A stretch of 64,000 bases of DNA from an uncultured Acidobacteriota bacterium (lineage in GTDB: Bacteria > Acidobacteriota > Thermoanaerobaculia > Gp7-AA8), in contig CAVUKB010000001.1 in NCBI GenBank assembly GCA_963741955.1, positions 32,001 through 96,000 of the forward strand. Direction: 5' to 3'. The first letter of the stretch is position 1. Each line of letters starts with the position of its first letter. The position numbers and the translations under genes are program-made. Of this stretch, positions 1-64,000 are shown one piece after another. Below the pieces are notes generated by a model, which was given only the letters and a program-made list of their open reading frames with translations, ran no database searches and was not told the DNA's origin.

Positions 1-2
1 TG

Positions 3-482
3 GGGAGGCTCGACGGCGTCAACATCTCGATCATCGGCGACATCGCCTACTCCCGGGTGGTTCGCTCCAATATCCATCTGCTCACGAAGATGAACGCAAA
101 CGTGACCCTCGCGGCGCCGCCGACTCTGATGCCGGCGGAAGTGGAGCGTCTCGGCGTCCGAGTCGTCCATTCGCTCGACGAGGCTCTGGAAGGTGCGGAC
201 GTGGTGATGATGCTCCGGATCCAGCTCGAGCGTCAGGGGAAGCTCTCGTTTCCTTCGCTCCGCGAGTACTTCAACACCTTCGGGCTGACTGCCGAACGGC
301 TCCGTCGGGCCAGGGAAGGGGTCGTGGTCATGCATCCGGGGCCGATGAACCGGGGCGTGGAGATCGCTTCCGACGTCGCCGACGGCCCCTTTTCCGTGAT
401 CCTCGAGCAGGTGACGAACGGAGTGGCCGTGCGGATGGCGGTGCTGTATCTGCTGGGTGGCGGACATCTGACCGAAGGATGA
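3..482 (+). CDS. pyrB: aspartate carbamoyltransferase catalytic subunit (5'-partial)
   Basis: ATCase C-terminal motifs [21 protein letters not shown] and [11 protein letters not shown]; directly upstream of dihydroorotase. Confidence 0.95.
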
Positions 483-507
483 TTCACGCTCGATTCGAGG
501 ATTCGAC

Positions 508-1866
508 ATGGACTTGCTGATACAGAACGGACGGGTGATCGATCCGAGCCAGGGGCTCGATGAAGATCTCGATCTTCTGATCCAGGACGGAGCGATCGCG
601 AAACTCGGAAAGCGGATGAAGGCTCCGGCCTCGATCGAGAAGATCGACGCGAAGGGTCAGGTCATCACTCCGGGATTCATCGATCTCCATACCCATCTTC
701 GCGAGCCCGGACAGGAGCACAAGGAGACCATCCGCACCGGAACGAGAGCCGCAGTGGCTGGCGGCTACACCGCCGTTTGCGCCATGGCGAACACCGTACC
801 GCCGAACGACGAGCGGGCTGTCACCGAGATGATTCTCGCCGAAGCCGCGCGGAACGGCGCCTGCCGGGTCTACCCGGTCGGCGCGGTGAGCAAAGGCCTG
901 CGGGGTGAGGAGCTGGCCGAGCTGGCCGACCTCCGCGGTGCCGGTTGCGTCGCGGTGAGCGACGACGGCATGCCGATCGCGAACTCGCTCCTGATGCGGC
1001 GCGCGCTCGAGTACACCCGGATGCTCGGAATCCCCGTCGTGGCTCACGAAGAGGATCCGTTTCTCGCCGAAGGGGGCGCGATGCACGAGGGCTACTTCTC
1101 GACGCTTCTCGGGCTCAAGGGCATCCCCGCCGCCTCGGAAGAGACCATGACCGCGCGCGACGTCCTTCTGACCCGCGTGACCGGCGGACATCTCCACGTC
1201 GCGCACATTTCCACCCGAGGGGGAGTCGAGGCGGTGCGACGGGCGCGCGCCGAAGGGTTGAAGGTCACCTGCGAAGCGGCGCCCCATCACATCGCTCTGA
1301 TGGACGAGGCGCTGATCTCGTTCTCGACCAACCTGAAGATGAAGCCCCCTCTCCGTTCGGCCGATCATCGCCGGGCGCTGCTCGAGGCGATTGCCGACGG
1401 GACGATCGACGTGATCGCCACCGATCATGCGCCGCATCACGAGGACGAGAAGAACGTCGAATTCGATCTCGCACCGTTCGGGATCATCGGTCTGGAGACC
1501 GCATTCGCGGTCTGCAACGAGACTCTGGTCCGGGGGAAGATCGTTCCTCTCGGCCGGCTGATCGAGATGCTCACCTCCGCACCGGCGAGAGTGTTCGCGC
1601 TTCCCGGAGGGACTCTGCGCGAAGGATCTCCGGCCGACGTGACGATCGTCGACCCCACCGCCGAGGTGGTCTTCGAATCGTTCCGGTCGCTGGCGAAGAA
1701 TTCGCCCTTCACCGGCCGCCGTTATCACGGGAAGATCATGGCGACGGTGGTTGGTGGATCGGTGAAGTATCGCGCGGACGAGGGCGTCGCAGCAGTTGCG
1801 TCGTCAAGCGACAGATCCGGCGGAAAGAAGCCAGCCTCCCGGAGCGGCTCCAAGAGAAGACGATGA
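508..1866 (+). CDS. pyrC: dihydroorotase
   Basis: PGFIDLHTHLREPG, KMKPPLR and IATDHAPH motifs; follows pyrB. Confidence 0.95.
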   Translation: MDLLIQNGRVIDPSQGLDEDLDLLIQDGAIAKLGKRMKAPASIEKIDAKGQVITPGFIDLHTHLREPGQEHKETIRTGTRAAVAGGYTAVCAMANTVPPNDERAVTEMILAEAARNGACRVYPVGAVSKGLRGEELAELADLRGAGCVAVSDDGMPIANSLLMRRALEYTRMLGIPVVAHEEDPFLAEGGAMHEGYFSTLLGLKGIPAASEETMTARDVLLTRVTGGHLHVAHISTRGGVEAVRRARAEGLKVTCEAAPHHIALMDEALISFSTNLKMKPPLRSADHRRALLEAIADGTIDVIATDHAPHHEDEKNVEFDLAPFGIIGLETAFAVCNETLVRGKIVPLGRLIEMLTSAPARVFALPGGTLREGSPADVTIVDPTAEVVFESFRSLAKNSPFTGRRYHGKIMATVVGGSVKYRADEGVAAVASSSDRSGGKKPASRSGSKRRR

Positions 1867-2252
1867 GACCGGCGACCCCGAAGCGGGTGGTGATCGTGGA
1901 CGACTCCACCGCCTTCTGCGACCTCTGGGCGAACATCCTCGAGGAGCGGTACGAAGGAGTGGCCAGAGTGGAGACGTACCACCATCCGTACGACGCACTC
2001 CCGAAGATCGATCAGTCGATCGACCTCCTTCTGGTGGACCTCGAAATGCCGGGAATGGACGGACAGAAATTCGTCCACTACGCGAGGGAAAAGGGAGTGC
2101 CGGCGAAGCGGATCATCGTCACCTCGTCGCATCCCTCGGACGAGCTGCATGCGAGATTCCGGATCGGAGACACCATCGCCGTGATCAACAAGACGGAGCC
2201 GAAACAGCAGGAGGCATTCCTGATGATTCTCGACTCCATCATGCGGAAATGA
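1863..2252 (+). CDS. single-domain response regulator (CheY-like receiver)
   Basis: VVIVDDS and LLLVDLEMPGMDG motifs; ATG at 1863 overlaps the pyrC stop (ATGA). Confidence 0.85.
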   Translation: MRPATPKRVVIVDDSTAFCDLWANILEERYEGVARVETYHHPYDALPKIDQSIDLLLVDLEMPGMDGQKFVHYAREKGVPAKRIIVTSSHPSDELHARFRIGDTIAVINKTEPKQQEAFLMILDSIMRK

Positions 2253-2322
2253 CGCGGTTCGATTCACAACCGAAGCCGATTCCGTTACATTCAGAAGCGA
2301 CACACCCGAAGCGGAGCCGCCC

Positions 2323-3798
2323 TTGACCGCCGAAAACACGAACTCGACATCCACCGCCACGGAGAGCACGCCGCTCACCCTGAAGGATCTTCTCGTCTTC
2401 ATGGCGTCGAAGGAGGCCTCGGATCTTCACCTCAAACCGATGCGTCCTCCGCTCCTGAGGATCTCCGGGAAGCTCGTTCCGGTGAAGACGGATCCCCTCA
2501 AGCCGGCGGACCTCGAACGGATGCTCCTGCCGATCCTGAACAAACACCAGCAGGAGAAGTTCGAAGCGCATCAGTCGGTCGATTTCGGTTACGGCGTTCC
2601 CGGAGTGGCGCGGTTTCGCGCCAACCTCTACCTTCAGCGGGGAACGGTCGCCGCGGTGTTCCGCCGGGTCCCGATCCAGATCCTCGGAATCGAAGAGCTG
2701 GAGTTGCCGCAGGCAGTCCGCGATCTGACGGACATTCCCGGAGGGCTGGTGCTGGTGACCGGTCCGACCGGATCGGGGAAGTCGACCACCCTGGCGGCGA
2801 TGATCTCCGAGATCTCCGCCCATGAAGCGCTGCACATCGTGACCATCGAGGATCCGATCGAGTTTCTCTTTCAGGACAAGGTCGCGGCGATCTCACAGCG
2901 CGAGGTCGGCAGCGACACCCCGACCTTCGAGGAAGCGCTGAAGAACACCATGCGGCAGGATCCGGACGTGATCATGGTCGGCGAGATGCGCGACCGCAGC
3001 ACCATGCAGACAGTGCTCACGGCGGCCGAGACGGGACATCTGGTCTACTCGACGCTTCACACCAACAATGCGGCGCAGACCATCGACCGGATCATCGATG
3101 CGTTCCCTCAGGAACAGCACAAACAGATCCGGGCACAGCTCGCGCTCGTATTGCGAGGCATCATCTCACTCAAGCTGGTCAAGACCGTCACCGGGAAGAT
3201 GACCGCCGCGGTGGAGATCCTGAAGAACTCGCCGAAGATCGCCAAGCAGATCGAAGAGGGGAGTACCAGGGAGATTCTCGAGGAGATCGAGAACTCGGTC
3301 GGTTACTACAGGATGCAGTCCATGAACCAGTCGCTCATCGCGCTGCTCGCTCATCAGAAGATCCTGTATCAGGATGCGATGGAGCTCTCCGGCGATCCGG
3401 AGGACCTGTCGCTGAAACTCAGAAAGATGTTTCCTGCGATCGAAGAGCGCGTTCGCAAGGGAGGCGAAGGAATGCCCAGCTATTCGGATTTTTCCCAGAT
3501 CACCGAGCTGATGGAGATCAAGCGGCTTTACGAAGAGCAGGAAGAGAAATTCCGTATGCGTCTGCTGGAGAAGGATGAGGAGCTCGAGAACCTGCGACGC
3601 GACCTCGATTATCACTCCCAGTCGGTGGCCGAGCAGGAACAGAACACCGGCCAGAAAGACGACGAGATCAACCGTCTGAAGGGAGAGCTCGAACGGCTCA
3701 GGGCCGAGGCGCAGTCGAAGATCAATTCACTGCAGGAACGGATCAAGGAGCTCAACCAGAAACTGATGGCCGGCGGGGCAGGACCGGCGCGACGCTGA
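2323..3798 (+). CDS. pilT: PilT/PilU-family type IV pilus ATPase with C-terminal coiled-coil extension
   Basis: ASDLHL, Walker A GPTGSGKST, TIEDPIE, RQDPDVIMVGEMRD, AAETGHLVYSTLHT. Confidence 0.88.
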   Translation: MTAENTNSTSTATESTPLTLKDLLVFMASKEASDLHLKPMRPPLLRISGKLVPVKTDPLKPADLERMLLPILNKHQQEKFEAHQSVDFGYGVPGVARFRANLYLQRGTVAAVFRRVPIQILGIEELELPQAVRDLTDIPGGLVLVTGPTGSGKSTTLAAMISEISAHEALHIVTIEDPIEFLFQDKVAAISQREVGSDTPTFEEALKNTMRQDPDVIMVGEMRDRSTMQTVLTAAETGHLVYSTLHTNNAAQTIDRIIDAFPQEQHKQIRAQLALVLRGIISLKLVKTVTGKMTAAVEILKNSPKIAKQIEEGSTREILEEIENSVGYYRMQSMNQSLIALLAHQKILYQDAMELSGDPEDLSLKLRKMFPAIEERVRKGGEGMPSYSDFSQITELMEIKRLYEEQEEKFRMRLLEKDEELENLRRDLDYHSQSVAEQEQNTGQKDDEINRLKGELERLRAEAQSKINSLQERIKELNQKLMAGGAGPARR

Positions 3799-3843
3799 CG
3801 TGACGAAGTGCGAGAACCGTCCGCGACCTGATCCGACGACGAC

Positions 3844-4203
3844 ATGACCACCACTCCTTCCAGAGAGCTCGAGACCTTCCCCAATCCGAATCCCGAGCGC
3901 GACTACGAGATCGCGTTCGAGGCGCCGGAGTTCACCTGCCTGTGCCCCATGACCGGTCAGCCCGATTTCGCCACCATCCGGATCCGCTATACGCCGGATT
4001 CGAAGTGCGTGGAGCTCAAGTCCCTCAAGCTCTATCTCTGGTCGTTCCGGAATGAAGGAGCGTTTCACGAGGCGGTGACCAACCGCATCCTCGACGACCT
4101 GGTCGGCGCGCTCGATCCCCGCTGGATCGAGGTCGAGGGAGACTTCTTCGTCCGCGGAGGGATTCACACCGTGGTGAGGGTGGAACATCGCAGGAACGGG
4201 TGA
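3844..4203 (+). CDS. queF: NADPH-dependent 7-cyano-7-deazaguanine (preQ0) reductase
   Basis: [25 protein letters not shown] and FHE motifs. Confidence 0.95.
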
Positions 4204-4313
4204 ATCCACAATCCACGATTCGGAGCTCGGACTGGAGGACTGACCCTCCTCCCCCCACACGGAGGGCGAACCTTTCGGATCTCCTCCCCGATCCTCCGTG
4301 GCGCTCGGTTGTT

Positions 4314-4494
4314 AACCCGCATTTCTCACACCATCTCGTCGCGAGGAGGCAGAGAGTGGCCTGGATGCAAGGCGCGCCTCGCTTCGGCGACGAAGGCTTA
4401 GTGGTGACTATGTTGAGGAGCCGAAGCGGGGCTCAACGCAGCAGACAGGCCGCTATCGGGCTCCGCAGCAGAGATGGTGTGAGAAATGCGGGTT
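4314..4494. mobile_element. MITE-like element with perfect 24-bp terminal inverted repeats
   Basis: AACCCGCATTTCTCACACCATCTC (4314-4337) is the exact reverse complement of 4471-4494; interior is non-coding and self-complementary. Confidence 0.6.
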
Positions 4495-4529
4495 GAGATC
4501 GCGCTTCCGGCATCACTCGCAGCTGCCGC

Positions 4530-5243
4530 CTACCGGCAGTTTCGTGCGCGGCGGTAGCCGGCGGCGAGCGCTTCGGCCTCGGTCTCGAACACCACACGGT
4601 TGTGCGGCGACACCTCCGACCACCCGGGACAGCCGGGGAGATGGTAGAGATGACTGCGCCGGTTCGCGATGACCTTTCCCGCGAGCGACGCGGCCGGCGG
4701 CTCCGGAGGGGGAGCGCGCCGGGCCGACGGCGGTTCACCGCGCCGCGCGAGACGCCGGAACTGCCACGGAGGGATCGGATCGGCTGCGGCCCACAGGCCT
4801 GCGCGCGCCGCCCGGGCCCTCCGATGCGCCTCGGCGTAGAGGCGGCGGTCGCGCGGCGGGAGCTCGTTTTCGTAGTGCGCGTAGAACCAGGCGAGCCCGG
4901 CGCGGATCTGCTCCAGTCCGGCATCGGTATCTCCGATCAGCACCCGGCCGACGAAACGCCCGTAGTCGTCGACCTTCGTGATCTCGACCGTGACTTCGCG
5001 TCGGTAGACGAGACGGTCGAGATGCGAGCGCGAGAGGTTGCCGAAATCCTGGCCGCGCTCCGGCGCATCGATTCCCTGCAGCCGGATCCGGCTGGTGTGC
5101 TTCGTCGCGTCGAGGATGGTGATCGTGTCGCCGTCGGCGACGGAGACCACGCGGCCGCGGAGGACGCGCGTCGCGGTGAGAGCCGGTGCCGCGAGGCCGG
5201 AGAGAACAAGTGCAGCGATCGCGAGAGACCGCAAGGAGCGCAT
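4530..5243 (-). CDS. secreted thermonuclease (SNase family) with C-terminal Ada metal-binding-like domain
   Basis: Signal peptide; VADGDTI, IRLQGIDAPE and DDYGR motifs; C-terminal IANRRSHLYHLPGC...EAEALAAGYRRARNC; TATAAT 6 nt before ATG 5243. Confidence 0.88.
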   Translation of the reverse strand: MRSLRSLAIAALVLSGLAAPALTATRVLRGRVVSVADGDTITILDATKHTSRIRLQGIDAPERGQDFGNLSRSHLDRLVYRREVTVEITKVDDYGRFVGRVLIGDTDAGLEQIRAGLAWFYAHYENELPPRDRRLYAEAHRRARAARAGLWAAADPIPPWQFRRLARRGEPPSARRAPPPEPPAASLAGKVIANRRSHLYHLPGCPGWSEVSPHNRVVFETEAEALAAGYRRARNCR

Positions 5244-5295
5244 GAGGCGATTATAGTGGCGAGAGGCGAGGAATCGGGGCCCGGGGGTCAGGGCC

Positions 5296-5482
5296 ATACG
5301 CACTAACTTTTGCCTTTCTCGTGAGTGCACAGGCCTGCGAATCGGGTCGGCAACGACGAATGCAGAATGCAAAATGCAGAATTGAGAGCTGAGAAGCGAC
5401 CCCAGCCCTTCTTCATTCTGAATTCTGCACTCTGCATTCGTCGGGCGATGCCTTCATTTCGCTCCTCAAAGTTTGTGCGTAT
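5296..5482. mobile_element. MITE-like element with 15-bp TIRs and 13-bp flanking direct repeat
   Basis: ATACGCACTAACTTT / AAAGTTTGTGCGTAT (1 mismatch); GGGGGTCAGGGCC at both 5283-5295 and 5483-5495. Confidence 0.65.
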
Positions 5483-5664
5483 GGGGGTCAGGGCCCGGGG
5501 AAAGAGACTGCCGTCTGCTCCGATGAGACGAACAGGAAGAGACGAATGCAGAGTTCAGAATTCAGGCGCCACCGGCGGGCGGCGGCCATCTTTGACCAAA
5601 CGAACGGCGGGAGCGAATTCAAAATCGTCCTCCTGCCGCGAAGGGGCCGCCACCGGAAAGAGAG

Positions 5665-7248
5665 GGATCTCCTAACAGGTGTGTAGCAGAGTTCATAGGC
5701 CGAGAGGATGGAATGCGATTGCTGACGTACAGAGGAACGCCATTGCGATCAGAGCTTCCGCGGTGTGAAAGCCGAAAGCGCGGTGACTGAGCATTCGGAT
5801 CTTGTTGTTGCAGCCTTCAGCAACTGCATTCGTGAGTCGATACTCGAAGTAACGGCGGATGCCAGGCCATTTCGCCGCGACGGTTCGCGCGAAGCGAACG
5901 AGGGGTTGAATGCGGCTATGAACCGCGGACTGATACCAGCGCTTGAACCGTCGATCAGCTTGGCGGACGGACGAGGAGTCATAGATGTCCTGAAAGGATT
6001 CCTTGACCAGGTAACTGCGAAAGAGGGTGTGATTCATCCGCGCGAGCTCCGAGAGTTTCGCCTCCTCGGCATCACGCAGGTTCCAGGGGTTCTTCAGGAG
6101 GACGAACCGAGTGGATTTGAGAGCGGAGCGCTCCTCGCCGGTGGCCTTTCGCATCTCGTCCCGCCTCACCTGATCGATCGCATTCCCGAGGAGTTGGACC
6201 ACGTGGAACCGATCGAAAACGACCTCGGCGTTCGGCAGTCGGTCGCGAACAGCTTTCTCGAAGGCCGCGCTCATGTCGATGCTCACCAGACGGATTCGCG
6301 CGCAGCGCTCGGGGCCGAGCAGATCGAACAGCCCGTCGAGAACCTCTGCACTTTTACCCTTCGCCGCCCAGATCATCTGCCCGGTCTCGTGGTTCGTGAC
6401 CACGGTCATGAACTTCTTCGGCCGCCCCCAGCAGATCTCGTCGATGCCGATCCGGGTCAGATTCTCGAGCGCGTTCGGGTCGCGTTTTTCGGCAACCACT
6501 CGAGCGGCGATCCGTCCGGCCGTGAGCCAGCTGACCTTGAAGTACGCCGAGACCGCGGTTTGATTGGATCGCTGCAGAAACCAGGCAAGCTCGTCTTCGA
6601 ACGCGCGGGTGAACATCGAACCAGGCCGTGCCCACGGAACCGCGGCCGTTCGCACCCCGCAGCGGCGGCAACGCACCCGCGGCAGATCCGCCCGCAGCAT
6701 CACCCGGCATCCCCAGAGGCCGAGATGACGCCATTCGCGATGCTTCATCACCGTTCCGTGAAGCTCGGGAGCAACCCGTCCGCACCCTCCGCACCGCGGA
6801 CGTCTCCACGTTGGACTCACGTCGAGATAGAGACTCCGAGCTTCGAACCGAACCCCGCGAACCGTTACGTTTGCCATGTTGAGCAACTTCCGGAACAATG
6901 TCGTCAGGCGCACCGTGCCTGTCCTCCCCGTGTCTTGGTTTCATCGACTACAGACTACGGGAAATGGGCAGCACGGTTCGCCGATTCCAACCTGCTATCG
7001 CTGCTTCGATCTTCACCTCTCCACGAGCAGCGACTTTCGGGGCTCCTTCAGATCCTTCCGCGACGGCGGGGCAAGTTGTGGGAACGGCGGAAAACGCGGC
7101 GGCCGGGTGGCGGCGTTTTCCGCGGTTTCCACAACTTCGCTTTCCGAACGCTTCGGCGAACACCGACTTGCTCCTCGAAAACAGCCGCGTCGCCGTTCCT
7201 GCATGCCTCCGACAATCATTCCGCACCTACACACCTGTTAGGAGAACC
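5665..7248 (-). mobile_element. ISL3-family insertion sequence
   Basis: 22-bp IRs GGATCTCCTAACAGGTGTGTAG / CTACACACCTGTTAGGAGAACC; 8-bp TSD AAAGAGAG at 5657-5664 and 7249-7256. Confidence 0.93.
5693..6913 (-). CDS. ISL3-family transposase
   Basis: Zn finger CGGC...CRRC, IGIDE, IDMSAAF, FDRFHVV, TNAVAEGCNNKI. Confidence 0.95.
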   Translation of the reverse strand: MRLTTLFRKLLNMANVTVRGVRFEARSLYLDVSPTWRRPRCGGCGRVAPELHGTVMKHREWRHLGLWGCRVMLRADLPRVRCRRCGVRTAAVPWARPGSMFTRAFEDELAWFLQRSNQTAVSAYFKVSWLTAGRIAARVVAEKRDPNALENLTRIGIDEICWGRPKKFMTVVTNHETGQMIWAAKGKSAEVLDGLFDLLGPERCARIRLVSIDMSAAFEKAVRDRLPNAEVVFDRFHVVQLLGNAIDQVRRDEMRKATGEERSALKSTRFVLLKNPWNLRDAEEAKLSELARMNHTLFRSYLVKESFQDIYDSSSVRQADRRFKRWYQSAVHSRIQPLVRFARTVAAKWPGIRRYFEYRLTNAVAEGCNNKIRMLSHRAFGFHTAEALIAMAFLCTSAIAFHPLGL

Positions 7249-7256
7249 AAAGAGAG

Positions 7257-7418
7257 GAGCGCGATCATTCGTCGCACCCCGAAGGGGTGGCGGATTTCGC
7301 AGCAGAATGAAGAAGGGTTCGTAGTTTTCTCAACTCCAAACTCTGCATTCTGCATTCGGTGCTGCCGACCCAACCCCCACGGAAGTTCCGTCACGAGAAA
7401 GCCAAAGTCAGTGCGTAT
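7257..7418 (-). repeat. diverged inverted copy of the 5296-5482 MITE-like element
   Basis: Reverse complement reads ATACGCACTGACTTTGGCTTTCTCGTGA...GGGTCGGCA...CGAATGCAGAATGCA...CCCTTCTTCATTCTG, collinear with 5296-5420. Confidence 0.6.
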
Positions 7419-7466
7419 TCCCCCGACCCCCGGCCCCCGATCCCTGACCCCCGATCCCCGACCCCG
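7419..7466. repeat. degenerate heptamer tandem repeat (CCCCGAC/CCCCGAT-like)
   Basis: Read directly; lies immediately after the purC stop. Confidence 0.65.
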
Positions 7467-7467
7467 T

Positions 7468-8355
7468 CTACAGCGCGAGCTCTTCGCCCGTGAGCGTCCG
7501 GTACGCTTCGAGATATTTCTCGAGGCTCTTCCGCACCACCTCTTCCGGCAGTTCCGGTGCGGGAGGCGTCTTGTCCCACCCGGTGGTCTCCAGCCAATCA
7601 CGCACGAACTGCTTGTCGAACGACGGCGGGTTGGATCCTTCCGAGTACTGATCCGCAGGCCAGAACCTCGAGGAATCGGGGGTCAGGGCTTCATCGATCC
7701 AGACGATGCGATCTCCGATCCGGCCGAATTCGAATTTCGTGTCGGCGATGATGATCCCGCGGCCCTTCGCGTACTCCGCGGCCCGGACGTACAGCGAGAG
7801 CGTGAGGTCGCGGAGCTTCGCGGCGAGCTCGCCCCCGATGATCTCCGACATCCGCTCGAACGAGATGTTCTCGTCGTGACCGCTCTCTTCCTTCGTCGCG
7901 GGAGTGAAGATCGGCTCGGGGAGCTTGCTCGCCACGGTGAGGCCGGCCGGCAGCTCGATGCCGCACACCGTTCCCGACTGCCGGTACTCCTTGTATCCGG
8001 AGCCGACCAGATAGCCGCGCGCGACGCACTCGATCGGGACTACCTCACATTTCTTCACGATCACGCTTCGTCCACGCAGTTCATCGTGTTTCTTCAGCTC
8101 CGCCGGGAACTTTTCGAAGTCGGTCTCGATCAGATGGTCCTCGACCTCCCGGAAACGCCGGAACCAGAAGTTCGAGATCTGCGTCAGGATCACCCCTTTG
8201 CCCGGAATGCCGGGCGAGAGGACGACGTCGAACGCGGAGATCCGGTCCGTTGCTACGAAGAGGTACGACTCGCCCAGATCGTAGACGTCACGGACCTTTC
8301 CGCGGCGGTGCAGAGGAAGCGGGAGCTCGGTACGGGAGATCGCTTTTTCCATCAT
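7468..8355 (-). CDS. purC: phosphoribosylaminoimidazolesuccinocarboxamide (SAICAR) synthase
   Basis: RGKVRDVY, TDRISAFD, IECVARGY, IADTKFEFG, DEALTPDSSRFW, SFDKQFVRDWL. Confidence 0.97.
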   Translation of the reverse strand: MMEKAISRTELPLPLHRRGKVRDVYDLGESYLFVATDRISAFDVVLSPGIPGKGVILTQISNFWFRRFREVEDHLIETDFEKFPAELKKHDELRGRSVIVKKCEVVPIECVARGYLVGSGYKEYRQSGTVCGIELPAGLTVASKLPEPIFTPATKEESGHDENISFERMSEIIGGELAAKLRDLTLSLYVRAAEYAKGRGIIIADTKFEFGRIGDRIVWIDEALTPDSSRFWPADQYSEGSNPPSFDKQFVRDWLETTGWDKTPPAPELPEEVVRKSLEKYLEAYRTLTGEELAL

Positions 8356-8570
8356 GAGCGGTCTATGTAAAGGGGGAGGAGCGGGATGTCAAGAGGTTGC
8401 GATGACCCCGCGTTCCGGGAACGTTCGGATGAGTCCGACACGTCCCGCTCGTCCGACGGGTCTGACGATTCTGATCAGCCTGACGAATCGAGGGGGAACT
8501 TTATTCTGCAAAAATGGCCAAAAACAGCACTATTTGCGCGGAAATGCATACTGTTCAGAATAAGATCTCT

Positions 8571-8640
8571 CCTCGCCTCTCGCCTCTCGCCTCTCGCCTC
8601 TCGCCTCTCGCCTCTCGCCTCTCGCCTCTCGCCTCTCGCC
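8571..8640. repeat. perfect heptamer microsatellite (CTCGCCT) x ~10
   Basis: Read directly; abuts the stop codon of the 8641-10689 gene. Confidence 0.9.
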
Positions 8641-10689
8641 TTACACGAAGACGTCGCCCTCGGGGAACGGGCTCTCCTGCGTCGGCTCGCGTCCCGCGTC
8701 GCCGTCCTTGCGTGCCTGCGCGGTCGCCCGGTGGTACTCCTGCCGCAGGTGGATCAGCAGAGGTTCGGAGAGCTTCATCACCTCGGCTTCCACTTCGTCC
8801 TTCCTGAACGGAGCGACCTCGGCCACCTCGATTTTCCCGAGCCCCTTCAGCGACACGGAGCCGATCAGCCGGATTCCGATCCAGTCGGCGGCGGCGCCGC
8901 TCGAGCTGATCCCGATGTAATTCGCCCACTCGGTTCGGAGCGACCACGTCTCTTGCCGCTCCTCGTCGATCTCCGATCCGAGCTGTTCGACCAGTGCAGC
9001 GGATGCGACGATTCCTTCGTTCACCAGATGTCCGTTCTGGTTGACGTAGGCGTAGAACCGCCTCGCATGCATCCGGTGGTCGACCAGGTCCACCTCGCTG
9101 GCGAGGGGCTCGAAGAAGCGGCGGACATCGCCGGGATCGTACCCGTGCGCGATGAGGAACGACTGGTACTCTTCGATCTCCTTGCTCGCCTTCCCCGTCG
9201 TCAGTCGCGAGAGCTCGACGATGCCGGGGCCGTAGAACTCCATGGTGTGCTCACTGGATGCACGAAGTGCCTTCATCGGGAGGAGCCGGTAATAACCGAA
9301 GTTCAGCGCGATCCTCAGACCACGGTTGAAAGCGAATCCCTTGTGGCGCATCTCCTCGTAGAATTGCTGAATCTCGACCGCTGCGCCGAGGAGACGGAGA
9401 GCGCGGCGGGTGGTGTAGAACGCGCCGTCGCCGAGAAACTTTTCGAACTGCAGATTGTGCCGTTCGGTGATCTTCAGCAGCGTGCGCTGGAACAGGAGCA
9501 TCTGGCGATAGGAGGTGACTTCCCCCTTCCGGCCGCTCCGCACGATCTCGCCGAGTGTCTCGGAGAATGCGGTGATGTCGTACATCAGCCCGAAACGGTA
9601 GACCATCGGGTCGACCACCCCGGCGCGACCGAAGTCGAGCGGCCGGGTGTTTCGGGAGTAGACGGTCGGGAGGGAACGATCGACCGGAACGGTCTCTCCG
9701 GTCGCGGTGGTGGTCATGAAGACGATCGCCCGCCGGAGCTGGTGCAGAATCGTGAAGCAGCCGAGTCTCCGGGCGAGGGCCTGCAACTGCTCACGCTCCT
9801 GAGAAGAGAGGACGGTGGCGACCGACGGCTGTCTGAAGAGGAACTGTTGAATCCTCGGGTCGAAGAGGATGGCGCTGTCGGCGCCGGCGGCCGGATCGAC
9901 GCCGAACAGAGCGAGTGCGGTGCGGGCAGTGGTATTGCGATCGAGGAGCTCGGCGGTTGCGTTCCGGAAGCGCTCCATCATCTCGCGGACCTGCTGGAAG
10001 TCGACGTGGGCGTATCCGTTGAGGAACGGTTTGAGCTCGCGCAGATCGGGTCCGATGAACTCCTCGGTGAAGATCAGGACGTTTTCCTGCAGCAGCCGGA
10101 AGAACCGCTCCCCACGCTCCTCGTCTCCGTCGAGCATCTTGTTCGCACGCCCCACCATCCGGCCGACGTGGTCGGACATCTCGCTCGCCCAGCGCGCGAA
10201 CGCGCGGTACTTGATCGCGTCCGCCTGAGTGCGGGCCGCCTGCGTGTCGATCGCTCCGATCCGTCTCGCGACGCTGGAGAACTGCCTCGAGACATCGAGT
10301 GAATGGGCGAGCCAGAAGACGGCGTGATAGTCGGCGAGAAGACTCGAGAGCATCGAGTTCTCGGCGAGTTTGACCGCCTGGATCGAGTACGCCTCCAGAG
10401 CCTGCTGGGAGCGTTCCTTCGAGTCGCTCTGCCGGAGCTGCCAGAGAATTTCTTCGTTGAGCCAGCGATCGAATCGGGTGTCGAGCTCCCGCAACGCGAT
10501 CGATTCACCGACCGGAAATCCGAGGGTGGGGGCCGCGAATTCGTCGGTGAAGAAGATCTTGTACGGAGTCGGGAGGATGTCCTCCGCCCGACCGAAGAGT
10601 TCCTCGATCGTCTTCTCCAGACCGGAAGAGAGGACGAACGGCGAGCCTTCCAGTTTCGGCTCGAGGTATTCGATCAGGGCGTCGCGCAT
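8641..10689 (-). CDS. protein with divergent class III adenylate/guanylate cyclase-like domain
   Basis: LMYDITAFS, FEKFLGDGAF, LRIALNFG and FYGPGIVELSRL match cyclase homology domain motifs in order. Confidence 0.6.
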   Translation of the reverse strand: MRDALIEYLEPKLEGSPFVLSSGLEKTIEELFGRAEDILPTPYKIFFTDEFAAPTLGFPVGESIALRELDTRFDRWLNEEILWQLRQSDSKERSQQALEAYSIQAVKLAENSMLSSLLADYHAVFWLAHSLDVSRQFSSVARRIGAIDTQAARTQADAIKYRAFARWASEMSDHVGRMVGRANKMLDGDEERGERFFRLLQENVLIFTEEFIGPDLRELKPFLNGYAHVDFQQVREMMERFRNATAELLDRNTTARTALALFGVDPAAGADSAILFDPRIQQFLFRQPSVATVLSSQEREQLQALARRLGCFTILHQLRRAIVFMTTTATGETVPVDRSLPTVYSRNTRPLDFGRAGVVDPMVYRFGLMYDITAFSETLGEIVRSGRKGEVTSYRQMLLFQRTLLKITERHNLQFEKFLGDGAFYTTRRALRLLGAAVEIQQFYEEMRHKGFAFNRGLRIALNFGYYRLLPMKALRASSEHTMEFYGPGIVELSRLTTGKASKEIEEYQSFLIAHGYDPGDVRRFFEPLASEVDLVDHRMHARRFYAYVNQNGHLVNEGIVASAALVEQLGSEIDEERQETWSLRTEWANYIGISSSGAAADWIGIRLIGSVSLKGLGKIEVAEVAPFRKDEVEAEVMKLSEPLLIHLRQEYHRATAQARKDGDAGREPTQESPFPEGDVFV

Positions 10690-10787
10690 CGGGCGATCCC
10701 GAGTATAGGCCGTCGGCCCGGCGGGTGAAAGTCCGGCCGGCCGCTTCGTTCCTTCGGAGCGACTGCGACCAATGCTAAGATCGCTGC

Positions 10788-11504
10788 ATGATCGAGACCT
10801 CCGAAGCGGTGTGCGACATCTGCGGCGGGAGCGGCTGGAGAGAGGTCGAGCCGCGCCGGATGGGCCCCTGCGGATGTCGTGAAGAAAGACGAAGAGTGCA
10901 GAGGTTTGCCGCGGCGCACATTCCCGCTCGGTACGCCGGCTGCACGCTCGATCATTTTCACGACCGCGGACATGGTCCGCTGGTCCGGGCCAGGCGCAGA
11001 GTCGCCGAATTCGTCGAATGCTGGCCCGCGTTCGATCGGGGTCTGCTGCTGATGGGACCGCCCGGCGTCGGGAAGACCCATCTCGCAGTCGCCGCGCTCC
11101 AGGAGATCATCGGGCTCGGAAAACCGGGAAAGATGCGGTTCAGCAATTTTCAGGATCTGATTCAGGAGATTCACGCTTCTTTCAGCTCGGACCAGACGCC
11201 GAGCAAGTTCGAAATTCTCCAGCCGGTGCTGGAAGCGGATCTTCTCGTGCTCGACGAGCTCGGCTCCCAGAAGCCGACCTCGTTCGTCCAGGACACGCTC
11301 TACTACATCATCAACAGCCGGTACAACGAGGCTCGCGCGACGATCTTCACTTCCAACTACTACGACGAGCGCCCGCGTGAAGGAGGAGAGATCCTCGAGG
11401 AACGGATCGGCCGCGCACTCCGCAGCCGGCTGTTCGAAATGACCGAGCGTGTCGTGATCGACTCCGATGACTACCGGAAAGTCGTGAAGGCGCGGACCAT
11501 CTGA
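10788..11504 (+). CDS. DnaC/IstB-like AAA+ ATPase (putative helicase loader)
   Basis: N-terminal CDICGGSGW..CGC, Walker A GPPGVGKTHL, LLVLDELG, TIFTSN, SRLFEM. Confidence 0.85.
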   Translation: MIETSEAVCDICGGSGWREVEPRRMGPCGCREERRRVQRFAAAHIPARYAGCTLDHFHDRGHGPLVRARRRVAEFVECWPAFDRGLLLMGPPGVGKTHLAVAALQEIIGLGKPGKMRFSNFQDLIQEIHASFSSDQTPSKFEILQPVLEADLLVLDELGSQKPTSFVQDTLYYIINSRYNEARATIFTSNYYDERPREGGEILEERIGRALRSRLFEMTERVVIDSDDYRKVVKARTI

Positions 11505-12433
11505 TGACTCTTTCCACCCTCTTTCGCCGCAGCCTCGACGATGTGATCGCCAACTGGCCGTTGATCCTCGTCCGTGTCGCGGAAGGGTTCGTCGTGTTCG
11601 GCACGATCATCTTCTCCATCCTGGTGGCGGTAGTTCCTCTCGGGATCTTCGCGTCGCTGCGCGATTTCGACTTCCGGAATGGCGATCCGACGCGGATCCT
11701 CGGCGCGATCACGGCGGGGCAGCTCGCCGCGGTTCTCTACGCTCTTCTGGTGGTCGGCATCGCGGTCGGCGTGCTCATCGCGATCCGTTCGTTCGTGGAA
11801 GCGGGAACCGTGGCGGTCATGGCCGAGGCCGAGCGCACGGGAACCGAATCGCCGGTTCCCTCGTTCACCCTCGATCGCTGGTTCCGCGCCGCTCGGAACG
11901 GATGGTGGCGAGTCTTCCTGATCTACAACGTGATCTGGGGAGTGGCCTCGCTGATCCTCCTCTTCCCGCTGCTCGCGATTGCCGCGGTCGCCGTTCGCTG
12001 GCTCGAGCATCCTGCGGTGCTCGTCGCGGGATGCGCGCTGGCGCTCGTCTTCGTTCTGGTGGCCCTGGTGGTCAGTCTCATCACCCATCTGTGGACTCAC
12101 TTTTCGATCACCGCGAGCATTTACGGGCGGCTCGGCGCGGTGGAGGGGATGAAGGAGGGACTCCGGCTCTTCCGCCGTCACGCCGGACCGGCAATCGTCG
12201 TCCTGATCGTCTCCTTCGTGATCTCCTTCGCCGTCGGAATGCTCGGCGCGATCCTGAATCTGGCGCACGGCGCATCCCAGCACGCGCCGTTTCTGAATCT
12301 CGTGTTCCTCCCGATGCAGCTGGTGATGTTCTTCGTCCAGTCGGCGCTCGGCGTTTTCCTCGGCCTCTGGTTCACGGCGGCGATCGTCTCCCTGGTGGTT
12401 CGCGGGGGAGGGTTCGAGCCGCTTCCTGCCTGA
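11504..12433 (+). CDS. multi-pass membrane protein of unknown function
   Basis: About 6 hydrophobic segments; start overlaps the upstream stop. Confidence 0.8.
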   Translation: MTLSTLFRRSLDDVIANWPLILVRVAEGFVVFGTIIFSILVAVVPLGIFASLRDFDFRNGDPTRILGAITAGQLAAVLYALLVVGIAVGVLIAIRSFVEAGTVAVMAEAERTGTESPVPSFTLDRWFRAARNGWWRVFLIYNVIWGVASLILLFPLLAIAAVAVRWLEHPAVLVAGCALALVFVLVALVVSLITHLWTHFSITASIYGRLGAVEGMKEGLRLFRRHAGPAIVVLIVSFVISFAVGMLGAILNLAHGASQHAPFLNLVFLPMQLVMFFVQSALGVFLGLWFTAAIVSLVVRGGGFEPLPA

Positions 12434-12463
12434 CGATCTGATCTCATTCGAACGGATGGTTCC

Positions 12464-13675
12464 ATGGACAAGCAGTTTCACGATCTCTTCTCGAGCGATG
12501 CGCGCAACTTCCGTCCCTCCGCGATCCGCGCATTCGCGCGGCTGATCAACGACCCGAACATCATCTCCTTCGCCGGAGGAGTTCCGAGTCCCGCGACGTT
12601 CCCGGTCGAGCTGGTGGCGCGCTGCGCCGATACGGTGATCCGCACCCGCTCGTCGATTGCGCTGCAGTACGGACCGACTCCCGGGCTCCCTCGCTTGCGC
12701 GACTCCATCGCCTCGATCAGCCGGTCGCGCGGGATCGAGTGCGCGGCGGAGGACGTGATGGTCACCACCGGCTCGCAACAGGCGCTCGATCTGGTCGCCC
12801 ACGTCCTGCTCGACCCCGGCGACGTGGTGCTGGTCGAGCTTCCGACGTACATCGGAGCGTCCTCGTCGTTCTACGCCCGGAGCGCCGAGCTCGCGGGGGT
12901 GTGCCAGGACGATGAAGGGATCGTCCCGGAAGATCTTCGAGCGGTACTCGCGCGCCTGAAGAAGGATGGGAAGAACGCGAAGTTTCTCTACACCATCCCG
13001 AACTTCCAGAATCCTTCGGGGCGGGTGATGAAGCGGGAGCGCCGCGCCGAGGTGAATTCCATCGCCGCCGAGGCCGGGATCATCGTGGTGGAGGACGATC
13101 CGTACGGCGAAGTGAAGTTCGATCCCTCCACCGACACCACCCCGATCAAGGCGCTCGGCGAGTCGGCCCACGTGGTCTACCTCGGGTCGTTCTCCAAAGT
13201 GCTCGCGCCAGGACTCCGATGCGGGTGGATTCTCGCGGATCCGTTACTCCTCCGGATGTTCGAGCTGGCGAAGGAGGCGGCGGATCTCTGCTCGGGGATG
13301 CTCGACCAGTCGATCGTCGACGAGCTCTGCGCGTCGGGAGACCTCCCGTCGCAGATCGAGAGAGTGCGGGAGTTCTATCGCGCGCGATGCGGCGTGCTGA
13401 TGGATGCGCTCCAGGCGCGATTCGCGGGACGCGCGACGTGGACCCAGTCGACCGGCGGGCTCTTCACGTTTCTCACGCTCAACGACCGCGTCGACACGCG
13501 GGAGTGGGTGCGGCGCTCCATCGATGCGGGAGTGGCGTACGTTCCCGGCGCACCGTTTTTCGTCGATGGGAGCGGCCTCGAGACCATGCGCCTGACTTTT
13601 GCAAAGGAGCCCGACGATCGACTGCGGGAGGGGATCGATCGCCTCGCGCGAGTTTTTCTCGATCGGGAGGGGTAG
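12464..13675 (+). CDS. PLP-dependent aminotransferase class I/II (LysN/ARO8-like)
   Basis: ISFAGGVP, LQYGPTPG, TTGSQQALDL, PNFQNPSG, EDDPYG, GSFSKVLAPGLRCGW. Confidence 0.92.
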   Translation: MDKQFHDLFSSDARNFRPSAIRAFARLINDPNIISFAGGVPSPATFPVELVARCADTVIRTRSSIALQYGPTPGLPRLRDSIASISRSRGIECAAEDVMVTTGSQQALDLVAHVLLDPGDVVLVELPTYIGASSSFYARSAELAGVCQDDEGIVPEDLRAVLARLKKDGKNAKFLYTIPNFQNPSGRVMKRERRAEVNSIAAEAGIIVVEDDPYGEVKFDPSTDTTPIKALGESAHVVYLGSFSKVLAPGLRCGWILADPLLLRMFELAKEAADLCSGMLDQSIVDELCASGDLPSQIERVREFYRARCGVLMDALQARFAGRATWTQSTGGLFTFLTLNDRVDTREWVRRSIDAGVAYVPGAPFFVDGSGLETMRLTFAKEPDDRLREGIDRLARVFLDREG

Positions 13676-15898
13676 TTGAAGGTTCGAGCTCTCTGGATTC
13701 CAATCATCGCCTCATCACTCGTCGTCGCGTGCGCGACGACTGCACCTGCACCCGCTCCCGCCCCTGCACCTGGAGCCAGGGCGGCCAACGTGCTGACGCC
13801 GCTCGCGACCGCGCCGAAGGCGATCGCGACTCCGGTCGTCCGAGTCGGACTCGAATCCGATCAGGCCACCGCGACCTCGCCGCGCGTTCCGGGCGGATAC
13901 GTCATCGTGACCGGCAAAGGTCCGTGGCAGCTCGGCCGGGGGTTCACTCTGCACGCTCCTCTGGAGAACGCGGTGCCGCGCTTCGGCGTGCAGGTCGCCG
14001 CGCTTTCGGATCAGAGCAGCGCGGAGGCGCTCGCGGCCAAAGCGCGACAGGAAACCGGCGCGGAGGCCGGCGTGGTGTTCGATTCCGGCGGTGGCGTCTA
14101 CAAGGTGATCGTCGGTGATTTCGCCTCCGCGGAGGAAGCGACTCCATTCCGTCAGACCCTGGTGGACAAAGGCTATGCGAAGGACAGCCTGATCGTCCGC
14201 CGGCCGTCGACGCAGACGTTCCAAAAGGAGATCCGTCTGGTCGACGACGAAGGCAACGAATACACCTTCGCCGGGGAGTCGATTCTCGTGCTCCCCGCGC
14301 AGGGCGAGACGATCGAGATCGCCGATCATCCGTACCGCGGCGGCGCGAGGGTGTTCGTCAACAGCCGGGGGCTGCTCAACGTGATCAACGAGCTCAACCT
14401 CGAGGATTACGTGCGCGGCGTGATCCCGAACGAGATGGGTCCCAGGACGTATCCCGCCCTGGAGGCACTAAAGGCTCAGGCGCTCGCCGCTCGGACCTAT
14501 GTCTTCAAGCGGCTCGGCGAGTACTCCGCGGAAGGTTACGACATCTGTCCCACCCCGGCGTGTCAGGTCTACAAAGGATTCAGCACCGAGGATCCTCTGA
14601 CCGACCAGGCGGTGAAGGAGACCGAGGGTCAGGTCATCACTTTCGACGGTCAACCCATCGATGCGCTCTTCACTTCCACCTGCGGCGGGGCGACGTCGGA
14701 CGTGTCGACCATGTTTCCCGACCGGCACGAGCCGTATCTGAAGGGCGTTCCGTGTGTGGAGCTGCAGACCACGACCATCACGGGACGAGAGATCACTCCG
14801 CTGCTGACCGAGACTCAGACCGCAGCCCGGATCTTCGAAGCGATCACCGGCGCCCCGGCGGCCGGAAACAGCTGGAGTGCATCGGACGTTGCGACCGCGA
14901 CCCGGGCCGCGGCGAAGAGCGCCGGATTTCCGATCGACTCCTCTGCCCGTCCCGCATCCAGCCGCCGCGGCGACGTCCTCCGGTATCTCGGCCGGGTCCT
15001 CCACTTCGACGATGCGTCGAACGTGCTTCTCCTTCCGCAGGACCGCGCGTATTTCTTCCCCACCAGCTCTCCGGATGCCGATCCGTATCCCGCCGCGGCA
15101 TTCATGATCAAGTACCGGATCCTTCCGAGTCAGAACATCGACAAGGTCGACCTCGACGCGGCCATGCCGCGCGACGAACTGCACGCCGTTCTGTATCACT
15201 GGATGGAGAACTACGGCGCGCTGAGCGAGGTGAAGGGAGTGCTGGCGACCGCCGACGGGCGCGCCCTGTCGCTCCGGGCCGGCGGGAAGACCCTCTCCTA
15301 CACTCTCCCGGACGGTATTCCGCTCTTCCGCGTGATCAACGACCGCGCGCAGGAACAGCAGAGCGTGACCACCATGACCGGCGACCGGGTCACGGTATTC
15401 GCCGACCGGAGTGGAAGAGTCGGGGCGCTCGAAGTGGAAGGAAATTACGACGGCGCGGCCTTCGACCGGACCTCTGCGTACTCGAGCTGGGTACGGAGCT
15501 ACCGGGCGGACGAGCTGGTTCCGGCGATCAGCCGGCGCTTCCCGATCCAGAAGCTCCAGGATCTGAGGCCGACCGTCGTCGACCCCGCGCACCGGGTGGC
15601 GGAGATGGAGGTCACCGCCGAAGGGGGTCGGGTCTTCACCATGAAGGGAATCGTGATCCGCTGGTCGCTCAAGCTTCCGGACAACCTCTTCTGGATGTCG
15701 AAGACGAAGGATTCCGACGGTGTCGATCGCTATACGTTCTTCGGGAAGGGATGGGGACACGGAACCGGGATGTGCCAGGTCGGCGCGTATGGAATGGCCG
15801 TCCGCGGCTGGACCGCCGACAAGATCGTGAAGTGGTACTACACCGGAGTGGAGATCACGCCGGTGTCGTCGCTGACTGCGGCGAACGCCACGCCGTAA
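13676..15898 (+). CDS. SpoIID/LytB-domain lipoprotein with SPOR domain
   Basis: Lipobox LVVAC; SPOR-like VQVAAL..YKVIVGDF; LEDYVRGVIPNEM, EALKAQALAARTY, CQVYKG, GWGHGTGMCQVGA. Confidence 0.88.
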   Translation: MKVRALWIPIIASSLVVACATTAPAPAPAPAPGARAANVLTPLATAPKAIATPVVRVGLESDQATATSPRVPGGYVIVTGKGPWQLGRGFTLHAPLENAVPRFGVQVAALSDQSSAEALAAKARQETGAEAGVVFDSGGGVYKVIVGDFASAEEATPFRQTLVDKGYAKDSLIVRRPSTQTFQKEIRLVDDEGNEYTFAGESILVLPAQGETIEIADHPYRGGARVFVNSRGLLNVINELNLEDYVRGVIPNEMGPRTYPALEALKAQALAARTYVFKRLGEYSAEGYDICPTPACQVYKGFSTEDPLTDQAVKETEGQVITFDGQPIDALFTSTCGGATSDVSTMFPDRHEPYLKGVPCVELQTTTITGREITPLLTETQTAARIFEAITGAPAAGNSWSASDVATATRAAAKSAGFPIDSSARPASSRRGDVLRYLGRVLHFDDASNVLLLPQDRAYFFPTSSPDADPYPAAAFMIKYRILPSQNIDKVDLDAAMPRDELHAVLYHWMENYGALSEVKGVLATADGRALSLRAGGKTLSYTLPDGIPLFRVINDRAQEQQSVTTMTGDRVTVFADRSGRVGALEVEGNYDGAAFDRTSAYSSWVRSYRADELVPAISRRFPIQKLQDLRPTVVDPAHRVAEMEVTAEGGRVFTMKGIVIRWSLKLPDNLFWMSKTKDSDGVDRYTFFGKGWGHGTGMCQVGAYGMAVRGWTADKIVKWYYTGVEITPVSSLTAANATP

Positions 15899-15955
15899 CC
15901 GGAACGGACGGCGCAGACTCCTGGCCCGCGCTCTTCAGAGTCCGCGGGCCGTTCT

Positions 15956-17563
15956 TCACGTGCCGAGCTCGTACACGAACATGATGATCATGATGGCCAC
16001 TCCGATCGAGCCGGTTCCGATCACCAGGATCGCGTTCCACGGTCCGACGAGCGTCGTCGCATAGACGTACGACAGGCCGGTGAGCGTCGCCAGCGAAAAG
16101 ACGAAGAGCTGCAGCAGTCCCTCTCTCTGCGCATCGGGTGCGGCAAAGAGAAGCTCCCGCAGAAAACGCTGCGCGATGAGGATGAAGAGGATCATCGCCA
16201 GAATCGACGAGCCTCCGATGAAATTGGAGGAGAGAAAAAAGTCGTACGCTCCATGGATGCCGATCACGATGAGGAACGTCACGTTCAGATCGCCCGACGG
16301 CCTCCGTCGCGACTTGCTGATGTCGTACGCCGCGACTGCGACCAGCGCGGTGAGCGCCATGTGGAGGAAGTTCGCGGTGAGAAACCGCCCCAGCGCCGCG
16401 GACATGTCCATCGAGTGGAAGTAGCCGATGTTCTCTTCCGCGGCGAACCCGAGCCCGACCATCGCACCGCAGGTCAGAGCTTCGATCCTCGAACCGCGGC
16501 GGTTCAGCCACGGGAGAAGAGGGAGAAAGAGAAGGAACTTCGAGAGCTCTTCGCGAAGTCCGACCCCGAAGACGAAGTAGATCGCGTCGGGGATCGGCTG
16601 TCCCATCGGGTGAAGCTTGAACACCGTCTCTTCGAGCGTGATCAGGAGGAGCGTGGGATAGACGCTCAGGATGCCGAGCGCGAATGCGGTGAGGTAGAGG
16701 GCCCGCCGTCCCGGAACGTGCTCGTCGGCGCGTCCCATTCTCGAGGCGATGGCGAACCAGAGGACGGCCGCACAGGCAGCCAGAATCAGCGGCCACGCGC
16801 GCGTGCCGTCGAAGCCCGCGGGCCAGAGCCAGACCAGCACCGCCGCCCAGTCGCGGTCGTGCTCGGCGAGTGAGAGCCGGACCGATGCTCCGATCGCGTC
16901 GCTGAAGCGAGGGTCGTGCACGCGCTGGCGGATCTGCTCCCACTTTCCGGCATCCGCCCAGAGCTCGATCGCGTCCTTCAGATCCTCGGCGGCTCTCACC
17001 GGATACGCGAGACCTTCCCGTTCGAACCGCCGCGCGGCCTCCTCCTCGTCTCCGCTCTCGAGGCCTGCGCGCGCGAGGAGATGATTCGCCCACCGGGGCG
17101 GCGGCGTGTGATCGGCGAGCGCAACGACCGGCGCCGCGGCCGCCGGATCGCCGCCGGCACGGAAGCGGTACCAGTACCGGGCGAGAATCGCTGTGGTTGG
17201 GTCGATGTCCGGGCGTCGAAGAATGGACGCGAGATCGACGCTCTGGTGTTCACCACGGGCGAACGACGCTGCGACGAGCGGGTCCTGAAGCGTGTGCAGA
17301 AGGAGATGCTCGTTGTCGATGAAGCCGACGATCGTCGGGAGGCTCACGCGTTTCGATTGCAGCGCCTGACGGTAGAGCGCGTCGGCCTCCTCGAACTCTC
17401 CCATCGACGAGAGCCGGTCCGCGCGTTCCGCGGGAGTGCCTTTCTCTGCGAGGAAGAATGAGACGGCGAAGGCGGACAAGAGCGCGATCACGGCGATTGC
17501 CAGCGCGGGGAGCGCGAGTCTCCGGAGATGCGCTCGCCGTTTCATCCCGTAGAAGGAGCCCAT
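15956..17563 (-). CDS. PrsW-family intramembrane glutamic/metalloprotease with TPR-like N-terminal region
   Basis: GLREELSK, GLGFAAEEN, FLHMALT, IHGAYDF. Confidence 0.85.
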   Translation of the reverse strand: MGSFYGMKRRAHLRRLALPALAIAVIALLSAFAVSFFLAEKGTPAERADRLSSMGEFEEADALYRQALQSKRVSLPTIVGFIDNEHLLLHTLQDPLVAASFARGEHQSVDLASILRRPDIDPTTAILARYWYRFRAGGDPAAAAPVVALADHTPPPRWANHLLARAGLESGDEEEAARRFEREGLAYPVRAAEDLKDAIELWADAGKWEQIRQRVHDPRFSDAIGASVRLSLAEHDRDWAAVLVWLWPAGFDGTRAWPLILAACAAVLWFAIASRMGRADEHVPGRRALYLTAFALGILSVYPTLLLITLEETVFKLHPMGQPIPDAIYFVFGVGLREELSKFLLFLPLLPWLNRRGSRIEALTCGAMVGLGFAAEENIGYFHSMDMSAALGRFLTANFLHMALTALVAVAAYDISKSRRRPSGDLNVTFLIVIGIHGAYDFFLSSNFIGGSSILAMILFILIAQRFLRELLFAAPDAQREGLLQLFVFSLATLTGLSYVYATTLVGPWNAILVIGTGSIGVAIMIIMFVYELGT

Positions 17564-17643
17564 CCGTTCATTCTAGCCCGGATGATTCACGGGCTTTCGT
17601 CGCGAGGAGAAGGAAGCCGTTCTGCCAGAGGATCCCGGCCGCT

Positions 17644-18795
17644 CTACTCCGTCGACAGCACCATCGCGAGCGAGAGCGCGATCCGGCGGTCGAGAAGAAA
17701 TGCCGGGTCTCCGTTCAGATCGAGTCGACGCGCGCTCCGGTCGCGGTGCACGAAGCGGCCGACCGGACTCCCGCCGACGAAGATCTGAAAGTTACTCCGG
17801 AGCGCTCCGAAGAGCCGCAGAAAGAGACGAAAAAAAGGGAGGAGATGCCCCTCCTCGACAGCATATCCGAGCGTCCTGACTCCGACTTCGTCCACGATCC
17901 ACCAGCGATTCCGCAGCAGTCGGTCCAGCGGCCGCTTCTGGAATGACGCGATCACCCTCCCGTCCGCCTCCCTCGCGCTGAACCTCTTTCGAGGAGATGC
18001 GAACGGTGTCTCCTCGGCGACCATCAGCTCCACCTCGTCACGCGCGCTGCCGGTGCCGAAAAGCGAAGCCAGGCGCCGAGGAACCAGAGCCGCGATCAGC
18101 ATCGAGAATCCGACCGTCAGTGCGATTGCGAGAAGGGCGGGAAGATAGAGGTTCTCGGCGGCGAGATAGCCTCCCGCGGCGACTCCCGCAACTCCGACCA
18201 GAAGGAGAACGGTCGCCGCGATCCACTCCAGCCCGTCCCGGCTCGTCTCGATCCGGAAGAGCGGTCTTTCTTCCGCATCCCGAACAGATCGTATTCTGCG
18301 GGAGGAATCGCTGACGAAAATGTATTCGAGACGGTGGTACCGCGATTGCGGCCACGGGCCGCTCGACACCGACTTCTTCGACTCCCCGGTTCCCCGCTTC
18401 GGCTCGAGAGTGGTCACCGCGGGCGCGTCGGCCGGAGAGGGATGACTCCGCTCGTGCGGCTTCGTGTTCACATCGTCTCCCGAACCACTTCGGGAGGACT
18501 GATCGGGAAGGTCTTCGGTGAACTTTCCGAGACTGTTGCCGAGCTTCAGCTCCGCTCCGTCGATCAGAGGCGCGACACGGATTTTCCGGCCGTTCACGAA
18601 ACTGCCGTTCGAGCTGTCGAGGTCGTGCAGGACGAAGAACCCCCGCTCGAAGACGACCTCGGCGTGGTGGCGCGAGACTTTGGGATCCCGAAGGACGACG
18701 TCATTCCCCGGGTCGCGTCCGATCCGCAGAGTCCTCTGCGGATGCAGCCGGAACGACTGCTCACCATCCGCCCCGAAGAACGTCAGTTTCGCCAT
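17644..18795 (-). CDS. FHA domain-containing membrane protein
   Basis: IGRDPGNDVVL..VSRHHAEV..DLDSSNGSFVNG; two TM segments; scramblase/LURP-like C-terminus (inference). Confidence 0.85.
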   Translation of the reverse strand: MAKLTFFGADGEQSFRLHPQRTLRIGRDPGNDVVLRDPKVSRHHAEVVFERGFFVLHDLDSSNGSFVNGRKIRVAPLIDGAELKLGNSLGKFTEDLPDQSSRSGSGDDVNTKPHERSHPSPADAPAVTTLEPKRGTGESKKSVSSGPWPQSRYHRLEYIFVSDSSRRIRSVRDAEERPLFRIETSRDGLEWIAATVLLLVGVAGVAAGGYLAAENLYLPALLAIALTVGFSMLIAALVPRRLASLFGTGSARDEVELMVAEETPFASPRKRFSAREADGRVIASFQKRPLDRLLRNRWWIVDEVGVRTLGYAVEEGHLLPFFRLFLRLFGALRSNFQIFVGGSPVGRFVHRDRSARRLDLNGDPAFLLDRRIALSLAMVLSTE

Positions 18796-18919
18796 CCGTC
18801 CAATTCTAACGTAAACGATGATCAGCGAAAGGCTTATCGAATGAGCTCGGAATCGAGAGTCGGGTTCGCTGCTCCGCTTTCTCGCGACGAGGCGGTGCGA
18901 GAGATCCAGGGCCGGTCTC

Positions 18920-19345
18920 TCAGGTCCGGGGCGGGAGCTGGACCGGTGCGGAGAGTTTCTCCGTGATCGTTTCCACGAGCTCCGCGATCGTGATGGGCTT
19001 GAAAAGCACGCCGAGGACCGCGTGGTGCATGTCTTCCGTCTCCTCGATCGAATGACCGGTCAGAACGATGACCGGAATCATGTCACTGCCGTCCACGGGA
19101 TTGATCTTCTCGAGCAGCTCCCATCCGCTCATGACCGGCATGATGAGATCGAGGAGAACGAGATCGGGGCGTTCGTGCTCGACGCGGGTGAGCGCCTCGG
19201 CACCATTCGCGGCCAGCTTCACCTCGAATCCACGGCGGTTCAGACCGAGCGCATACAGCCGGCGGAGCTCGGGGTTGTCTTCCACGACGAGGATCTTCAG
19301 CCGGCCCTTCATCTCCCACTTCAGCCGTGCAGTTTCCATGCACAT
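18920..19345 (-). CDS. single-domain response regulator
   Basis: ILVVEDN, DLVLLDLIMPVMSG, VLTGH, KP; start could be a few codons later. Confidence 0.88.
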   Translation of the reverse strand: MCMETARLKWEMKGRLKILVVEDNPELRRLYALGLNRRGFEVKLAANGAEALTRVEHERPDLVLLDLIMPVMSGWELLEKINPVDGSDMIPVIVLTGHSIEETEDMHHAVLGVLFKPITIAELVETITEKLSAPVQLPPRT

Positions 19346-19467
19346 GGAGTCCGGACGGCACGGAGTGGATGCGGAGGCTCCTTCCGTTCGGTTGTTCCGA
19401 TTCGCAAAACTTCCAAAGCTCTCAACCTCCCGACCGCTGGGTTAGAATCTCGGGCCGAGGAGAAACG

Positions 19468-19902
19468 ATGCGAGCCGACTGGCACGAGTACTTCATGGGG
19501 ATCGCCCGGCAGGCGGCGACCCGATCGACATGTCCCCGGAAGCATGTGGGCGCGGTGATCGTCCGTGACCGGACAGTCCTCTCGACCGGATACAACGGAT
19601 CGATCCGAAGCATGCCGCACTGCGACGACGTCGGCTGCATGATGGAGGACGGGCATTGCGTGGCGACGGTGCACGCCGAAGCGAACGCGATTCTGCAAGC
19701 CGCGAAGAACGGTGTATCGATCGATGGCGCGGAGCTCTACACGACCGCGTCTCCCTGCTGGGGATGCTTCAAGCTGATCGCGAACGCCGGGATCAGGCGC
19801 ATCTACTACGGCGAGTTCTACCGCGAGGAACGTTCTCGTGAAGTTGCTCCGAAGCTGGGGATCGAGCTCGTCGACCTGGAGATGAGGGAAGGCGGCGCGT
19901 GA
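19468..19902 (+). CDS. dCMP deaminase family protein (ComEB-like)
   Basis: RSTCPRKHVGA, TGYNG, HAEANAI, SPCWGC; AGGAG RBS before ATG 19468. Confidence 0.92.
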   Translation: MRADWHEYFMGIARQAATRSTCPRKHVGAVIVRDRTVLSTGYNGSIRSMPHCDDVGCMMEDGHCVATVHAEANAILQAAKNGVSIDGAELYTTASPCWGCFKLIANAGIRRIYYGEFYREERSREVAPKLGIELVDLEMREGGA

Positions 19903-20516
19903 TTCTGGCCGTCGACAGCTCATTGCCGCTCTTTTCCGTGGCACTGGTGGAGAACGGCATGGCCGTCGCCGCGCTCCTTCTCGAGGGGCGGGAGTCGCGG
20001 AACGAGAAGCTTCTCCCGTCGATCGACTGGCTCTTCGCGGAGAGCGGGAGCTCGCGGGAGCGCCTCACGCTGCTGGTGACGACGAGAGGTCCCGGATCGT
20101 TCACCGGAGTCCGGGTCGGGATGGCGACGGTGAGCGGGTTGGCGATGGCCCTGGCGATTCCGGTGTGCGCGCTCTCGACCCACGAAGCGATGCTGGCCGG
20201 TGCGTCGCGGGACGCGCTGGTGTACAACGATGCGGGGCGCGGAGAATTTTACGTCTCCGGTTTCCGCGAGGGACGCGAGGTGCTCGCTCCCGCGCTGATG
20301 GGGAAAGATCGACTGGACGAGCTTCGCGGAGAATGGGACGAGTCGATCGACATCGCCGTGGCACTGAAGACGCAGAATCCCGCGTTGAACGCCGCTCTTG
20401 CGGCGGAGAAGATCTCGGCCCGGCGAGACCTCGATCGATATTCCGATACGAGTCCGATCTATGTTCGACTGGCAGAGGCAGAAATCCGGCTCCGGCAGCG
20501 AGACGCTGCCCGCTGA
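19899..20516 (+). CDS. tsaB: tRNA t6A biosynthesis protein TsaB
   Basis: ILAVDSS, GPGSFTGVRVG, DAGRGEFY, PIYVR. Confidence 0.92.
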   Translation: MILAVDSSLPLFSVALVENGMAVAALLLEGRESRNEKLLPSIDWLFAESGSSRERLTLLVTTRGPGSFTGVRVGMATVSGLAMALAIPVCALSTHEAMLAGASRDALVYNDAGRGEFYVSGFREGREVLAPALMGKDRLDELRGEWDESIDIAVALKTQNPALNAALAAEKISARRDLDRYSDTSPIYVRLAEAEIRLRQRDAAR

Positions 20517-20955
20517 GGTCCGGATCTCGAAGGCGACCGACGCCGACGTGGCGGAGGTGTACGTACTCGAAAGAGAGTGCTTCCCTGCGCCGTGGAAGCG
20601 GGAGTTCTTCGAGAGTGAGGTCCGCGCCTCGGGACGGTTCAACCTCGTGGCGAGAGATTCACGCGGAAGCCTGATCGGGTATCTCTTCGGGATGCATTTC
20701 CTCGACGAGATGCACATCAACAAGATCGCGGTGGCGGAGAGTCACCGGCGTCACGGCATCGCCACGATCCTGATGGAGCGCTGCTTCGAGTTCGCGCGGG
20801 AGCGGCATCTCCGTTCCATCAGTCTCGAGGTGCGCGAAATGAACCAGGGAGCGCAGGACTTTTACCGCCGTCTCGCATTTCACGACAGTTACCGGCGCCC
20901 GCGGTACTATCCCGATGGCGAGGCCGCAGTGGTGATGACCAGGAGCATGGGGTAG
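20461..20955 (+). CDS. rimI: ribosomal protein S18-alanine N-acetyltransferase (start uncertain, 20461 or ~20506)
   Basis: FPAPW, EMHINKIAV, LEVREMN, RPRYYPDGEAAVVM; follows tsaB. Confidence 0.88.
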   Translation: MFDWQRQKSGSGSETLPAEVRISKATDADVAEVYVLERECFPAPWKREFFESEVRASGRFNLVARDSRGSLIGYLFGMHFLDEMHINKIAVAESHRRHGIATILMERCFEFARERHLRSISLEVREMNQGAQDFYRRLAFHDSYRRPRYYPDGEAAVVMTRSMG

Positions 20956-21039
20956 TACGGATCTGCTCCGAACGGACGAGCGGGAGATTCAGCGACGGCT
21001 TCCGGTGCTTCTGCGGTGCAGCTCGGGGGCACGATCCCA

Positions 21040-21084
21040 TTTGCGCGATTTGCGCGATTTGCGCGAATTGCGCGAATTGCGCGA
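21040..21084. repeat. 9-mer tandem repeat (A[T/A]TTGCGCG) x5
   Basis: Read directly; inverted copies near 21170-21186. Confidence 0.7.
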
Positions 21085-21324
21085 GTCAGGCGTGAGCCCG
21101 CGCTTTCCGAAGAAGAGGTTCGAGTCCGGTATCACCACGAGACCACCGTCGTGGAGCGGTCCTCAAAGATCGCGCAATTCGCGCAAGTGAGCACCTGATC
21201 TCTCAGCACTCGCGTAGCGTCGAGGACGCGTAGCGTCGAGGAGATCGCGATCGCAGGAATCCCGAGCCCCGCTCCTTCGTTGCGGCGCACGAGCGGCCCG
21301 GCAGCGGCCGGTTGGAGTGAATGG

Positions 21325-23001
21325 ATGGCTGTGACGATCGAAGCGACGGAGACGCCGGTGCGCTGGACCGCGTTGAAAGCGGCAGCTCTGCTGCTGCTCG
21401 TGACTTTCCTTCTGGGGTACCGCCTCGGAAGCGTTCCCCTTTTCGATCCCGACGAAGGCCGGAACGCGGAAGTGGCGCGCGAGATGGCGGTCAGCGGGGA
21501 CTTCGTTCTTCCCACTCTGAACGGGCTTCCCTATCTCGACAAGCCGATCGTTCTCTTCGCTGCCGAAGCAGTGGCGATGAAGACGTTCGGAGCGAATGAG
21601 ATGGCGGCGCGTCTTCCGTCGCTCCTCTTCGCACTGGCGACGGTTCTTCTCATTGCCTGGTTCGGAACCCGTCACTTCGGGCTCGAGCGCGGTCTCCTCG
21701 CCGGGTGGGTCGCGGCGGCATCCCCGCTCCTGGTCGCGTTCTCACGAATCGTCATCTTCGATACCGGTCTGACGTTTTTCATCACGTTCTCCATCCTCGC
21801 CCTTTACGAAGCGGTCGTGGCAGGGGAGAGGCGCGCCGGCGAAGGGTGGCGTCTCGCCGCGTGGGCCTCGATGGCGCTCGGCGTGCTGATGAAAGGGCCG
21901 GTGGCTCTCGCACTCCCGGCGATGGTGCTGATTCCCTTCGCCTGGCGCTCCGGTCGCATCCGGGACCTGGCCAGTGTCTGGTCGGCGCTTCTCTTCTCCG
22001 TCGTGCTGGCGCCGTGGCTGGTTCTGGTCTCGCTCCGCATCCCGGACTTTCTCGATTACGCGCTGGTGACGGAGACGGTCTCCCGCCTGACGACGAACGA
22101 GTTGAAGCGGCAGGGTCCGATCTGGTACTTCGTTCCGTACCTGATCGGCGGCTTCTTTCCCTGGATTCTTCTCCTCGCGGCGAACGCGAAGCGGATCATC
22201 CGCGACGAACGGAAAACGCCTCAGGGTTGGCTGTTCGTCCTCTGGATCGCAGTTCCGTTCATCTTCTTCTCGCTATCGCATTCGAAGCGACCGCAGTACA
22301 TCCTCCCTCTCGTCGCGCCGATTGCGCTGCTGACGGCGCTGGTCGCGCCGCGTGCGCTGCGGCTGACCGGCGCTCGCGTAGCCGCCGTCGCATACGTTCT
22401 GTTCGGCGGGGCAGTCACCGCGGCGGCGTTCGTTCCCCGTCTCACGTCGCGGGTGCCGGCGGCCGATCTCCAGTCGCTGCGAATGGCTGTGCTGGCGCTC
22501 GGTGTGGTGATGATCGTCGCCGGTATCCTCGCCTGGAGTATCCGGGAGTGGCGCGGGGCGGCCGGAGCACTCGGGCTGCCGGTGCTGCTGATTCCGGCGC
22601 TGACCATGCCGATTCTCCTCTACGTCGGCCACCAGAGATCGATGCGGGAAGTCGCTGCCGTCATTCCTCTGCATGCAGAAGTCGTCTCGGTCGGCACATT
22701 CGAGCCCTCCCTCGCGTTCTACACCGGGGAGCCGATGAGCGTGGCGACGAACGACGGCGACGAGTTCCGCAGCAACTACCTGGTGCGGCATCCCGCTCTT
22801 CTGAAGGCAAGCCCGGACATTCTCCTTCCGGAAACGAAGTGGGAGAATGTGATGGCGCTTTGCGCGGAGCCGACGGTCTTCGTAGTGGGGAGAAAGGCGG
22901 CGGCGCGCACGGTTCTGAGCGGGCAGCTCCCTCTGCTGCACCAGGACCGCGATATCGAGGTGTATGGTCCGTGCCGCGCAGGTGCGGGGCGGGCGGAGTG
23001 A
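21325..23001 (+). CDS. ArnT/PMT-family (GT39/GT83) membrane glycosyltransferase
   Basis: DPDEGRNAEVAREM, YLDKP, ARLPS, LMKGPVAL, SKRPQYILP. Confidence 0.9.
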   Translation: MAVTIEATETPVRWTALKAAALLLLVTFLLGYRLGSVPLFDPDEGRNAEVAREMAVSGDFVLPTLNGLPYLDKPIVLFAAEAVAMKTFGANEMAARLPSLLFALATVLLIAWFGTRHFGLERGLLAGWVAAASPLLVAFSRIVIFDTGLTFFITFSILALYEAVVAGERRAGEGWRLAAWASMALGVLMKGPVALALPAMVLIPFAWRSGRIRDLASVWSALLFSVVLAPWLVLVSLRIPDFLDYALVTETVSRLTTNELKRQGPIWYFVPYLIGGFFPWILLLAANAKRIIRDERKTPQGWLFVLWIAVPFIFFSLSHSKRPQYILPLVAPIALLTALVAPRALRLTGARVAAVAYVLFGGAVTAAAFVPRLTSRVPAADLQSLRMAVLALGVVMIVAGILAWSIREWRGAAGALGLPVLLIPALTMPILLYVGHQRSMREVAAVIPLHAEVVSVGTFEPSLAFYTGEPMSVATNDGDEFRSNYLVRHPALLKASPDILLPETKWENVMALCAEPTVFVVGRKAAARTVLSGQLPLLHQDRDIEVYGPCRAGAGRAE

Positions 23002-23009
23002 ACTGAACG

Positions 23010-24899
23010 ATGTGCGGACTGTATGGGATGGTGTCGATGGCGGGCCGACCGCTCCGGTATCCGGAGCTGGCCGACCGGATGGGAGAGACTCTCCACCATC
23101 GCGGACCCGACAATCACGGACTCCTCACCTCACCCGTGGCTTCGCTCGGCGTTCAGCGTCTCCGGATCATCGACATCGCGGCGCGCGCCGACCAGCCGTT
23201 CACCGATCCCAGCGGCCTGGTCTGGCTCGCCTGCAACGGTGAGATCTACAACGCTTCGGAGATCCGCGGCCGCTACTCCGATTACCCCTACCGCTCCTCC
23301 TCCGACGTCGAATCGATTCTTCCGCTCTATCTCCAGAAAGGGATCGCGGGCGTCTCGGAGCTCGACGGAATGTTCGGGATTGCGATCTGGGACAGCCGGA
23401 TCGAAAAGCTCTTTCTGGTCCGAGACCGGGCCGGAGAGAAGCCTCTCTTTTACGCCGAGGTCGACGGAGAGATCTGGTTCGCTTCGGAGATTCAGGCGCT
23501 GCTCGAGCATCCGACTCTGAGCCGCGAGATCGACCACGATTCGGTTCGCGATTTCCTCTCCCTCGGATACGTACTGGAGCCGAAGACTCTGTTTCGCGGG
23601 ATCCGCCGGGTCGAGGCGGGATCGTTCCACGAGATCGATTCCGATGGCGCGCGTGAGCATCGTTACTGGGACGCATCGTCGTTCGCGGTCCAGCCGACAG
23701 GTCCGGCCGACGCCGAAGAGCAGCTCGCGGAGCTGTTCGAGGCGGCAGTCGAGCGGCAGACCATCTCCGATGCGCCGATCGGCGTCTTCATGAGCGGCGG
23801 TCTCGACTCGTCGCTCCTGGCAGCGCTCGTCGCACGGAGAGTGGGCGCGGATCGCATCCATACCTACACCGCGCGTTTCACCGAAGAGTCGTACGACGAG
23901 AGTGTGGAAGCGGAAGTGTTCGCGAGATCACTCGGGACGCATCACGTCAGTGTTCCCGCCGGAATCGACGAGCTGCTCCTCGCAGTCGAAAACGTGGTGA
24001 ATCGGATCGCGGAACCGATGGCCGACCCTGCGGTGCTTCCGACCTGGCTTCTCGCGCGGCGTGCGTCGAAGGACGTTCGCGTGGTCCTCGCCGGTGAAGG
24101 AGCCGACGAGCTCTTCGGCGGATATCCGACCTATCTCGGACACAAGTTCGCTCCGATCTTCGGCGGGTTGCCTTCCCCTTTGCGTCGCGGCATCTCGCGT
24201 GCGGTCGGGCTTCTGCCGTCGAGCCAGTCGAAGGTGCCGCTCGAATTTCTCCTGAAGCGTTTCGTCACCGGCGCCGAGCTCCCGTGGCTGGAAAGACACC
24301 TTCGGTGGTTCGGGACCGGAGCGCCGTGGAGCGAGAACCGCTTCGAGCCGGAATACGGAAGCATTCCCGACGCCCTCGCCGGCGCGATGCTGCTCGACTA
24401 CCACAGCTATCTCCGCGACAACCTGCTGGTGAAGATCGACCGAGCGACCATGCTCGAATCGGTCGAATCGCGTGCGCCGTATCTCGATCGTGCACTGACG
24501 CGTTTCGCCTTCTCGCTGCCCACCGCGCTCCGGCTTCGCGGGACCGAGACGAAGTGGCTTCTGAAGCGCGCGTCACTTCGCTGGCTTCCGCGCGAGCTCG
24601 TCTACCGCCGGAAGCGCGGACTGAGCGTTCCGGTGGCTTCGATGATCAACCACCAGCTTAGTGGCGACGTCGACCGTCTTCTTCTCTCCCCATCGATGGA
24701 AGAAGCCGGATGGCCGGGACGGGCATCGATCGAGAGGCTGCTCGCGGAACATCGCAGCGGCCACGCGAATCATGCCCGCGCGATCTGGCCGCTTTACATG
24801 CTGCTGCGATGGGCCGAGCGATGGAACGTCTCTCTCTTCGACTCGCGCCGTGCCGAAGACGAGCCGCGAGAGGCGCGGTTCGTCGAATCGCTCGTCTGA
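23010..24899 (+). CDS. asnB: asparagine synthase (glutamine-hydrolysing) family amidotransferase
   Basis: MCG N-terminus, HRGPD, NGEIYN, RDRAGEKPL, MSGGLDSS, GEGADELFGGY. Confidence 0.93.
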   Translation: MCGLYGMVSMAGRPLRYPELADRMGETLHHRGPDNHGLLTSPVASLGVQRLRIIDIAARADQPFTDPSGLVWLACNGEIYNASEIRGRYSDYPYRSSSDVESILPLYLQKGIAGVSELDGMFGIAIWDSRIEKLFLVRDRAGEKPLFYAEVDGEIWFASEIQALLEHPTLSREIDHDSVRDFLSLGYVLEPKTLFRGIRRVEAGSFHEIDSDGAREHRYWDASSFAVQPTGPADAEEQLAELFEAAVERQTISDAPIGVFMSGGLDSSLLAALVARRVGADRIHTYTARFTEESYDESVEAEVFARSLGTHHVSVPAGIDELLLAVENVVNRIAEPMADPAVLPTWLLARRASKDVRVVLAGEGADELFGGYPTYLGHKFAPIFGGLPSPLRRGISRAVGLLPSSQSKVPLEFLLKRFVTGAELPWLERHLRWFGTGAPWSENRFEPEYGSIPDALAGAMLLDYHSYLRDNLLVKIDRATMLESVESRAPYLDRALTRFAFSLPTALRLRGTETKWLLKRASLRWLPRELVYRRKRGLSVPVASMINHQLSGDVDRLLLSPSMEEAGWPGRASIERLLAEHRSGHANHARAIWPLYMLLRWAERWNVSLFDSRRAEDEPREARFVESLV

Positions 24900-26081
24900 T
24901 CACTCCTCGCGAATCGCGGCGATCGGATCGAGCTTGGACGCGACCCGTGCCGGATAGAGCGTCGCCACGACAGAGAGGACGATCGCGACGAGATTCACTC
25001 CGATCACGTCCGTTGCGTCGATCTTGAACGGCAGCCACGAGAGGTAGTAGACGTCCTGCGGGAGCGGGACGAGATGGAAATGGTTCGCGGCCCAGGCGAG
25101 CCCCAGCCCCGCGACATTTCCCAGAACCGTCCCCGCAATTCCGATCAGGAGTCCCACCGTCATGTAGATGCCGAGGATCGATCGTTCCGAAGCGCCGAGA
25201 GTGCGAAGCACGCCGACCTGAGGTCGCTTCTCGACGATCATCATCGAGAGCGACGAGACGAGATTGAGCGCCGCCACGAAGACGATCAGAGAGATGGTCA
25301 GGAACATGACGATCTTTTCGAGCCGGAGCGCGAGGAAGAGCGGGCGGTTGATCTCCTTCCAGCTCTGGAACCGGAGAGCCCCGTACTTCGCGCCGAGCTG
25401 CTTCTGCGCCTCTTCGACTCTGTCGAGGGACCTGGTGTAGACGGAGATCGAAGTCGGATTCCCGCCGGTATCGAAGAGCCGCGTTGCCGCCTCGAACGGG
25501 AGTCGTGCCGAGGGATCGGTCTCGGATGTCGTGGTGGGGAGAAGGCCTCCTACGCGGTACTTCTTCCAGACCGGCACCGGGCCGAACGGCGTGAGCTCGG
25601 TCCGTGGAGCCACGATGATGATGTCGCTGCCGGTGTCGGTTCCCATCGCAGCGGCGAGATCGCGAGTGAGGTAGATCGCCCCTTCGGAATCGAGAGGGGC
25701 GCCGGACGGCGGGAACGATCCGATCCGGACCGGGCGGCCGCGTCCCGCGCGCCGGTTGGTCGCCCACGCGAACCCGGAGATCTCGGGGCGGATCGTCTCG
25801 AATCCGTAGTGCTCGAGATCGGCGAGCACTTTTTGCGAATCGGCGATCGACGTCCCGGAGGCCGGCTCGATCAGGAGCTGCGGGCTCGCAGCGATCAGAC
25901 GCGATTTGATCTCTCCCTGCAGACCGGAGAGGAGCGCGAGCGAAATGATCAGAGTGAAGACGCCGACTGCGAGACCGAGCATGCTGATCCCGGAGAGGAA
26001 CGCCGTGTGGACGCGCTTGCGTGCGGTCCAGAGATAGCGGAGCGCGATCCGCAGCTCGTAGCGATTCGGCGAGAACGGCAT
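24900..26081 (-). CDS. LolC/LolE-family lipoprotein-releasing ABC transporter permease
   Basis: IALRYL, SWKEINRPLFLALRLEK, LRTLGAS, TLYPARVASKLDP. Confidence 0.88.
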   Translation of the reverse strand: MPFSPNRYELRIALRYLWTARKRVHTAFLSGISMLGLAVGVFTLIISLALLSGLQGEIKSRLIAASPQLLIEPASGTSIADSQKVLADLEHYGFETIRPEISGFAWATNRRAGRGRPVRIGSFPPSGAPLDSEGAIYLTRDLAAAMGTDTGSDIIIVAPRTELTPFGPVPVWKKYRVGGLLPTTTSETDPSARLPFEAATRLFDTGGNPTSISVYTRSLDRVEEAQKQLGAKYGALRFQSWKEINRPLFLALRLEKIVMFLTISLIVFVAALNLVSSLSMMIVEKRPQVGVLRTLGASERSILGIYMTVGLLIGIAGTVLGNVAGLGLAWAANHFHLVPLPQDVYYLSWLPFKIDATDVIGVNLVAIVLSVVATLYPARVASKLDPIAAIREE

Positions 26082-26246
26082 GTCGCGGAGATTCTACGAC
26101 ACGTCATGGTCGCAAGCTCAGCCCCCATGGGCCGAAGCCAATTGAAGTCGCCCATGTCACCCGCCGGAAGCGAAGGCTGCCGTTCGAGCGTGTGCGGCGT
26201 ACATCGATATGGGATTATGGGTCATGCTGAGATTGTTTTCCGGGTC

Positions 26247-26501
26247 ATGAAGAACTCGAAGACGACCGTCGAGATCCGTAAGCCCCTGCTGGATGCAGCG
26301 CGCAAAGTCGCGGTTCGTGAAGGCATATCGCTGCGAGCGCTGATCGAACAGGGTCTGGAACACGCGATTCAGGAGCACAAGGCGACCAAGCCCTTCCGGC
26401 TCCGGAGAGCGACATTTCGAGGACGTGGCCTCCAGAAAGGCGTGCGGGAAGGAGATTGGAGCGATCTCAGAGACCGGATCTACGAAGGGCGTGGGACGTG
26501 A
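26247..26501 (+). CDS. vapB: VapB-like antitoxin (RHH type)
   Basis: KTTVEI..LLDAARKVA..ISLRALIEQGL; stop overlaps the start of the PIN gene (GTGA). Confidence 0.8.
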   Translation: MKNSKTTVEIRKPLLDAARKVAVREGISLRALIEQGLEHAIQEHKATKPFRLRRATFRGRGLQKGVREGDWSDLRDRIYEGRGT

Positions 26502-26932
26502 TCGCAGTCGACACGAATATCCTCGTCTACGCACACCGGGAAGACTCGCAGTGGCACGAGGCCGCATGGGAGGCGCTGCACAGTCTGGCGGAAGGGGTGC
26601 GGCCGTGGGCCATTCCATGGCCTTGCGTCCACGAGTTTCTCGCGATCGTCACGCACCCGAAGATCTACGATCCTCCCACTCCGCGGGCGAAGGCGATCGA
26701 GCAGGTGGAGAGCTGGCTCGAGTCTCCCACCCTGAAGCTCCTTTCGGAGGAGCCTGGGTACTGGGAACGGCTCCGCCTTCTGATCACGGCGGCGCGCGTG
26801 GAGGGACCGATGATCCACGATGCGCGGGTCGCGGCACTCTGTCTGTTCTGGGAAGTTCGCGAGCTCTGGACGACGGACCGCGATTTTTCGCGATTCGCCG
26901 ATCTGCGCGTGCGGAACCCGCTGGTGCGGTGA
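26498..26932 (+). CDS. vapC: VapC PIN-domain toxin
   Basis: IAVDTNILVYA, HEFLAIVTHP, IHDARVAA, TTDRDFSRF. Confidence 0.9.
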   Translation: MIAVDTNILVYAHREDSQWHEAAWEALHSLAEGVRPWAIPWPCVHEFLAIVTHPKIYDPPTPRAKAIEQVESWLESPTLKLLSEEPGYWERLRLLITAARVEGPMIHDARVAALCLFWEVRELWTTDRDFSRFADLRVRNPLVR

Positions 26933-26995
26933 GCACGTCGAGCATCCCTTCCGGGGTAAGGTCGGTTGATCCACCAGCGCAGCATGATCGCCCGC

Positions 26996-27068
26996 CCGAG
27001 CCCCGAGCCCCGAGCCCCGAGTCTCGAGCCTCGAGCCTCGAACCTCGAGCCTCGAACCTCGAGCCCCG
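26996..27068. repeat. heptamer tandem repeat (CGAGCC[C/T]/CGAACCT) x ~10
   Basis: Read directly; between the convergent vapC and lysS stops. Confidence 0.85.
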
Positions 27069-27072
27069 CGCC

Positions 27073-28650
27073 TTATCGCGGCCGCATCAGCGGGAAGAGA
27101 ATGACATCCCGGATCGACGGCGAGTCGGTCAGGATCATCGCGATGCGGTCCATCCCGATTCCCTCGCCGGCGGTGGGCGGCATGCCGTACTGCAGCGCAC
27201 GCACGTAGTCCTCGTCCATCTGGTGTGCCTCGTCGTCGCCGTGGGCGCGCTCGCCCAGCTGCTGGAGGAACCGCCGCTCCTGCTCGTCCGGGTCGTTGAG
27301 CTCCGAGAACGCGTTCGCCACTTCCATCCCGCCGATGTAGAGCTCGAACCGCTCGACATACCGCGGATCGTCCTTCCTCTGCTTCGAGAGGGGGGAGACT
27401 TCCACCGGAAAATCGGTGATGAAGGTCGGTTCGATCAGAAACTCCTCGGCGAAGCTCTCGAAGATCTCCGCGATGATCTTCCCGTCGTTCATCTCTTCGA
27501 GCGGCGGCGCTCCGGCAGTGATCGGCCCTTCCGTCGCATCGGATTTCACATGACGCGGCTCGCCGTACCTGCGCGCGAGCTCGATCAGTGACGCGCGGTT
27601 CTCCAGCGACTGCGGATCGATGGTGATCTCCTTCCGCGCGGCGAAGTGGACGATGGCCTCCTTCATGGTGAAGCGGGCGAAGGGAGGAGTGAAGTCGATC
27701 TCATTGCCGCGGAAGGTGAGCCGGGTCGAGCGATGAATCTCCATCACCAGCCCCGCCAGGAGCGACTCGGTGAGGTTCATCAGGTCGCGGTAATCCGCGT
27801 ACGACTGGTAGAACTCGAGCATGGTGAACTCGGGATTGTGCCGGACCGAGATGCCTTCGTTGCGGAAATTGCGGTTGATCTCGTAGACGCGATCGAGCCC
27901 GCCCACGATCAGCCGCTTCAGATAGAGCTCCGGCGCGATGCGGAGATAGAGGTCGATGTCGAGCGTGTTGTGATGGGTGATGAACGGCCGTGCCGCCGCA
28001 CCTCCGGCCAGCGGCTGCATCATCGGCGTTTCCACCTCGATGTATCCCCGCGCGTCGAAGAAGTTGCGGATGAAGCGGATCATCTGCGCCCGAATCTCGA
28101 ACGTCCGCTTCACGTCGTCATTGACGATCAGATCGAGGTATCTCTGCCGGTATCTCTGCTCCAGGTCGGTCAGTCCGTGCCATTTCTCGGGAAGAGGACG
28201 GAGCCCCTTCGCGAGAAATCCGAGGTTCGAGGCCTTGATCGAAAGCTCGCCCTTCCGGGTCCGGAAGACCGTTCCCTCGACGGAGATCCAGTCGCCGATG
28301 TCGAGGTTCTCGTACAGAGTCCACTCGTTTTCCGGGATCGAATCCTTCCGGCAATAGACCTGAATCCGCGCCATCCTCTCCGACAGATCGAGGAACGAGG
28401 TCTTCCCGTGGTGGCGGATGGTCATCACGCGTCCGGCGATCTTCACCTGCCGCGGATTCGCTTCGAGCACCTCTGCGGTCTGTCCCGCATGCGTCTCGAC
28501 CACCTCCGCGATGGTGGTGTCGGTCTCGGCCCTGGTAGGGTACGGGTCGAACCCGGCGTCCACGATGCGGGCGAGCTTCTCTCGCCGGATGCGAATCAGT
28601 TCGCTTTCCGGCGTTTCGGATGTCGGATCGGGTGCGTGTTCGTCGGACAC
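27073..28650 (-). CDS. lysS: lysine--tRNA ligase (class II)
   Basis: [57 protein letters not shown]. Confidence 0.97.
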
Positions 28651-28690
28651 GAAGTCTCCTTCGGTGAATGGTGCGGACGCAGCCGCGCAG

Positions 28691-29896
28691 TCACTTCATT
28701 TTCGAGAGCGCGTCGATGGCGCGCTCGATCGTCTGGGTCGAGGTGGAAAAGGACATTCTGAGGTGACCCTCACCGTGAGGGCCGAAGACCACGCCCGGAA
28801 CGGTCGCGATGTTCGTCCGGTCGAGAAGTGTGTCGAACGCGGTCCAGGAGTCTTCGCCGAGCCGTTCCCGCACGTCGAGAAAAAGATAGATCGCTCCGGC
28901 CGGCGGGACGCAGCGGAAGCCGGCGCGAATCAGTCCGGCGACGAGAAGGTCACGCCGTTCGCGGTAGTGCTCGAGGTTCTTTTCGAGATAATCCGAGCGG
29001 TCTGCGATCGCAGCGGCCGCGGCGAACTGAGTCGGGGTGGAGACGCCGTTCACGGAATTCAGAACCAGCTTCTTGAGCGAATCCATCCAGAGATCGGAGG
29101 CGACGACGTACCCCACGCGCCATCCCGTCATGGAGTAGCTCTTGCTCAGCGTGAAGCAGGTGATGGTCCGGTCGAGCATCCCGGGTAGCGAAGCGATCGA
29201 GACGTGCCGCCCGTCGTAGATCAGGTCTTCGTACGCTTCGTCCGCGATCACGACCAGGTCGTGCTCGACGGCCGCGCGCGCGATCGACTCGAGCTGTGGG
29301 CGCGAGAGGACGTCTCCGGTGGGGTTCGAGGGCGAATTGAGATAGAGCACCCGCGTGGCGGACGTGACGTGCCGGCGGATGACTTCGGCCGGATCCTCTT
29401 CGCGGATCGCCTCCCACGGGACGAGGAGCTGCTTCGCGCCGCAGTAGTTCACCAGCGACTGGATCGGAGTCCAGTAGGGGGAGAAGAACATGACCTCGTC
29501 GCCGGAGTCGACGGCCGCCTGGAAGGCGCAGAAGAGTCCGTGCATCCCTCCTGCGACGACGATCGCGTTCTTCCGGCCGAGCGGAATGCCGTTCCGGGTC
29601 GCCACTTTCTCCTCGATCGCTTCGAGAAGCGAAGGGATTCCGGAGGAAGGGGCGTAGCGAGTCTGGTTCTCGTCGAGCGCGCGCCTCATGGCGTCCTTGA
29701 CGAGCTCGGGAGTGGGACCGAACGGCTCGCCTCCCTGGAACTGCAATACGTCGACCCCGCGGCCGCGCAGCTCGATGACCCGGTTGCGGATCTTCACGAT
29801 GTCGGAAAAACCGAGCAGGGAAGTCCGCTCGGCAAGATGACTGGTCAGTCTCTCGTCTGCCACCTGCGCTGCCTCGTTTTTCTTTTGCCGGTCCAT
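28691..29896 (-). CDS. PLP-dependent aspartate aminotransferase family protein
   Basis: [27 protein letters not shown]; start placed at MDRQKK. Confidence 0.9.
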
Positions 29897-30068
29897 TCTT
29901 TCCTGCTCCGAAAGCGGGGCCCGATTGTAAGGGAAAGGGCGTGCGGGGGCGAGGGGCGAAAGGCGAGAGGCGAGGAGGTGAGGATACGCCGCCAGGTCCG
30001 ACAAGTCTGACACGTGGGACTCGTCGGACACGTCTGACGTCCGGCCTGAAGCTCCCCGGCGATATTCT

Positions 30069-30123
30069 TCGCCCCTCGCCCCTCGCCCCTCGCCCCTTGC
30101 CCCTTGCCCCTCGCCTCTCGCCT
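30069..30123. repeat. heptamer tandem repeat (TCGCCCC) x ~8
   Basis: Read directly; inverted GGGGCGA-type copies at ~29945-29975. Confidence 0.85.
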
Positions 30124-30126
30124 CCA

Positions 30127-30155
30127 TTGACTCCGCATCCCCCGTTCTTTATGCT
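30127..30155 (+). promoter_or_regulatory. sigma70-type promoter for tRNA-Val/thrS operon
   Basis: TTGACT-17 bp-TATGCT. Confidence 0.65.
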
Positions 30156-30232
30156 TGGCGCCCTCCGGAAATAAGCCGGACATCGGCCGGGGTTTCCGGG
30201 AGACAGGCGGCGACGCCGCCAGCGGTTCGTTC

Positions 30233-30308
30233 AGGCGCTTAGCTCAGTTGGTAGAGCATCACCTTCACACGGTGGGGGTCAGCGGTTCGAGTCCGCTAGC
30301 GCCTACCA
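30233..30308 (+). tRNA. tRNA-Val(CAC)
   Basis: Full cloverleaf: AGGCGCT/AGCGCCT acceptor stem, TTCACAC anticodon loop, GGTTCGAGTCC, encoded CCA. Confidence 0.97.
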
Positions 30309-30357
30309 CGAACCGTCAGGTCGGTGGCCCGGCGGGCGGGCCGGAAATGGAAAGAGC

Positions 30358-30434
30358 AGGCTCTTAGCTCAGTTGGTTAGAGCGCCACCTTGACACGGTG
30401 GAGGTCAGCGGTTCGAGTCCGCTAGAGCCTACCA
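30358..30434 (+). tRNA. tRNA-Val(GAC)
   Basis: Full cloverleaf: AGGCTCT/AGAGCCT acceptor stem, TTGACAC anticodon loop, encoded CCA. Confidence 0.97.
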
Positions 30435-30443
30435 TTCACGACG

Positions 30444-30518
30444 ATGGCGACATTCACGAAGGACGGAGCCGGCACTCGAACGACGAGCACGCGCTCGAGT
30501 GGACATCCCTGTCGATAG
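30444..30518 (+). CDS. putative Thr-rich attenuator leader peptide (MATFTKDGAGTRTTSTRSSGHPCR)
   Basis: 6 Thr codons in 24 aa, just upstream of a terminator and thrS. Confidence 0.6.
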   Translation: MATFTKDGAGTRTTSTRSSGHPCR

Positions 30519-30545
30519 TTCGTGAAAACAGGATTGCGACGAATG

Positions 30546-30574
30546 AAGACAGGGTTTACGGCCCTGTCTTTTTT
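30546..30574 (+). terminator. intrinsic terminator/attenuator upstream of thrS
   Basis: AAGACAGGG-TTTACGG-CCCTGTCTT followed by a T run. Confidence 0.8.
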
Positions 30575-30627
30575 GTTGCTGCGACGGAATTCAGGAGCGG
30601 GCCCGGGTGGCCCGAGGAGTGAGTGAG

Positions 30628-32541
30628 ATGCAAGTACAACTGCCGGACGGTTCGGTGAAAGAGGTGCAGGAGGGAGCCACTGTCGCTGCGGTCGCCGAGT
30701 CGATCGGCAAGCGGCTGGCGAAGGACGCCCTCGCGGGGAAGATCGACGGGAAGATCGTCGACGTCTACTTTCCGGTTCCCGACCGCGCCAAGGTGGAGAT
30801 CATCACTCCGAAGAGCGAGGAGGGGCGCGACGTGATCCGGCATTCGACCGCCCACCTGATGGCGATGGCGGTGCAGGAGCTCTTCCCCGGAACTCAGGTC
30901 ACCATCGGGCCCGTGATCGAGAACGGTTTCTTCTACGACTTCGCGACCGACCGCCCTTTCACCGACGAGGATCTCCGCCGCATCGAGGAGAAGATGCAGG
31001 AGATCGTGAAGCGTGATCTCCCGATCCAGCGCGAGGAGTGGGCGCGCGACGACGCGATCGCCGAATTCGAGCGGGCGGGGGAAAAGTACAAGGCGGAGAT
31101 CATCCGCGATATCCCTCCGGGCGAGACCCTCTCGGTCTACCGGCAGGGCGAATGGAAGGATCTCTGCCGCGGGCCGCACGTTCCCTCCACCGGACGTCTC
31201 GGGGCGTTCAAGCTCCTCTCCGTCGCCGGCGCGTACTGGCGCGGTGACGAGCGGAACGCGATGCTCCAGCGGATCTACGGCACCGCCTGGGCCGATCAGA
31301 AGGAGCTCGAGGAGCATCTGAGGCGGATCGAGGAAGCGAAGGCGCGCGATCACCGCAAGCTGGGAAAGGAGCTCGGCCTCTTCACCTTCTCCCACTTCGC
31401 TCCGGCGATGCCGATCTTCCTTCCGAAAGGGGCGGTGATCTACCGGGAGCTGATGACCTTCGTCCGCGAGTACTACGATCGTGACGGCTACTCGGAGGTG
31501 GTCACTCCTCTCATCTGGGAATCGGAGATCTTCCACGTCTCGGGGCACTACGAGAACTACAAGGATTCGATGTTCTTTTCCGACATCGACGAGCGGGAGT
31601 ACGGCGTGAAGCCGATGAACTGCCCGGGGCACACCCAGATCTTCGCCCTCGAGCGCCGCTCGTACCGCGATCTCCCGATGCGGATCGCCGACTTCGCGCG
31701 CCTCCACCGCTTCGAGCGGTCGGGCGTGACCCATGGGCTCGCGCGCGTCCGTTCGTTCTCACAGGACGACGCGCATCTGTTCGTGACTCCGGAGCAGATC
31801 GAGGAAGAGATGGGGCGGGAGATCCGGCTGATCAACGAGATGTACGAAGTGTTCGGATTCGAGAACGTGAAGGTCGCGCTCTCGACCCGTCCCGAGAAGC
31901 GGCTCGGAGACGATGCGATGTGGGACCGCGCCGAGGGCGCGCTCGAGGATGCACTCGAGCGCGAGCACGTCGAGTATCACGTCAACCCGGGTGAGGGAGC
32001 GTTCTACGGGCCGAAGCTCGAGTTCCAGGTCACCGACGCGATCGGCCGGCCGTGGCAGCTCGGTACCATCCAGCTCGATTACGCCCTCCCTCAGCGGTTC
32101 GATCTCTCCTACGTCGGCGCAGACAACTCCGAGCACCGTCCGGTGATGATCCACCGGGCGATCCTCGGGTCGATCGAGCGCTTCTTCGGGATCATCACCG
32201 AGCATTTCGCAGGGGCGTTCCCGCTCTGGCTCGCTCCGGTCCAGGCGACCGTGCTCCCCCTCTCGGAGAAGCATCTCGAGTACGGACGGAAAGTCGAGCG
32301 GGAGCTTCGGGCGGCGGGGCTGCGGGTCGAGCTCGACGGCAGCAACGAGAAGCTCGGAGCGAAGATCCGCTCCGCGCAGCTCCAGAAGATCCCGTACATG
32401 CTGGTGGTGGGTGAGAAGGAAGAGACGGCCGGAACCGTTGCGTTGCGTAAGCGGACCGGAGGCGACCAGGGGGCGATGACCGTCGAGGCTCTCGTCGCGG
32501 AAGCGAAGGATCTGATCGGCCTCCGATCCTTGACTTTGTAG
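30628..32541 (+). CDS. thrS: threonine--tRNA ligase
   Basis: RHSTAHLMA, DLCRGPHVP, RDHRKLGKEL, KPMNCPGH, GAFYGPK, HRAILGSIERF. Confidence 0.98.
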   Translation: MQVQLPDGSVKEVQEGATVAAVAESIGKRLAKDALAGKIDGKIVDVYFPVPDRAKVEIITPKSEEGRDVIRHSTAHLMAMAVQELFPGTQVTIGPVIENGFFYDFATDRPFTDEDLRRIEEKMQEIVKRDLPIQREEWARDDAIAEFERAGEKYKAEIIRDIPPGETLSVYRQGEWKDLCRGPHVPSTGRLGAFKLLSVAGAYWRGDERNAMLQRIYGTAWADQKELEEHLRRIEEAKARDHRKLGKELGLFTFSHFAPAMPIFLPKGAVIYRELMTFVREYYDRDGYSEVVTPLIWESEIFHVSGHYENYKDSMFFSDIDEREYGVKPMNCPGHTQIFALERRSYRDLPMRIADFARLHRFERSGVTHGLARVRSFSQDDAHLFVTPEQIEEEMGREIRLINEMYEVFGFENVKVALSTRPEKRLGDDAMWDRAEGALEDALEREHVEYHVNPGEGAFYGPKLEFQVTDAIGRPWQLGTIQLDYALPQRFDLSYVGADNSEHRPVMIHRAILGSIERFFGIITEHFAGAFPLWLAPVQATVLPLSEKHLEYGRKVERELRAAGLRVELDGSNEKLGAKIRSAQLQKIPYMLVVGEKEETAGTVALRKRTGGDQGAMTVEALVAEAKDLIGLRSLTL

Positions 32542-32694
32542 TCCTTTGTCCGTAGATTTTGCCGGCGTGTCGGGACTCGTCTGTCCGGAATTTGCAATGG
32601 ATCCCGGCGACGCGACCCACGTCGAGCCTGCAGCGAACCGGCAGGGTGTCCCGCCGGTCGCTGATTATTGTTTCTGATCGAGGAGGAGTGACTT

Positions 32695-33249
32695 ATCTAT
32701 CCACCGCGCCGTTACGGCAGATTTGACCGAAGACCGGCAGAGCCGGAGAACAGAATCAACGAGCGGATCCGCGCCACTGAAGTGCGCGTGATCGACGACG
32801 AGGGCGAGCAGGTCGGAGTGATCCCGCTGGTCCAGGCTCAGGAGATGGCGAAAGCGAAGGATCTCGATCTGGTCGAGATCGCCCCGAACGCCACTCCCCC
32901 CGTCTGCAAGATCATGGACTACGGGAAGTTTCTGTTCCAGCAGAAGAAGAAGGCGGGAGAAGCGAAAAAGAAGCAGAAGGTCATTCTCGTCAAGGAAGTT
33001 CAGTTCCGGCCGCGGATCGACGAGCACGATTTCAATTTCAAGAAGAACCACGTCCTTCGTTTTCTGGACGAGGGAGCGAAGGTCAAGGCGATCATCCGCT
33101 TTCGCGGACGCGAAATGGCGCATCAGGAGCTCGGACGGGCGCTGCTCGACCGGCTGGTGCAGGAGATCGCCGAGATCGGGGCGCCGGAAGGCTATCCCGA
33201 GATGCAGGGCAACCGGATGATCATGATCCTGTCGCCGAAAAAGCAGTAG
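32695..33249 (+). CDS. infC: translation initiation factor IF-3 (probable ATC start)
   Basis: [41 protein letters not shown]; AGGAGGAG 6 nt before in-frame ATC. Confidence 0.93.
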
Positions 33250-33313
33250 AGATCAGCCAGAGGGAATCAAAACCGGACCCTTCCGGTTGAACCGCAAGCT
33301 CGAGGAATTGACT

Positions 33314-33511
33314 ATGCCTAAGATGAAGACCCATCGTGGAGCCGCAAAGCGCTTCCAGAAGACCGGCACCGGAAAGGTGACCCGTCATCACGCATTCCAT
33401 TCGCACATCCTGACCAAGAAGGCGTCAGGCCGGAAACGTCATCTCGCGGGCGAAGCCATCGTGTCGAAGGCCAACGAGAAGACGGTCAACCGGATGCTGC
33501 CCTATCTGTAG
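33314..33511 (+). CDS. rpmI: 50S ribosomal protein L35
   Basis: [20 protein letters not shown]. Confidence 0.97.
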
Positions 33512-33623
33512 GACCAACGTTCCGGCCTCGGGCCGGACCCCACGAGCGCGTTCCGGGTTCCGTTCTCACTCCTGACCCGGCCGCTCCGAAGACGCCTTTT
33601 CAGGCAGAAACGAGGAGAGAACG

Positions 33624-33992
33624 ATGCCGAGAGTCAAGCGCGGAAACAAGCGCAAAAACCGCCGTATCAAAATTCTGAAGCTCGCCAAAGGCTATTACGG
33701 GATGAAATCCCGTGGCCACCGCATCGCCAAAGAGCAGGTGGCCCGCAGCCTCAACTTCGCATACACCGGCCGCAAGGACCGCAAGGGCGACTTCCGTAAG
33801 CTCTGGATCGCCCGCATCAACGCGGCCGCCCGGATGAACGGACTGTCGTACTCGAAGCTCATCGCGGGACTGAAGGCCGCCGGATCGACCATCGACCGGA
33901 AGGTCCTCGCCGATATCGCGGTGAACGACGCGGCCGGATTTACGGCCATCGCCCAGAGTGCGAAGGACGCGCTCGGACGCCAGAGCGCCTGA
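33624..33992 (+). CDS. rplT: 50S ribosomal protein L20
   Basis: [37 protein letters not shown]. Confidence 0.98.
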
Positions 33993-34014
33993 GCCTCCGG
34001 AACGTGCTTACGGA

Positions 34015-34058
34015 ATCTTCTGCCGGGAGGGATCTCGGCAGAAGATCTTTCTGTTTTT
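34015..34058 (+). terminator. probable intrinsic terminator after rplT
   Basis: ATCTTCTGCCG / CGGCAGAAGAT stem followed by a T-rich tail. Confidence 0.6.
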
Positions 34059-34158
34059 GAGCGTTTTTTGAGAATTTCGTTCTGTATTTGCGTGCTGTTG
34101 CAGAATGATCTTCTGCACCGCACCGGCGAGGCCCGACTCCGGGTAGAATTCGACCGCC

Positions 34159-35202
34159 ATGTCCGAGACTGACACCTCAATCCTCGACGAGATCCGCGAG
34201 ATGGAGCGCGATTTCGACCAGCAGATCGGGAAAGCCGGCTCTCCCGCCGCTCTCGACGAGCTTCGCGTCCACTACTTCGGAAGAAAAGGGGGTCTGGTTC
34301 CAGCCCTCTTCACCCGTCTGAAATCCGTCCCTCCCGATCGGAAGCGCGAAGTCGGCGACGCGATGAACCAGCTCCGCAACCACATCGAGTCGGAGCTCAA
34401 GGGACGACTCGAGAGCTCCGCGGCCGCCGAGCAGAAGCGGAAGGAAGCGGAGAGCCGGATCGACGTCACGCTTCCCGGGCGCCGTCCGCACCTCGGAAGC
34501 CTTCACCCGGTCACGCTCCTCCGCCGCGAGATCGAGCAGATCTTCCGCGAGATGGGGTACACCATCGAATCGGGTCCGGAGATCGAGACGGACTGGTACA
34601 ACTTCGAGGCTCTGAACTTCACCCCCGAGCATCCGGCCCGGGACACCCAGGACACGTTCTACCTCACCGACAAGTACCTGCTGCGGACCCATACCTCCAA
34701 TGTCCAGATCCGGACGATGGAAAAGTACCGGCCGCCGTTGAAGGTTCTCTCGGCGGGACGCGTCTACAGGCGTGACGAGATCACACTCCGCCGCTCGCCG
34801 ATGTTTCATCAGATCGAAGGCTTCATGGTCGACCAGGGGATCCACTTCGGACATCTGCGCGGCACGCTCGAGCACTTCATCCACAAGATCTTCGGGGAGA
34901 ACAGCAAAGTGCGGTTCCGGCCGAGCTACTTCCCCTTCACCGAGCCGTCGGCCGAAGTCGACATGTCGTGCCTCTTCTGCAAAGGAAAAGGGTGCGGGAC
35001 CTGTTCGCAGACCGGATGGATGGAGATCCTCGGGTGCGGATCGATCCACCCGCAGGTGCTCAGGAACGTCGGAATCGACCCGGAAGTCTGGAGCGGATTC
35101 GCGTTCGGACTCGGCATCGACCGGGCGGCCATGCTCAAGTACGACATGCCGAACATCCGGACCCTCTTCGAGAACGACCTGAGAGTGTTGAATCAGTTCT
35201 GA
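34159..35202 (+). CDS. pheS: phenylalanine--tRNA ligase alpha subunit
   Basis: HPARDTQDTFY, LLRTHTS, FHQIEG, FRPSYFPFTEPS, GFAFGLGIDR. Confidence 0.97.
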   Translation: MSETDTSILDEIREMERDFDQQIGKAGSPAALDELRVHYFGRKGGLVPALFTRLKSVPPDRKREVGDAMNQLRNHIESELKGRLESSAAAEQKRKEAESRIDVTLPGRRPHLGSLHPVTLLRREIEQIFREMGYTIESGPEIETDWYNFEALNFTPEHPARDTQDTFYLTDKYLLRTHTSNVQIRTMEKYRPPLKVLSAGRVYRRDEITLRRSPMFHQIEGFMVDQGIHFGHLRGTLEHFIHKIFGENSKVRFRPSYFPFTEPSAEVDMSCLFCKGKGCGTCSQTGWMEILGCGSIHPQVLRNVGIDPEVWSGFAFGLGIDRAAMLKYDMPNIRTLFENDLRVLNQF

Positions 35203-35281
35203 GGGTTTTCGAAGACGTCGGATCCCGGGCCGGTCCGCGCCGCGGTGCCGGAAGAGCCGATGCGAAATTTCGAATCGCGAC

Positions 35282-35551
35282 TCAGGAGAGGTTTCGCAGT
35301 TCTTTTCCCGGTTTGAAGCGGATGGTGTTCCCCGGAGGAATCTTGACCTCGACGCCGGTCTTCGGATTGCGACCGATGCCTTTCTTCCGCTGCTTGACCT
35401 GGAAGACGCCGAATCCGCGGAGCTCGATCCGCTGCCCGCGCGCCAGGGCGTTCCGCAGCCCTTCGATCACCGTGTCGACGGCTTCGGCGGCCTTGACCCG
35501 CGAGATGTCGGTTGCTTCCGCGACGCGATTGACGATGTCGGCTTTGATCAT
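35282..35551 (-). CDS. HU/IHF-family DNA-binding protein
   Basis: MIKADIV, IELRGFGVF, GRNPKTG, FKPGKEL; GGAGG RBS. Confidence 0.93.
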   Translation of the reverse strand: MIKADIVNRVAEATDISRVKAAEAVDTVIEGLRNALARGQRIELRGFGVFQVKQRKKGIGRNPKTGVEVKIPPGNTIRFKPGKELRNLS

Positions 35552-35683
35552 CGAACCTCCGAGAGGCACTGATTATAGGGGTCGCGGCGACGCCGGTCAA
35601 ATCATTAAACTACTGATTTCTATTCACTTGGAGTCGGATCAGGACGGTTCAGTGCCGTCTCCTGAAAATGGAGCCTTCCCCGG

Positions 35684-36049
35684 ATGAACGAACGTCATCG
35701 CATCGACTCGTGGCTGAAGCTCTGCTGCGTCTTCAAGCAGCGCTCGGATGCCGCCGAGGCCTGCCGCGGCGGACACGTCAAGCTCAACGGGAACCGCGTG
35801 AAGCCGTCGACCGTCGTCCGGATCGACGACCTGATCGAGCTGACGGAGCCGCGGTTTCGCAGGCTGGTGGTGCTCGGGCTGCCGGAGTCATCGATCTCGA
35901 AGGAAGTGGCCCGCACGATGTACCGAGACGAAACGCCGGAGCTCCCGGCGCGGCCGTCGGAGCTCGGCGGAGAATTCCGCGACCGCGGCGCGGGACGGCC
36001 GACGAAGAAGGAACGGCGGGACATTTCGAAGATCAAGGGTGGGCGGTAG
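35684..36049 (+). CDS. hslR: S4-domain ribosome-associated heat shock protein Hsp15
   Basis: RIDSWL..FKQRSDAAEACRGGHVKLNG, GAGRPTKKERR. Confidence 0.85.
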   Translation: MNERHRIDSWLKLCCVFKQRSDAAEACRGGHVKLNGNRVKPSTVVRIDDLIELTEPRFRRLVVLGLPESSISKEVARTMYRDETPELPARPSELGGEFRDRGAGRPTKKERRDISKIKGGR

Positions 36050-36192
36050 GAGACAGTTCGGATTTGGGATTTCGGATTGGCTGTGCCGGAGTCGACGATT
36101 CAGCTGTTTGGCGTCGCTTCGCGGCGATCTCCGGGCGCTGGTCACGGAATCGGTCGGGCTGGCGCAGCAAATCCGAAATCCGAAATGCGCCG

Positions 36193-37290
36193 TTACACGT
36201 TCACGAACTTTCTGAAATCGACGTTCAGGATCAACCCGATCGCCATGAAGAACATCATGGTCGACGAACCTCCGTACGAGACGAGAGGGAGCGGGATGCC
36301 TGTCGTCGGCAGAAGTCCGATCTGCATCGACACGTTGATGACGATGTGGAAGATGAAGAACGAGATCAGTGCGATGGCAAGGAAGGTTCCACCTCGATCC
36401 CTCGACGCCTTTGCGATTGCGAAGGCCTGCAGAATGAGAAAAAGGTAGAGGGCGAGGAGCACGAGGACGCCGACGAATCCCCACTCCTCTCCGAGGACTG
36501 CGAAGATGAAGTCGGTGTGACGCGCGGGGAGGTATTCGTATTTCGCCTGCGTCCCCTGCTTGAATCCTTTTCCGGTGATGCCGCCCGAGCCGATGGCGAT
36601 CTTCGCCTGCGTCACCTGGTATCCGCGTCCGAGCGGATCGCGCTCCGGATTGAGGAAGGTGAGGATGCGCTCCTTCTGGTAGGGCTTCATGACCGGCGAG
36701 AACCAGACCGCGGGGACGATCACCGCGACGAGCAACCCGGCGATGATCCAGTACCTCAGCCGGATTCCACCGAAATACATCGCCGCGGCCACCAGAGGGA
36801 AGAACGTTGCCGCGGTTCCGAAGTCGGGCTGGAAGAGAATCAGGAGGACCGGGATGCCTATGATCGCGGTCACCATTCCGAACGAGCGGAAGTTCAGGTA
36901 GGCCCTCTCATTGGAGTCGAAGTACTTTGCCAGGGCCAGTGCGGTGAATATTTTCATGAACTCGGAGGGCTGGAACTGGAACTGTCCGAGGTGGATCCAG
37001 GAGCGGACGTTCGCAGTGAGCCGGCCCCACACGAGGAGATAGGCAAGAAGCGCGAGCCCGACGGCGTAGAGGATCGGCGCCGCGTCGAACCAGACGTGGT
37101 AGTCGACGAAGAGGAATACGAGCATCAGGACGATGCCGATCGCGACCCAGAGCATCTGCCGCTGAAACACGGTGTTGCCGAGAGAGAAATATGTGGCGCT
37201 GTAGATGAGCATCAGACCGATCCCGGCGATGACCAGGGCGGTGCCCATGAAGTTGAAGTCGATCCGGGAGACGGTGCGACTGTTCAGCAT
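36193..37290 (-). CDS. rodA: rod shape-determining protein RodA (SEDS family)
   Basis: FQPSEFMK, QPDFGTA, AIGSGG, HTDFIF, GIPLPLVSYGGSS; downstream of mrdA. Confidence 0.95.
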   Translation of the reverse strand: MLNSRTVSRIDFNFMGTALVIAGIGLMLIYSATYFSLGNTVFQRQMLWVAIGIVLMLVFLFVDYHVWFDAAPILYAVGLALLAYLLVWGRLTANVRSWIHLGQFQFQPSEFMKIFTALALAKYFDSNERAYLNFRSFGMVTAIIGIPVLLILFQPDFGTAATFFPLVAAAMYFGGIRLRYWIIAGLLVAVIVPAVWFSPVMKPYQKERILTFLNPERDPLGRGYQVTQAKIAIGSGGITGKGFKQGTQAKYEYLPARHTDFIFAVLGEEWGFVGVLVLLALYLFLILQAFAIAKASRDRGGTFLAIALISFFIFHIVINVSMQIGLLPTTGIPLPLVSYGGSSTMMFFMAIGLILNVDFRKFVNV

Positions 37291-37339
37291 CGAGCTTCCC
37301 TTCCCGATGACGCTCTCGTGATGTCTCGGCAGGTCTTCA

Positions 37340-39292
37340 TCAGAACGACTCGTCGGGTTTCGGAGCTTCCGGCTTGGGGAGCTCGCCTTTTTTCAACTGC
37401 TGGAGCGTTTCGGGGTTCTTCAGATCGAACGTGGCCGACTTGAGTTGATTGCGGAAGTGAGCCATGTAGAGCTCTTTGGCCAGAGGAGCCGCATCGGAAC
37501 CGCCATGACCGCCGTGCTCGACGAAGACCACCACCACCAGCTGCGGATTGTCGCGCGGAGCAAACGACGCGAACCAGGCGTGATCGCGGTACTTGAATGG
37601 GAGCGATTCGGTTCGAATCCAGCCGTGCTGCGCGACGACCTGCACGGTTCCGGTTTTCCCGCAGACGTCGAGCCCGTCGATCTCGGCGTTTCCGCCGGTG
37701 CCGCCCGGTTCGTTCACCACTTTCCAGAGTCCCAGGCGGACGGCTTTCAGTGCCGACGGGTCGAGCTTCACCTGATGAAGAATTTCCGGAGCGACCACTT
37801 TCCGGACCGGCTTTCCATTCGGCCCGCGATCGTCGATTGCCTTGAGCACGTGCGGACGGTAGACGTTTCCTCCGTTCCCGATGGCCGCCATCATGTTCGC
37901 AGTCTGGAGAACGGTGACGAGGAGAGGCCCCTGTCCGATGGCGACGGAGATCGTCTCGCTGGGATACCACTTCCGGTGCTGCTTCTTCTCGGCCCATTCG
38001 ACGGAGGGGACGATCCCGGCCTTCTCCCCTTCCAGGTCGATCTTCGTGAGTGATCCGAACGAGAGCTCCTTCGCGGTCTCGGCGATGTTGTCCACGCCGA
38101 GCCGCGCTCCGACGTTGTAGAAGTAGACGTCGCAGGAGTGCTTGATCGCATCCGCGAGGGTGAGATCGCCGTGGCCTTCCCGCTTCCAGCAGCGGAACCG
38201 GCGGCCGAAGAAGACCTGGCTTCCGCCGCAGAAGAAATCCGTCTGTGGCGTGATCGCTCCATGCTCGAGCCCGGACATTGCCATGACTGCCTTGAAGACG
38301 GAGCCGGGTGAGTAGAGCCCCTGGATGGCCCGATTCTGAAGGAGATTGAACGGGTTCGAAACGATCTCTTTCCACGTCTCGGGGGTGAAACGGCGGGAAA
38401 AGACATTCGGGTCGAAAGCCGGACTGGAGACCATCGCGAGCACTTCGCCGTTCTTCGGATTCAGGACCACGGCCGCTCCGACCAGCTGTTTCTGGATGAA
38501 GTACTGCTCGGCCCGTCGCTGAAGGTCGGAGTCGATGGTGAGGAAGACGTTCCTCCCGGGAGTCGGATTGCGTCGCGCAGCGGTGTATTCGGAGATGGTC
38601 CGCCCATGGCTGTCGACGATCATGTAGCGCGCCCCGTCCATGCCGCGAAGATAGCGGTCGTAGACGATCTCCACCCCCTTCTTTCCGATCAGATCACCCA
38701 TCTTGAGAGTGCCGTCGCCGGCGAGGTCCTTGTTGGTGGCTTCTCCCATGTAGCCGAGCACGTGTGCGGCCATGATCCCGTACGGATAGTTGCGTCGCTG
38801 TACGGTCTCGACCGAGAGTGCGGGGAAAATCATGTTCCGCGCCTCGATCTGTGCGACCTGTTCACTGGTCAGATCTTCAGCCATGGGAAGAGGCTGATTC
38901 GCGAGGACCTGTTTCGCATTCCGGTCCATTCGGGCCTCTAGATCCGGAACGGTCATCCCGAGCACGCCCGCCACGTAATCGAGCATCCGCTGGCGGTGAT
39001 GTGGGTCGGTCTTGACGATCTCTCGCAGATCACTGCGCCGGAGAGTGAGGACGTAGGAGGGCTGGTTGTCCGCGAGAATCTTTCCGTTGCGGTCCATGAT
39101 CAGCCCGCGTTTCGCGCGGATCGGGACCTCCCGGAGTGTGTTGGAGGCCGAAAGCGCCCGATACTTCTCTGCCTGGACTCCCTGGACATACCAGAACGCA
39201 CCCGCCAGAAAGACGAAGGTGAGAACGATGAGCCAGGTTACGACGTTGATTCTGAAGTTCAGGAACTTCTGGTCGTCTCGATAAGCGCGCAT
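37340..39292 (-). CDS. mrdA: penicillin-binding protein 2
   Basis: RGLIMDRNG, YSPGSVFK (SxxK), SCD, GKTGT. Confidence 0.95.
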   Translation of the reverse strand: MRAYRDDQKFLNFRINVVTWLIVLTFVFLAGAFWYVQGVQAEKYRALSASNTLREVPIRAKRGLIMDRNGKILADNQPSYVLTLRRSDLREIVKTDPHHRQRMLDYVAGVLGMTVPDLEARMDRNAKQVLANQPLPMAEDLTSEQVAQIEARNMIFPALSVETVQRRNYPYGIMAAHVLGYMGEATNKDLAGDGTLKMGDLIGKKGVEIVYDRYLRGMDGARYMIVDSHGRTISEYTAARRNPTPGRNVFLTIDSDLQRRAEQYFIQKQLVGAAVVLNPKNGEVLAMVSSPAFDPNVFSRRFTPETWKEIVSNPFNLLQNRAIQGLYSPGSVFKAVMAMSGLEHGAITPQTDFFCGGSQVFFGRRFRCWKREGHGDLTLADAIKHSCDVYFYNVGARLGVDNIAETAKELSFGSLTKIDLEGEKAGIVPSVEWAEKKQHRKWYPSETISVAIGQGPLLVTVLQTANMMAAIGNGGNVYRPHVLKAIDDRGPNGKPVRKVVAPEILHQVKLDPSALKAVRLGLWKVVNEPGGTGGNAEIDGLDVCGKTGTVQVVAQHGWIRTESLPFKYRDHAWFASFAPRDNPQLVVVVFVEHGGHGGSDAAPLAKELYMAHFRNQLKSATFDLKNPETLQQLKKGELPKPEAPKPDESF

Positions 39293-39422
39293 GGTTATCT
39301 GTTATCTGTTATCTGTTATCGAATATCTGCGGTCTGGCCTCTGTCCGGTTGCAATCCGGGAGCCGATGCTGTTCCTTCGCTTCTATTGAATTCAAAATCT
39401 GAAATTCGAAATCCCCGGTCAC

Positions 39423-39690
39423 AGATCCTCGATCCACGATCCACGATGCCTTTCAGATCCTCGATCCTCGATCCGCAATGCCTTTCAGATCCTCGATCCT
39501 CGATCCGCAATGCCTTTCAGATCCTCGATCCGCGATCCTCGATCTACGATGCCTTTCAGATCCTCGATCCTCGATCCTCGATCCTCGATCCACAATGCCT
39601 TTCAGATCCCCGATCCGCGATCCGCGATCCACGATCCACGATGCCTTTCAGATCCTCGATCTCAGATCCTCGATCTCAGATGCTTTTTCA
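39423..39690. repeat. compound tandem array: ATGCCTTTCAG anchor plus 3-5 ATCCTCG-type heptamers, 7 anchors
   Basis: Anchors at 39446, 39478, 39510, 39549, 39595, 39641 and 39680; spacings 32/32/39/46/46/39 = 11+7n. Confidence 0.88.
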
Positions 39691-40194
39691 CCATCCCAGC
39701 GGGCGTTTGGTCGCTTCGATCGGCTCTTCGCTCAGGAAGAGCGAGAGAAGCTGATAGACGAGCATTCCGAAGAGCGCGGTGATCAGCATCTTGAGGATCA
39801 CTTCCTGTCCCATCAGCTCGACCGGCTGGCGGAGAAGGATGTTCACCAGAACGTAGATCAACAGCTCGTTGACGATGACCCCTGCGGCGAGTGCTCCTCC
39901 GAATGCCACTACCCCACGGAGCACGATCCGCGAGTTCACGTATGCGACCATGTATCCGACGAGCGTGAGGGCAAAGGCGTGCATTCCGAAGATCGCGTTG
40001 GTGAACGCGTCCTGAACGAAGCCGGCCACGGTTCCCGCGACGATCGCCCCGACGAGATTTCCTCCCATCGAGTAGTAGATCACCAGGATCAGGTACGGAT
40101 TGAAGAAGGCGAGTGCATTCGGATAGAAGTTGTCCAGCAGCGAATGCAACGTCAGAGCGAGGATCAGGCCGACGATGTAACGGAGCCATCTCAA
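39688..40194 (-). CDS. mreD: rod shape-determining protein MreD
   Basis: Hydrophobic protein with AGFVQDAF..FGMHAFALTLVGY, between mreC and mrdA; TTG start overlaps the mreC stop. Confidence 0.88.
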   Translation of the reverse strand: MRWLRYIVGLILALTLHSLLDNFYPNALAFFNPYLILVIYYSMGGNLVGAIVAGTVAGFVQDAFTNAIFGMHAFALTLVGYMVAYVNSRIVLRGVVAFGGALAAGVIVNELLIYVLVNILLRQPVELMGQEVILKMLITALFGMLVYQLLSLFLSEEPIEATKRPLGW

Positions 40195-41045
40195 GGAGCA
40201 TACCTCACGACGTCCGACGGGATCTTGCGGGTGTGAAGCACCAGGACGTCTTCCAGACTTCCGAAGTCGACCAGGGGCTGGCAATGGACGTTCTTGAACA
40301 GATCGCTCCCTTCCGCGACCTTGTCCACCCGCGCGATGGGAATTCCTTTCGGAAAGATTCCGTCCGTTCCGGCCGTCACGATGAGGTCGCCTCGTTTGAC
40401 GTCGCTGAGCGAGGGGACGTAGAGCATCTGCAGGCCCCCTTCGCCGTCTCCGCGGATCACTCCCTGGCGTCTGGTGCGGTCGATCAGAGCACCGACTGCG
40501 GAATTCGCGTCGATCACGAGCTGGATCTTCGAGAGATCTCTCGTGGTCAGTACCACTCGTCCCACCACACCGGAGGGATTCACCACCACGTCATTGACCG
40601 CGATCCCTTTGTCCGATCCCCGATCGACGATGATCGATTTGAAGATTCCGGCGGTGTCGATCATCACCACCTGGGTGAGCATGGACGGAATCTGCAGCTG
40701 CTCTGAGTAAGAGAGGATCGAGCGGACCCGGGAGAGATCCTCGTACGACCGCTGGAGGATCAGATTCTCCTTGGTCAGTTCGGCGAGCTGGCGGCGCAGC
40801 CGCACGTTCTCAGCGACGGCACGGCGCATGTCGATGTACCCGTGATACACGTCCGACGCTGATTGACCGATCCGGTTCACGGTCCGGGGAATGGGGGAGA
40901 AGACCGTCATCACCATGCGCTCGAACATGGTGCGGGTGTCTCCGACCACTCCGCGGGTCTGGTGACTCGCGCTCATGACCAGGAACAGACCTGCCAGCAC
41001 GATCACGAGGAGAAGTGTGGGGCGTCTCTGTACGGCTACCTGCAT
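40191..41045 (-). CDS. mreC: rod shape-determining protein MreC
   Basis: N-terminal TM and coiled coil; IIVDRGSDKGI, GVVGRV, TAGTDGIFPKGIP. Confidence 0.93.
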   Translation of the reverse strand: MQVAVQRRPTLLLVIVLAGLFLVMSASHQTRGVVGDTRTMFERMVMTVFSPIPRTVNRIGQSASDVYHGYIDMRRAVAENVRLRRQLAELTKENLILQRSYEDLSRVRSILSYSEQLQIPSMLTQVVMIDTAGIFKSIIVDRGSDKGIAVNDVVVNPSGVVGRVVLTTRDLSKIQLVIDANSAVGALIDRTRRQGVIRGDGEGGLQMLYVPSLSDVKRGDLIVTAGTDGIFPKGIPIARVDKVAEGSDLFKNVHCQPLVDFGSLEDVLVLHTRKIPSDVVRYAP

Positions 41046-41168
41046 CGCTATCGCGTCGGGAGGAGCACTCTGACTGCTCTCCCGGAGCTTCCTTCCGAAG
41101 ATTCCGAAAACCGGGCGACAACCAGGGCGGCCCGCAAAGAGCGGCCGCCCGACTGTCTGCGATGCCGA

Positions 41169-42290
<1,122 letters not shown>

Positions 42291-42296
42291 TTATTT

Positions 42297-43739
42297 CTAG
42301 TCCTCGACGCGGACTTTTTCGCTCTGAATCGTGGCGTTGCCGGCCGCGTCGACCGCCTTCACCACGACGGTGTTCCATCCGACCTTGTCGAACGAGATGA
42401 GTTTCTGGAATGACCCGTCCGACGAGACGTCCTTGCATTCTTCGTCATTGATGAAGAGGGAAGCGCCCGGTTCCACCTTCCCCTCGATCATATAGTACTG
42501 ACCACCGATCTTGAATGGACGCTTGAGCTCGAGAGTCGGTGGCGTCGTGTCGGCCTCGCTCGAAGAGGTCGAAGCCCCCAGACCGGTGACCCGGAACCTG
42601 CGGAACGACGAGAAGGGGCCGACGTCGCCCTTCGGGCTGACCGAGGCCACGCGCCAGTAGAAGGTCCCTTCGCTGGTCACCTTCGCCGTCGCGTTCGTCG
42701 TGCTCCGTCGCGCGTCGATCTCGAGGTTCGAGAAGAGCCGCGATCGAGAGACCTGCAGCTGGTAACCGGCGGCGTCCGGTACGGTGGCCCAGGCCATCTG
42801 GACGGTGAAGTTCGGTGTCGCCTGGAAGACCTGGTTGTCGGACGGCGACACCAGCGCCGGGGGAGTGATGTAGAGGCTCACGGCGGAGAGCCGGCCCGCA
42901 TCCGTCGCCTCGACTTCCTGTCCGGAGCTCAGCTGGATCGCTCCCCCGCCGGAAGAGGGCATGATGGAGGAGTTGCCTTTCAGTGCGACGATCTTCGTCT
43001 GCTGACGCGCGTCCACGCCGACCTGGGCCGCCGATTCGGAACCCACCGTCACCTGACTTCCCGGGGTCTTCACCGTCGATTCGTCGTCCGCCGTGTTGAT
43101 CGCAACCGATCCGACTTTCATCTGCACCGCGTTCTGCTTCTTGCTGGTGGCCGGATTGATCGTCGAGTAGATCTCGAGGAGTGCGTCGGGACCCACGGTG
43201 TAGAGCGAACCGTTCGAGAAGATCAGTTCCGCCGAAGAGCCTTCACCCGTCTTGACCCAGTCGCCGTTGTAGAGGAGGGTTCCGGGGTCGGCTCTCCTGA
43301 AATCACCTCCCGCGGACTTCTGGAACTGGACGTTTCCCTCCACGGTGACGAATTGTGCGTCCTGCTCCTGTCCTCCGGGCTGCCGGGCCAGCGCAGCTCG
43401 GGTGATCGTCTGCGATTCGACCGCTGCTGTTTCCGCTTCGGGATACTTGTTGCCCGAATAAAGCGTGCGGGCTTCGGCCAGTTTCGCGTTGCCCCGGTCG
43501 AACTCGGAGCGGAACGAGTTGAAGTCTTTCGATGCAGCGAGATCGTTCAGGGCCTTCTGGGCGTCACTGATGGCATTTTCCGCCCGCCGCTGAGGATTCT
43601 TCCGGTCGAAGTTGTAGTAGAGATAGCCGCCCGTGGCGACGAGCACGACCAGCACCGCCAGGCCGATCTGTTTGAGCCGATCAATCGAGATCAGATACCA
43701 GTCGATGTCGGCGGTCGTCTCTTTCGGTCTTTTCGCCAT
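42297..43739 (-). CDS. membrane-anchored FecR-like domain protein with C-terminal Fn3/Ig-like domains
   Basis: TM anchor; LYNGDWVKTGEGSSAELIFSNGS; YQLQVSRS..FYWRVASV. Confidence 0.7.
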   Translation of the reverse strand: MAKRPKETTADIDWYLISIDRLKQIGLAVLVVLVATGGYLYYNFDRKNPQRRAENAISDAQKALNDLAASKDFNSFRSEFDRGNAKLAEARTLYSGNKYPEAETAAVESQTITRAALARQPGGQEQDAQFVTVEGNVQFQKSAGGDFRRADPGTLLYNGDWVKTGEGSSAELIFSNGSLYTVGPDALLEIYSTINPATSKKQNAVQMKVGSVAINTADDESTVKTPGSQVTVGSESAAQVGVDARQQTKIVALKGNSSIMPSSGGGAIQLSSGQEVEATDAGRLSAVSLYITPPALVSPSDNQVFQATPNFTVQMAWATVPDAAGYQLQVSRSRLFSNLEIDARRSTTNATAKVTSEGTFYWRVASVSPKGDVGPFSSFRRFRVTGLGASTSSSEADTTPPTLELKRPFKIGGQYYMIEGKVEPGASLFINDEECKDVSSDGSFQKLISFDKVGWNTVVVKAVDAAGNATIQSEKVRVED

Positions 43740-44079
43740 TTTTCCGCGGAAATGTGGAGTGGAGCGCGTTCGCTGAACCGGACAACCGGTTATAGCACGG
43801 CAATTTGCGCCTCAGCAATGGGAATCCGCGTGCCGGTGGCCAAATTCCTCGGTCCGGAACGGAGTCCGGGAAAGAGCGGCGGCGAAATGATTCGGCGTCA
43901 CAGCTGTTTATCCAGCCTGGGACCGTTGTCACGAGCTGGCGGGGCGCGATTGCGGTCCGCTCGTCGATTCGATTAAACTGCCGCGATTTTCCGAGCCGTT
44001 CCTCAAGGTCCGCCGCGAAATCCAGAACGTTACTCGGCCGGACCGGCTCTCGAGCCGGCCCTTCGGAGGTTCAGTTTCC

Positions 44080-46014
44080 ATGCTCAAGTTGATGCGCGAC
44101 AGCTTCAAGCACCTGAAGTGGATTCTCGTGTTCATCGTCTTTCTCTTCGTGCTCCTGGTTTTCGTCGACTGGGGTGGTGGCGGTGCGCGCTCAGCCGGTC
44201 CGCAGGCTTTCGCGGCTCAGGTCAACGGCGACACCATCTCCCTTCAGGAGTACGCGCGATCGTTGCAGAACTTCGAGGACCGCTACCAGCAGGTCTACGG
44301 TCAGCCGCTCACTGAACAGATGCGTCAGGCCCTCGGCATCCGCCAGCAGGTTCTCAACGGTCTGATCGACGACACTCTCCTTCTTCAGGAGGCGGATAAG
44401 CTCGGGCTCACCGCTTCCAAGGAGGAAGTCCGCAAAGCGGTCCTCGAGATTCCGGTGCTGAATCCCGACGGGAAGTTCGTCGGCGCGGAGCTCTACTCGC
44501 GCTACGTCACCACGCGCCTCGGTTACCCCTCCTCCGCCGCGTTCGAGCAGGACCTCCGCCGGAGCCTCACGCTCCAGAAGATGAACGACGTCGTCCTCAG
44601 TTCCGTCGTCGTGCCGCCGGCACTCGCGCGCGAAGAGTATCGCCGGAGGAACGAGACGGCGAGCATCCGGTACGTCCTCCTGCCGGCACAACAGGTGGCC
44701 GCGCAGGTCTCGCTCACCCCGGCCGAGGTGCAGTCCTACTACAACGAGCATGCTTCGAGCTACTCGCATCCGGAGCAGCGGAGGATCAATTACCTCCTCG
44801 CCGACGTGAGCAAATTCCGCTCGAACGTGGACGTTTCGGAAGACGCGCTCCGGCAGGCCTACGACAAAGACAAAGAGAAGTTCCGCTCGCCGGAATCCGC
44901 TCACGTCGAGCACATTCTGATCAAACCCGAGCCGAACGATGCTGCCGCCAGGCAGAAGGCGGAAGAAATCGTTCAGAAGCTCCGCAACGGTGCCAGTTTC
45001 GCCGAGTTGGCGAAACAGTATTCGGCAGATCCTGGTTCTGCAGCGAAAGGGGGAGATGTCGGCTGGATCACCAAGGGCCAGACGGTGAAGCCGTTCGAAG
45101 ACGCGGCGTTCTCTCTTCCGATCGGAACGATCAGCGATCCGGTCAAGTCCCAGTTCGGCTATCACATCATCAAGGTCGACGAGAGAAGAGCCGCCGGCTA
45201 TCGCCCGCTCGACGAAGTGAAGCCGGAGCTCCGGATGGAGCTCGCCGAGGAGCAGGCAGAGAGCAATGCACGGGAAGCGATCTCCGAAGTCCGCGCAAAG
45301 CTCGATCAGGCCAAGGTGACCAAAGCCGAAGAGGTCCGGAAGTTCACGACCGACCGCGTCACGTTCAACACCACTCCCTGGTTCAACCAGAACGCACCGG
45401 AGATTCCGGGCGTAGGGAGCGAGCCCGACCTGACCAAGTGGGCATTCTCCGCGAAGCCGGGCAGCATGGGTCCGGTAATGCAGTCGCAGCGCGGCCCGAT
45501 CATTCCGTTCGTGGAAGCCGCGCGCGAGGCCGGCGTTCCGCCACTGGCCGAGATCCGCGACAAGGTCGAGCAGGACGCGAAGATCTCCAAGGCGCGGGAG
45601 AAAGCCGCTGAGACGCTCGCCGCCGCGATGAAGAACGCCGCGTCGCTCGACGAGCTCGGGAAGTCCGCCTCCCTCACGCCGGTGGAAGCAACCATCAGTT
45701 CGAGCGGAGGCGTGGCCGGTCTCGCCGGCAACGTGCAGCCGCTCGAATCCGCGGCTCTGAATGCCCCGACCGGCAAAGTCAGCGGTCCGGTGGTGATCGA
45801 CCAGGGAGCGGTCGCGTTCGAAGTGACCTCACAGAAGAAGATCACCGACCAGGAGTGGGCGAAGATGAAGGACACCTTCACCAGGTCGGTCCGGCAGACG
45901 GAAGCACTCAAGTTGCGCCAGTCACTCCTGGCGAAGATGCGTCGTGACGCGAAGATCGACGTGAACCAGACGGTGCTCCAGTCGCCGGCGGAACAGTCGC
46001 AGCAGAATGGCTGA
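44080..46014 (+). CDS. ppiD: PpiD/SurA-family periplasmic chaperone with parvulin PPIase domain
   Basis: N-terminal TM, VNGDTIS, EHILI, FAELAKQYSADPGSAAKGGDVGW, FGYHIIKV. Confidence 0.88.
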   Translation: MLKLMRDSFKHLKWILVFIVFLFVLLVFVDWGGGGARSAGPQAFAAQVNGDTISLQEYARSLQNFEDRYQQVYGQPLTEQMRQALGIRQQVLNGLIDDTLLLQEADKLGLTASKEEVRKAVLEIPVLNPDGKFVGAELYSRYVTTRLGYPSSAAFEQDLRRSLTLQKMNDVVLSSVVVPPALAREEYRRRNETASIRYVLLPAQQVAAQVSLTPAEVQSYYNEHASSYSHPEQRRINYLLADVSKFRSNVDVSEDALRQAYDKDKEKFRSPESAHVEHILIKPEPNDAAARQKAEEIVQKLRNGASFAELAKQYSADPGSAAKGGDVGWITKGQTVKPFEDAAFSLPIGTISDPVKSQFGYHIIKVDERRAAGYRPLDEVKPELRMELAEEQAESNAREAISEVRAKLDQAKVTKAEEVRKFTTDRVTFNTTPWFNQNAPEIPGVGSEPDLTKWAFSAKPGSMGPVMQSQRGPIIPFVEAAREAGVPPLAEIRDKVEQDAKISKAREKAAETLAAAMKNAASLDELGKSASLTPVEATISSSGGVAGLAGNVQPLESAALNAPTGKVSGPVVIDQGAVAFEVTSQKKITDQEWAKMKDTFTRSVRQTEALKLRQSLLAKMRRDAKIDVNQTVLQSPAEQSQQNG

Positions 46015-46405
46015 TCCCGTGACGGAGATCCTCGGGAGATCCGCCGAGCCGGCCATCAAGGTTCTGATGATGCCGCGCGATACGAACGCGCACGGCACCA
46101 TCTTCGGCGGAGTGATCCTCTCCTACATCGACCAGGCCGGCGCGATCGAGGCGCGCCGGCAGGGATTGCGCCAGATGGTCACGGTGGCCATGGACCGGGT
46201 CGTGTTTCACGAGCCGGTCTACGTCGGTGACCTGGTCAGCTTCTGGACCGAGACCATCCGGATCGGGAACACCTCGATCACCATCAAGGTGGTGGTGAAG
46301 GCGCAAAGGACATCCAACCCTTCGCAGGTAGTCACGGTGACCGAAGCGCAGGTGGTGTACGTCAACATCGACGGGGAACGGAAGCCGACACCGATCGAAC
46401 GATGA
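46007..46405 (+). CDS. acyl-CoA thioesterase (hotdog fold, YciA-like)
   Basis: MPRDTNAHGTIFGGVILSYID, FHEPVYVGD, IGNTSI. Confidence 0.92.
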   Translation: MADPVTEILGRSAEPAIKVLMMPRDTNAHGTIFGGVILSYIDQAGAIEARRQGLRQMVTVAMDRVVFHEPVYVGDLVSFWTETIRIGNTSITIKVVVKAQRTSNPSQVVTVTEAQVVYVNIDGERKPTPIER

Positions 46406-46520
46406 TCCGAGACCGGTGTATCGGGATCGGGAATGAAGCATTGATCGAAGGCCGGGCCTTCCGCGTATCTGGAGACATGACCCCGGCGGTGACTCTGAAC
46501 CTCGAATTCCGAATCCGTTT

Positions 46521-47857
<1,337 letters not shown>

Positions 47858-47861
<4 letters not shown>

Positions 47862-48817
47862 GAGGCGAGGAGCCCGAGGTCGATGTTGCCGCCGGAGACG
47901 ACGATCGCCACCGCTCCTTTCGGCTTCACTTTGCCAGTCAGGAGTGCGGCGATGCCGAGGGCGCCGGTCGGCTCGATGAGGAGCTTGGTCCGGTAGACGG
48001 CGTACTTCACGCTCTCGAGGAGCTCGGAGTCGTCGACGGTGAGGATGTCCTTCACCCGCTGTCGGATGATGGCGAAGTTGCGCTCGCCGATCGATGTCGT
48101 GCGCGCGCCGTCGGCGATCGTGTCGGGAGGGTCTATGGCGACGATCCGCCCTTCGCGGAACGATCGCTGCCCGTCGTTTCCAGCCAGCGGCTCGACGCCG
48201 TAGATCTCCGCATCCGGAAGTAAAGATCCGGCCCCGATCGACGTGCCGGCGAGGAGTCCTCCTCCGCCGAGTGGCACCAGGATCGTTCCGACGTCCGGCC
48301 ACTCCTCGGCGATCTCCAGTCCCACCGTGCCGGCACCGGAGATGATCCGTTCGTCGTCGAACGGAGGGATGAGGAACGCCCCCGTCTCCGCCACGATCCT
48401 CTTCGCCGCCTCGCCCCGGGTCGCTGCCGTGATGCCGCTCTGGACGACCTTCGCTCCGTATCCTTTCGTCGCCTCGACTTTGGAGGCCACCGAGTTCTCC
48501 GGCATCACGATGGTGGCAGGAATGCCGAGGATTTTCGCGGCGAGTGCGACACCCTGGGCGTGGTTTCCGGAGGAGAAGGCGACCACGCCGCGCGAGCGCT
48601 CCGCGGCGGGGATCTGCAGGAGTGCGTTCAGCGCACCGCGGATCTTGAACGAGCCGGCGCGCTGGAGGTTTTCGCATTTGAGCCGGACTTCGACTCCCGC
48701 GCGCTCGGAGAGGGAGCGGGAGGGGAGAAGGGGAGTCCGGTGAACGTGCGGCGCGATGCGCGCGGCCGCCTCGCGAACCTGGTGGATGGAGACGGGGGGG
48801 GGTTCTGGTGCGCTCAC
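47858..48817 (-). CDS. threonine/serine dehydratase (serine racemase-like, PLP-dependent)
   Basis: KCENLQRAGSFKIRGA, SSGNHAQG, LGGGGL, VSGGN. Confidence 0.92.
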
Positions 48818-49025
48818 GATGGGGAAGTATAAGGGTTGTGCGTTCCGGGAGGCGGGTTGCCGGATGCGGGAGGGGCACGGGCTGAACGTTCCGCTGAAAC
48901 GGTCGAGCCCGACGGATGCTCGTTCTTCTCCGAGCCCCGTCGCTCTCCCGGCTCGTAGCTGGCCCGCAGACTCCCGGGAGTCTGCGCTCCGCAGACTCCT
49001 AGGTCCCCGGAAACGGAGGACTTAT

Positions 49026-49054
49026 TTGACTTGCAACGCGTGGGGGAGTATCTT
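49026..49054 (+). promoter_or_regulatory. sigma70-type promoter
   Basis: TTGACT-17 bp-TATCTT upstream of the 49114 gene. Confidence 0.6.
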
Positions 49055-49113
49055 TTGGCCGATCGGTAAACTCCCGACGTGCCACGGTCATCATGGGGTT
49101 GGAGGTGTGGGTC

Positions 49114-50712
49114 ATGTGGAGATGGATAACCCGCGGCCTGATGTTGAGTTGCCTACTGGCGCTCCTCACGCCTGTGCTCTCTGCGCAGACGTTCGCAGGA
49201 TTCATAGAGAAGCCCGCCGAAGGGGCCACCGTTTCCGGAATGGTGCTCGTTCAGGGGTGGGCGATCGACCAGCAGCAGATCTCGAAGGTGGATCTGTTCG
49301 TGGACGATCAGTTCCAGCACTCGGCGGAGATCAATCTGCCTCGAGTGGACATCATCGAGGCGAACCCGACCTGGCCCGGAATCCAGAGCAAGCTCCCCGG
49401 ATTCCAGACCGGCTTCCTCGCCAGTCGCTTCTCGAACGGACCCCACACGGTCCACGTGATGGTCACCACGAGTGACAATCAGACCTACGAGGTGGGGCGT
49501 CGCACGGTCACGGTCGACAACACGATCAACCAGCCTCCGTTCGGCTTCGTCGAGACGCCGGATACGTCGTCGATCGTGGATACCGTCGGATCGTTCCCGG
49601 TGAGCGGATGGGTGACGGACACGGACGGGATCGACCACGTCGACGTTCTGGTGGACGACCTGAATCTGCAGGGCGCGGTGTACGGCGACGCGAGACCAGA
49701 CGTCTCGAACTCCTTTCCGGATTTCCCCGCCGCGATGTTCAGCGGCTTCGTAGCGTTCGTCGACACCACCCGGATCCAGGATGGTGTTCACACCCTCTCG
49801 ATCCGCGCCACTGACAGGCAGGGACTCTCGCGGGTGATCGGGAAGCGGAACATCCAGGTGTACAACACCGAGAACCAGCTCCGGCCATTCGGACACGTCG
49901 ACCAGCCGCTCAGGGATGCGGTGCTCTACGGCAACTGCGCGAGCGCGGCGCCGCCGATCTCGCCGGTTCCGGCCAGCCCGGGGAACCACATCACACCGGT
50001 CACCGGATGGACTCTCGATCTCGGCCACCGTGCCGATCTCGGCCGCGTCTCGTACGTCGAGCTCATGGTCGACGGAGTGCCGTGGTACTCGAGCGATCAG
50101 TGCGGCTACTACAAGGACTTCGGCGGCTTCGTGAACTGCTACGGCCTCCCGCGGTTCGACGTGGCGCGGCTGTATCCGAACTACCCCGACTCTCCGCGCT
50201 CCGGCTTCATGTTCACCCTCGACGTCGCGACACTCATGACGATGGGCGTTCCGGCCGGACATCACACGCTCAAAGTGCGCGTCGGTGATCAGGAGCAGAC
50301 GTTCGCGGACATTCCCGACACTTCGGGGATTCCGGTCTTCTTCACCTGCACCAACAGCGAGTTCTTCGACTTCGCATCGCTCGGCTACATCGACTTCCCG
50401 CACTCGATGGACTACGTGAAGGGAACCATCGATCTCACGGGATGGGCGATCGACGAGAACGCCGGGGTGAGAACGGTCAAGATCATCATCGACGGCAACT
50501 ACATCGGGAACGCGCAGTACGGAATGGTGCGTACCGATGTCCAGTCGGCCTATCCCTTCATCAACGGGAGCAAGACCGCGGGCTGGCGCTTCACGCTCGA
50601 CACCACGCTGCTGAGCGACGCACGCCATCGGCTCACGGTGCAGACCATCGACGCGTTCGGCAACACGTCCGAGATCGGCTCGATGGACTTTTACGTCGAC
50701 AATCCGCAGTAG
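49114..50712 (+). CDS. secreted protein with four tandem Ig-like (Big-like) repeats
   Basis: Signal peptide; four repeats of G[FHY][IV][ED]xP...GW[AVT]xD...RxD[VI]...P...G[FW]; GGAGGT RBS. Confidence 0.8.
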   Translation: MWRWITRGLMLSCLLALLTPVLSAQTFAGFIEKPAEGATVSGMVLVQGWAIDQQQISKVDLFVDDQFQHSAEINLPRVDIIEANPTWPGIQSKLPGFQTGFLASRFSNGPHTVHVMVTTSDNQTYEVGRRTVTVDNTINQPPFGFVETPDTSSIVDTVGSFPVSGWVTDTDGIDHVDVLVDDLNLQGAVYGDARPDVSNSFPDFPAAMFSGFVAFVDTTRIQDGVHTLSIRATDRQGLSRVIGKRNIQVYNTENQLRPFGHVDQPLRDAVLYGNCASAAPPISPVPASPGNHITPVTGWTLDLGHRADLGRVSYVELMVDGVPWYSSDQCGYYKDFGGFVNCYGLPRFDVARLYPNYPDSPRSGFMFTLDVATLMTMGVPAGHHTLKVRVGDQEQTFADIPDTSGIPVFFTCTNSEFFDFASLGYIDFPHSMDYVKGTIDLTGWAIDENAGVRTVKIIIDGNYIGNAQYGMVRTDVQSAYPFINGSKTAGWRFTLDTTLLSDARHRLTVQTIDAFGNTSEIGSMDFYVDNPQ

Positions 50713-50734
50713 CTGTGTGAACCTCCTGGACCCG

Positions 50735-50768
50735 AAAGACCCGGTCCCAGGGCCGGGTCTTTTGTTTT
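50735..50768 (+). terminator. intrinsic terminator
   Basis: AAAGACCCGG...CCGGGTCTTT followed by a T-rich tail. Confidence 0.8.
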
Positions 50769-50846
50769 CTGAAGACGAATGCAGAATGCAGAATGCAGAG
50801 TGCAGAATTCAGAATTGAGAAGTGAGTCGAGGCGGCTGTCGTCCCT

Positions 50847-53800
50847 GCATGTTCTCCCGTCAGCCGAAGCTCGTGGCTCTCGCGCGGCCTCACCCTCTCC
50901 ACGTCCGCACTCACGAACTTCAGCCGAGGACCGAGGTTCGGGGAGAGGGCAGGGTGAGGGGCAACCCTGAAAGTTGATCTCGCAGATCTCGCCTCTCGCA
51001 CGTTCTCCCGTCAGCCGAAGCTCACTGCTCTCGCGCGGCCTCACCCTCTCCACGTCCGCACTCACGAACTTCAGCCGAGGACTGAGGTTCGGGGAGAGGG
51101 CAGGGTGAGGGGCAACCCTGAAAGTTGATCTCGCAGATCATGCCTCTCGCACATTGTCCCGTCAGCCGAAGCTCACTGCTCTCGCGCGGCCTCACCCTCT
51201 CCACGTCCGCACTCATGAACTTCAGCCGAGGACCGAGGTTCGGGGAGAGGGAAGGGTGAGGGGCAAGCCTGAAAGTTGATCTCGCAGATCATGCCTCTCG
51301 CACGTTCTCCCGTCAGCCGAAGCTCACTGCTCTCGCGCGGCCTCACCCTCTCCACGTCCGCACTCACGAACTTCAGCCGAGGACCGAGGTTCGGGGAGAG
51401 GGAAGGGTGAGGGGCAACCCTGAAAGTTAGTCTCGCAGATCGTGCCTCTCGCACGTTGTCCCGTCAGCCGAAGCTCCCCGCTCTCGCGCGGCCTCACCCT
51501 CTCCACGTCCGCACTCATGAACTTCAGCCGAGGACCGAGGTTCGGGGAGAGGGAAGGGTGAGGGGCAACCCTGAAAGTTGATCTCGCAGATCGTGCCTCT
51601 CGCACGTTGTCCCGTCAGCCGAAGCTCCCCGCTCTCGCGCGGCCTCACCCTCTCCACGTCCGCACTCATGAACTTCAGCCGAGGACCGAGCTTCGGGGAG
51701 AGGGAAGGGTGAGGGGCAAGCCTGAAAGTTGATCTCGCAGATCATGCCTCTCGCACGTTGTCCCGTCAGCCGAAGCTCCCCGCTCTCGCGCGGCCTCACC
51801 CTCTCCACGTCCGCACTCATGAACTTCAGCCGAGGACCGAGGTTCGGGGAGAGGGAAGGGTGAGGGGCAACCCTGAAAGTTAGTCTCGCAGATCATGCGA
51901 TCACACATCGCGCCGTTCTCACGGTTCATCGCCACACGTTGCCAAGCGTTCTTCCCCTCACCCCCTGGCCCCTCTCCCCGAATTGCGATTTCGGGCTGAA
52001 GTTGTTTCGTTACGGACGGGGAGAGGGGAGTGCGACCCTCGCGAGTGCGAATCGACTGCGGCTACGGGAGCGGACCCAAGATTCGGACATCTCTTAGCCC
52101 TCGCCCTCTCCACGTCCGCACTCACGAACTTCAGCCGAGGACCGAGTTTCGGGGAGAGGGAAGGGTGAGGGGCAACCCTGAAAGTTGATCTCGCAGATCT
52201 CGCCTCTCGCACGTTCTCCCGTCAGCCGAAGCTCGTGGCTCTCGCGCGGCCTCACCCTCTCCACGTCCGCACTCATGAACTTCAGCCGAGGGCCGAGGTT
52301 CGGGGAGAGGGAAGGGTGAGGGGCGACCCTGAAAGTTAGTCTCGCAGATCGTGCCTCTCGCACGTTGTCCCGTCAGCCGAAGCTCCCCGCTCTCGCGCGG
52401 CCTCACCCTCTCCACGTCCGCACTCATGAACTTCAGCCGAGGACCGAGGTTCGGGGAGAGGGAAGGGTGAGGGGCAACCCTGAAAGTTAGTCTCGCAGAT
52501 CGTGCCTCTCGCACGTTCTCCCGTCAGCCGAAGCTCGCGGTTCTCGCGCGGCCTCACCCTCTCCACGTCCGCACTCATGAACTTCAGCCGAGGGCCGAGG
52601 TTCGGGGAGAGGGAAGGGTGAGGGGCAACCCTGAAAGTTGATCTCGCAGATCTCGCCTCTTGCACGTTCTCCCGTCAGCCGAAGCTCGCGGTTCTCGCGC
52701 GGCCTCACCCTCTCCACGTCCGCACTCATGAACTTCAGCCGAGGACCGAGGTTCGGGGAGAGGGAAGGGTGAGGGGCAACCCTGAAAGTTGATCTCGCAG
52801 ATCATGCCTCTCGCACGTTCTCCCGTCAGCCGAAGCTCACTGCTCTCGCGCGGCCTCGCCCTCTCCACGTCCGCACTCACGAACTTCAGCCGAGGGCCGA
52901 GCTTCGGGGAGAGGGAAGGGTGAGGGGCAACCCTGAAAGTTAGTCTCGCAGATCGTGCCTCTCGCACGTTCTCCCGTCAGCCGAAGCTCCCCGCTCTCGC
53001 GCGGCCTCACCCTCTCCACGTCCGCACTCATGAACTTCAGCCGAGGACCGAGGTTCGGGGAGAGGGAAGGGTGAGGGGCAACCCTGAAAGTTGATCTCGC
53101 AGATCGTGCGATCACACATCGCGCCGTTCTCACGGTTCATCGCCACACGTTGCCAAGCGTTCTTCCCCTCACCCCCTGGCCCCTCTCCCCGAATTGCGAT
53201 TTCGGGCTGAAGTTGTTTCGTTACGGACGGGGAGAGGGGAGTGCGACCCTCGCGAGTGCGGATCGACTGCGGCTACGGGAGCGGACCCAAGATTCGGACA
53301 TCTCTTAGCCCTCGCCCTCTCCACGTCCGCACTCATGAACTTCAGCCGAGGACCGAGGTCGGGGAGAGGGAAGGGTGAGGGGCAACCCTGAAAGTTGATC
53401 TCGCAGATCATGCCTCTCGCACATTGTCCCGTCAGCCGAAGCTCGTGGCTCTCGCGCGGCCTCACCCTCTCCACGTCCGCACTCACGAACTTCAGCCGAG
53501 GACCGAGGTTCGGGGAGAGGGAAGGGTGAGGGGCAACCCTGAAAGTTAGTCTCGCAGATCGTGCGATCACACATCGCGCCGTTCTCACGGTTCATCGCCA
53601 CACGTTGCCAAGCGTTCTTCCCCTCACCCCCTGGCCCCTCTCCCCGAATTGCGATTTCGGGCTGAAGTTGTTTCGTTACGGACGGGGAGAGGGGAGGGCG
53701 ATCTTCGCGAGCGCGGATCGACTGCGGCTACGGGACGATCCAGGATTCAGGCGTTCCGTACATCTCACCCTCTCCACGTCCGCACTCATGAACTTCAGCC

Positions 53801-55413
53801 GAGGACCGAGGTCGGGGAGAGGGAAGGGTGAGGGGCAACCCTGAAAGTTAGTCTCGCAGATCATGCCTCTCGCACGTTCTCCCGTCAGCCGAAGCTCACT
53901 GCTCTCGCGCGGCCTCGCCCTCTCCACTTCCGCACTCACGAACTTCAGCCGAGGACCGAGGTTCGGGGAGAGGGAAGGGTGAGGGGCAACCCTGAAAGTT
54001 GCTCTCGCAGGTCATGCCATGACATATCGAGCCGTTCTTCCCCTCACCCCCTGGCCCCTCTCCCCGAATTGCGATTTCGGGCTGAAGTTGTTTCGTTACG
54101 GACGGGGAGAGGGGAGGGCGATCTTCGCGAGTGCGGATCGACTGCGGCTACGGGAGCGGACCCAAGATTCGGACATCTCGTAGCCCTCACCCTCTCCACG
54201 TCCGCACTCATGAACTTCAGCCGAGGACCGAGGTTCGGGGAGAGGGAAGGGTGAGGGGCAACCCTGAAAGTTGATCTCGCAGATCTCGCCATGACATATC
54301 GAGCCGTTCTTCCCCTCACCCCCTGGCCCCTCTCCCCGAATTGCGATTTCGCGCTGAAGTTGTTTCGTTACGGACGGGGAGAGGGGAGGGCGACCCTCGC
54401 GAGTGCGGATCGACTGCGGCTACGGGAGCGGACCGACACGTGATTCGAGTCGTTCCTGAATCACCGTCAGAATTCGGCGGATGGCGGTTGCAGGATCTCC
54501 GACAATCTCACGGTTCTCGAATCGGATCACCTGAACACCATGCTCGCCGAGCATCTCGGTACGCTTGTCGTCGCAGCGCCGAGCGATCTCCGTGAAGTGA
54601 GGATCGCCATCGAGTTCGATCGCCAGACGCAGGCGGACGCAATAGAAGTCGACGATGAAGTCGCCAATGCGATGTTGTCTTCGAAACTTGAAATCTTCGA
54701 GCCGACGGTCTCGCAGACATTTCCAGAGAGCTCGCTCTGCGTCCGTCTGATTCATCCGAAGTTCACGCTCGTTTTCGCGGCTGGCATTTCTCCGCTGAAA
54801 TCGCATCTCATCATCGTACCTCGGACACCAATTCTCCGCTCTCGCGCGGCCTCATGAACTTCAGCCGAGGACCGAGGTCGGGGAGAGGGAAGGGTGAGGG
54901 GCAACCCTGAAAGTTAGTCTCGCAGATCATGCGATCACACATCGCGCCGTTCTCACGGTTCATCGCCACACGTTGCCAAGCGTTCTTCCCCTCACCCCCT
55001 GGCCCCTCTCCCCGAATTGCGATTTCGGGCTGAAGTTGTTTCGTTACGGACGGGGAGAGGGGAGGGCGATCTTCGCGAGCGCGGATCGACTGCGGCTACG
55101 GGACGATCCAGGATTCAGGCGTTCCGTACATCTCACCCTCTCCACGTCCGCACTCATGAACTTCAGCCGAGGACCGAGGTCGGGGAGAGGGAAGGGTGAG
55201 GGGCAACCCTGAAAGTTAGTCTCGCAGATCATGCGATCACACATCGCGCCGTTCTCACGGTTCATCGCCACACGTTGCCAAGCGTTCTTCCCCTCACCCC
55301 CTGGCCCCTCTCCCCGAATTGCGATTTCGGGCTGAAGTTGTTTCGTTACGGACGGGGAGAGGGGAGGGCGACCCTCGCGAGTGCGGATCGACTGCGCCTT
55401 ACGGGAGCGGACC
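50847..55413. repeat. mosaic tandem array of 151-bp palindromic REP-like units (about 21 A cores) with 7 inverted B cores
   Basis: CCCTCTCCACGTCCGCAC anchor at 50893, 51044, 51195, 51346, 51497, 51648, 51799, then 52104 to 53010 every 151 bp; inverted cores at ~51953, 53165, 53620, 54040, 54312, 54988, 55290. Confidence 0.95.
54420..54806 (-). CDS. DUF559 / very-short-patch-repair-like endonuclease domain protein
   Basis: LRMNQTDAERALW, FKFRRQHRIGDFIVDFYC, LAIELDGDPH, DDKRTEML, VIRFEN. Confidence 0.9.
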   Translation of the reverse strand: MRFQRRNASRENERELRMNQTDAERALWKCLRDRRLEDFKFRRQHRIGDFIVDFYCVRLRLAIELDGDPHFTEIARRCDDKRTEMLGEHGVQVIRFENREIVGDPATAIRRILTVIQERLESRVGPLP

Positions 55414-56805
55414 AATATCGATCCGTGCTCCCGGCCATTCCTGAAGGACCGCGTTCTCCCCTGTCGCCAGCGCCGCGCCGACGATCCAGAGCGAGAGTGT
55501 GGGCTGACTGATGCGTGGGAACGTCCAGACGATGAGCTGCGTCGGTTCGTACGGAAGACGAAGGAAGTAGAGGTAGTAGGCTGCGAGGAGGCCGCCGCCC
55601 GCGATGACGTACGGAAGGAGAGTGCGAATGCGTCCCCGGAACACGAGCAGCGCGATCAACGGGACGAGCCACGCGAGCCAGTACGAGCCGGCCGGCATGT
55701 TCTCCAGGAGCGATCCGACGATCGGAATCGCGTTCCGCCAGTGGATTCCCCCTCCATACTCCCGTTGGGGATCGATGATTGGAATGTGCGCCAGGAGCTC
55801 GAGCGCAATCCACAGGCCGAGGCTCACTGCGGCAATCCCGAGGGATGTCGCCAGGGAAAGCCATTCCATCCGCCGGCGCTCGATCCACCGCTGGATCAGC
55901 GCCGCCGCGATGAACGCTCCGACAATGAGCACGCCCTCGGTTTTCGTGAGCAGCGCCCCGCCGAGGCAAACCCCTGCGACGGTGGCGGTGGAGACGTCGA
56001 AGCGCGTGGAGAAGAGAAGCACCGCAGCCACGGTGGCGAAAACCAGCAGTGGAGCCTCGGCGTTTCCCGCCGACCACGAATCAACGAGAGAGAGCGCGAT
56101 CGCAAGCGACCAGAACGCGGTGAACGCGGCAGCGACGCGTCGAGTGGAGATCTCCGACAGAATCGATTCGATGGTCACCGCGCCGGCAAAGAGCCAGATC
56201 GCCGGAACCGTCAGTCCGAGCGACCAGCTGTGGCGGCCGATCATTAGAGCCTGCCATCCGTAGACTGCGGGCACCAGTTGCGGATAGCTCGGATGCATGT
56301 GGACCGCGTACTCCCAGTTGAGGAATCGCGCGTCGAAACCGCCCGCGGCGACGAAACGGGCCGCTTTCGCTCCCCAGAAGAAGAGGTAATCCGCCGACGT
56401 GGCGTACGTCGAAAACCCGGCGATCGCGAGATAGACGACCGCTGCGACGGTCAGCAGCCATGCCCAGCGGGTGAGCGCGTCGACCGGCGGGATATCGAAT
56501 CGTGGTTCCGGCCTCTTCCTCCTCGCCAGGAGAATGCTGCCGGCCGAAGAGATCACGAGCAGCGGTATGCCGATGGAGGCAATCGACCAGCGAACGCCTG
56601 CGATCGAAAGGAGCGTCATCCACGAGGTGAGGACGACCGACCCTCCGAGAAACGCGAAACCGGCGCGAGCGACGATCGTTTTCGATCGCAGCACCGCAGT
56701 GAACGCGAGAGGTGCCCCGAAGGCCGCGATCGCGACATACGCGAGAATGAACCCCGTGAGCTCGCGCGCCATCATCGTCTCCGATAGACCGTTCCGAGGT
56801 CGCAA
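55399..56805 (-). CDS. polytopic membrane protein, possible GT-C glycosyltransferase (start may be ~56775)
   Basis: More than 10 TM segments; DYLFFWGAKA, HPSYPQLVP, LTKTEG. Confidence 0.7.
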   Translation of the reverse strand: MRPRNGLSETMMARELTGFILAYVAIAAFGAPLAFTAVLRSKTIVARAGFAFLGGSVVLTSWMTLLSIAGVRWSIASIGIPLLVISSAGSILLARRKRPEPRFDIPPVDALTRWAWLLTVAAVVYLAIAGFSTYATSADYLFFWGAKAARFVAAGGFDARFLNWEYAVHMHPSYPQLVPAVYGWQALMIGRHSWSLGLTVPAIWLFAGAVTIESILSEISTRRVAAAFTAFWSLAIALSLVDSWSAGNAEAPLLVFATVAAVLLFSTRFDVSTATVAGVCLGGALLTKTEGVLIVGAFIAAALIQRWIERRRMEWLSLATSLGIAAVSLGLWIALELLAHIPIIDPQREYGGGIHWRNAIPIVGSLLENMPAGSYWLAWLVPLIALLVFRGRIRTLLPYVIAGGGLLAAYYLYFLRLPYEPTQLIVWTFPRISQPTLSLWIVGAALATGENAVLQEWPGARIDIGPLP

Positions 56806-57203
56806 CGCATGACGGGGGTCAGGTCAGGATCGTCGAGCGTCCGGTGATAGCTGAGAACGTAGAGTGGATGTTCGTCAGGGCGACCGTGCTCGGAGCCGTA
56901 ATAGAAATGCGGGTAGGGACGATCCTTCGGGAAGAGGCCGACGGAGAGCATGTAGAGGTCTTGTTCCTCGGACGGGGAAGGAGCGGCAACCGTATAGGCC
57001 GTTCCCGGCGGAACCACGTCCCTGGCGAGCCACAGGAACTGCCACATCTGAGGATCGGTTCCGGGAGTCAGATCCACCGGCGTCGAGTGGCGCCGGAATC
57101 CATTCGAGTGCGAGATCCGGACGATGTCAGTCGCGCCGATCAGGAGCAATCCTGCTGCCATCAGGATCCAGAACTGCGGGATGGCTCGAGTGCTCGGCCG
57201 CAT
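56772..57203 (-). CDS. hypothetical membrane-anchored protein
   Basis: N-terminal hydrophobic segment; overlaps the next gene; TATCAT 8 nt before ATG 57203. Confidence 0.6.
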   Translation of the reverse strand: MRPSTRAIPQFWILMAAGLLLIGATDIVRISHSNGFRRHSTPVDLTPGTDPQMWQFLWLARDVVPPGTAYTVAAPSPSEEQDLYMLSVGLFPKDRPYPHFYYGSEHGRPDEHPLYVLSYHRTLDDPDLTPVMRCDLGTVYRRR

Positions 57204-57503
57204 GGCGGCAGATGATACATCAGGGCAGAGGTTCGTTGGGCGCCGGAAGGCTTCGATTCGTTGGAAAGCGACGGAGACAGCGCCCCGGTTCAATCCTGAG
57301 GCGGCGAAGCTTCGGGATCGTGAAATTGCACAGCAGCGCGCGCGGCTCTCTCCATCGTTTCGGCCGCGCGATCGACGGCTATGGGACCGTGTGGCGCCGA
57401 CCGGGCAGCGCCGACCTCGAGGATCGTGCACTCGATGGGGAGCGACGCGGTTCGCTCGAAAGCCATGGTACCATGCACCGTTCATTCGAACCGCGGAACA
57501 AAA

Positions 57504-58448
57504 ATGGCCATTCGTTCGCTCCTCTCACGGACTCGAGGAAGGCTCGGGCGTCTCAAACGAAGAGTCCTGAATCAGCCGGTCGATGCCGTCGCCGTGGCGG
57601 CTGCGAATTTCTGGGATCAACAGTCCGTCAAGCAGTCGATGTACTGGGCCGAGTACCCACTCGTCCGGCAGTACGTGAACCATTGCGTGACTGGAGTGGA
57701 GTGGTTGTGGCCGTTGAGTGCTTTCAAGGTGGGCTGGGCGTACGAAGCATTTGAGCGAGGGCTCTCGATCGGATGCGGCACCGGGGCGCTCGAGCGTGCG
57801 GTGATGCATCTGAACATCTGCCATTCAATCGAGGGACTGGATGTTTCGAAATCCTCCATCCGGCAGGCACGGAACGAGGCCAGGCGGGAACGGATGCGAG
57901 CGATTCGGTACAGAGTCCGCGACTGTGATGCTCTGACCCTGGCTCCTTCTCGCTACGACGTCGTCTTCTTCCACGGGTCGCTCCACCACGTGAGCGATCC
58001 GGATCGACTCCTTGACGAAGTCGTGCGAGCGCTGAAGCCTCACGGGATGCTCTACGTCGACGAGTACGTCGGACCTTCCCGAGACGAGTGGTCGGACGAG
58101 CACCTCGCTCACGCGAGAAGCGCATTCGAATCGATTCCCGAGGAGCTGAAGCTCTGGCCGGTGAATCCTCCACTCGACTGGAGCGACCCTTCGGAGATGA
58201 TCCGCTCGAGCCGGATCCGCCCCGCAGTCGAATCGAGATTCGAGATCGTTCACTACAAGCCCTACTGGGGCAATCTCCTCTTCCCACTCTTGTCCGCGCT
58301 CGACGGCCACCTCATGACCGAACCTGCGAGAGCGGGGCTCGTGGAATCCCTGATTCAGAGGGAAAAGGAGCTGGTGGAATCGGGAGAGTTCGTCGACCCG
58401 CTGTTCGCGGTGATCGTCGCGCGCAAACGTTCCGGTTCGAATCCGTGA
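57504..58448 (+). CDS. class I SAM-dependent methyltransferase
   Basis: LSIGCGTG, GLDVS, YDVVFFHGSLHHV, LKPHG, EYVGP. Confidence 0.88.
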   Translation: MAIRSLLSRTRGRLGRLKRRVLNQPVDAVAVAAANFWDQQSVKQSMYWAEYPLVRQYVNHCVTGVEWLWPLSAFKVGWAYEAFERGLSIGCGTGALERAVMHLNICHSIEGLDVSKSSIRQARNEARRERMRAIRYRVRDCDALTLAPSRYDVVFFHGSLHHVSDPDRLLDEVVRALKPHGMLYVDEYVGPSRDEWSDEHLAHARSAFESIPEELKLWPVNPPLDWSDPSEMIRSSRIRPAVESRFEIVHYKPYWGNLLFPLLSALDGHLMTEPARAGLVESLIQREKELVESGEFVDPLFAVIVARKRSGSNP

Positions 58449-58460
58449 TCCCGGGCCGTC

Positions 58461-61340
58461 TCAATCGAACAACTTGAGGAACACGACGTTCGCCACGAAA
58501 TCGCTGTCGGCGTTCGTACCGACCGATTTCCCGATGTCGAAGCGGAGGATCGTTCCCCACGGCCCGATGGTCTGACCGGCCAGCCCGACGCCCTGGAACG
58601 GCTCGCGACGGTAGCCTGCGGTGGCGTCGTCGATCAGCGCGTGGTCGTAGAACATCTCCACCCGGAACTGGTCGGAGAAGACGAAGCCGTACGAGAGGTG
58701 GCCGAGCATCGCGCGCTCGGCGCGTACCGCACCGGAGCGGATTCCGTGCACCCGCTGGGTTCCGAAGAAGCCGAGCTCGTACTTCGAGAAGCGATCGAGA
58801 TTTGCTCCATCGAGGTAATCGGCCTCCACTCCGATCCTCTGGAACTTCGGAAGATAGAACGTCTTCGCGAACGATCCGCCGAAGTGGGAGAAGCTCTTCT
58901 GGTCGGGGTCGTACTCGGAGAGGATCCCCCACGGCTCCCACTTCGTGCGCGTGCCGCGGTCGTAGAAGCCGGTGAGCGAGTAGCCCCAGCGGTCGTACCG
59001 CGCGTCGACCGACGGGGTGATCACGAACGTGTTCGGAGGGACGGCAAACCCGCTCGCCGTATCCTGAGCTCTCTGATAGCTGAGGTAGGCGACACCGAGT
59101 GAGAGGTCGACCTTGCCGAAACCGAGAACCGGATGCCCGGCGCGCAGAGTGAGGTTGATCGGCAGCGTCTTCACCGCTTCACTCTTCGACTCCTCGCCGC
59201 TGCGGTACATCGAGTTCTGGAACGGAACGGCGATGGCCAGGAAGTCGGCGCCGAGGTTCGTCCGGGTCTTGCGGACATTGGGGTTGGTCACGTTCGCTGC
59301 GGTGATGATTCCGGCGAAGAAGACGTTGGTCTGCAGCCCCGTCTTCGCGAGGTCGAAGTTGAAGTAATCGATCCCGCCGAGCGGCGCGACCGGGAACTCC
59401 AGCCCCGCGTCGTGGTGCACGCCTCCGAGCATGAAAAGACGCGAGGTGTCGAAGCCTTCCTTCACCACCCTGTCGCCGTCCTTGTCCTTGACCAGGTAGC
59501 GGAGCCCGTGCTCGGTGTCGCGCACCATGCGCGCGCTCGAGGCGCTCGCCTCTTCGTGGCGCGATGCGAAGTCGGACGGCGCGAGCTCGAAATGCGAAAA
59601 GTCCGTCTCCCGGAGGATCGGCGTGGCGCGTCCCGCCGCCGAGATCACCTGCTGCGCGTGGACCACGGCCGGCAGCCATAGAATCGAGCGCGGATCCTTC
59701 GTCGCGACCGTGGAGGCATCGAGGAGCTGGTGCGACTGGAGATCGAACGGCCGGTAGTCGAGCATCTCTTCGTTCGAGAGAATCTCCCCCTCGAGGTGGA
59801 GCTGGACCATCGAGATCCGGATCCGAGCAAGGCTCTTCTGGTCGATCCAGACCGTTCCGCGGTAGAGGGGGAGATCCTTCGGTGCGTTCGGCGGCGGCTC
59901 GAACCGCACCTCCCACGTCCGGTAGCCGTCGAGCGTCGTCTCGCCGGCGAGCTGATAGCGGTAGTCGTTCGTCAGATGGATGTCGAGCGGGAGCTGCGTC
60001 ACCTTCTCGGGCTGGACGAGCGGGAGCTCCGGAATCTTTCCGTACTTCCACCGCACTCCGTTGATCAGAAAATCCTTCCACACCCAGTCCGCAGTTCCCT
60101 TCGGCTCGAAGAACTGAGGTCCGGCGATGGTCGCTTCGATCGAATCGCCTCCCTGGATCGGAAACCGAAGGTTGGTGGTATTCGTCGCGATGTACGGCGG
60201 CATCACGGTCGATTCGTAGCTCCAGTACGCCTGATGGTTCCGGACGATCTCTTCGACCGGGATGCTGCGCTTCGTCGAGACCTGAATCGATTCCTTCGTC
60301 ACATTCTGCGATTCGATCGGCGGGCGGTCGAGCGCGAGCACCCACGGCGTCGCCGCAGGTTGAACTCCGACCAGGTAACGCGATCCCTTCTTCCCCGTAT
60401 CGGTGATCTTCTTCAGCCCCTCGGCGCCGACCTTCGTCGGATTGGAGAACGCCTCGTCCGGAACGCTGAGGATCACCGGACGATCGCTGTTTCCGGGCGC
60501 GACGACGAGCATCCGGAGATCTTCGCCGCGGACGAATGCGAGCGCGCTCTCGTCGATCTTCTGGCCCGTCGCGTCGAGGATCTCGACCTCGGGATTCGGA
60601 TCGGGGGAGTAGTCGCCGCGCAGCGCGTCGTCGATTGCCGCGATCGCACCGGCCGACGCTTCGTCGAGAGGGCCACGTACGAACGCATTGGTCGCGCCGC
60701 CGCGGAGTGCTGCGGCGATGTCGTAGAACGCGTTGGGATGCTCTTTCCGGACGATGGCGAAGAGACGCTTCGCCGGATCGTTCTCGGTGACCCAGCTCGC
60801 CACGCCGGAGAGTGCGCTCTCAGGGACGACGATCTGGTCGAAGTAGGCCTCCGCGCCGCTGTCGTAGAGCGCCTTCAGCGCAGCGAGAGAGTCCGCGCGG
60901 ACGACGATACTCCGGGCCAGCTCCCGTCCCTGCAGGAGGATCGAGAGCCGCTTGACCGCGTAACCCATGACCGCCGGTTCGGTTCCGGTGAGATCGATTC
61001 CGACCGCCCGGAACGTACCCTGTGTCGCGGTCCAGTCGACCAGGGTCTGGACTTTCTTCTCCGCCGCGTCGAGAGGATCTCCCTCGCCGGCGGATGCAGT
61101 GACGACGAGCACCGTTCTTGCTCTCTGCTCGGCCGTGAGTCCGGAGAGTGTGGAACCGGCTGCGGCGAGCTCGCCCTCGCCGGCTTCGATCAGCAGCGGG
61201 ACGTTCGCGGTGGGAATCGGGTCGGACGCGGTGAGCGCGATTCCGCCACAAAGGGTGCATTCACTCTTCGATTCGGCTGCGATCGAGGGGAGCGCGAGAG
61301 TGAGAAGAGCGAGTGCAATCGGGAGAATCCGGTTCCGCAT
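58461..61340 (-). CDS. large exported protein with probable C-terminal outer-membrane beta-barrel
   Basis: Signal peptide MRNRILPIALALL; alternating aromatic beta-strand pattern in the C-terminal ~330 aa ending VVFLKLFD. Confidence 0.7.
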   Translation of the reverse strand: MRNRILPIALALLTLALPSIAAESKSECTLCGGIALTASDPIPTANVPLLIEAGEGELAAAGSTLSGLTAEQRARTVLVVTASAGEGDPLDAAEKKVQTLVDWTATQGTFRAVGIDLTGTEPAVMGYAVKRLSILLQGRELARSIVVRADSLAALKALYDSGAEAYFDQIVVPESALSGVASWVTENDPAKRLFAIVRKEHPNAFYDIAAALRGGATNAFVRGPLDEASAGAIAAIDDALRGDYSPDPNPEVEILDATGQKIDESALAFVRGEDLRMLVVAPGNSDRPVILSVPDEAFSNPTKVGAEGLKKITDTGKKGSRYLVGVQPAATPWVLALDRPPIESQNVTKESIQVSTKRSIPVEEIVRNHQAYWSYESTVMPPYIATNTTNLRFPIQGGDSIEATIAGPQFFEPKGTADWVWKDFLINGVRWKYGKIPELPLVQPEKVTQLPLDIHLTNDYRYQLAGETTLDGYRTWEVRFEPPPNAPKDLPLYRGTVWIDQKSLARIRISMVQLHLEGEILSNEEMLDYRPFDLQSHQLLDASTVATKDPRSILWLPAVVHAQQVISAAGRATPILRETDFSHFELAPSDFASRHEEASASSARMVRDTEHGLRYLVKDKDGDRVVKEGFDTSRLFMLGGVHHDAGLEFPVAPLGGIDYFNFDLAKTGLQTNVFFAGIITAANVTNPNVRKTRTNLGADFLAIAVPFQNSMYRSGEESKSEAVKTLPINLTLRAGHPVLGFGKVDLSLGVAYLSYQRAQDTASGFAVPPNTFVITPSVDARYDRWGYSLTGFYDRGTRTKWEPWGILSEYDPDQKSFSHFGGSFAKTFYLPKFQRIGVEADYLDGANLDRFSKYELGFFGTQRVHGIRSGAVRAERAMLGHLSYGFVFSDQFRVEMFYDHALIDDATAGYRREPFQGVGLAGQTIGPWGTILRFDIGKSVGTNADSDFVANVVFLKLFD

Positions 61341-61427
61341 GCGAGGCCCTTTCCGAGTCGGGACGACTCGCGCAGCTGTAACATGGCCCCCGGAATCAAA
61401 ATTCTTTTCGGGATTCGAGATCCGAGA

Positions 61428-62312
61428 GTGACCACGCGCTCCGAAGGGCTGATCGTACTGAACCAGATGGCCGGCCCGGTTCCGGTGGCGGCGGCCGTGA
61501 TCGAGCCGATGCTCGCCGGGAGGAACTTCGAGATCCTGACCCTCCGCCCCGGGCTCGATCTCGCAGCGATCATCCGGGACCGGCTCTTCCGCGGGATCCG
61601 GCATATCGTCGCGGCGGGAGGTGACGGGACGATTCATCACGTCGCGCAGGCGGTGGTGGGGACGGACGCGGTTCTTTCCATCCTTCCGATCGGGACGTAC
61701 AACCACTTCGCACGGGATCTCGGGATCCCGCTCGGCCTTCGGGATGCGGTCGGAGTGATGCTGAAGGGGCAGACGATCCAGGTCGATACGGGACGGGTGA
61801 ACCACATCCATTTCGTGAACAATCTTTCTCTCGGCCTCTATCCGGAGATCGTCCGGTTGCGGGAGAAGATGGGCCGCAGGAAGCGATCGCGATGGCGGTC
61901 GGTTCTCTACGCGGTCTACAGTGTGATGAGGAGCTACCCCCACGTCGCCTTGACCATCGACTCAGCCCATCTGCTCGAAGCAGTGAAGACGCATCTCTTC
62001 ATGGTCTCGAACAACCCTTACGACCTCTCCGGTCCGGGAATCGAGGCGGCGCGGACGTCGATTCAGCAGGGGCTCCTTTCGGTCTACTGGCTGCCGCACC
62101 GCCCCCGGCTCGCATTCGTCCGGTCGATCGCGAGGTACATCCGGGGCCGGAGCAACGAGCTCGGCGAGCTCCGGTCGACGCGGACGCAGCATCTGCGAAT
62201 CAACTCGCCGCGCCATCATCTGCACGTGGCAGTGGACGGAGAGGTGTTCGAGCTCGAACCTCCGCTGGTGATCGACGCGGTGCCGCTGTCACTCGAGGTC
62301 AAGGTCCCGTAA
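61428..62312 (+). CDS. diacylglycerol/lipid kinase family protein (YegS-like; start 61383 or 61428)
   Basis: AAGGDGT, LPIGTYNHFARDLGIP, VDTGRVN, AVDGE. Confidence 0.9.
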   Translation: MTTRSEGLIVLNQMAGPVPVAAAVIEPMLAGRNFEILTLRPGLDLAAIIRDRLFRGIRHIVAAGGDGTIHHVAQAVVGTDAVLSILPIGTYNHFARDLGIPLGLRDAVGVMLKGQTIQVDTGRVNHIHFVNNLSLGLYPEIVRLREKMGRRKRSRWRSVLYAVYSVMRSYPHVALTIDSAHLLEAVKTHLFMVSNNPYDLSGPGIEAARTSIQQGLLSVYWLPHRPRLAFVRSIARYIRGRSNELGELRSTRTQHLRINSPRHHLHVAVDGEVFELEPPLVIDAVPLSLEVKVP

Positions 62313-62317
62313 GCCGC

Positions 62318-62404
62318 ATGCGCAGGTGGGTTGTTCGTCCCGAACGATGCGCAGGTGGGTTGTTCGTCCCGAACGATGCCCATGTGGGTCGTTCGTCTCG
62401 AACG
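62318..62404. repeat. 29-bp tandem repeat x3, each with a GTTCG-TCC-CGAAC hairpin
   Basis: Units start at 62318, 62347 and 62376. Confidence 0.8.
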
Positions 62405-62472
62405 ATGCGGGGTGGCGTCCCGCGCCACCCCGTTGCTTCGTAGACTGAGTTTCGAATCGTTCGAACACCGTT

Positions 62473-64000
62473 CTCCCCAGCGCGGCACTCGCTATTCATG
62501 GCACGCATCGCTCGCGGCGGGACGCCGCTCGAGTGGGTCGCGCCTCCGGGCGCGAGGCTCCCCGGCATCGTGCCGGGGAGCGATGGATGCAACCGAGCGG
62601 AGATCGTGCGGTTGATGAGTGCGCGGGTTACCGTCTCCCGCTCTCGGGAGGCACGGAGTTGCGGGGTAGACGCGATCTCTCCCAGCGGCGCGATCAGTGT
62701 TCATGGCACGCATCGCTCGCGGCGGGACGCCGCTCGAGTGGGTCGCGCCTCCGGGCGCGAGGCTCCCCGGCATCGTGCCGGGGAGCGATGGATGCAACCG
62801 AGCGGAGATCGTGCGGTTGATGAGCGCTCGTGATTGAGTCTCCCGCTCTCGGGAGGCACGGAGTTGCGGCGTAGACGCGATCTCTCCCAGCGGCACGATC
62901 AGTGTTCATGGCACGCATCGCTCGCGGCGGGACGCCGCTCGAGTGGGTCGCGCCTCCGGGCGCGAGGCTCCCCGGCATCGTGCCGGGGAGCGATGGATGC
63001 AACCGAGCGGAGATCGTGCGGTGGATGAGTGCTGGGGTTACCGTCTCCCGCTCTCGGGAGGCACGGAGTTGCGGCGTAACGCGATCTCTCCCAGCGGCAC
63101 GATCAGTGTTCATGGCACGCATCGCTCGCGGCGGGACGCCGCTCGAGTGGGTCGCGCCTCCGGGCGCGAGGCTCCCCGGCATCGTGCCGGGGAGCGATGG
63201 ATGCAACCGAGCGGAGATCGTGCGGTTGATGAGCGCTCGTGATTGAGTCTCCCGCTCTCGGGAGGCACGGAGTTGCGGCGTAACGCGATCTCTCCCAGCG
63301 GCACGATCAGTGTTCATGGCACGCATCGCTCGCGGCGGGACGCCGCTCGAGTGGGTCGCGCCTCCGGGCGCGAGGCTCCCCGGCATCGTGCCGGGGAGCG
63401 ATGGATGCAACCGAGCGGAGATCGTGCGGTTGATGAGTGCTGGGGTTACCGTCTCCCGCTCTCGGGAGGCACGGAGTTGCGGCGTAACGCGATCTCTCCC
63501 AGCGGCACGATCAGTGGTCATGGCACACATCGCTCGCGGCGGGACGCCGCTCGAGTGGGTCGCGCCTCCGGGCGCGAGGCTCCCCGGCATCGTGCCGGGG
63601 AGCGATGGATGCAACCGAGCGGAGATCGTGCGGTGGATGAGTGCGCGTGATTGGGTCTCCCGCTCTCGGGAGGCACGGAGTTGCGGGGTAGACGCGATCT
63701 CTCCCAGCGGCGCGATCAGTGTTCATGGCACGCATCGCTCGCGGCGGGACGCCGCTCGAGTGGGTCGCGCCTCCGGGCGCGAGGCTCCCCGGCATCGTGC
63801 CGGGGAGCGATGGATGCAACCGAGCGGAGATCGTGCGGTGGATGAGTGCTGGGGTTACCGTCTCCCGCTCTCGGGAGGCACGGAGTTGCGGCGTAACGCG
63901 ATCTCTCCCAGCGGCACGATCAGTGGTCATGGCACGCATCGCTCGCGGCGGTAAGCCGCTCGAGTGGGTCGCGCCTCCGGGCGCGAGGCTCCCCGGCATC
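62473..64000. repeat. 204-205-bp tandem array, at least 8 units, runs off the window end
   Basis: TCATGGCACGCATCGCTCGCGGCGG anchor at ~62495, 62700, 62905, 63109, 63313, 63517, 63722, 63926. Confidence 0.95.

What the first reader, a model, noticed from the sequence alone, without database searches (positions are those of the whole stretch)
50847..55413. DUF559 nuclease gene embedded in a 4.6-kb mosaic array of 151-bp palindromic units: candidate nuclease/REP-array system
Seen: about 21 'A' cores (CCTCACCCTCTCC-ACGTCCGCACTCA[C/T]GAACTTCAGCCGAGGACCGAGGTTC-GGGGAGAGGGAAGGGTGAGGGG), mostly at an exact 151-bp period, interrupted by 7 'B' cores. Each B core is a diverged reverse-complement copy of the A core (rc: CCCTCTCCCCGTCCG..AACTTCAGCC..TTCGGGGAGAGGGG..GGGTGAGGGG). 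The order is A7-B-A7-B-A2-B-A2-B-A-B-[gene]-A*-B-A-B. The only credible gene inside is a 128-aa DUF559-like protein with an intact FRRQH..DFYC..IELDG..H motif and TACGAT 6 nt before its ATG. Established: REP/BIME mosaics of inverted palindromes are linked to HUH RAYT transposases, and DUF559 belongs to the Vsr/PD-(D/E)XK-like nucleases. Inference: this could be an analogous system in which a non-HUH nuclease recognises or propagates its own palindromes, or processes an array transcript into structured RNAs.
Basis: partly seen in the sequence, partly recalled or inferred. Interest (0 to 1): 0.85.

Follow-up and report, generated by a model that had tools for sequence, protein, structure and literature searches.

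The report
Nuclease gene inside triplex-motif repeat array
A small DNA-cutting enzyme gene sits inside a 4.6-kb array of an old, unexplained bacterial repeat (BoxC, a triplex-forming motif), and across many bacterial groups genes of this enzyme family are regularly flanked by such repeats, which suggests that the enzyme is their unrecognised partner.

Summary
There are 21 A cores and 7 inverted B cores at 50847-55413, in the stated order, and none elsewhere in the window. An intact 128-aa DUF559 gene lies at 54420-54806(-).

I found no report of the link to DUF559. In 80 loci from many phyla, triplex-type elements are 47-fold denser within 300 bp of the DUF559 gene than more than 1 kb away. 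They occur at 41 of 80 DUF559 genes and at 23 of 611 control ORFs. The two flanks are inverted copies of each other in 45 of 73 loci, against 8 of 360 controls. Motif type follows the protein tree.

E. coli ycjD lies next to TM_ECO no. 9. In a sample of 60 E. coli genomes, those without ycjD hold fewer copies (median 5 against 19). Photobacterium has a comparable 148-bp array beside its DUF559 gene.

Best reading (0.45): a REP/RAYT-like partnership between a nuclease and its repeats, acting on DNA. An RNA role is unlikely. The mechanism is inferred and untested.

The parts
50847..51899 (+). A units 1-7 (151-bp period). Each holds a compact C-rich arm CCTCACCCTCTCC, a loop of about 41 nt, then GGGGAGAGGG-(C/A)A-GGGTGAGGGG.
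   Evidence: The anchors are at 50940, 51091, 51242, 51393, 51544, 51695 and 51846. Block boundaries are approximate.
51900..52098 (-). B unit 1, a diverged inverted copy of the A unit (core 51954-52035).
52099..53110 (+). A units 8-14. With B unit 2 they repeat the first A7-B block at a spacing of 1211 bp.
   Evidence: (family D6, spacing 1211).
53111..53309 (-). B unit 2 (core 53165-53246).
53310..53565 (+). A units 15-16.
53566..53761 (-). B unit 3 (core 53620-53701), with junction variant 2.
53762..54018 (+). A units 17-18.
54019..54190 (-). B unit 4 (core 54040-54121).
54191..54290 (+). A unit 19.
54291..54434 (-). B unit 5 (core 54312-54393). Its flank is overlapped by the last codons of the DUF559 ORF.
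54420..54806 (-). DUF559 gene, 128 aa, a Vsr-like PD-(D/E)XK nuclease fold. It occupies one inter-unit slot.
   Evidence: PF04480 at E=1.7e-33. All invariant residues are present. PDB 3hrl matches at E=1.7e-17 by sequence. The AlphaFold2 model has pLDDT 88.8. Foldseek finds 3hrl at 5.7e-7 and 3r3p at 7e-5.
54813..54818 (-). TACGAT, a -10-like hexamer 6 nt before the ATG. It is part of CCGAGGTAnnnT, which recurs in that position in the acidobacterial relatives.
   Evidence: The same word lies 6-8 nt before the start in L001, L002, L003, L005, L006, L011 and L045. The consensus scan found no sigma-70 promoter here.
54833..54934 (+). A* (unit 20), lacking about 21 bp of the compact left arm.
54935..55136 (-). 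B unit 6 (core 54988-55069).
   Evidence: The stretch 54878-55177 is 100% identical to 53510-53809 (family D7).
55137..55236 (+). A unit 21.
55237..55413 (-). B unit 7 (core 55290-55371). It abuts the 3' end of the convergent membrane-protein ORF 55399-56805(-).

Best explanation
The region is a tandem and mosaic array of 28 BoxC/PIT/TM-type units. Each unit has a C-rich block, a loop, its G-rich complement, and a second G-rich block that mirrors the first. The array lies between two convergent chromosomal genes of a Thermoanaerobaculia-like acidobacterium. One inter-unit slot holds an intact DUF559 (Vsr-like) nuclease gene.

Gene and repeats form one co-inherited module. In this DUF559 clade the gene is usually bracketed by inverted copies of such units, and gene-less copies and doublets lie elsewhere.

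I propose that the DUF559 protein recognises these elements as DNA, either as sequence or as the hairpin or triplex they form when single-stranded, and binds or nicks them. This would sustain and spread the repeats in the way RAYT does for REP/REPIN. The long array itself would grow by slippage and unequal recombination between units.

Shown: the anatomy, the association, co-variation of motif type with the protein tree, and the copy-number difference in E. coli. Inferred: recognition, cleavage, and the direction of cause.
For: Motif identity:
- The window cores GGGGAGAGGG-AA-GGGTGAGGGG and GGGGAGAGGGG-CCAGG-GGGTGAGGGG match blocks 2 and 3 of the published TM_ECO pattern. They closely resemble TM_ECO no. 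9, which lies about 170 nt downstream of E. coli ycjD.

Association in 80 loci from many phyla:
- The four exact 9-mers occur at 2.30 per kb within 400 bp of the gene and 0.069 per kb more than 1 kb away. 27 of 80 loci have at least one near the gene.
- A sequence-agnostic triplex detector gives 2.08 per kb against 0.045 per kb. 41 of 80 loci are positive, against 23 of 611 control ORFs in the same loci.
- The two 300-bp flanks share an exact reverse-complement match of at least 12 nt in 45 of 73 loci, against 8 of 360 controls.
- The third block faces the gene in 49 of 67 nearest elements.
- In the window, all 27 detected elements lie in the array.

Co-variation:
- Motif classes need 21 changes on the protein tree, against a shuffled mean of 44.4. 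Acidobacterial Blastocatellia and Pyrinomonadaceae proteins that carry the Bacteroidota-type motif group with the Bacteroidota proteins.
- The third block is a mirror copy of the second in three different sequence classes.

Gene-less units:
- L006 9392-9543 and L018 5247-5729 are doublets without a gene.
- Four of the five E. coli inverted pairs have the same topology.

E. coli:
- ycjD is present in 3378 of 5426 genomes.
- In an evenly spread sample of 60 genomes, 37 with ycjD hold a median of 19 places (range 11-27). The 23 without hold a median of 5 (range 1-16). Mann-Whitney p=6.5e-10.

Other arrays beside DUF559:
- Photobacterium: 142-148-bp period, about 1.66 kb, 14 elements.
- N. gonorrhoeae: 281 bp x 3.1.
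- Arenimonas L073: four units of about 68 bp.

An independent published hint:
- 'DUF559 domain-containing protein' is enriched 14.3-fold among predicted programmed-inversion targets (PMC9881135, table passage).
Against: - No result here shows that the protein touches the repeats.
- 39 of 80 loci have no element by the detector, and 28 of 73 have no flank match of 12 nt or more.
- The E. coli difference is not corrected for phylogeny. Genomes without ycjD keep up to 16 places, which overlaps the with-ycjD range of 11-27. In one ycjD-less O157:H7 genome the locus holds a TetR/RND operon, so there the gene was replaced at the locus.
- E. coli ycjD has a TM element on one side only.
- Synechocystis B12 and one of the five E. 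coli pairs have the opposite topology.
- Holder 2015 found no functional class among the neighbouring genes, no stable triplex in vivo, and reports earlier work that found no promoter or terminator activity.
- The one DUF559 protein with genetics, Caulobacter VsrA, is linked to cytosine methylation, not to repeats (PMC12907096, passages).
- Neither the window's whole genome nor the array length could be examined.
Confidence: 0.45

Rival explanations
1. Homing model. DUF559 is a free-standing homing-type endonuclease whose target is the centre of an inverted TM doublet. A break there is repaired from a gene-bearing copy, so the gene ends up between the two third blocks. The repeats spread by some other means.
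For: The gene sits where gene-less doublets have only 16-60 nt. The structural relative I-Bth0305I is a homodimeric homing endonuclease that cuts a pseudopalindromic site (PMC3239194, abstract and passages; Foldseek 3r3p E=7e-5). A 39-nt fragment of the ycjD 3' end (35 of 39 identical; score 58, shuffle maximum 27) lies 48-87 nt downstream of ycjD, as a cycle of invasion and decay would leave. One B-to-A junction type in the window keeps about 22 nt resembling the gene's 3' end, a weak match.
Against: Each of the 81 sources holds exactly one DUF559 domain, although gene-less doublets lie nearby. In the window 27 gene-less slots stand beside the gene. The protein is a bare catalytic domain without the extra DNA-binding region of I-Bth0305I. 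This model does not predict fewer repeats where the gene is absent.
Confidence: 0.2
2. Repair-enzyme model. DUF559 is a housekeeping Vsr-like repair or structure-processing nuclease. The repeats gather near it for reasons that do not involve the protein, for example as recombination-prone DNA or as insulators around a potentially toxic gene.
For: Caulobacter VsrA, which has a DUF559 domain, causes an SOS response when its partner cytosine methyltransferase is deleted. TM loci are unusually rearranged among E. coli strains (Holder 2015 abstract and discussion). DUF559 is rare on plasmids (32 of 72,556 records) and in phages (2 of 50,697).
Against: Other ORFs in the same loci rarely have such elements (23 of 611, and 4 of 168 small ORFs). 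The bracket has a preferred topology. Motif type follows the protein tree across phyla. The Pfam scan of 42 long ORFs, together with the four neighbouring ORFs scanned, returned no DNA cytosine methyltransferase family; the only methyltransferase, 57381-58448(+), is a class I SAM type.
Confidence: 0.2
3. RNA model. The array is transcribed and cut into structured units of about 151 nt, for example as an antitoxin-like RNA for the nuclease in the manner of type III toxin-antitoxin systems.
For: Tandem repeats next to a nuclease gene recall ToxIN-like layouts (from my own knowledge). The 75-nt core folds slightly better than shuffles (z -1.85 and -2.16).
Against: There is no Rfam match at gathering score, and only five sub-threshold microRNA-like matches in E-value mode. 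Whole 150-nt units fold no better than shuffles (z 0.17 and -0.32). No promoter-like site lies in the array. The units lie on both sides of the gene and in both orientations. The stems are conserved as sequence. The fold is that of a DNA nuclease. Per Holder 2015's introduction, purine-motif triplexes do not form in RNA.
Confidence: 0.04
4. The array is an assembly artefact or a plain satellite, and the gene is there by chance.
For: Arrays of near-identical 151-bp units are hard to assemble. 18 of 80 homologous genes lie within 500 bp of a contig end, against 5.75 expected.
Against: The units differ by scattered substitutions and form an ordered higher-order pattern. The window's RarA is recorded on a 513-kb contig. 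Independent genomes show the same gene-plus-array layout.
Confidence: 0.03

Closest known systems
BoxC, also called PIT elements or the TM_ECO intrastrand-triplex motif of E. coli and other bacteria (Holder et al. 2015, PMC4666352; the earlier Bergler 1992 and Hoyne 2000 papers are known to me only through that paper's text)
   Same: The three-block design is the same: a C-rich block, its G-rich complement, then a mirror G-rich block. The block sequences are nearly identical (GGGGAGAGGG..GGGTGAGGGG). Both are strictly intergenic and multi-copy, occur in two sequence types paired in inverted orientation, and are tied to local rearrangement.
   Different: Loop 1 is about 41-48 nt here, against 3-6 in the published pattern. 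Loop 2 is 2 or 5 nt, against 3. The units carry conserved leaders and trailers of about 40 nt and stand in a 28-unit tandem array, whereas E. coli has dispersed single copies and pairs. No partner gene has been reported for BoxC.
REP/BIME/REPIN elements with their RAYT (TnpA_REP) HUH transposase
   Same: A single-copy nuclease gene is flanked by inverted copies of a short palindromic repeat that is otherwise dispersed as gene-less singlets and doublets. Arrays are mosaics of two variants in both orientations. Both are chromosomal and rare on plasmids and phages. The REP/RAYT facts are from my own knowledge and from abstract listings.
   Different: The protein is a PD-(D/E)XK Vsr-like fold, not an HUH-Y1 fold. 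The repeat has a third mirror block and no GTAG or CGTC tag. No transposition chemistry is known for this fold family.
I-Bth0305I, of the EDxHD homing endonuclease family (PMC3239194)
   Same: The catalytic domain has the same Vsr-like fold (Foldseek 3r3p E=7e-5). It is a selfish-gene precedent for this fold, with a pseudopalindromic target.
   Different: I-Bth0305I has N-terminal NUMOD DNA-binding regions and sits in a group I intron in phage recA. The window protein is a bare 128-aa domain in an intergenic repeat array.
Vsr and Caulobacter VsrA (very-short-patch repair)
   Same: The nuclease superfamily is the same, and VsrA contains a DUF559 domain.
   Different: No cytosine methyltransferase partner was found in the window. 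The Pfam hit is DUF559, not the Vsr family. E. coli Vsr is only a weak structural match (1vsr, E=0.1).

Membership tests
BoxC/PIT/TM_ECO intrastrand-triplex motif | A G-rich block followed by a second G-rich block that mirrors it (GGGNGAGGG-N3-GGGNGAGGG) | tested here: met
   All 28 cores match GGGGAGAGGG-N(2-5)-GGGTGAGGG. Loop 2 is 2 nt in A cores and 5 nt in B cores, not 3.
BoxC/PIT/TM_ECO intrastrand-triplex motif | A C-rich block complementary to the first G block, 3-6 nt upstream | tested here: not met
   The block is present (CCCTCTCC or CCCCTCTCCCC), but the loop is about 41-48 nt. With loop 1 allowed up to 60 nt, 27 of 28 cores pass the detector. I therefore call it a long-loop relative, not a strict TM_ECO.
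BoxC/PIT/TM_ECO intrastrand-triplex motif | Intergenic, multi-copy, with two types paired in inverted orientation | tested here: met
   Compare the paper's section 18 and Table 1.
BoxC/PIT/TM_ECO intrastrand-triplex motif | Forms an intramolecular triplex as single-stranded DNA | not testable with these tools
   The available folding programs model only Watson-Crick and G-U pairs.
REP/RAYT system | An HUH-Y1 transposase (RAYT) gene flanked by REPs | tested here: not met
   The flanked gene is DUF559. No transposase or Y1 family was found among 42 long ORFs of the window.
REP/RAYT system | A palindrome of 20-40 bp with a GTAG or CGTC tag | tested here: not met
   The cores begin CCTCACCC or CCCCTCACCC and carry a third block. 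The tag definition comes from the abstract listing of PMC3733652 and from my own knowledge.
DUF559 (PF04480) | Profile match above the gathering score, with the conserved catalytic residues | tested here: met
   115.2 bits against a cut-off of 20.6. D53, E64, D66, H70 and the other invariant columns are present. The fold matches 3hrl.
Vsr very-short-patch repair endonuclease | A match to the Vsr family and linkage to a C5-cytosine methyltransferase | tested here: not met
   Pfam returns DUF559 and MTES_1575 only. NCBIfam gives a sub-threshold match to the YcjD-type DUF559 model. No DNA C5 methyltransferase was found in the window.
CRISPR array | Short identical repeats separated by unique spacers | tested here: not met
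   The whole 151-bp unit repeats at 93-100% identity and has no unique spacers.
Type III toxin-antitoxin (ToxIN-like) | A tandem RNA repeat directly upstream of, and co-oriented with, an endoribonuclease toxin | tested here: not met
   The units lie on both sides and in both orientations. The fold is that of a DNA nuclease. There is no padloc match of note (best E=0.0016).
EDxHD homing endonucleases (I-Bth0305I) | A Vsr-like catalytic domain joined to NUMOD DNA-binding regions, within an intron or intein or free-standing beside its target gene | tested here: inconclusive
   The catalytic fold is shared. There is no N-terminal DNA-binding region (128 aa) and no intron or intein context.

The most novel reading that the evidence does not exclude
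DUF559 proteins are the cognate nucleases of BoxC/PIT-type intrastrand-triplex repeats. This would be a second REP/RAYT-like symbiosis, independent of HUH enzymes, spanning Acidobacteriota, Pseudomonadota, Bacteroidota, Cyanobacteriota and other phyla. In it a minimal Vsr-fold enzyme reads a non-B DNA structure (hairpin or triplex) and so maintains, spreads and occasionally amplifies its repeats into arrays such as this one.
Probability: 0.4. Interest if true: 0.9.

Novelty: new variant of a known kind. Interest (0 to 1): 0.8.

Why it matters
According to Holder 2015, BoxC/PIT/TM elements have been known since the early 1990s. That paper counts 3610 TM_ECO copies in 262 proteobacterial genomes and reports no function, no spreading mechanism and no partner gene. 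DUF559 is a very large family; one search returned 2313 relatives. Its only genetic lead so far is Caulobacter VsrA.

A specific link between the two would give each a testable function in ordinary E. coli K-12, through ycjD and its 23 TM_ECO copies. It would add a second example of a nuclease living with its own repeats, alongside REP/RAYT. It would also offer a natural protein that reads hairpin or triplex DNA.

There is a practical point too. These genes sit at contig breaks three times more often than expected, so short-read assemblies under-represent them.

Tried and rejected
- Rfam, gathering mode: only two tRNAs. E-value mode on the array: five sub-threshold microRNA-like matches, taken as chance.
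- RNA and DNA folding of units and cores gave weak z-scores, from +0.17 to -2.16, so folding energy alone is no evidence. One search failed on a size limit and was re-sent.
- A protein search with an array read-through ORF (52131-52514, minus strand) found no homologue. This exact unit is not seen as a predicted ORF elsewhere.
The 10-sequence alignment worked. The window's own genome was not among the hits; the best was 59% identity.
- The promoter and terminator scan found no sigma-70-like site in 50600-55600. The only convincing terminator is the upstream gene's, at 50733-50764.
- A G-quadruplex reading: G4-type patterns are 13-fold enriched near the genes, and 21 of the 24 on the window's + strand lie in the array. 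This follows from the same G blocks, so I did not treat it as separate evidence.
- Derivation of gene-less B-to-A junctions by deletion of the gene: one junction type shares about 22 gapped nt with the gene's 3' end, and another shares only about 9 nt with its 5' flank. This is too weak to claim.
- Defence-system profiles (padloc) gave nothing meaningful.
- The supplement of Holder 2015 could not be read. Its tables of neighbouring genes and genome counts may bear on the claim that no gene association was reported.
- The complex predictor was not used. I make no claim that the protein forms a dimer.

Full report
**1. The observation**

A 25-nt core pattern has 21 matches, all on the + strand, with none expected by chance. 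A looser two-block pattern has 28 matches, 21 on + and 7 on -, all inside the array and none elsewhere in the 64 kb. The order is A7-B-A7-B-A2-B-A2-B-A-B-[gene]-A*-B-A-B, and fourteen A-to-A spacings are exactly 151 bp. Tandem Repeats Finder reports 151 x 21.0 copies.

B units are diverged inverted copies of whole A units. A* has lost about 21 bp of its compact left arm. Blocks such as A7-B recur at a spacing of 1211 bp, and 300 bp on either side of the gene are 100% identical. This points to growth by segmental duplication.

The array fills the gap between two convergent genes. One is an Ig-domain protein gene ending at 50712, followed by a terminator-like hairpin at 50733-50764. The other is a membrane-protein ORF ending at 55399.

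**2. The gene**

ORF 54420-54806(-) is a DUF559 protein (PF04480, E=1.7e-33). It has every invariant residue of a 34-member alignment. By sequence it matches the Neisseria DUF559 structure 3hrl (E=1.7e-17). The AlphaFold2 model is confident (pLDDT 88.8). Its closest folds are 3hrl and the catalytic domain of the homing endonuclease I-Bth0305I, with E. coli Vsr far behind.

TACGAT lies 6 nt before the ATG. The word CCGAGGTAnnnT stands in that position in seven acidobacterial relatives. This suggests a leaderless transcript that starts downstream of the neighbouring repeat, although the consensus scan calls no promoter there.

The window is ordinary chromosome, with pyrimidine synthesis, tRNA synthetase, mreBC, PBP2 and IF3 genes. 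No transposase, integrase or RAYT was found among 42 long ORFs. The RarA protein is 76-78% identical to proteins from Thermoanaerobaculia MAGs.

**3. What the repeat is**

Each core has three parts: a C-rich block, a loop, its G-rich complement, and then, 2-5 nt on, a second G-rich block that mirrors the first.

The lead came from E. coli. K-12 ycjD, the model DUF559 gene, ends in CACCCTCTCCC. About 170 nt downstream lies CCCTCGCCCCTCTGGGGAGAGGGTTAGGGTGAGGGG. A 61-nt query around it hits a median of 18 places per E. coli genome.

This element is no. 9 in Table 1 of Holder et al. 2015 (PMC4666352). It is the repeat first called BoxC, then PIT element, then TM_ECO, with the pattern CCCTCNCCC-N3-6-GGGNGAGGG-N3-GGGNGAGGG. 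I read that paper's abstract, sections 12, 15, 16 and 18, the first part of section 20, and searched passages. It reports:
- 23 copies in K-12 and 3610 in 262 proteobacterial genomes;
- a strictly intergenic position;
- five inverted pairs, always one type A with one type B;
- triplex formation by the single strand in vitro but not detectably in vivo;
- no link to mobile elements or to any class of neighbouring gene;
- raised local rearrangement.

The words endonuclease, nuclease, ycjD, fabI and DUF do not occur in its main text. Its supplement could not be read.

The window's units are long-loop relatives of this motif. Blocks 2 and 3 fit, but loop 1 is about 41-48 nt instead of 3-6.

**4. 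The link to DUF559 is general**

Many of the 120 best homologues carry N- or C-terminal tails such as SLSRLRERAGVRA or HPHPNPLPQAGEG. These tails are translations of such blocks.

I fetched 80 loci encoding relatives (36-59% identity) from Acidobacteriota, Pseudomonadota, Bacteroidota, Ignavibacteriota, Nitrospirota, Chloroflexota, Cloacimonadota, a candidate-phylum Uhrbacteria genome and others. Each holds one DUF559 domain. The counts are:

| Measure | Near the DUF559 gene | Comparison |
|---|---|---|
| Four exact 9-mers | 2.30 per kb (within 400 bp) | 0.069 per kb (more than 1 kb away) |
| Loci with at least one 9-mer near the gene | 27 of 80 | - |
| Triplex-type elements, sequence-agnostic detector | 2.08 per kb (within 300 bp) | 0.045 per kb (more than 1 kb away) |
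| Genes with an element within 300 bp | 41 of 80 | 23 of 611 other ORFs (4 of 168 small ones) |
| Flanks sharing an exact reverse-complement match of at least 12 nt | 45 of 73 loci (7 skipped for short flanks) | 8 of 360 random controls |
| The same, at least 14 nt | 33 of 73 | 2 of 360 |

The usual layout is block1-loop-block2-block3, then the gene, then the reverse complement of that. The third block faces the gene in 49 of 67 nearest elements, and on both sides in 17 of the 26 loci that have elements on both sides. In the window the gene occupies just such a slot between units, although the unit upstream of it is the truncated A*.

Eight further, more distant homologues from the plasmid collection all show hairpin-plus-G-box elements by eye, and five of the eight by the detector.

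**5. Co-variation**

Three sequence classes of element recur: GGGAGAGGG with GGGTGAGGG, GGGAGAAGG with GGATGAGGGG, and AGGAGGGG with GGGGTGGTT. In each class the third block is an antiparallel mirror of the second, with A answered by A or T. Among 270 asymmetric hairpins near the genes, 78 have a mirror third block and 33 a direct one.

On a quick protein tree the classes need 21 changes, against a shuffled mean of 44.4. DUF559 proteins of Blastocatellia and Pyrinomonadaceae, which are Acidobacteriota but carry the Bacteroidota-type element, sit among the Bacteroidota proteins. Cloacimonadota, Chloroflexota and alphaproteobacterial proteins with the first class sit among the Lysobacteraceae. 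Deep branches are weakly supported, because there are only 129 alignment columns. Even so, gene and flanks appear to travel or evolve together.

**6. Gene-less copies, arrays, and E. coli**

Gene-less doublets with the same topology occur in the fetched loci (L006 9392-9543 and L018 5247-5729). Four of the five K-12 pairs also have it.

Arrays beside the gene are not unique to this window:
- Photobacterium sp. GJ3 has 14 elements in a 1.66-kb array of 142-148-bp period that starts 4 bp after the gene match.
- N. gonorrhoeae has 281 bp x 3.1.
- Arenimonas has four units of about 68 bp.

Of the 80 genes, 18 lie within 500 bp of a contig end, against 5.75 expected.

In E. coli, ycjD is present in 3378 of 5426 complete genomes. 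In a ycjD-less O157:H7 genome, a TetR/RND operon stands beside fabI where K-12 has ycjD. In an evenly spread sample of 60 genomes, the 37 with ycjD hold a median of 19 places (range 11-27) and the 23 without hold a median of 5 (range 1-16), p=6.5e-10. This difference is not corrected for shared ancestry, and the ranges overlap.

A 39-nt copy of the ycjD 3' end lies downstream of ycjD. DUF559 relatives are rare on plasmids (32 of 72,556 records) and in phages (2 of 50,697).

A table in Milman et al. 2023 (PMC9881135; I saw one passage) lists 'DUF559 domain-containing protein' as 14.3-fold enriched among predicted programmed-inversion targets. That fits with inverted repeats around these genes.

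**7. How it most likely works**

I commit, at 0.45, to a partnership that acts on DNA. The DUF559 protein recognises these elements, as sequence or as the hairpin or triplex that the single strand forms, and binds or nicks them. This keeps the repeat family alive and spreading, as RAYT does for REP/REPIN. The gene with its inverted flanks is the master copy. The 4.6-kb array then grew by slippage and unequal recombination among units.

The anatomy, the association, the co-variation and the E. coli difference are shown. Recognition, cleavage and the direction of cause are inferred.

The rivals are:
- a homing-endonuclease reading, in which the gene is inserted at the centre of doublets (0.2);
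- a repair-enzyme or passenger reading (0.2);
- an RNA-array reading (0.04);
- an artefact (0.03).

The RNA reading is weak. There is no Rfam family, the units fold poorly, no promoter is found, the units lie in both orientations, and the motif's special structure is a property of DNA.

**8. Novelty**

The repeat class is known, and so is the nuclease family. I did not find the pairing in print. I searched the full-text library for DUF559; for COG2852, PF04480, YcjD and IPR007569; for Vsr-like with palindromic repeats; for REPIN and RAYT with endonuclease and Vsr; for boxC with BIME, RSA and ERIC; for box C with envM; and for intrastrand triplex, BoxC, TMECO and PIT elements. I also searched within Holder 2015.

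Subscription papers are outside that library, among them Hoyne 2000 and Bergler 1992. I know those two only through Holder's text, which says that no correlation with gene function was found.

I rate the finding a new variant of a known kind: a REP/RAYT-like pairing with a different enzyme and a different repeat. It is directly testable in E. coli K-12.

Noticed in passing
window 62495-64000 (runs off the window end): A second tandem array: period 204/409 bp, 7.4/3.7 copies, 95-98% matches, about 69% G+C. Each unit holds a hairpin, CTCCCCGGCA-TCG-TGCCGGGGAG. It has no triplex-type element and no Pfam match in its long ORFs.
   Followed up: partly
window 7420-7465, 8572-8641, 26997-27073, 30069-30122, 39422-39687, 50777-50815: There are many heptamer microsatellites: CCCCCGA x6.6, CTCGCCT x10, CGAGCCT x11, TCGCCCC x7.7, a compound GATCCTC-based tract, and GAATGCA x5.6. 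The last lies just before the array. This is an unusual density for 64 kb of bacterial chromosome.
   Followed up: no
L081 (E. coli K-12 NC_000913.3) 5150-5840: ycjD is preceded by a perfect 16-bp inverted repeat (CACCTCATTCTGACAA..TTGTCAGAATGAGGTG) that overlaps its start. It is followed by a 39-nt duplicate of its own 3' end, and then by TM_ECO no. 9.
   Followed up: partly
L082 (E. coli O157:H7 NZ_CP066753.1) 2641-5264: In this ycjD-less genome, a TetR regulator and an RND efflux operon (one gene frameshifted) follow fabI where K-12 has ycjD. Across the collection 2048 of 5426 genomes lack ycjD at megablast level.
   Followed up: partly
L089 (Photobacterium sp. GJ3 NZ_CP073579.1) 3316-4977: An array of inverted triplex-type doublets, 142-148-bp period, starts 4 bp after the DUF559 match. 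The period is close to the window's 151 bp although the sequence is unrelated.
   Followed up: partly
L088 (N. gonorrhoeae record NZ_CP119142.1) 3419-4278: A 281-bp x 3.1 tandem repeat lies 92 bp downstream of the NGO0050-type DUF559 gene. Each unit holds a GA-rich triplex-type element, CCTCTCTCCC-TGT-GGGAGAGAG-CT-AGAGAGAGGG. The record is filed as a plasmid but is 2.17 Mb long.
   Followed up: no
L084 (Synechocystis sp. B12 plasmid) 2900-3400: Here the elements flank the DUF559 gene in the opposite topology, with the third blocks away from the gene. The gene sits among toxin-antitoxin and DUF1156 genes.
   Followed up: no
L005 versus L006 (two Thermoanaerobaculia MAGs): These apparently orthologous DUF559 loci, with near-identical proteins, differ in the number of hairpin units upstream of the gene (one against three). 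This indicates rapid gain or loss of units.
   Followed up: no
window 54420-54806: The window's own DUF559 protein was not returned by the protein search (best hit 58-59% identity). The window's RarA was returned at 100%. The gene may therefore have gone uncalled in the source annotation.
   Followed up: no
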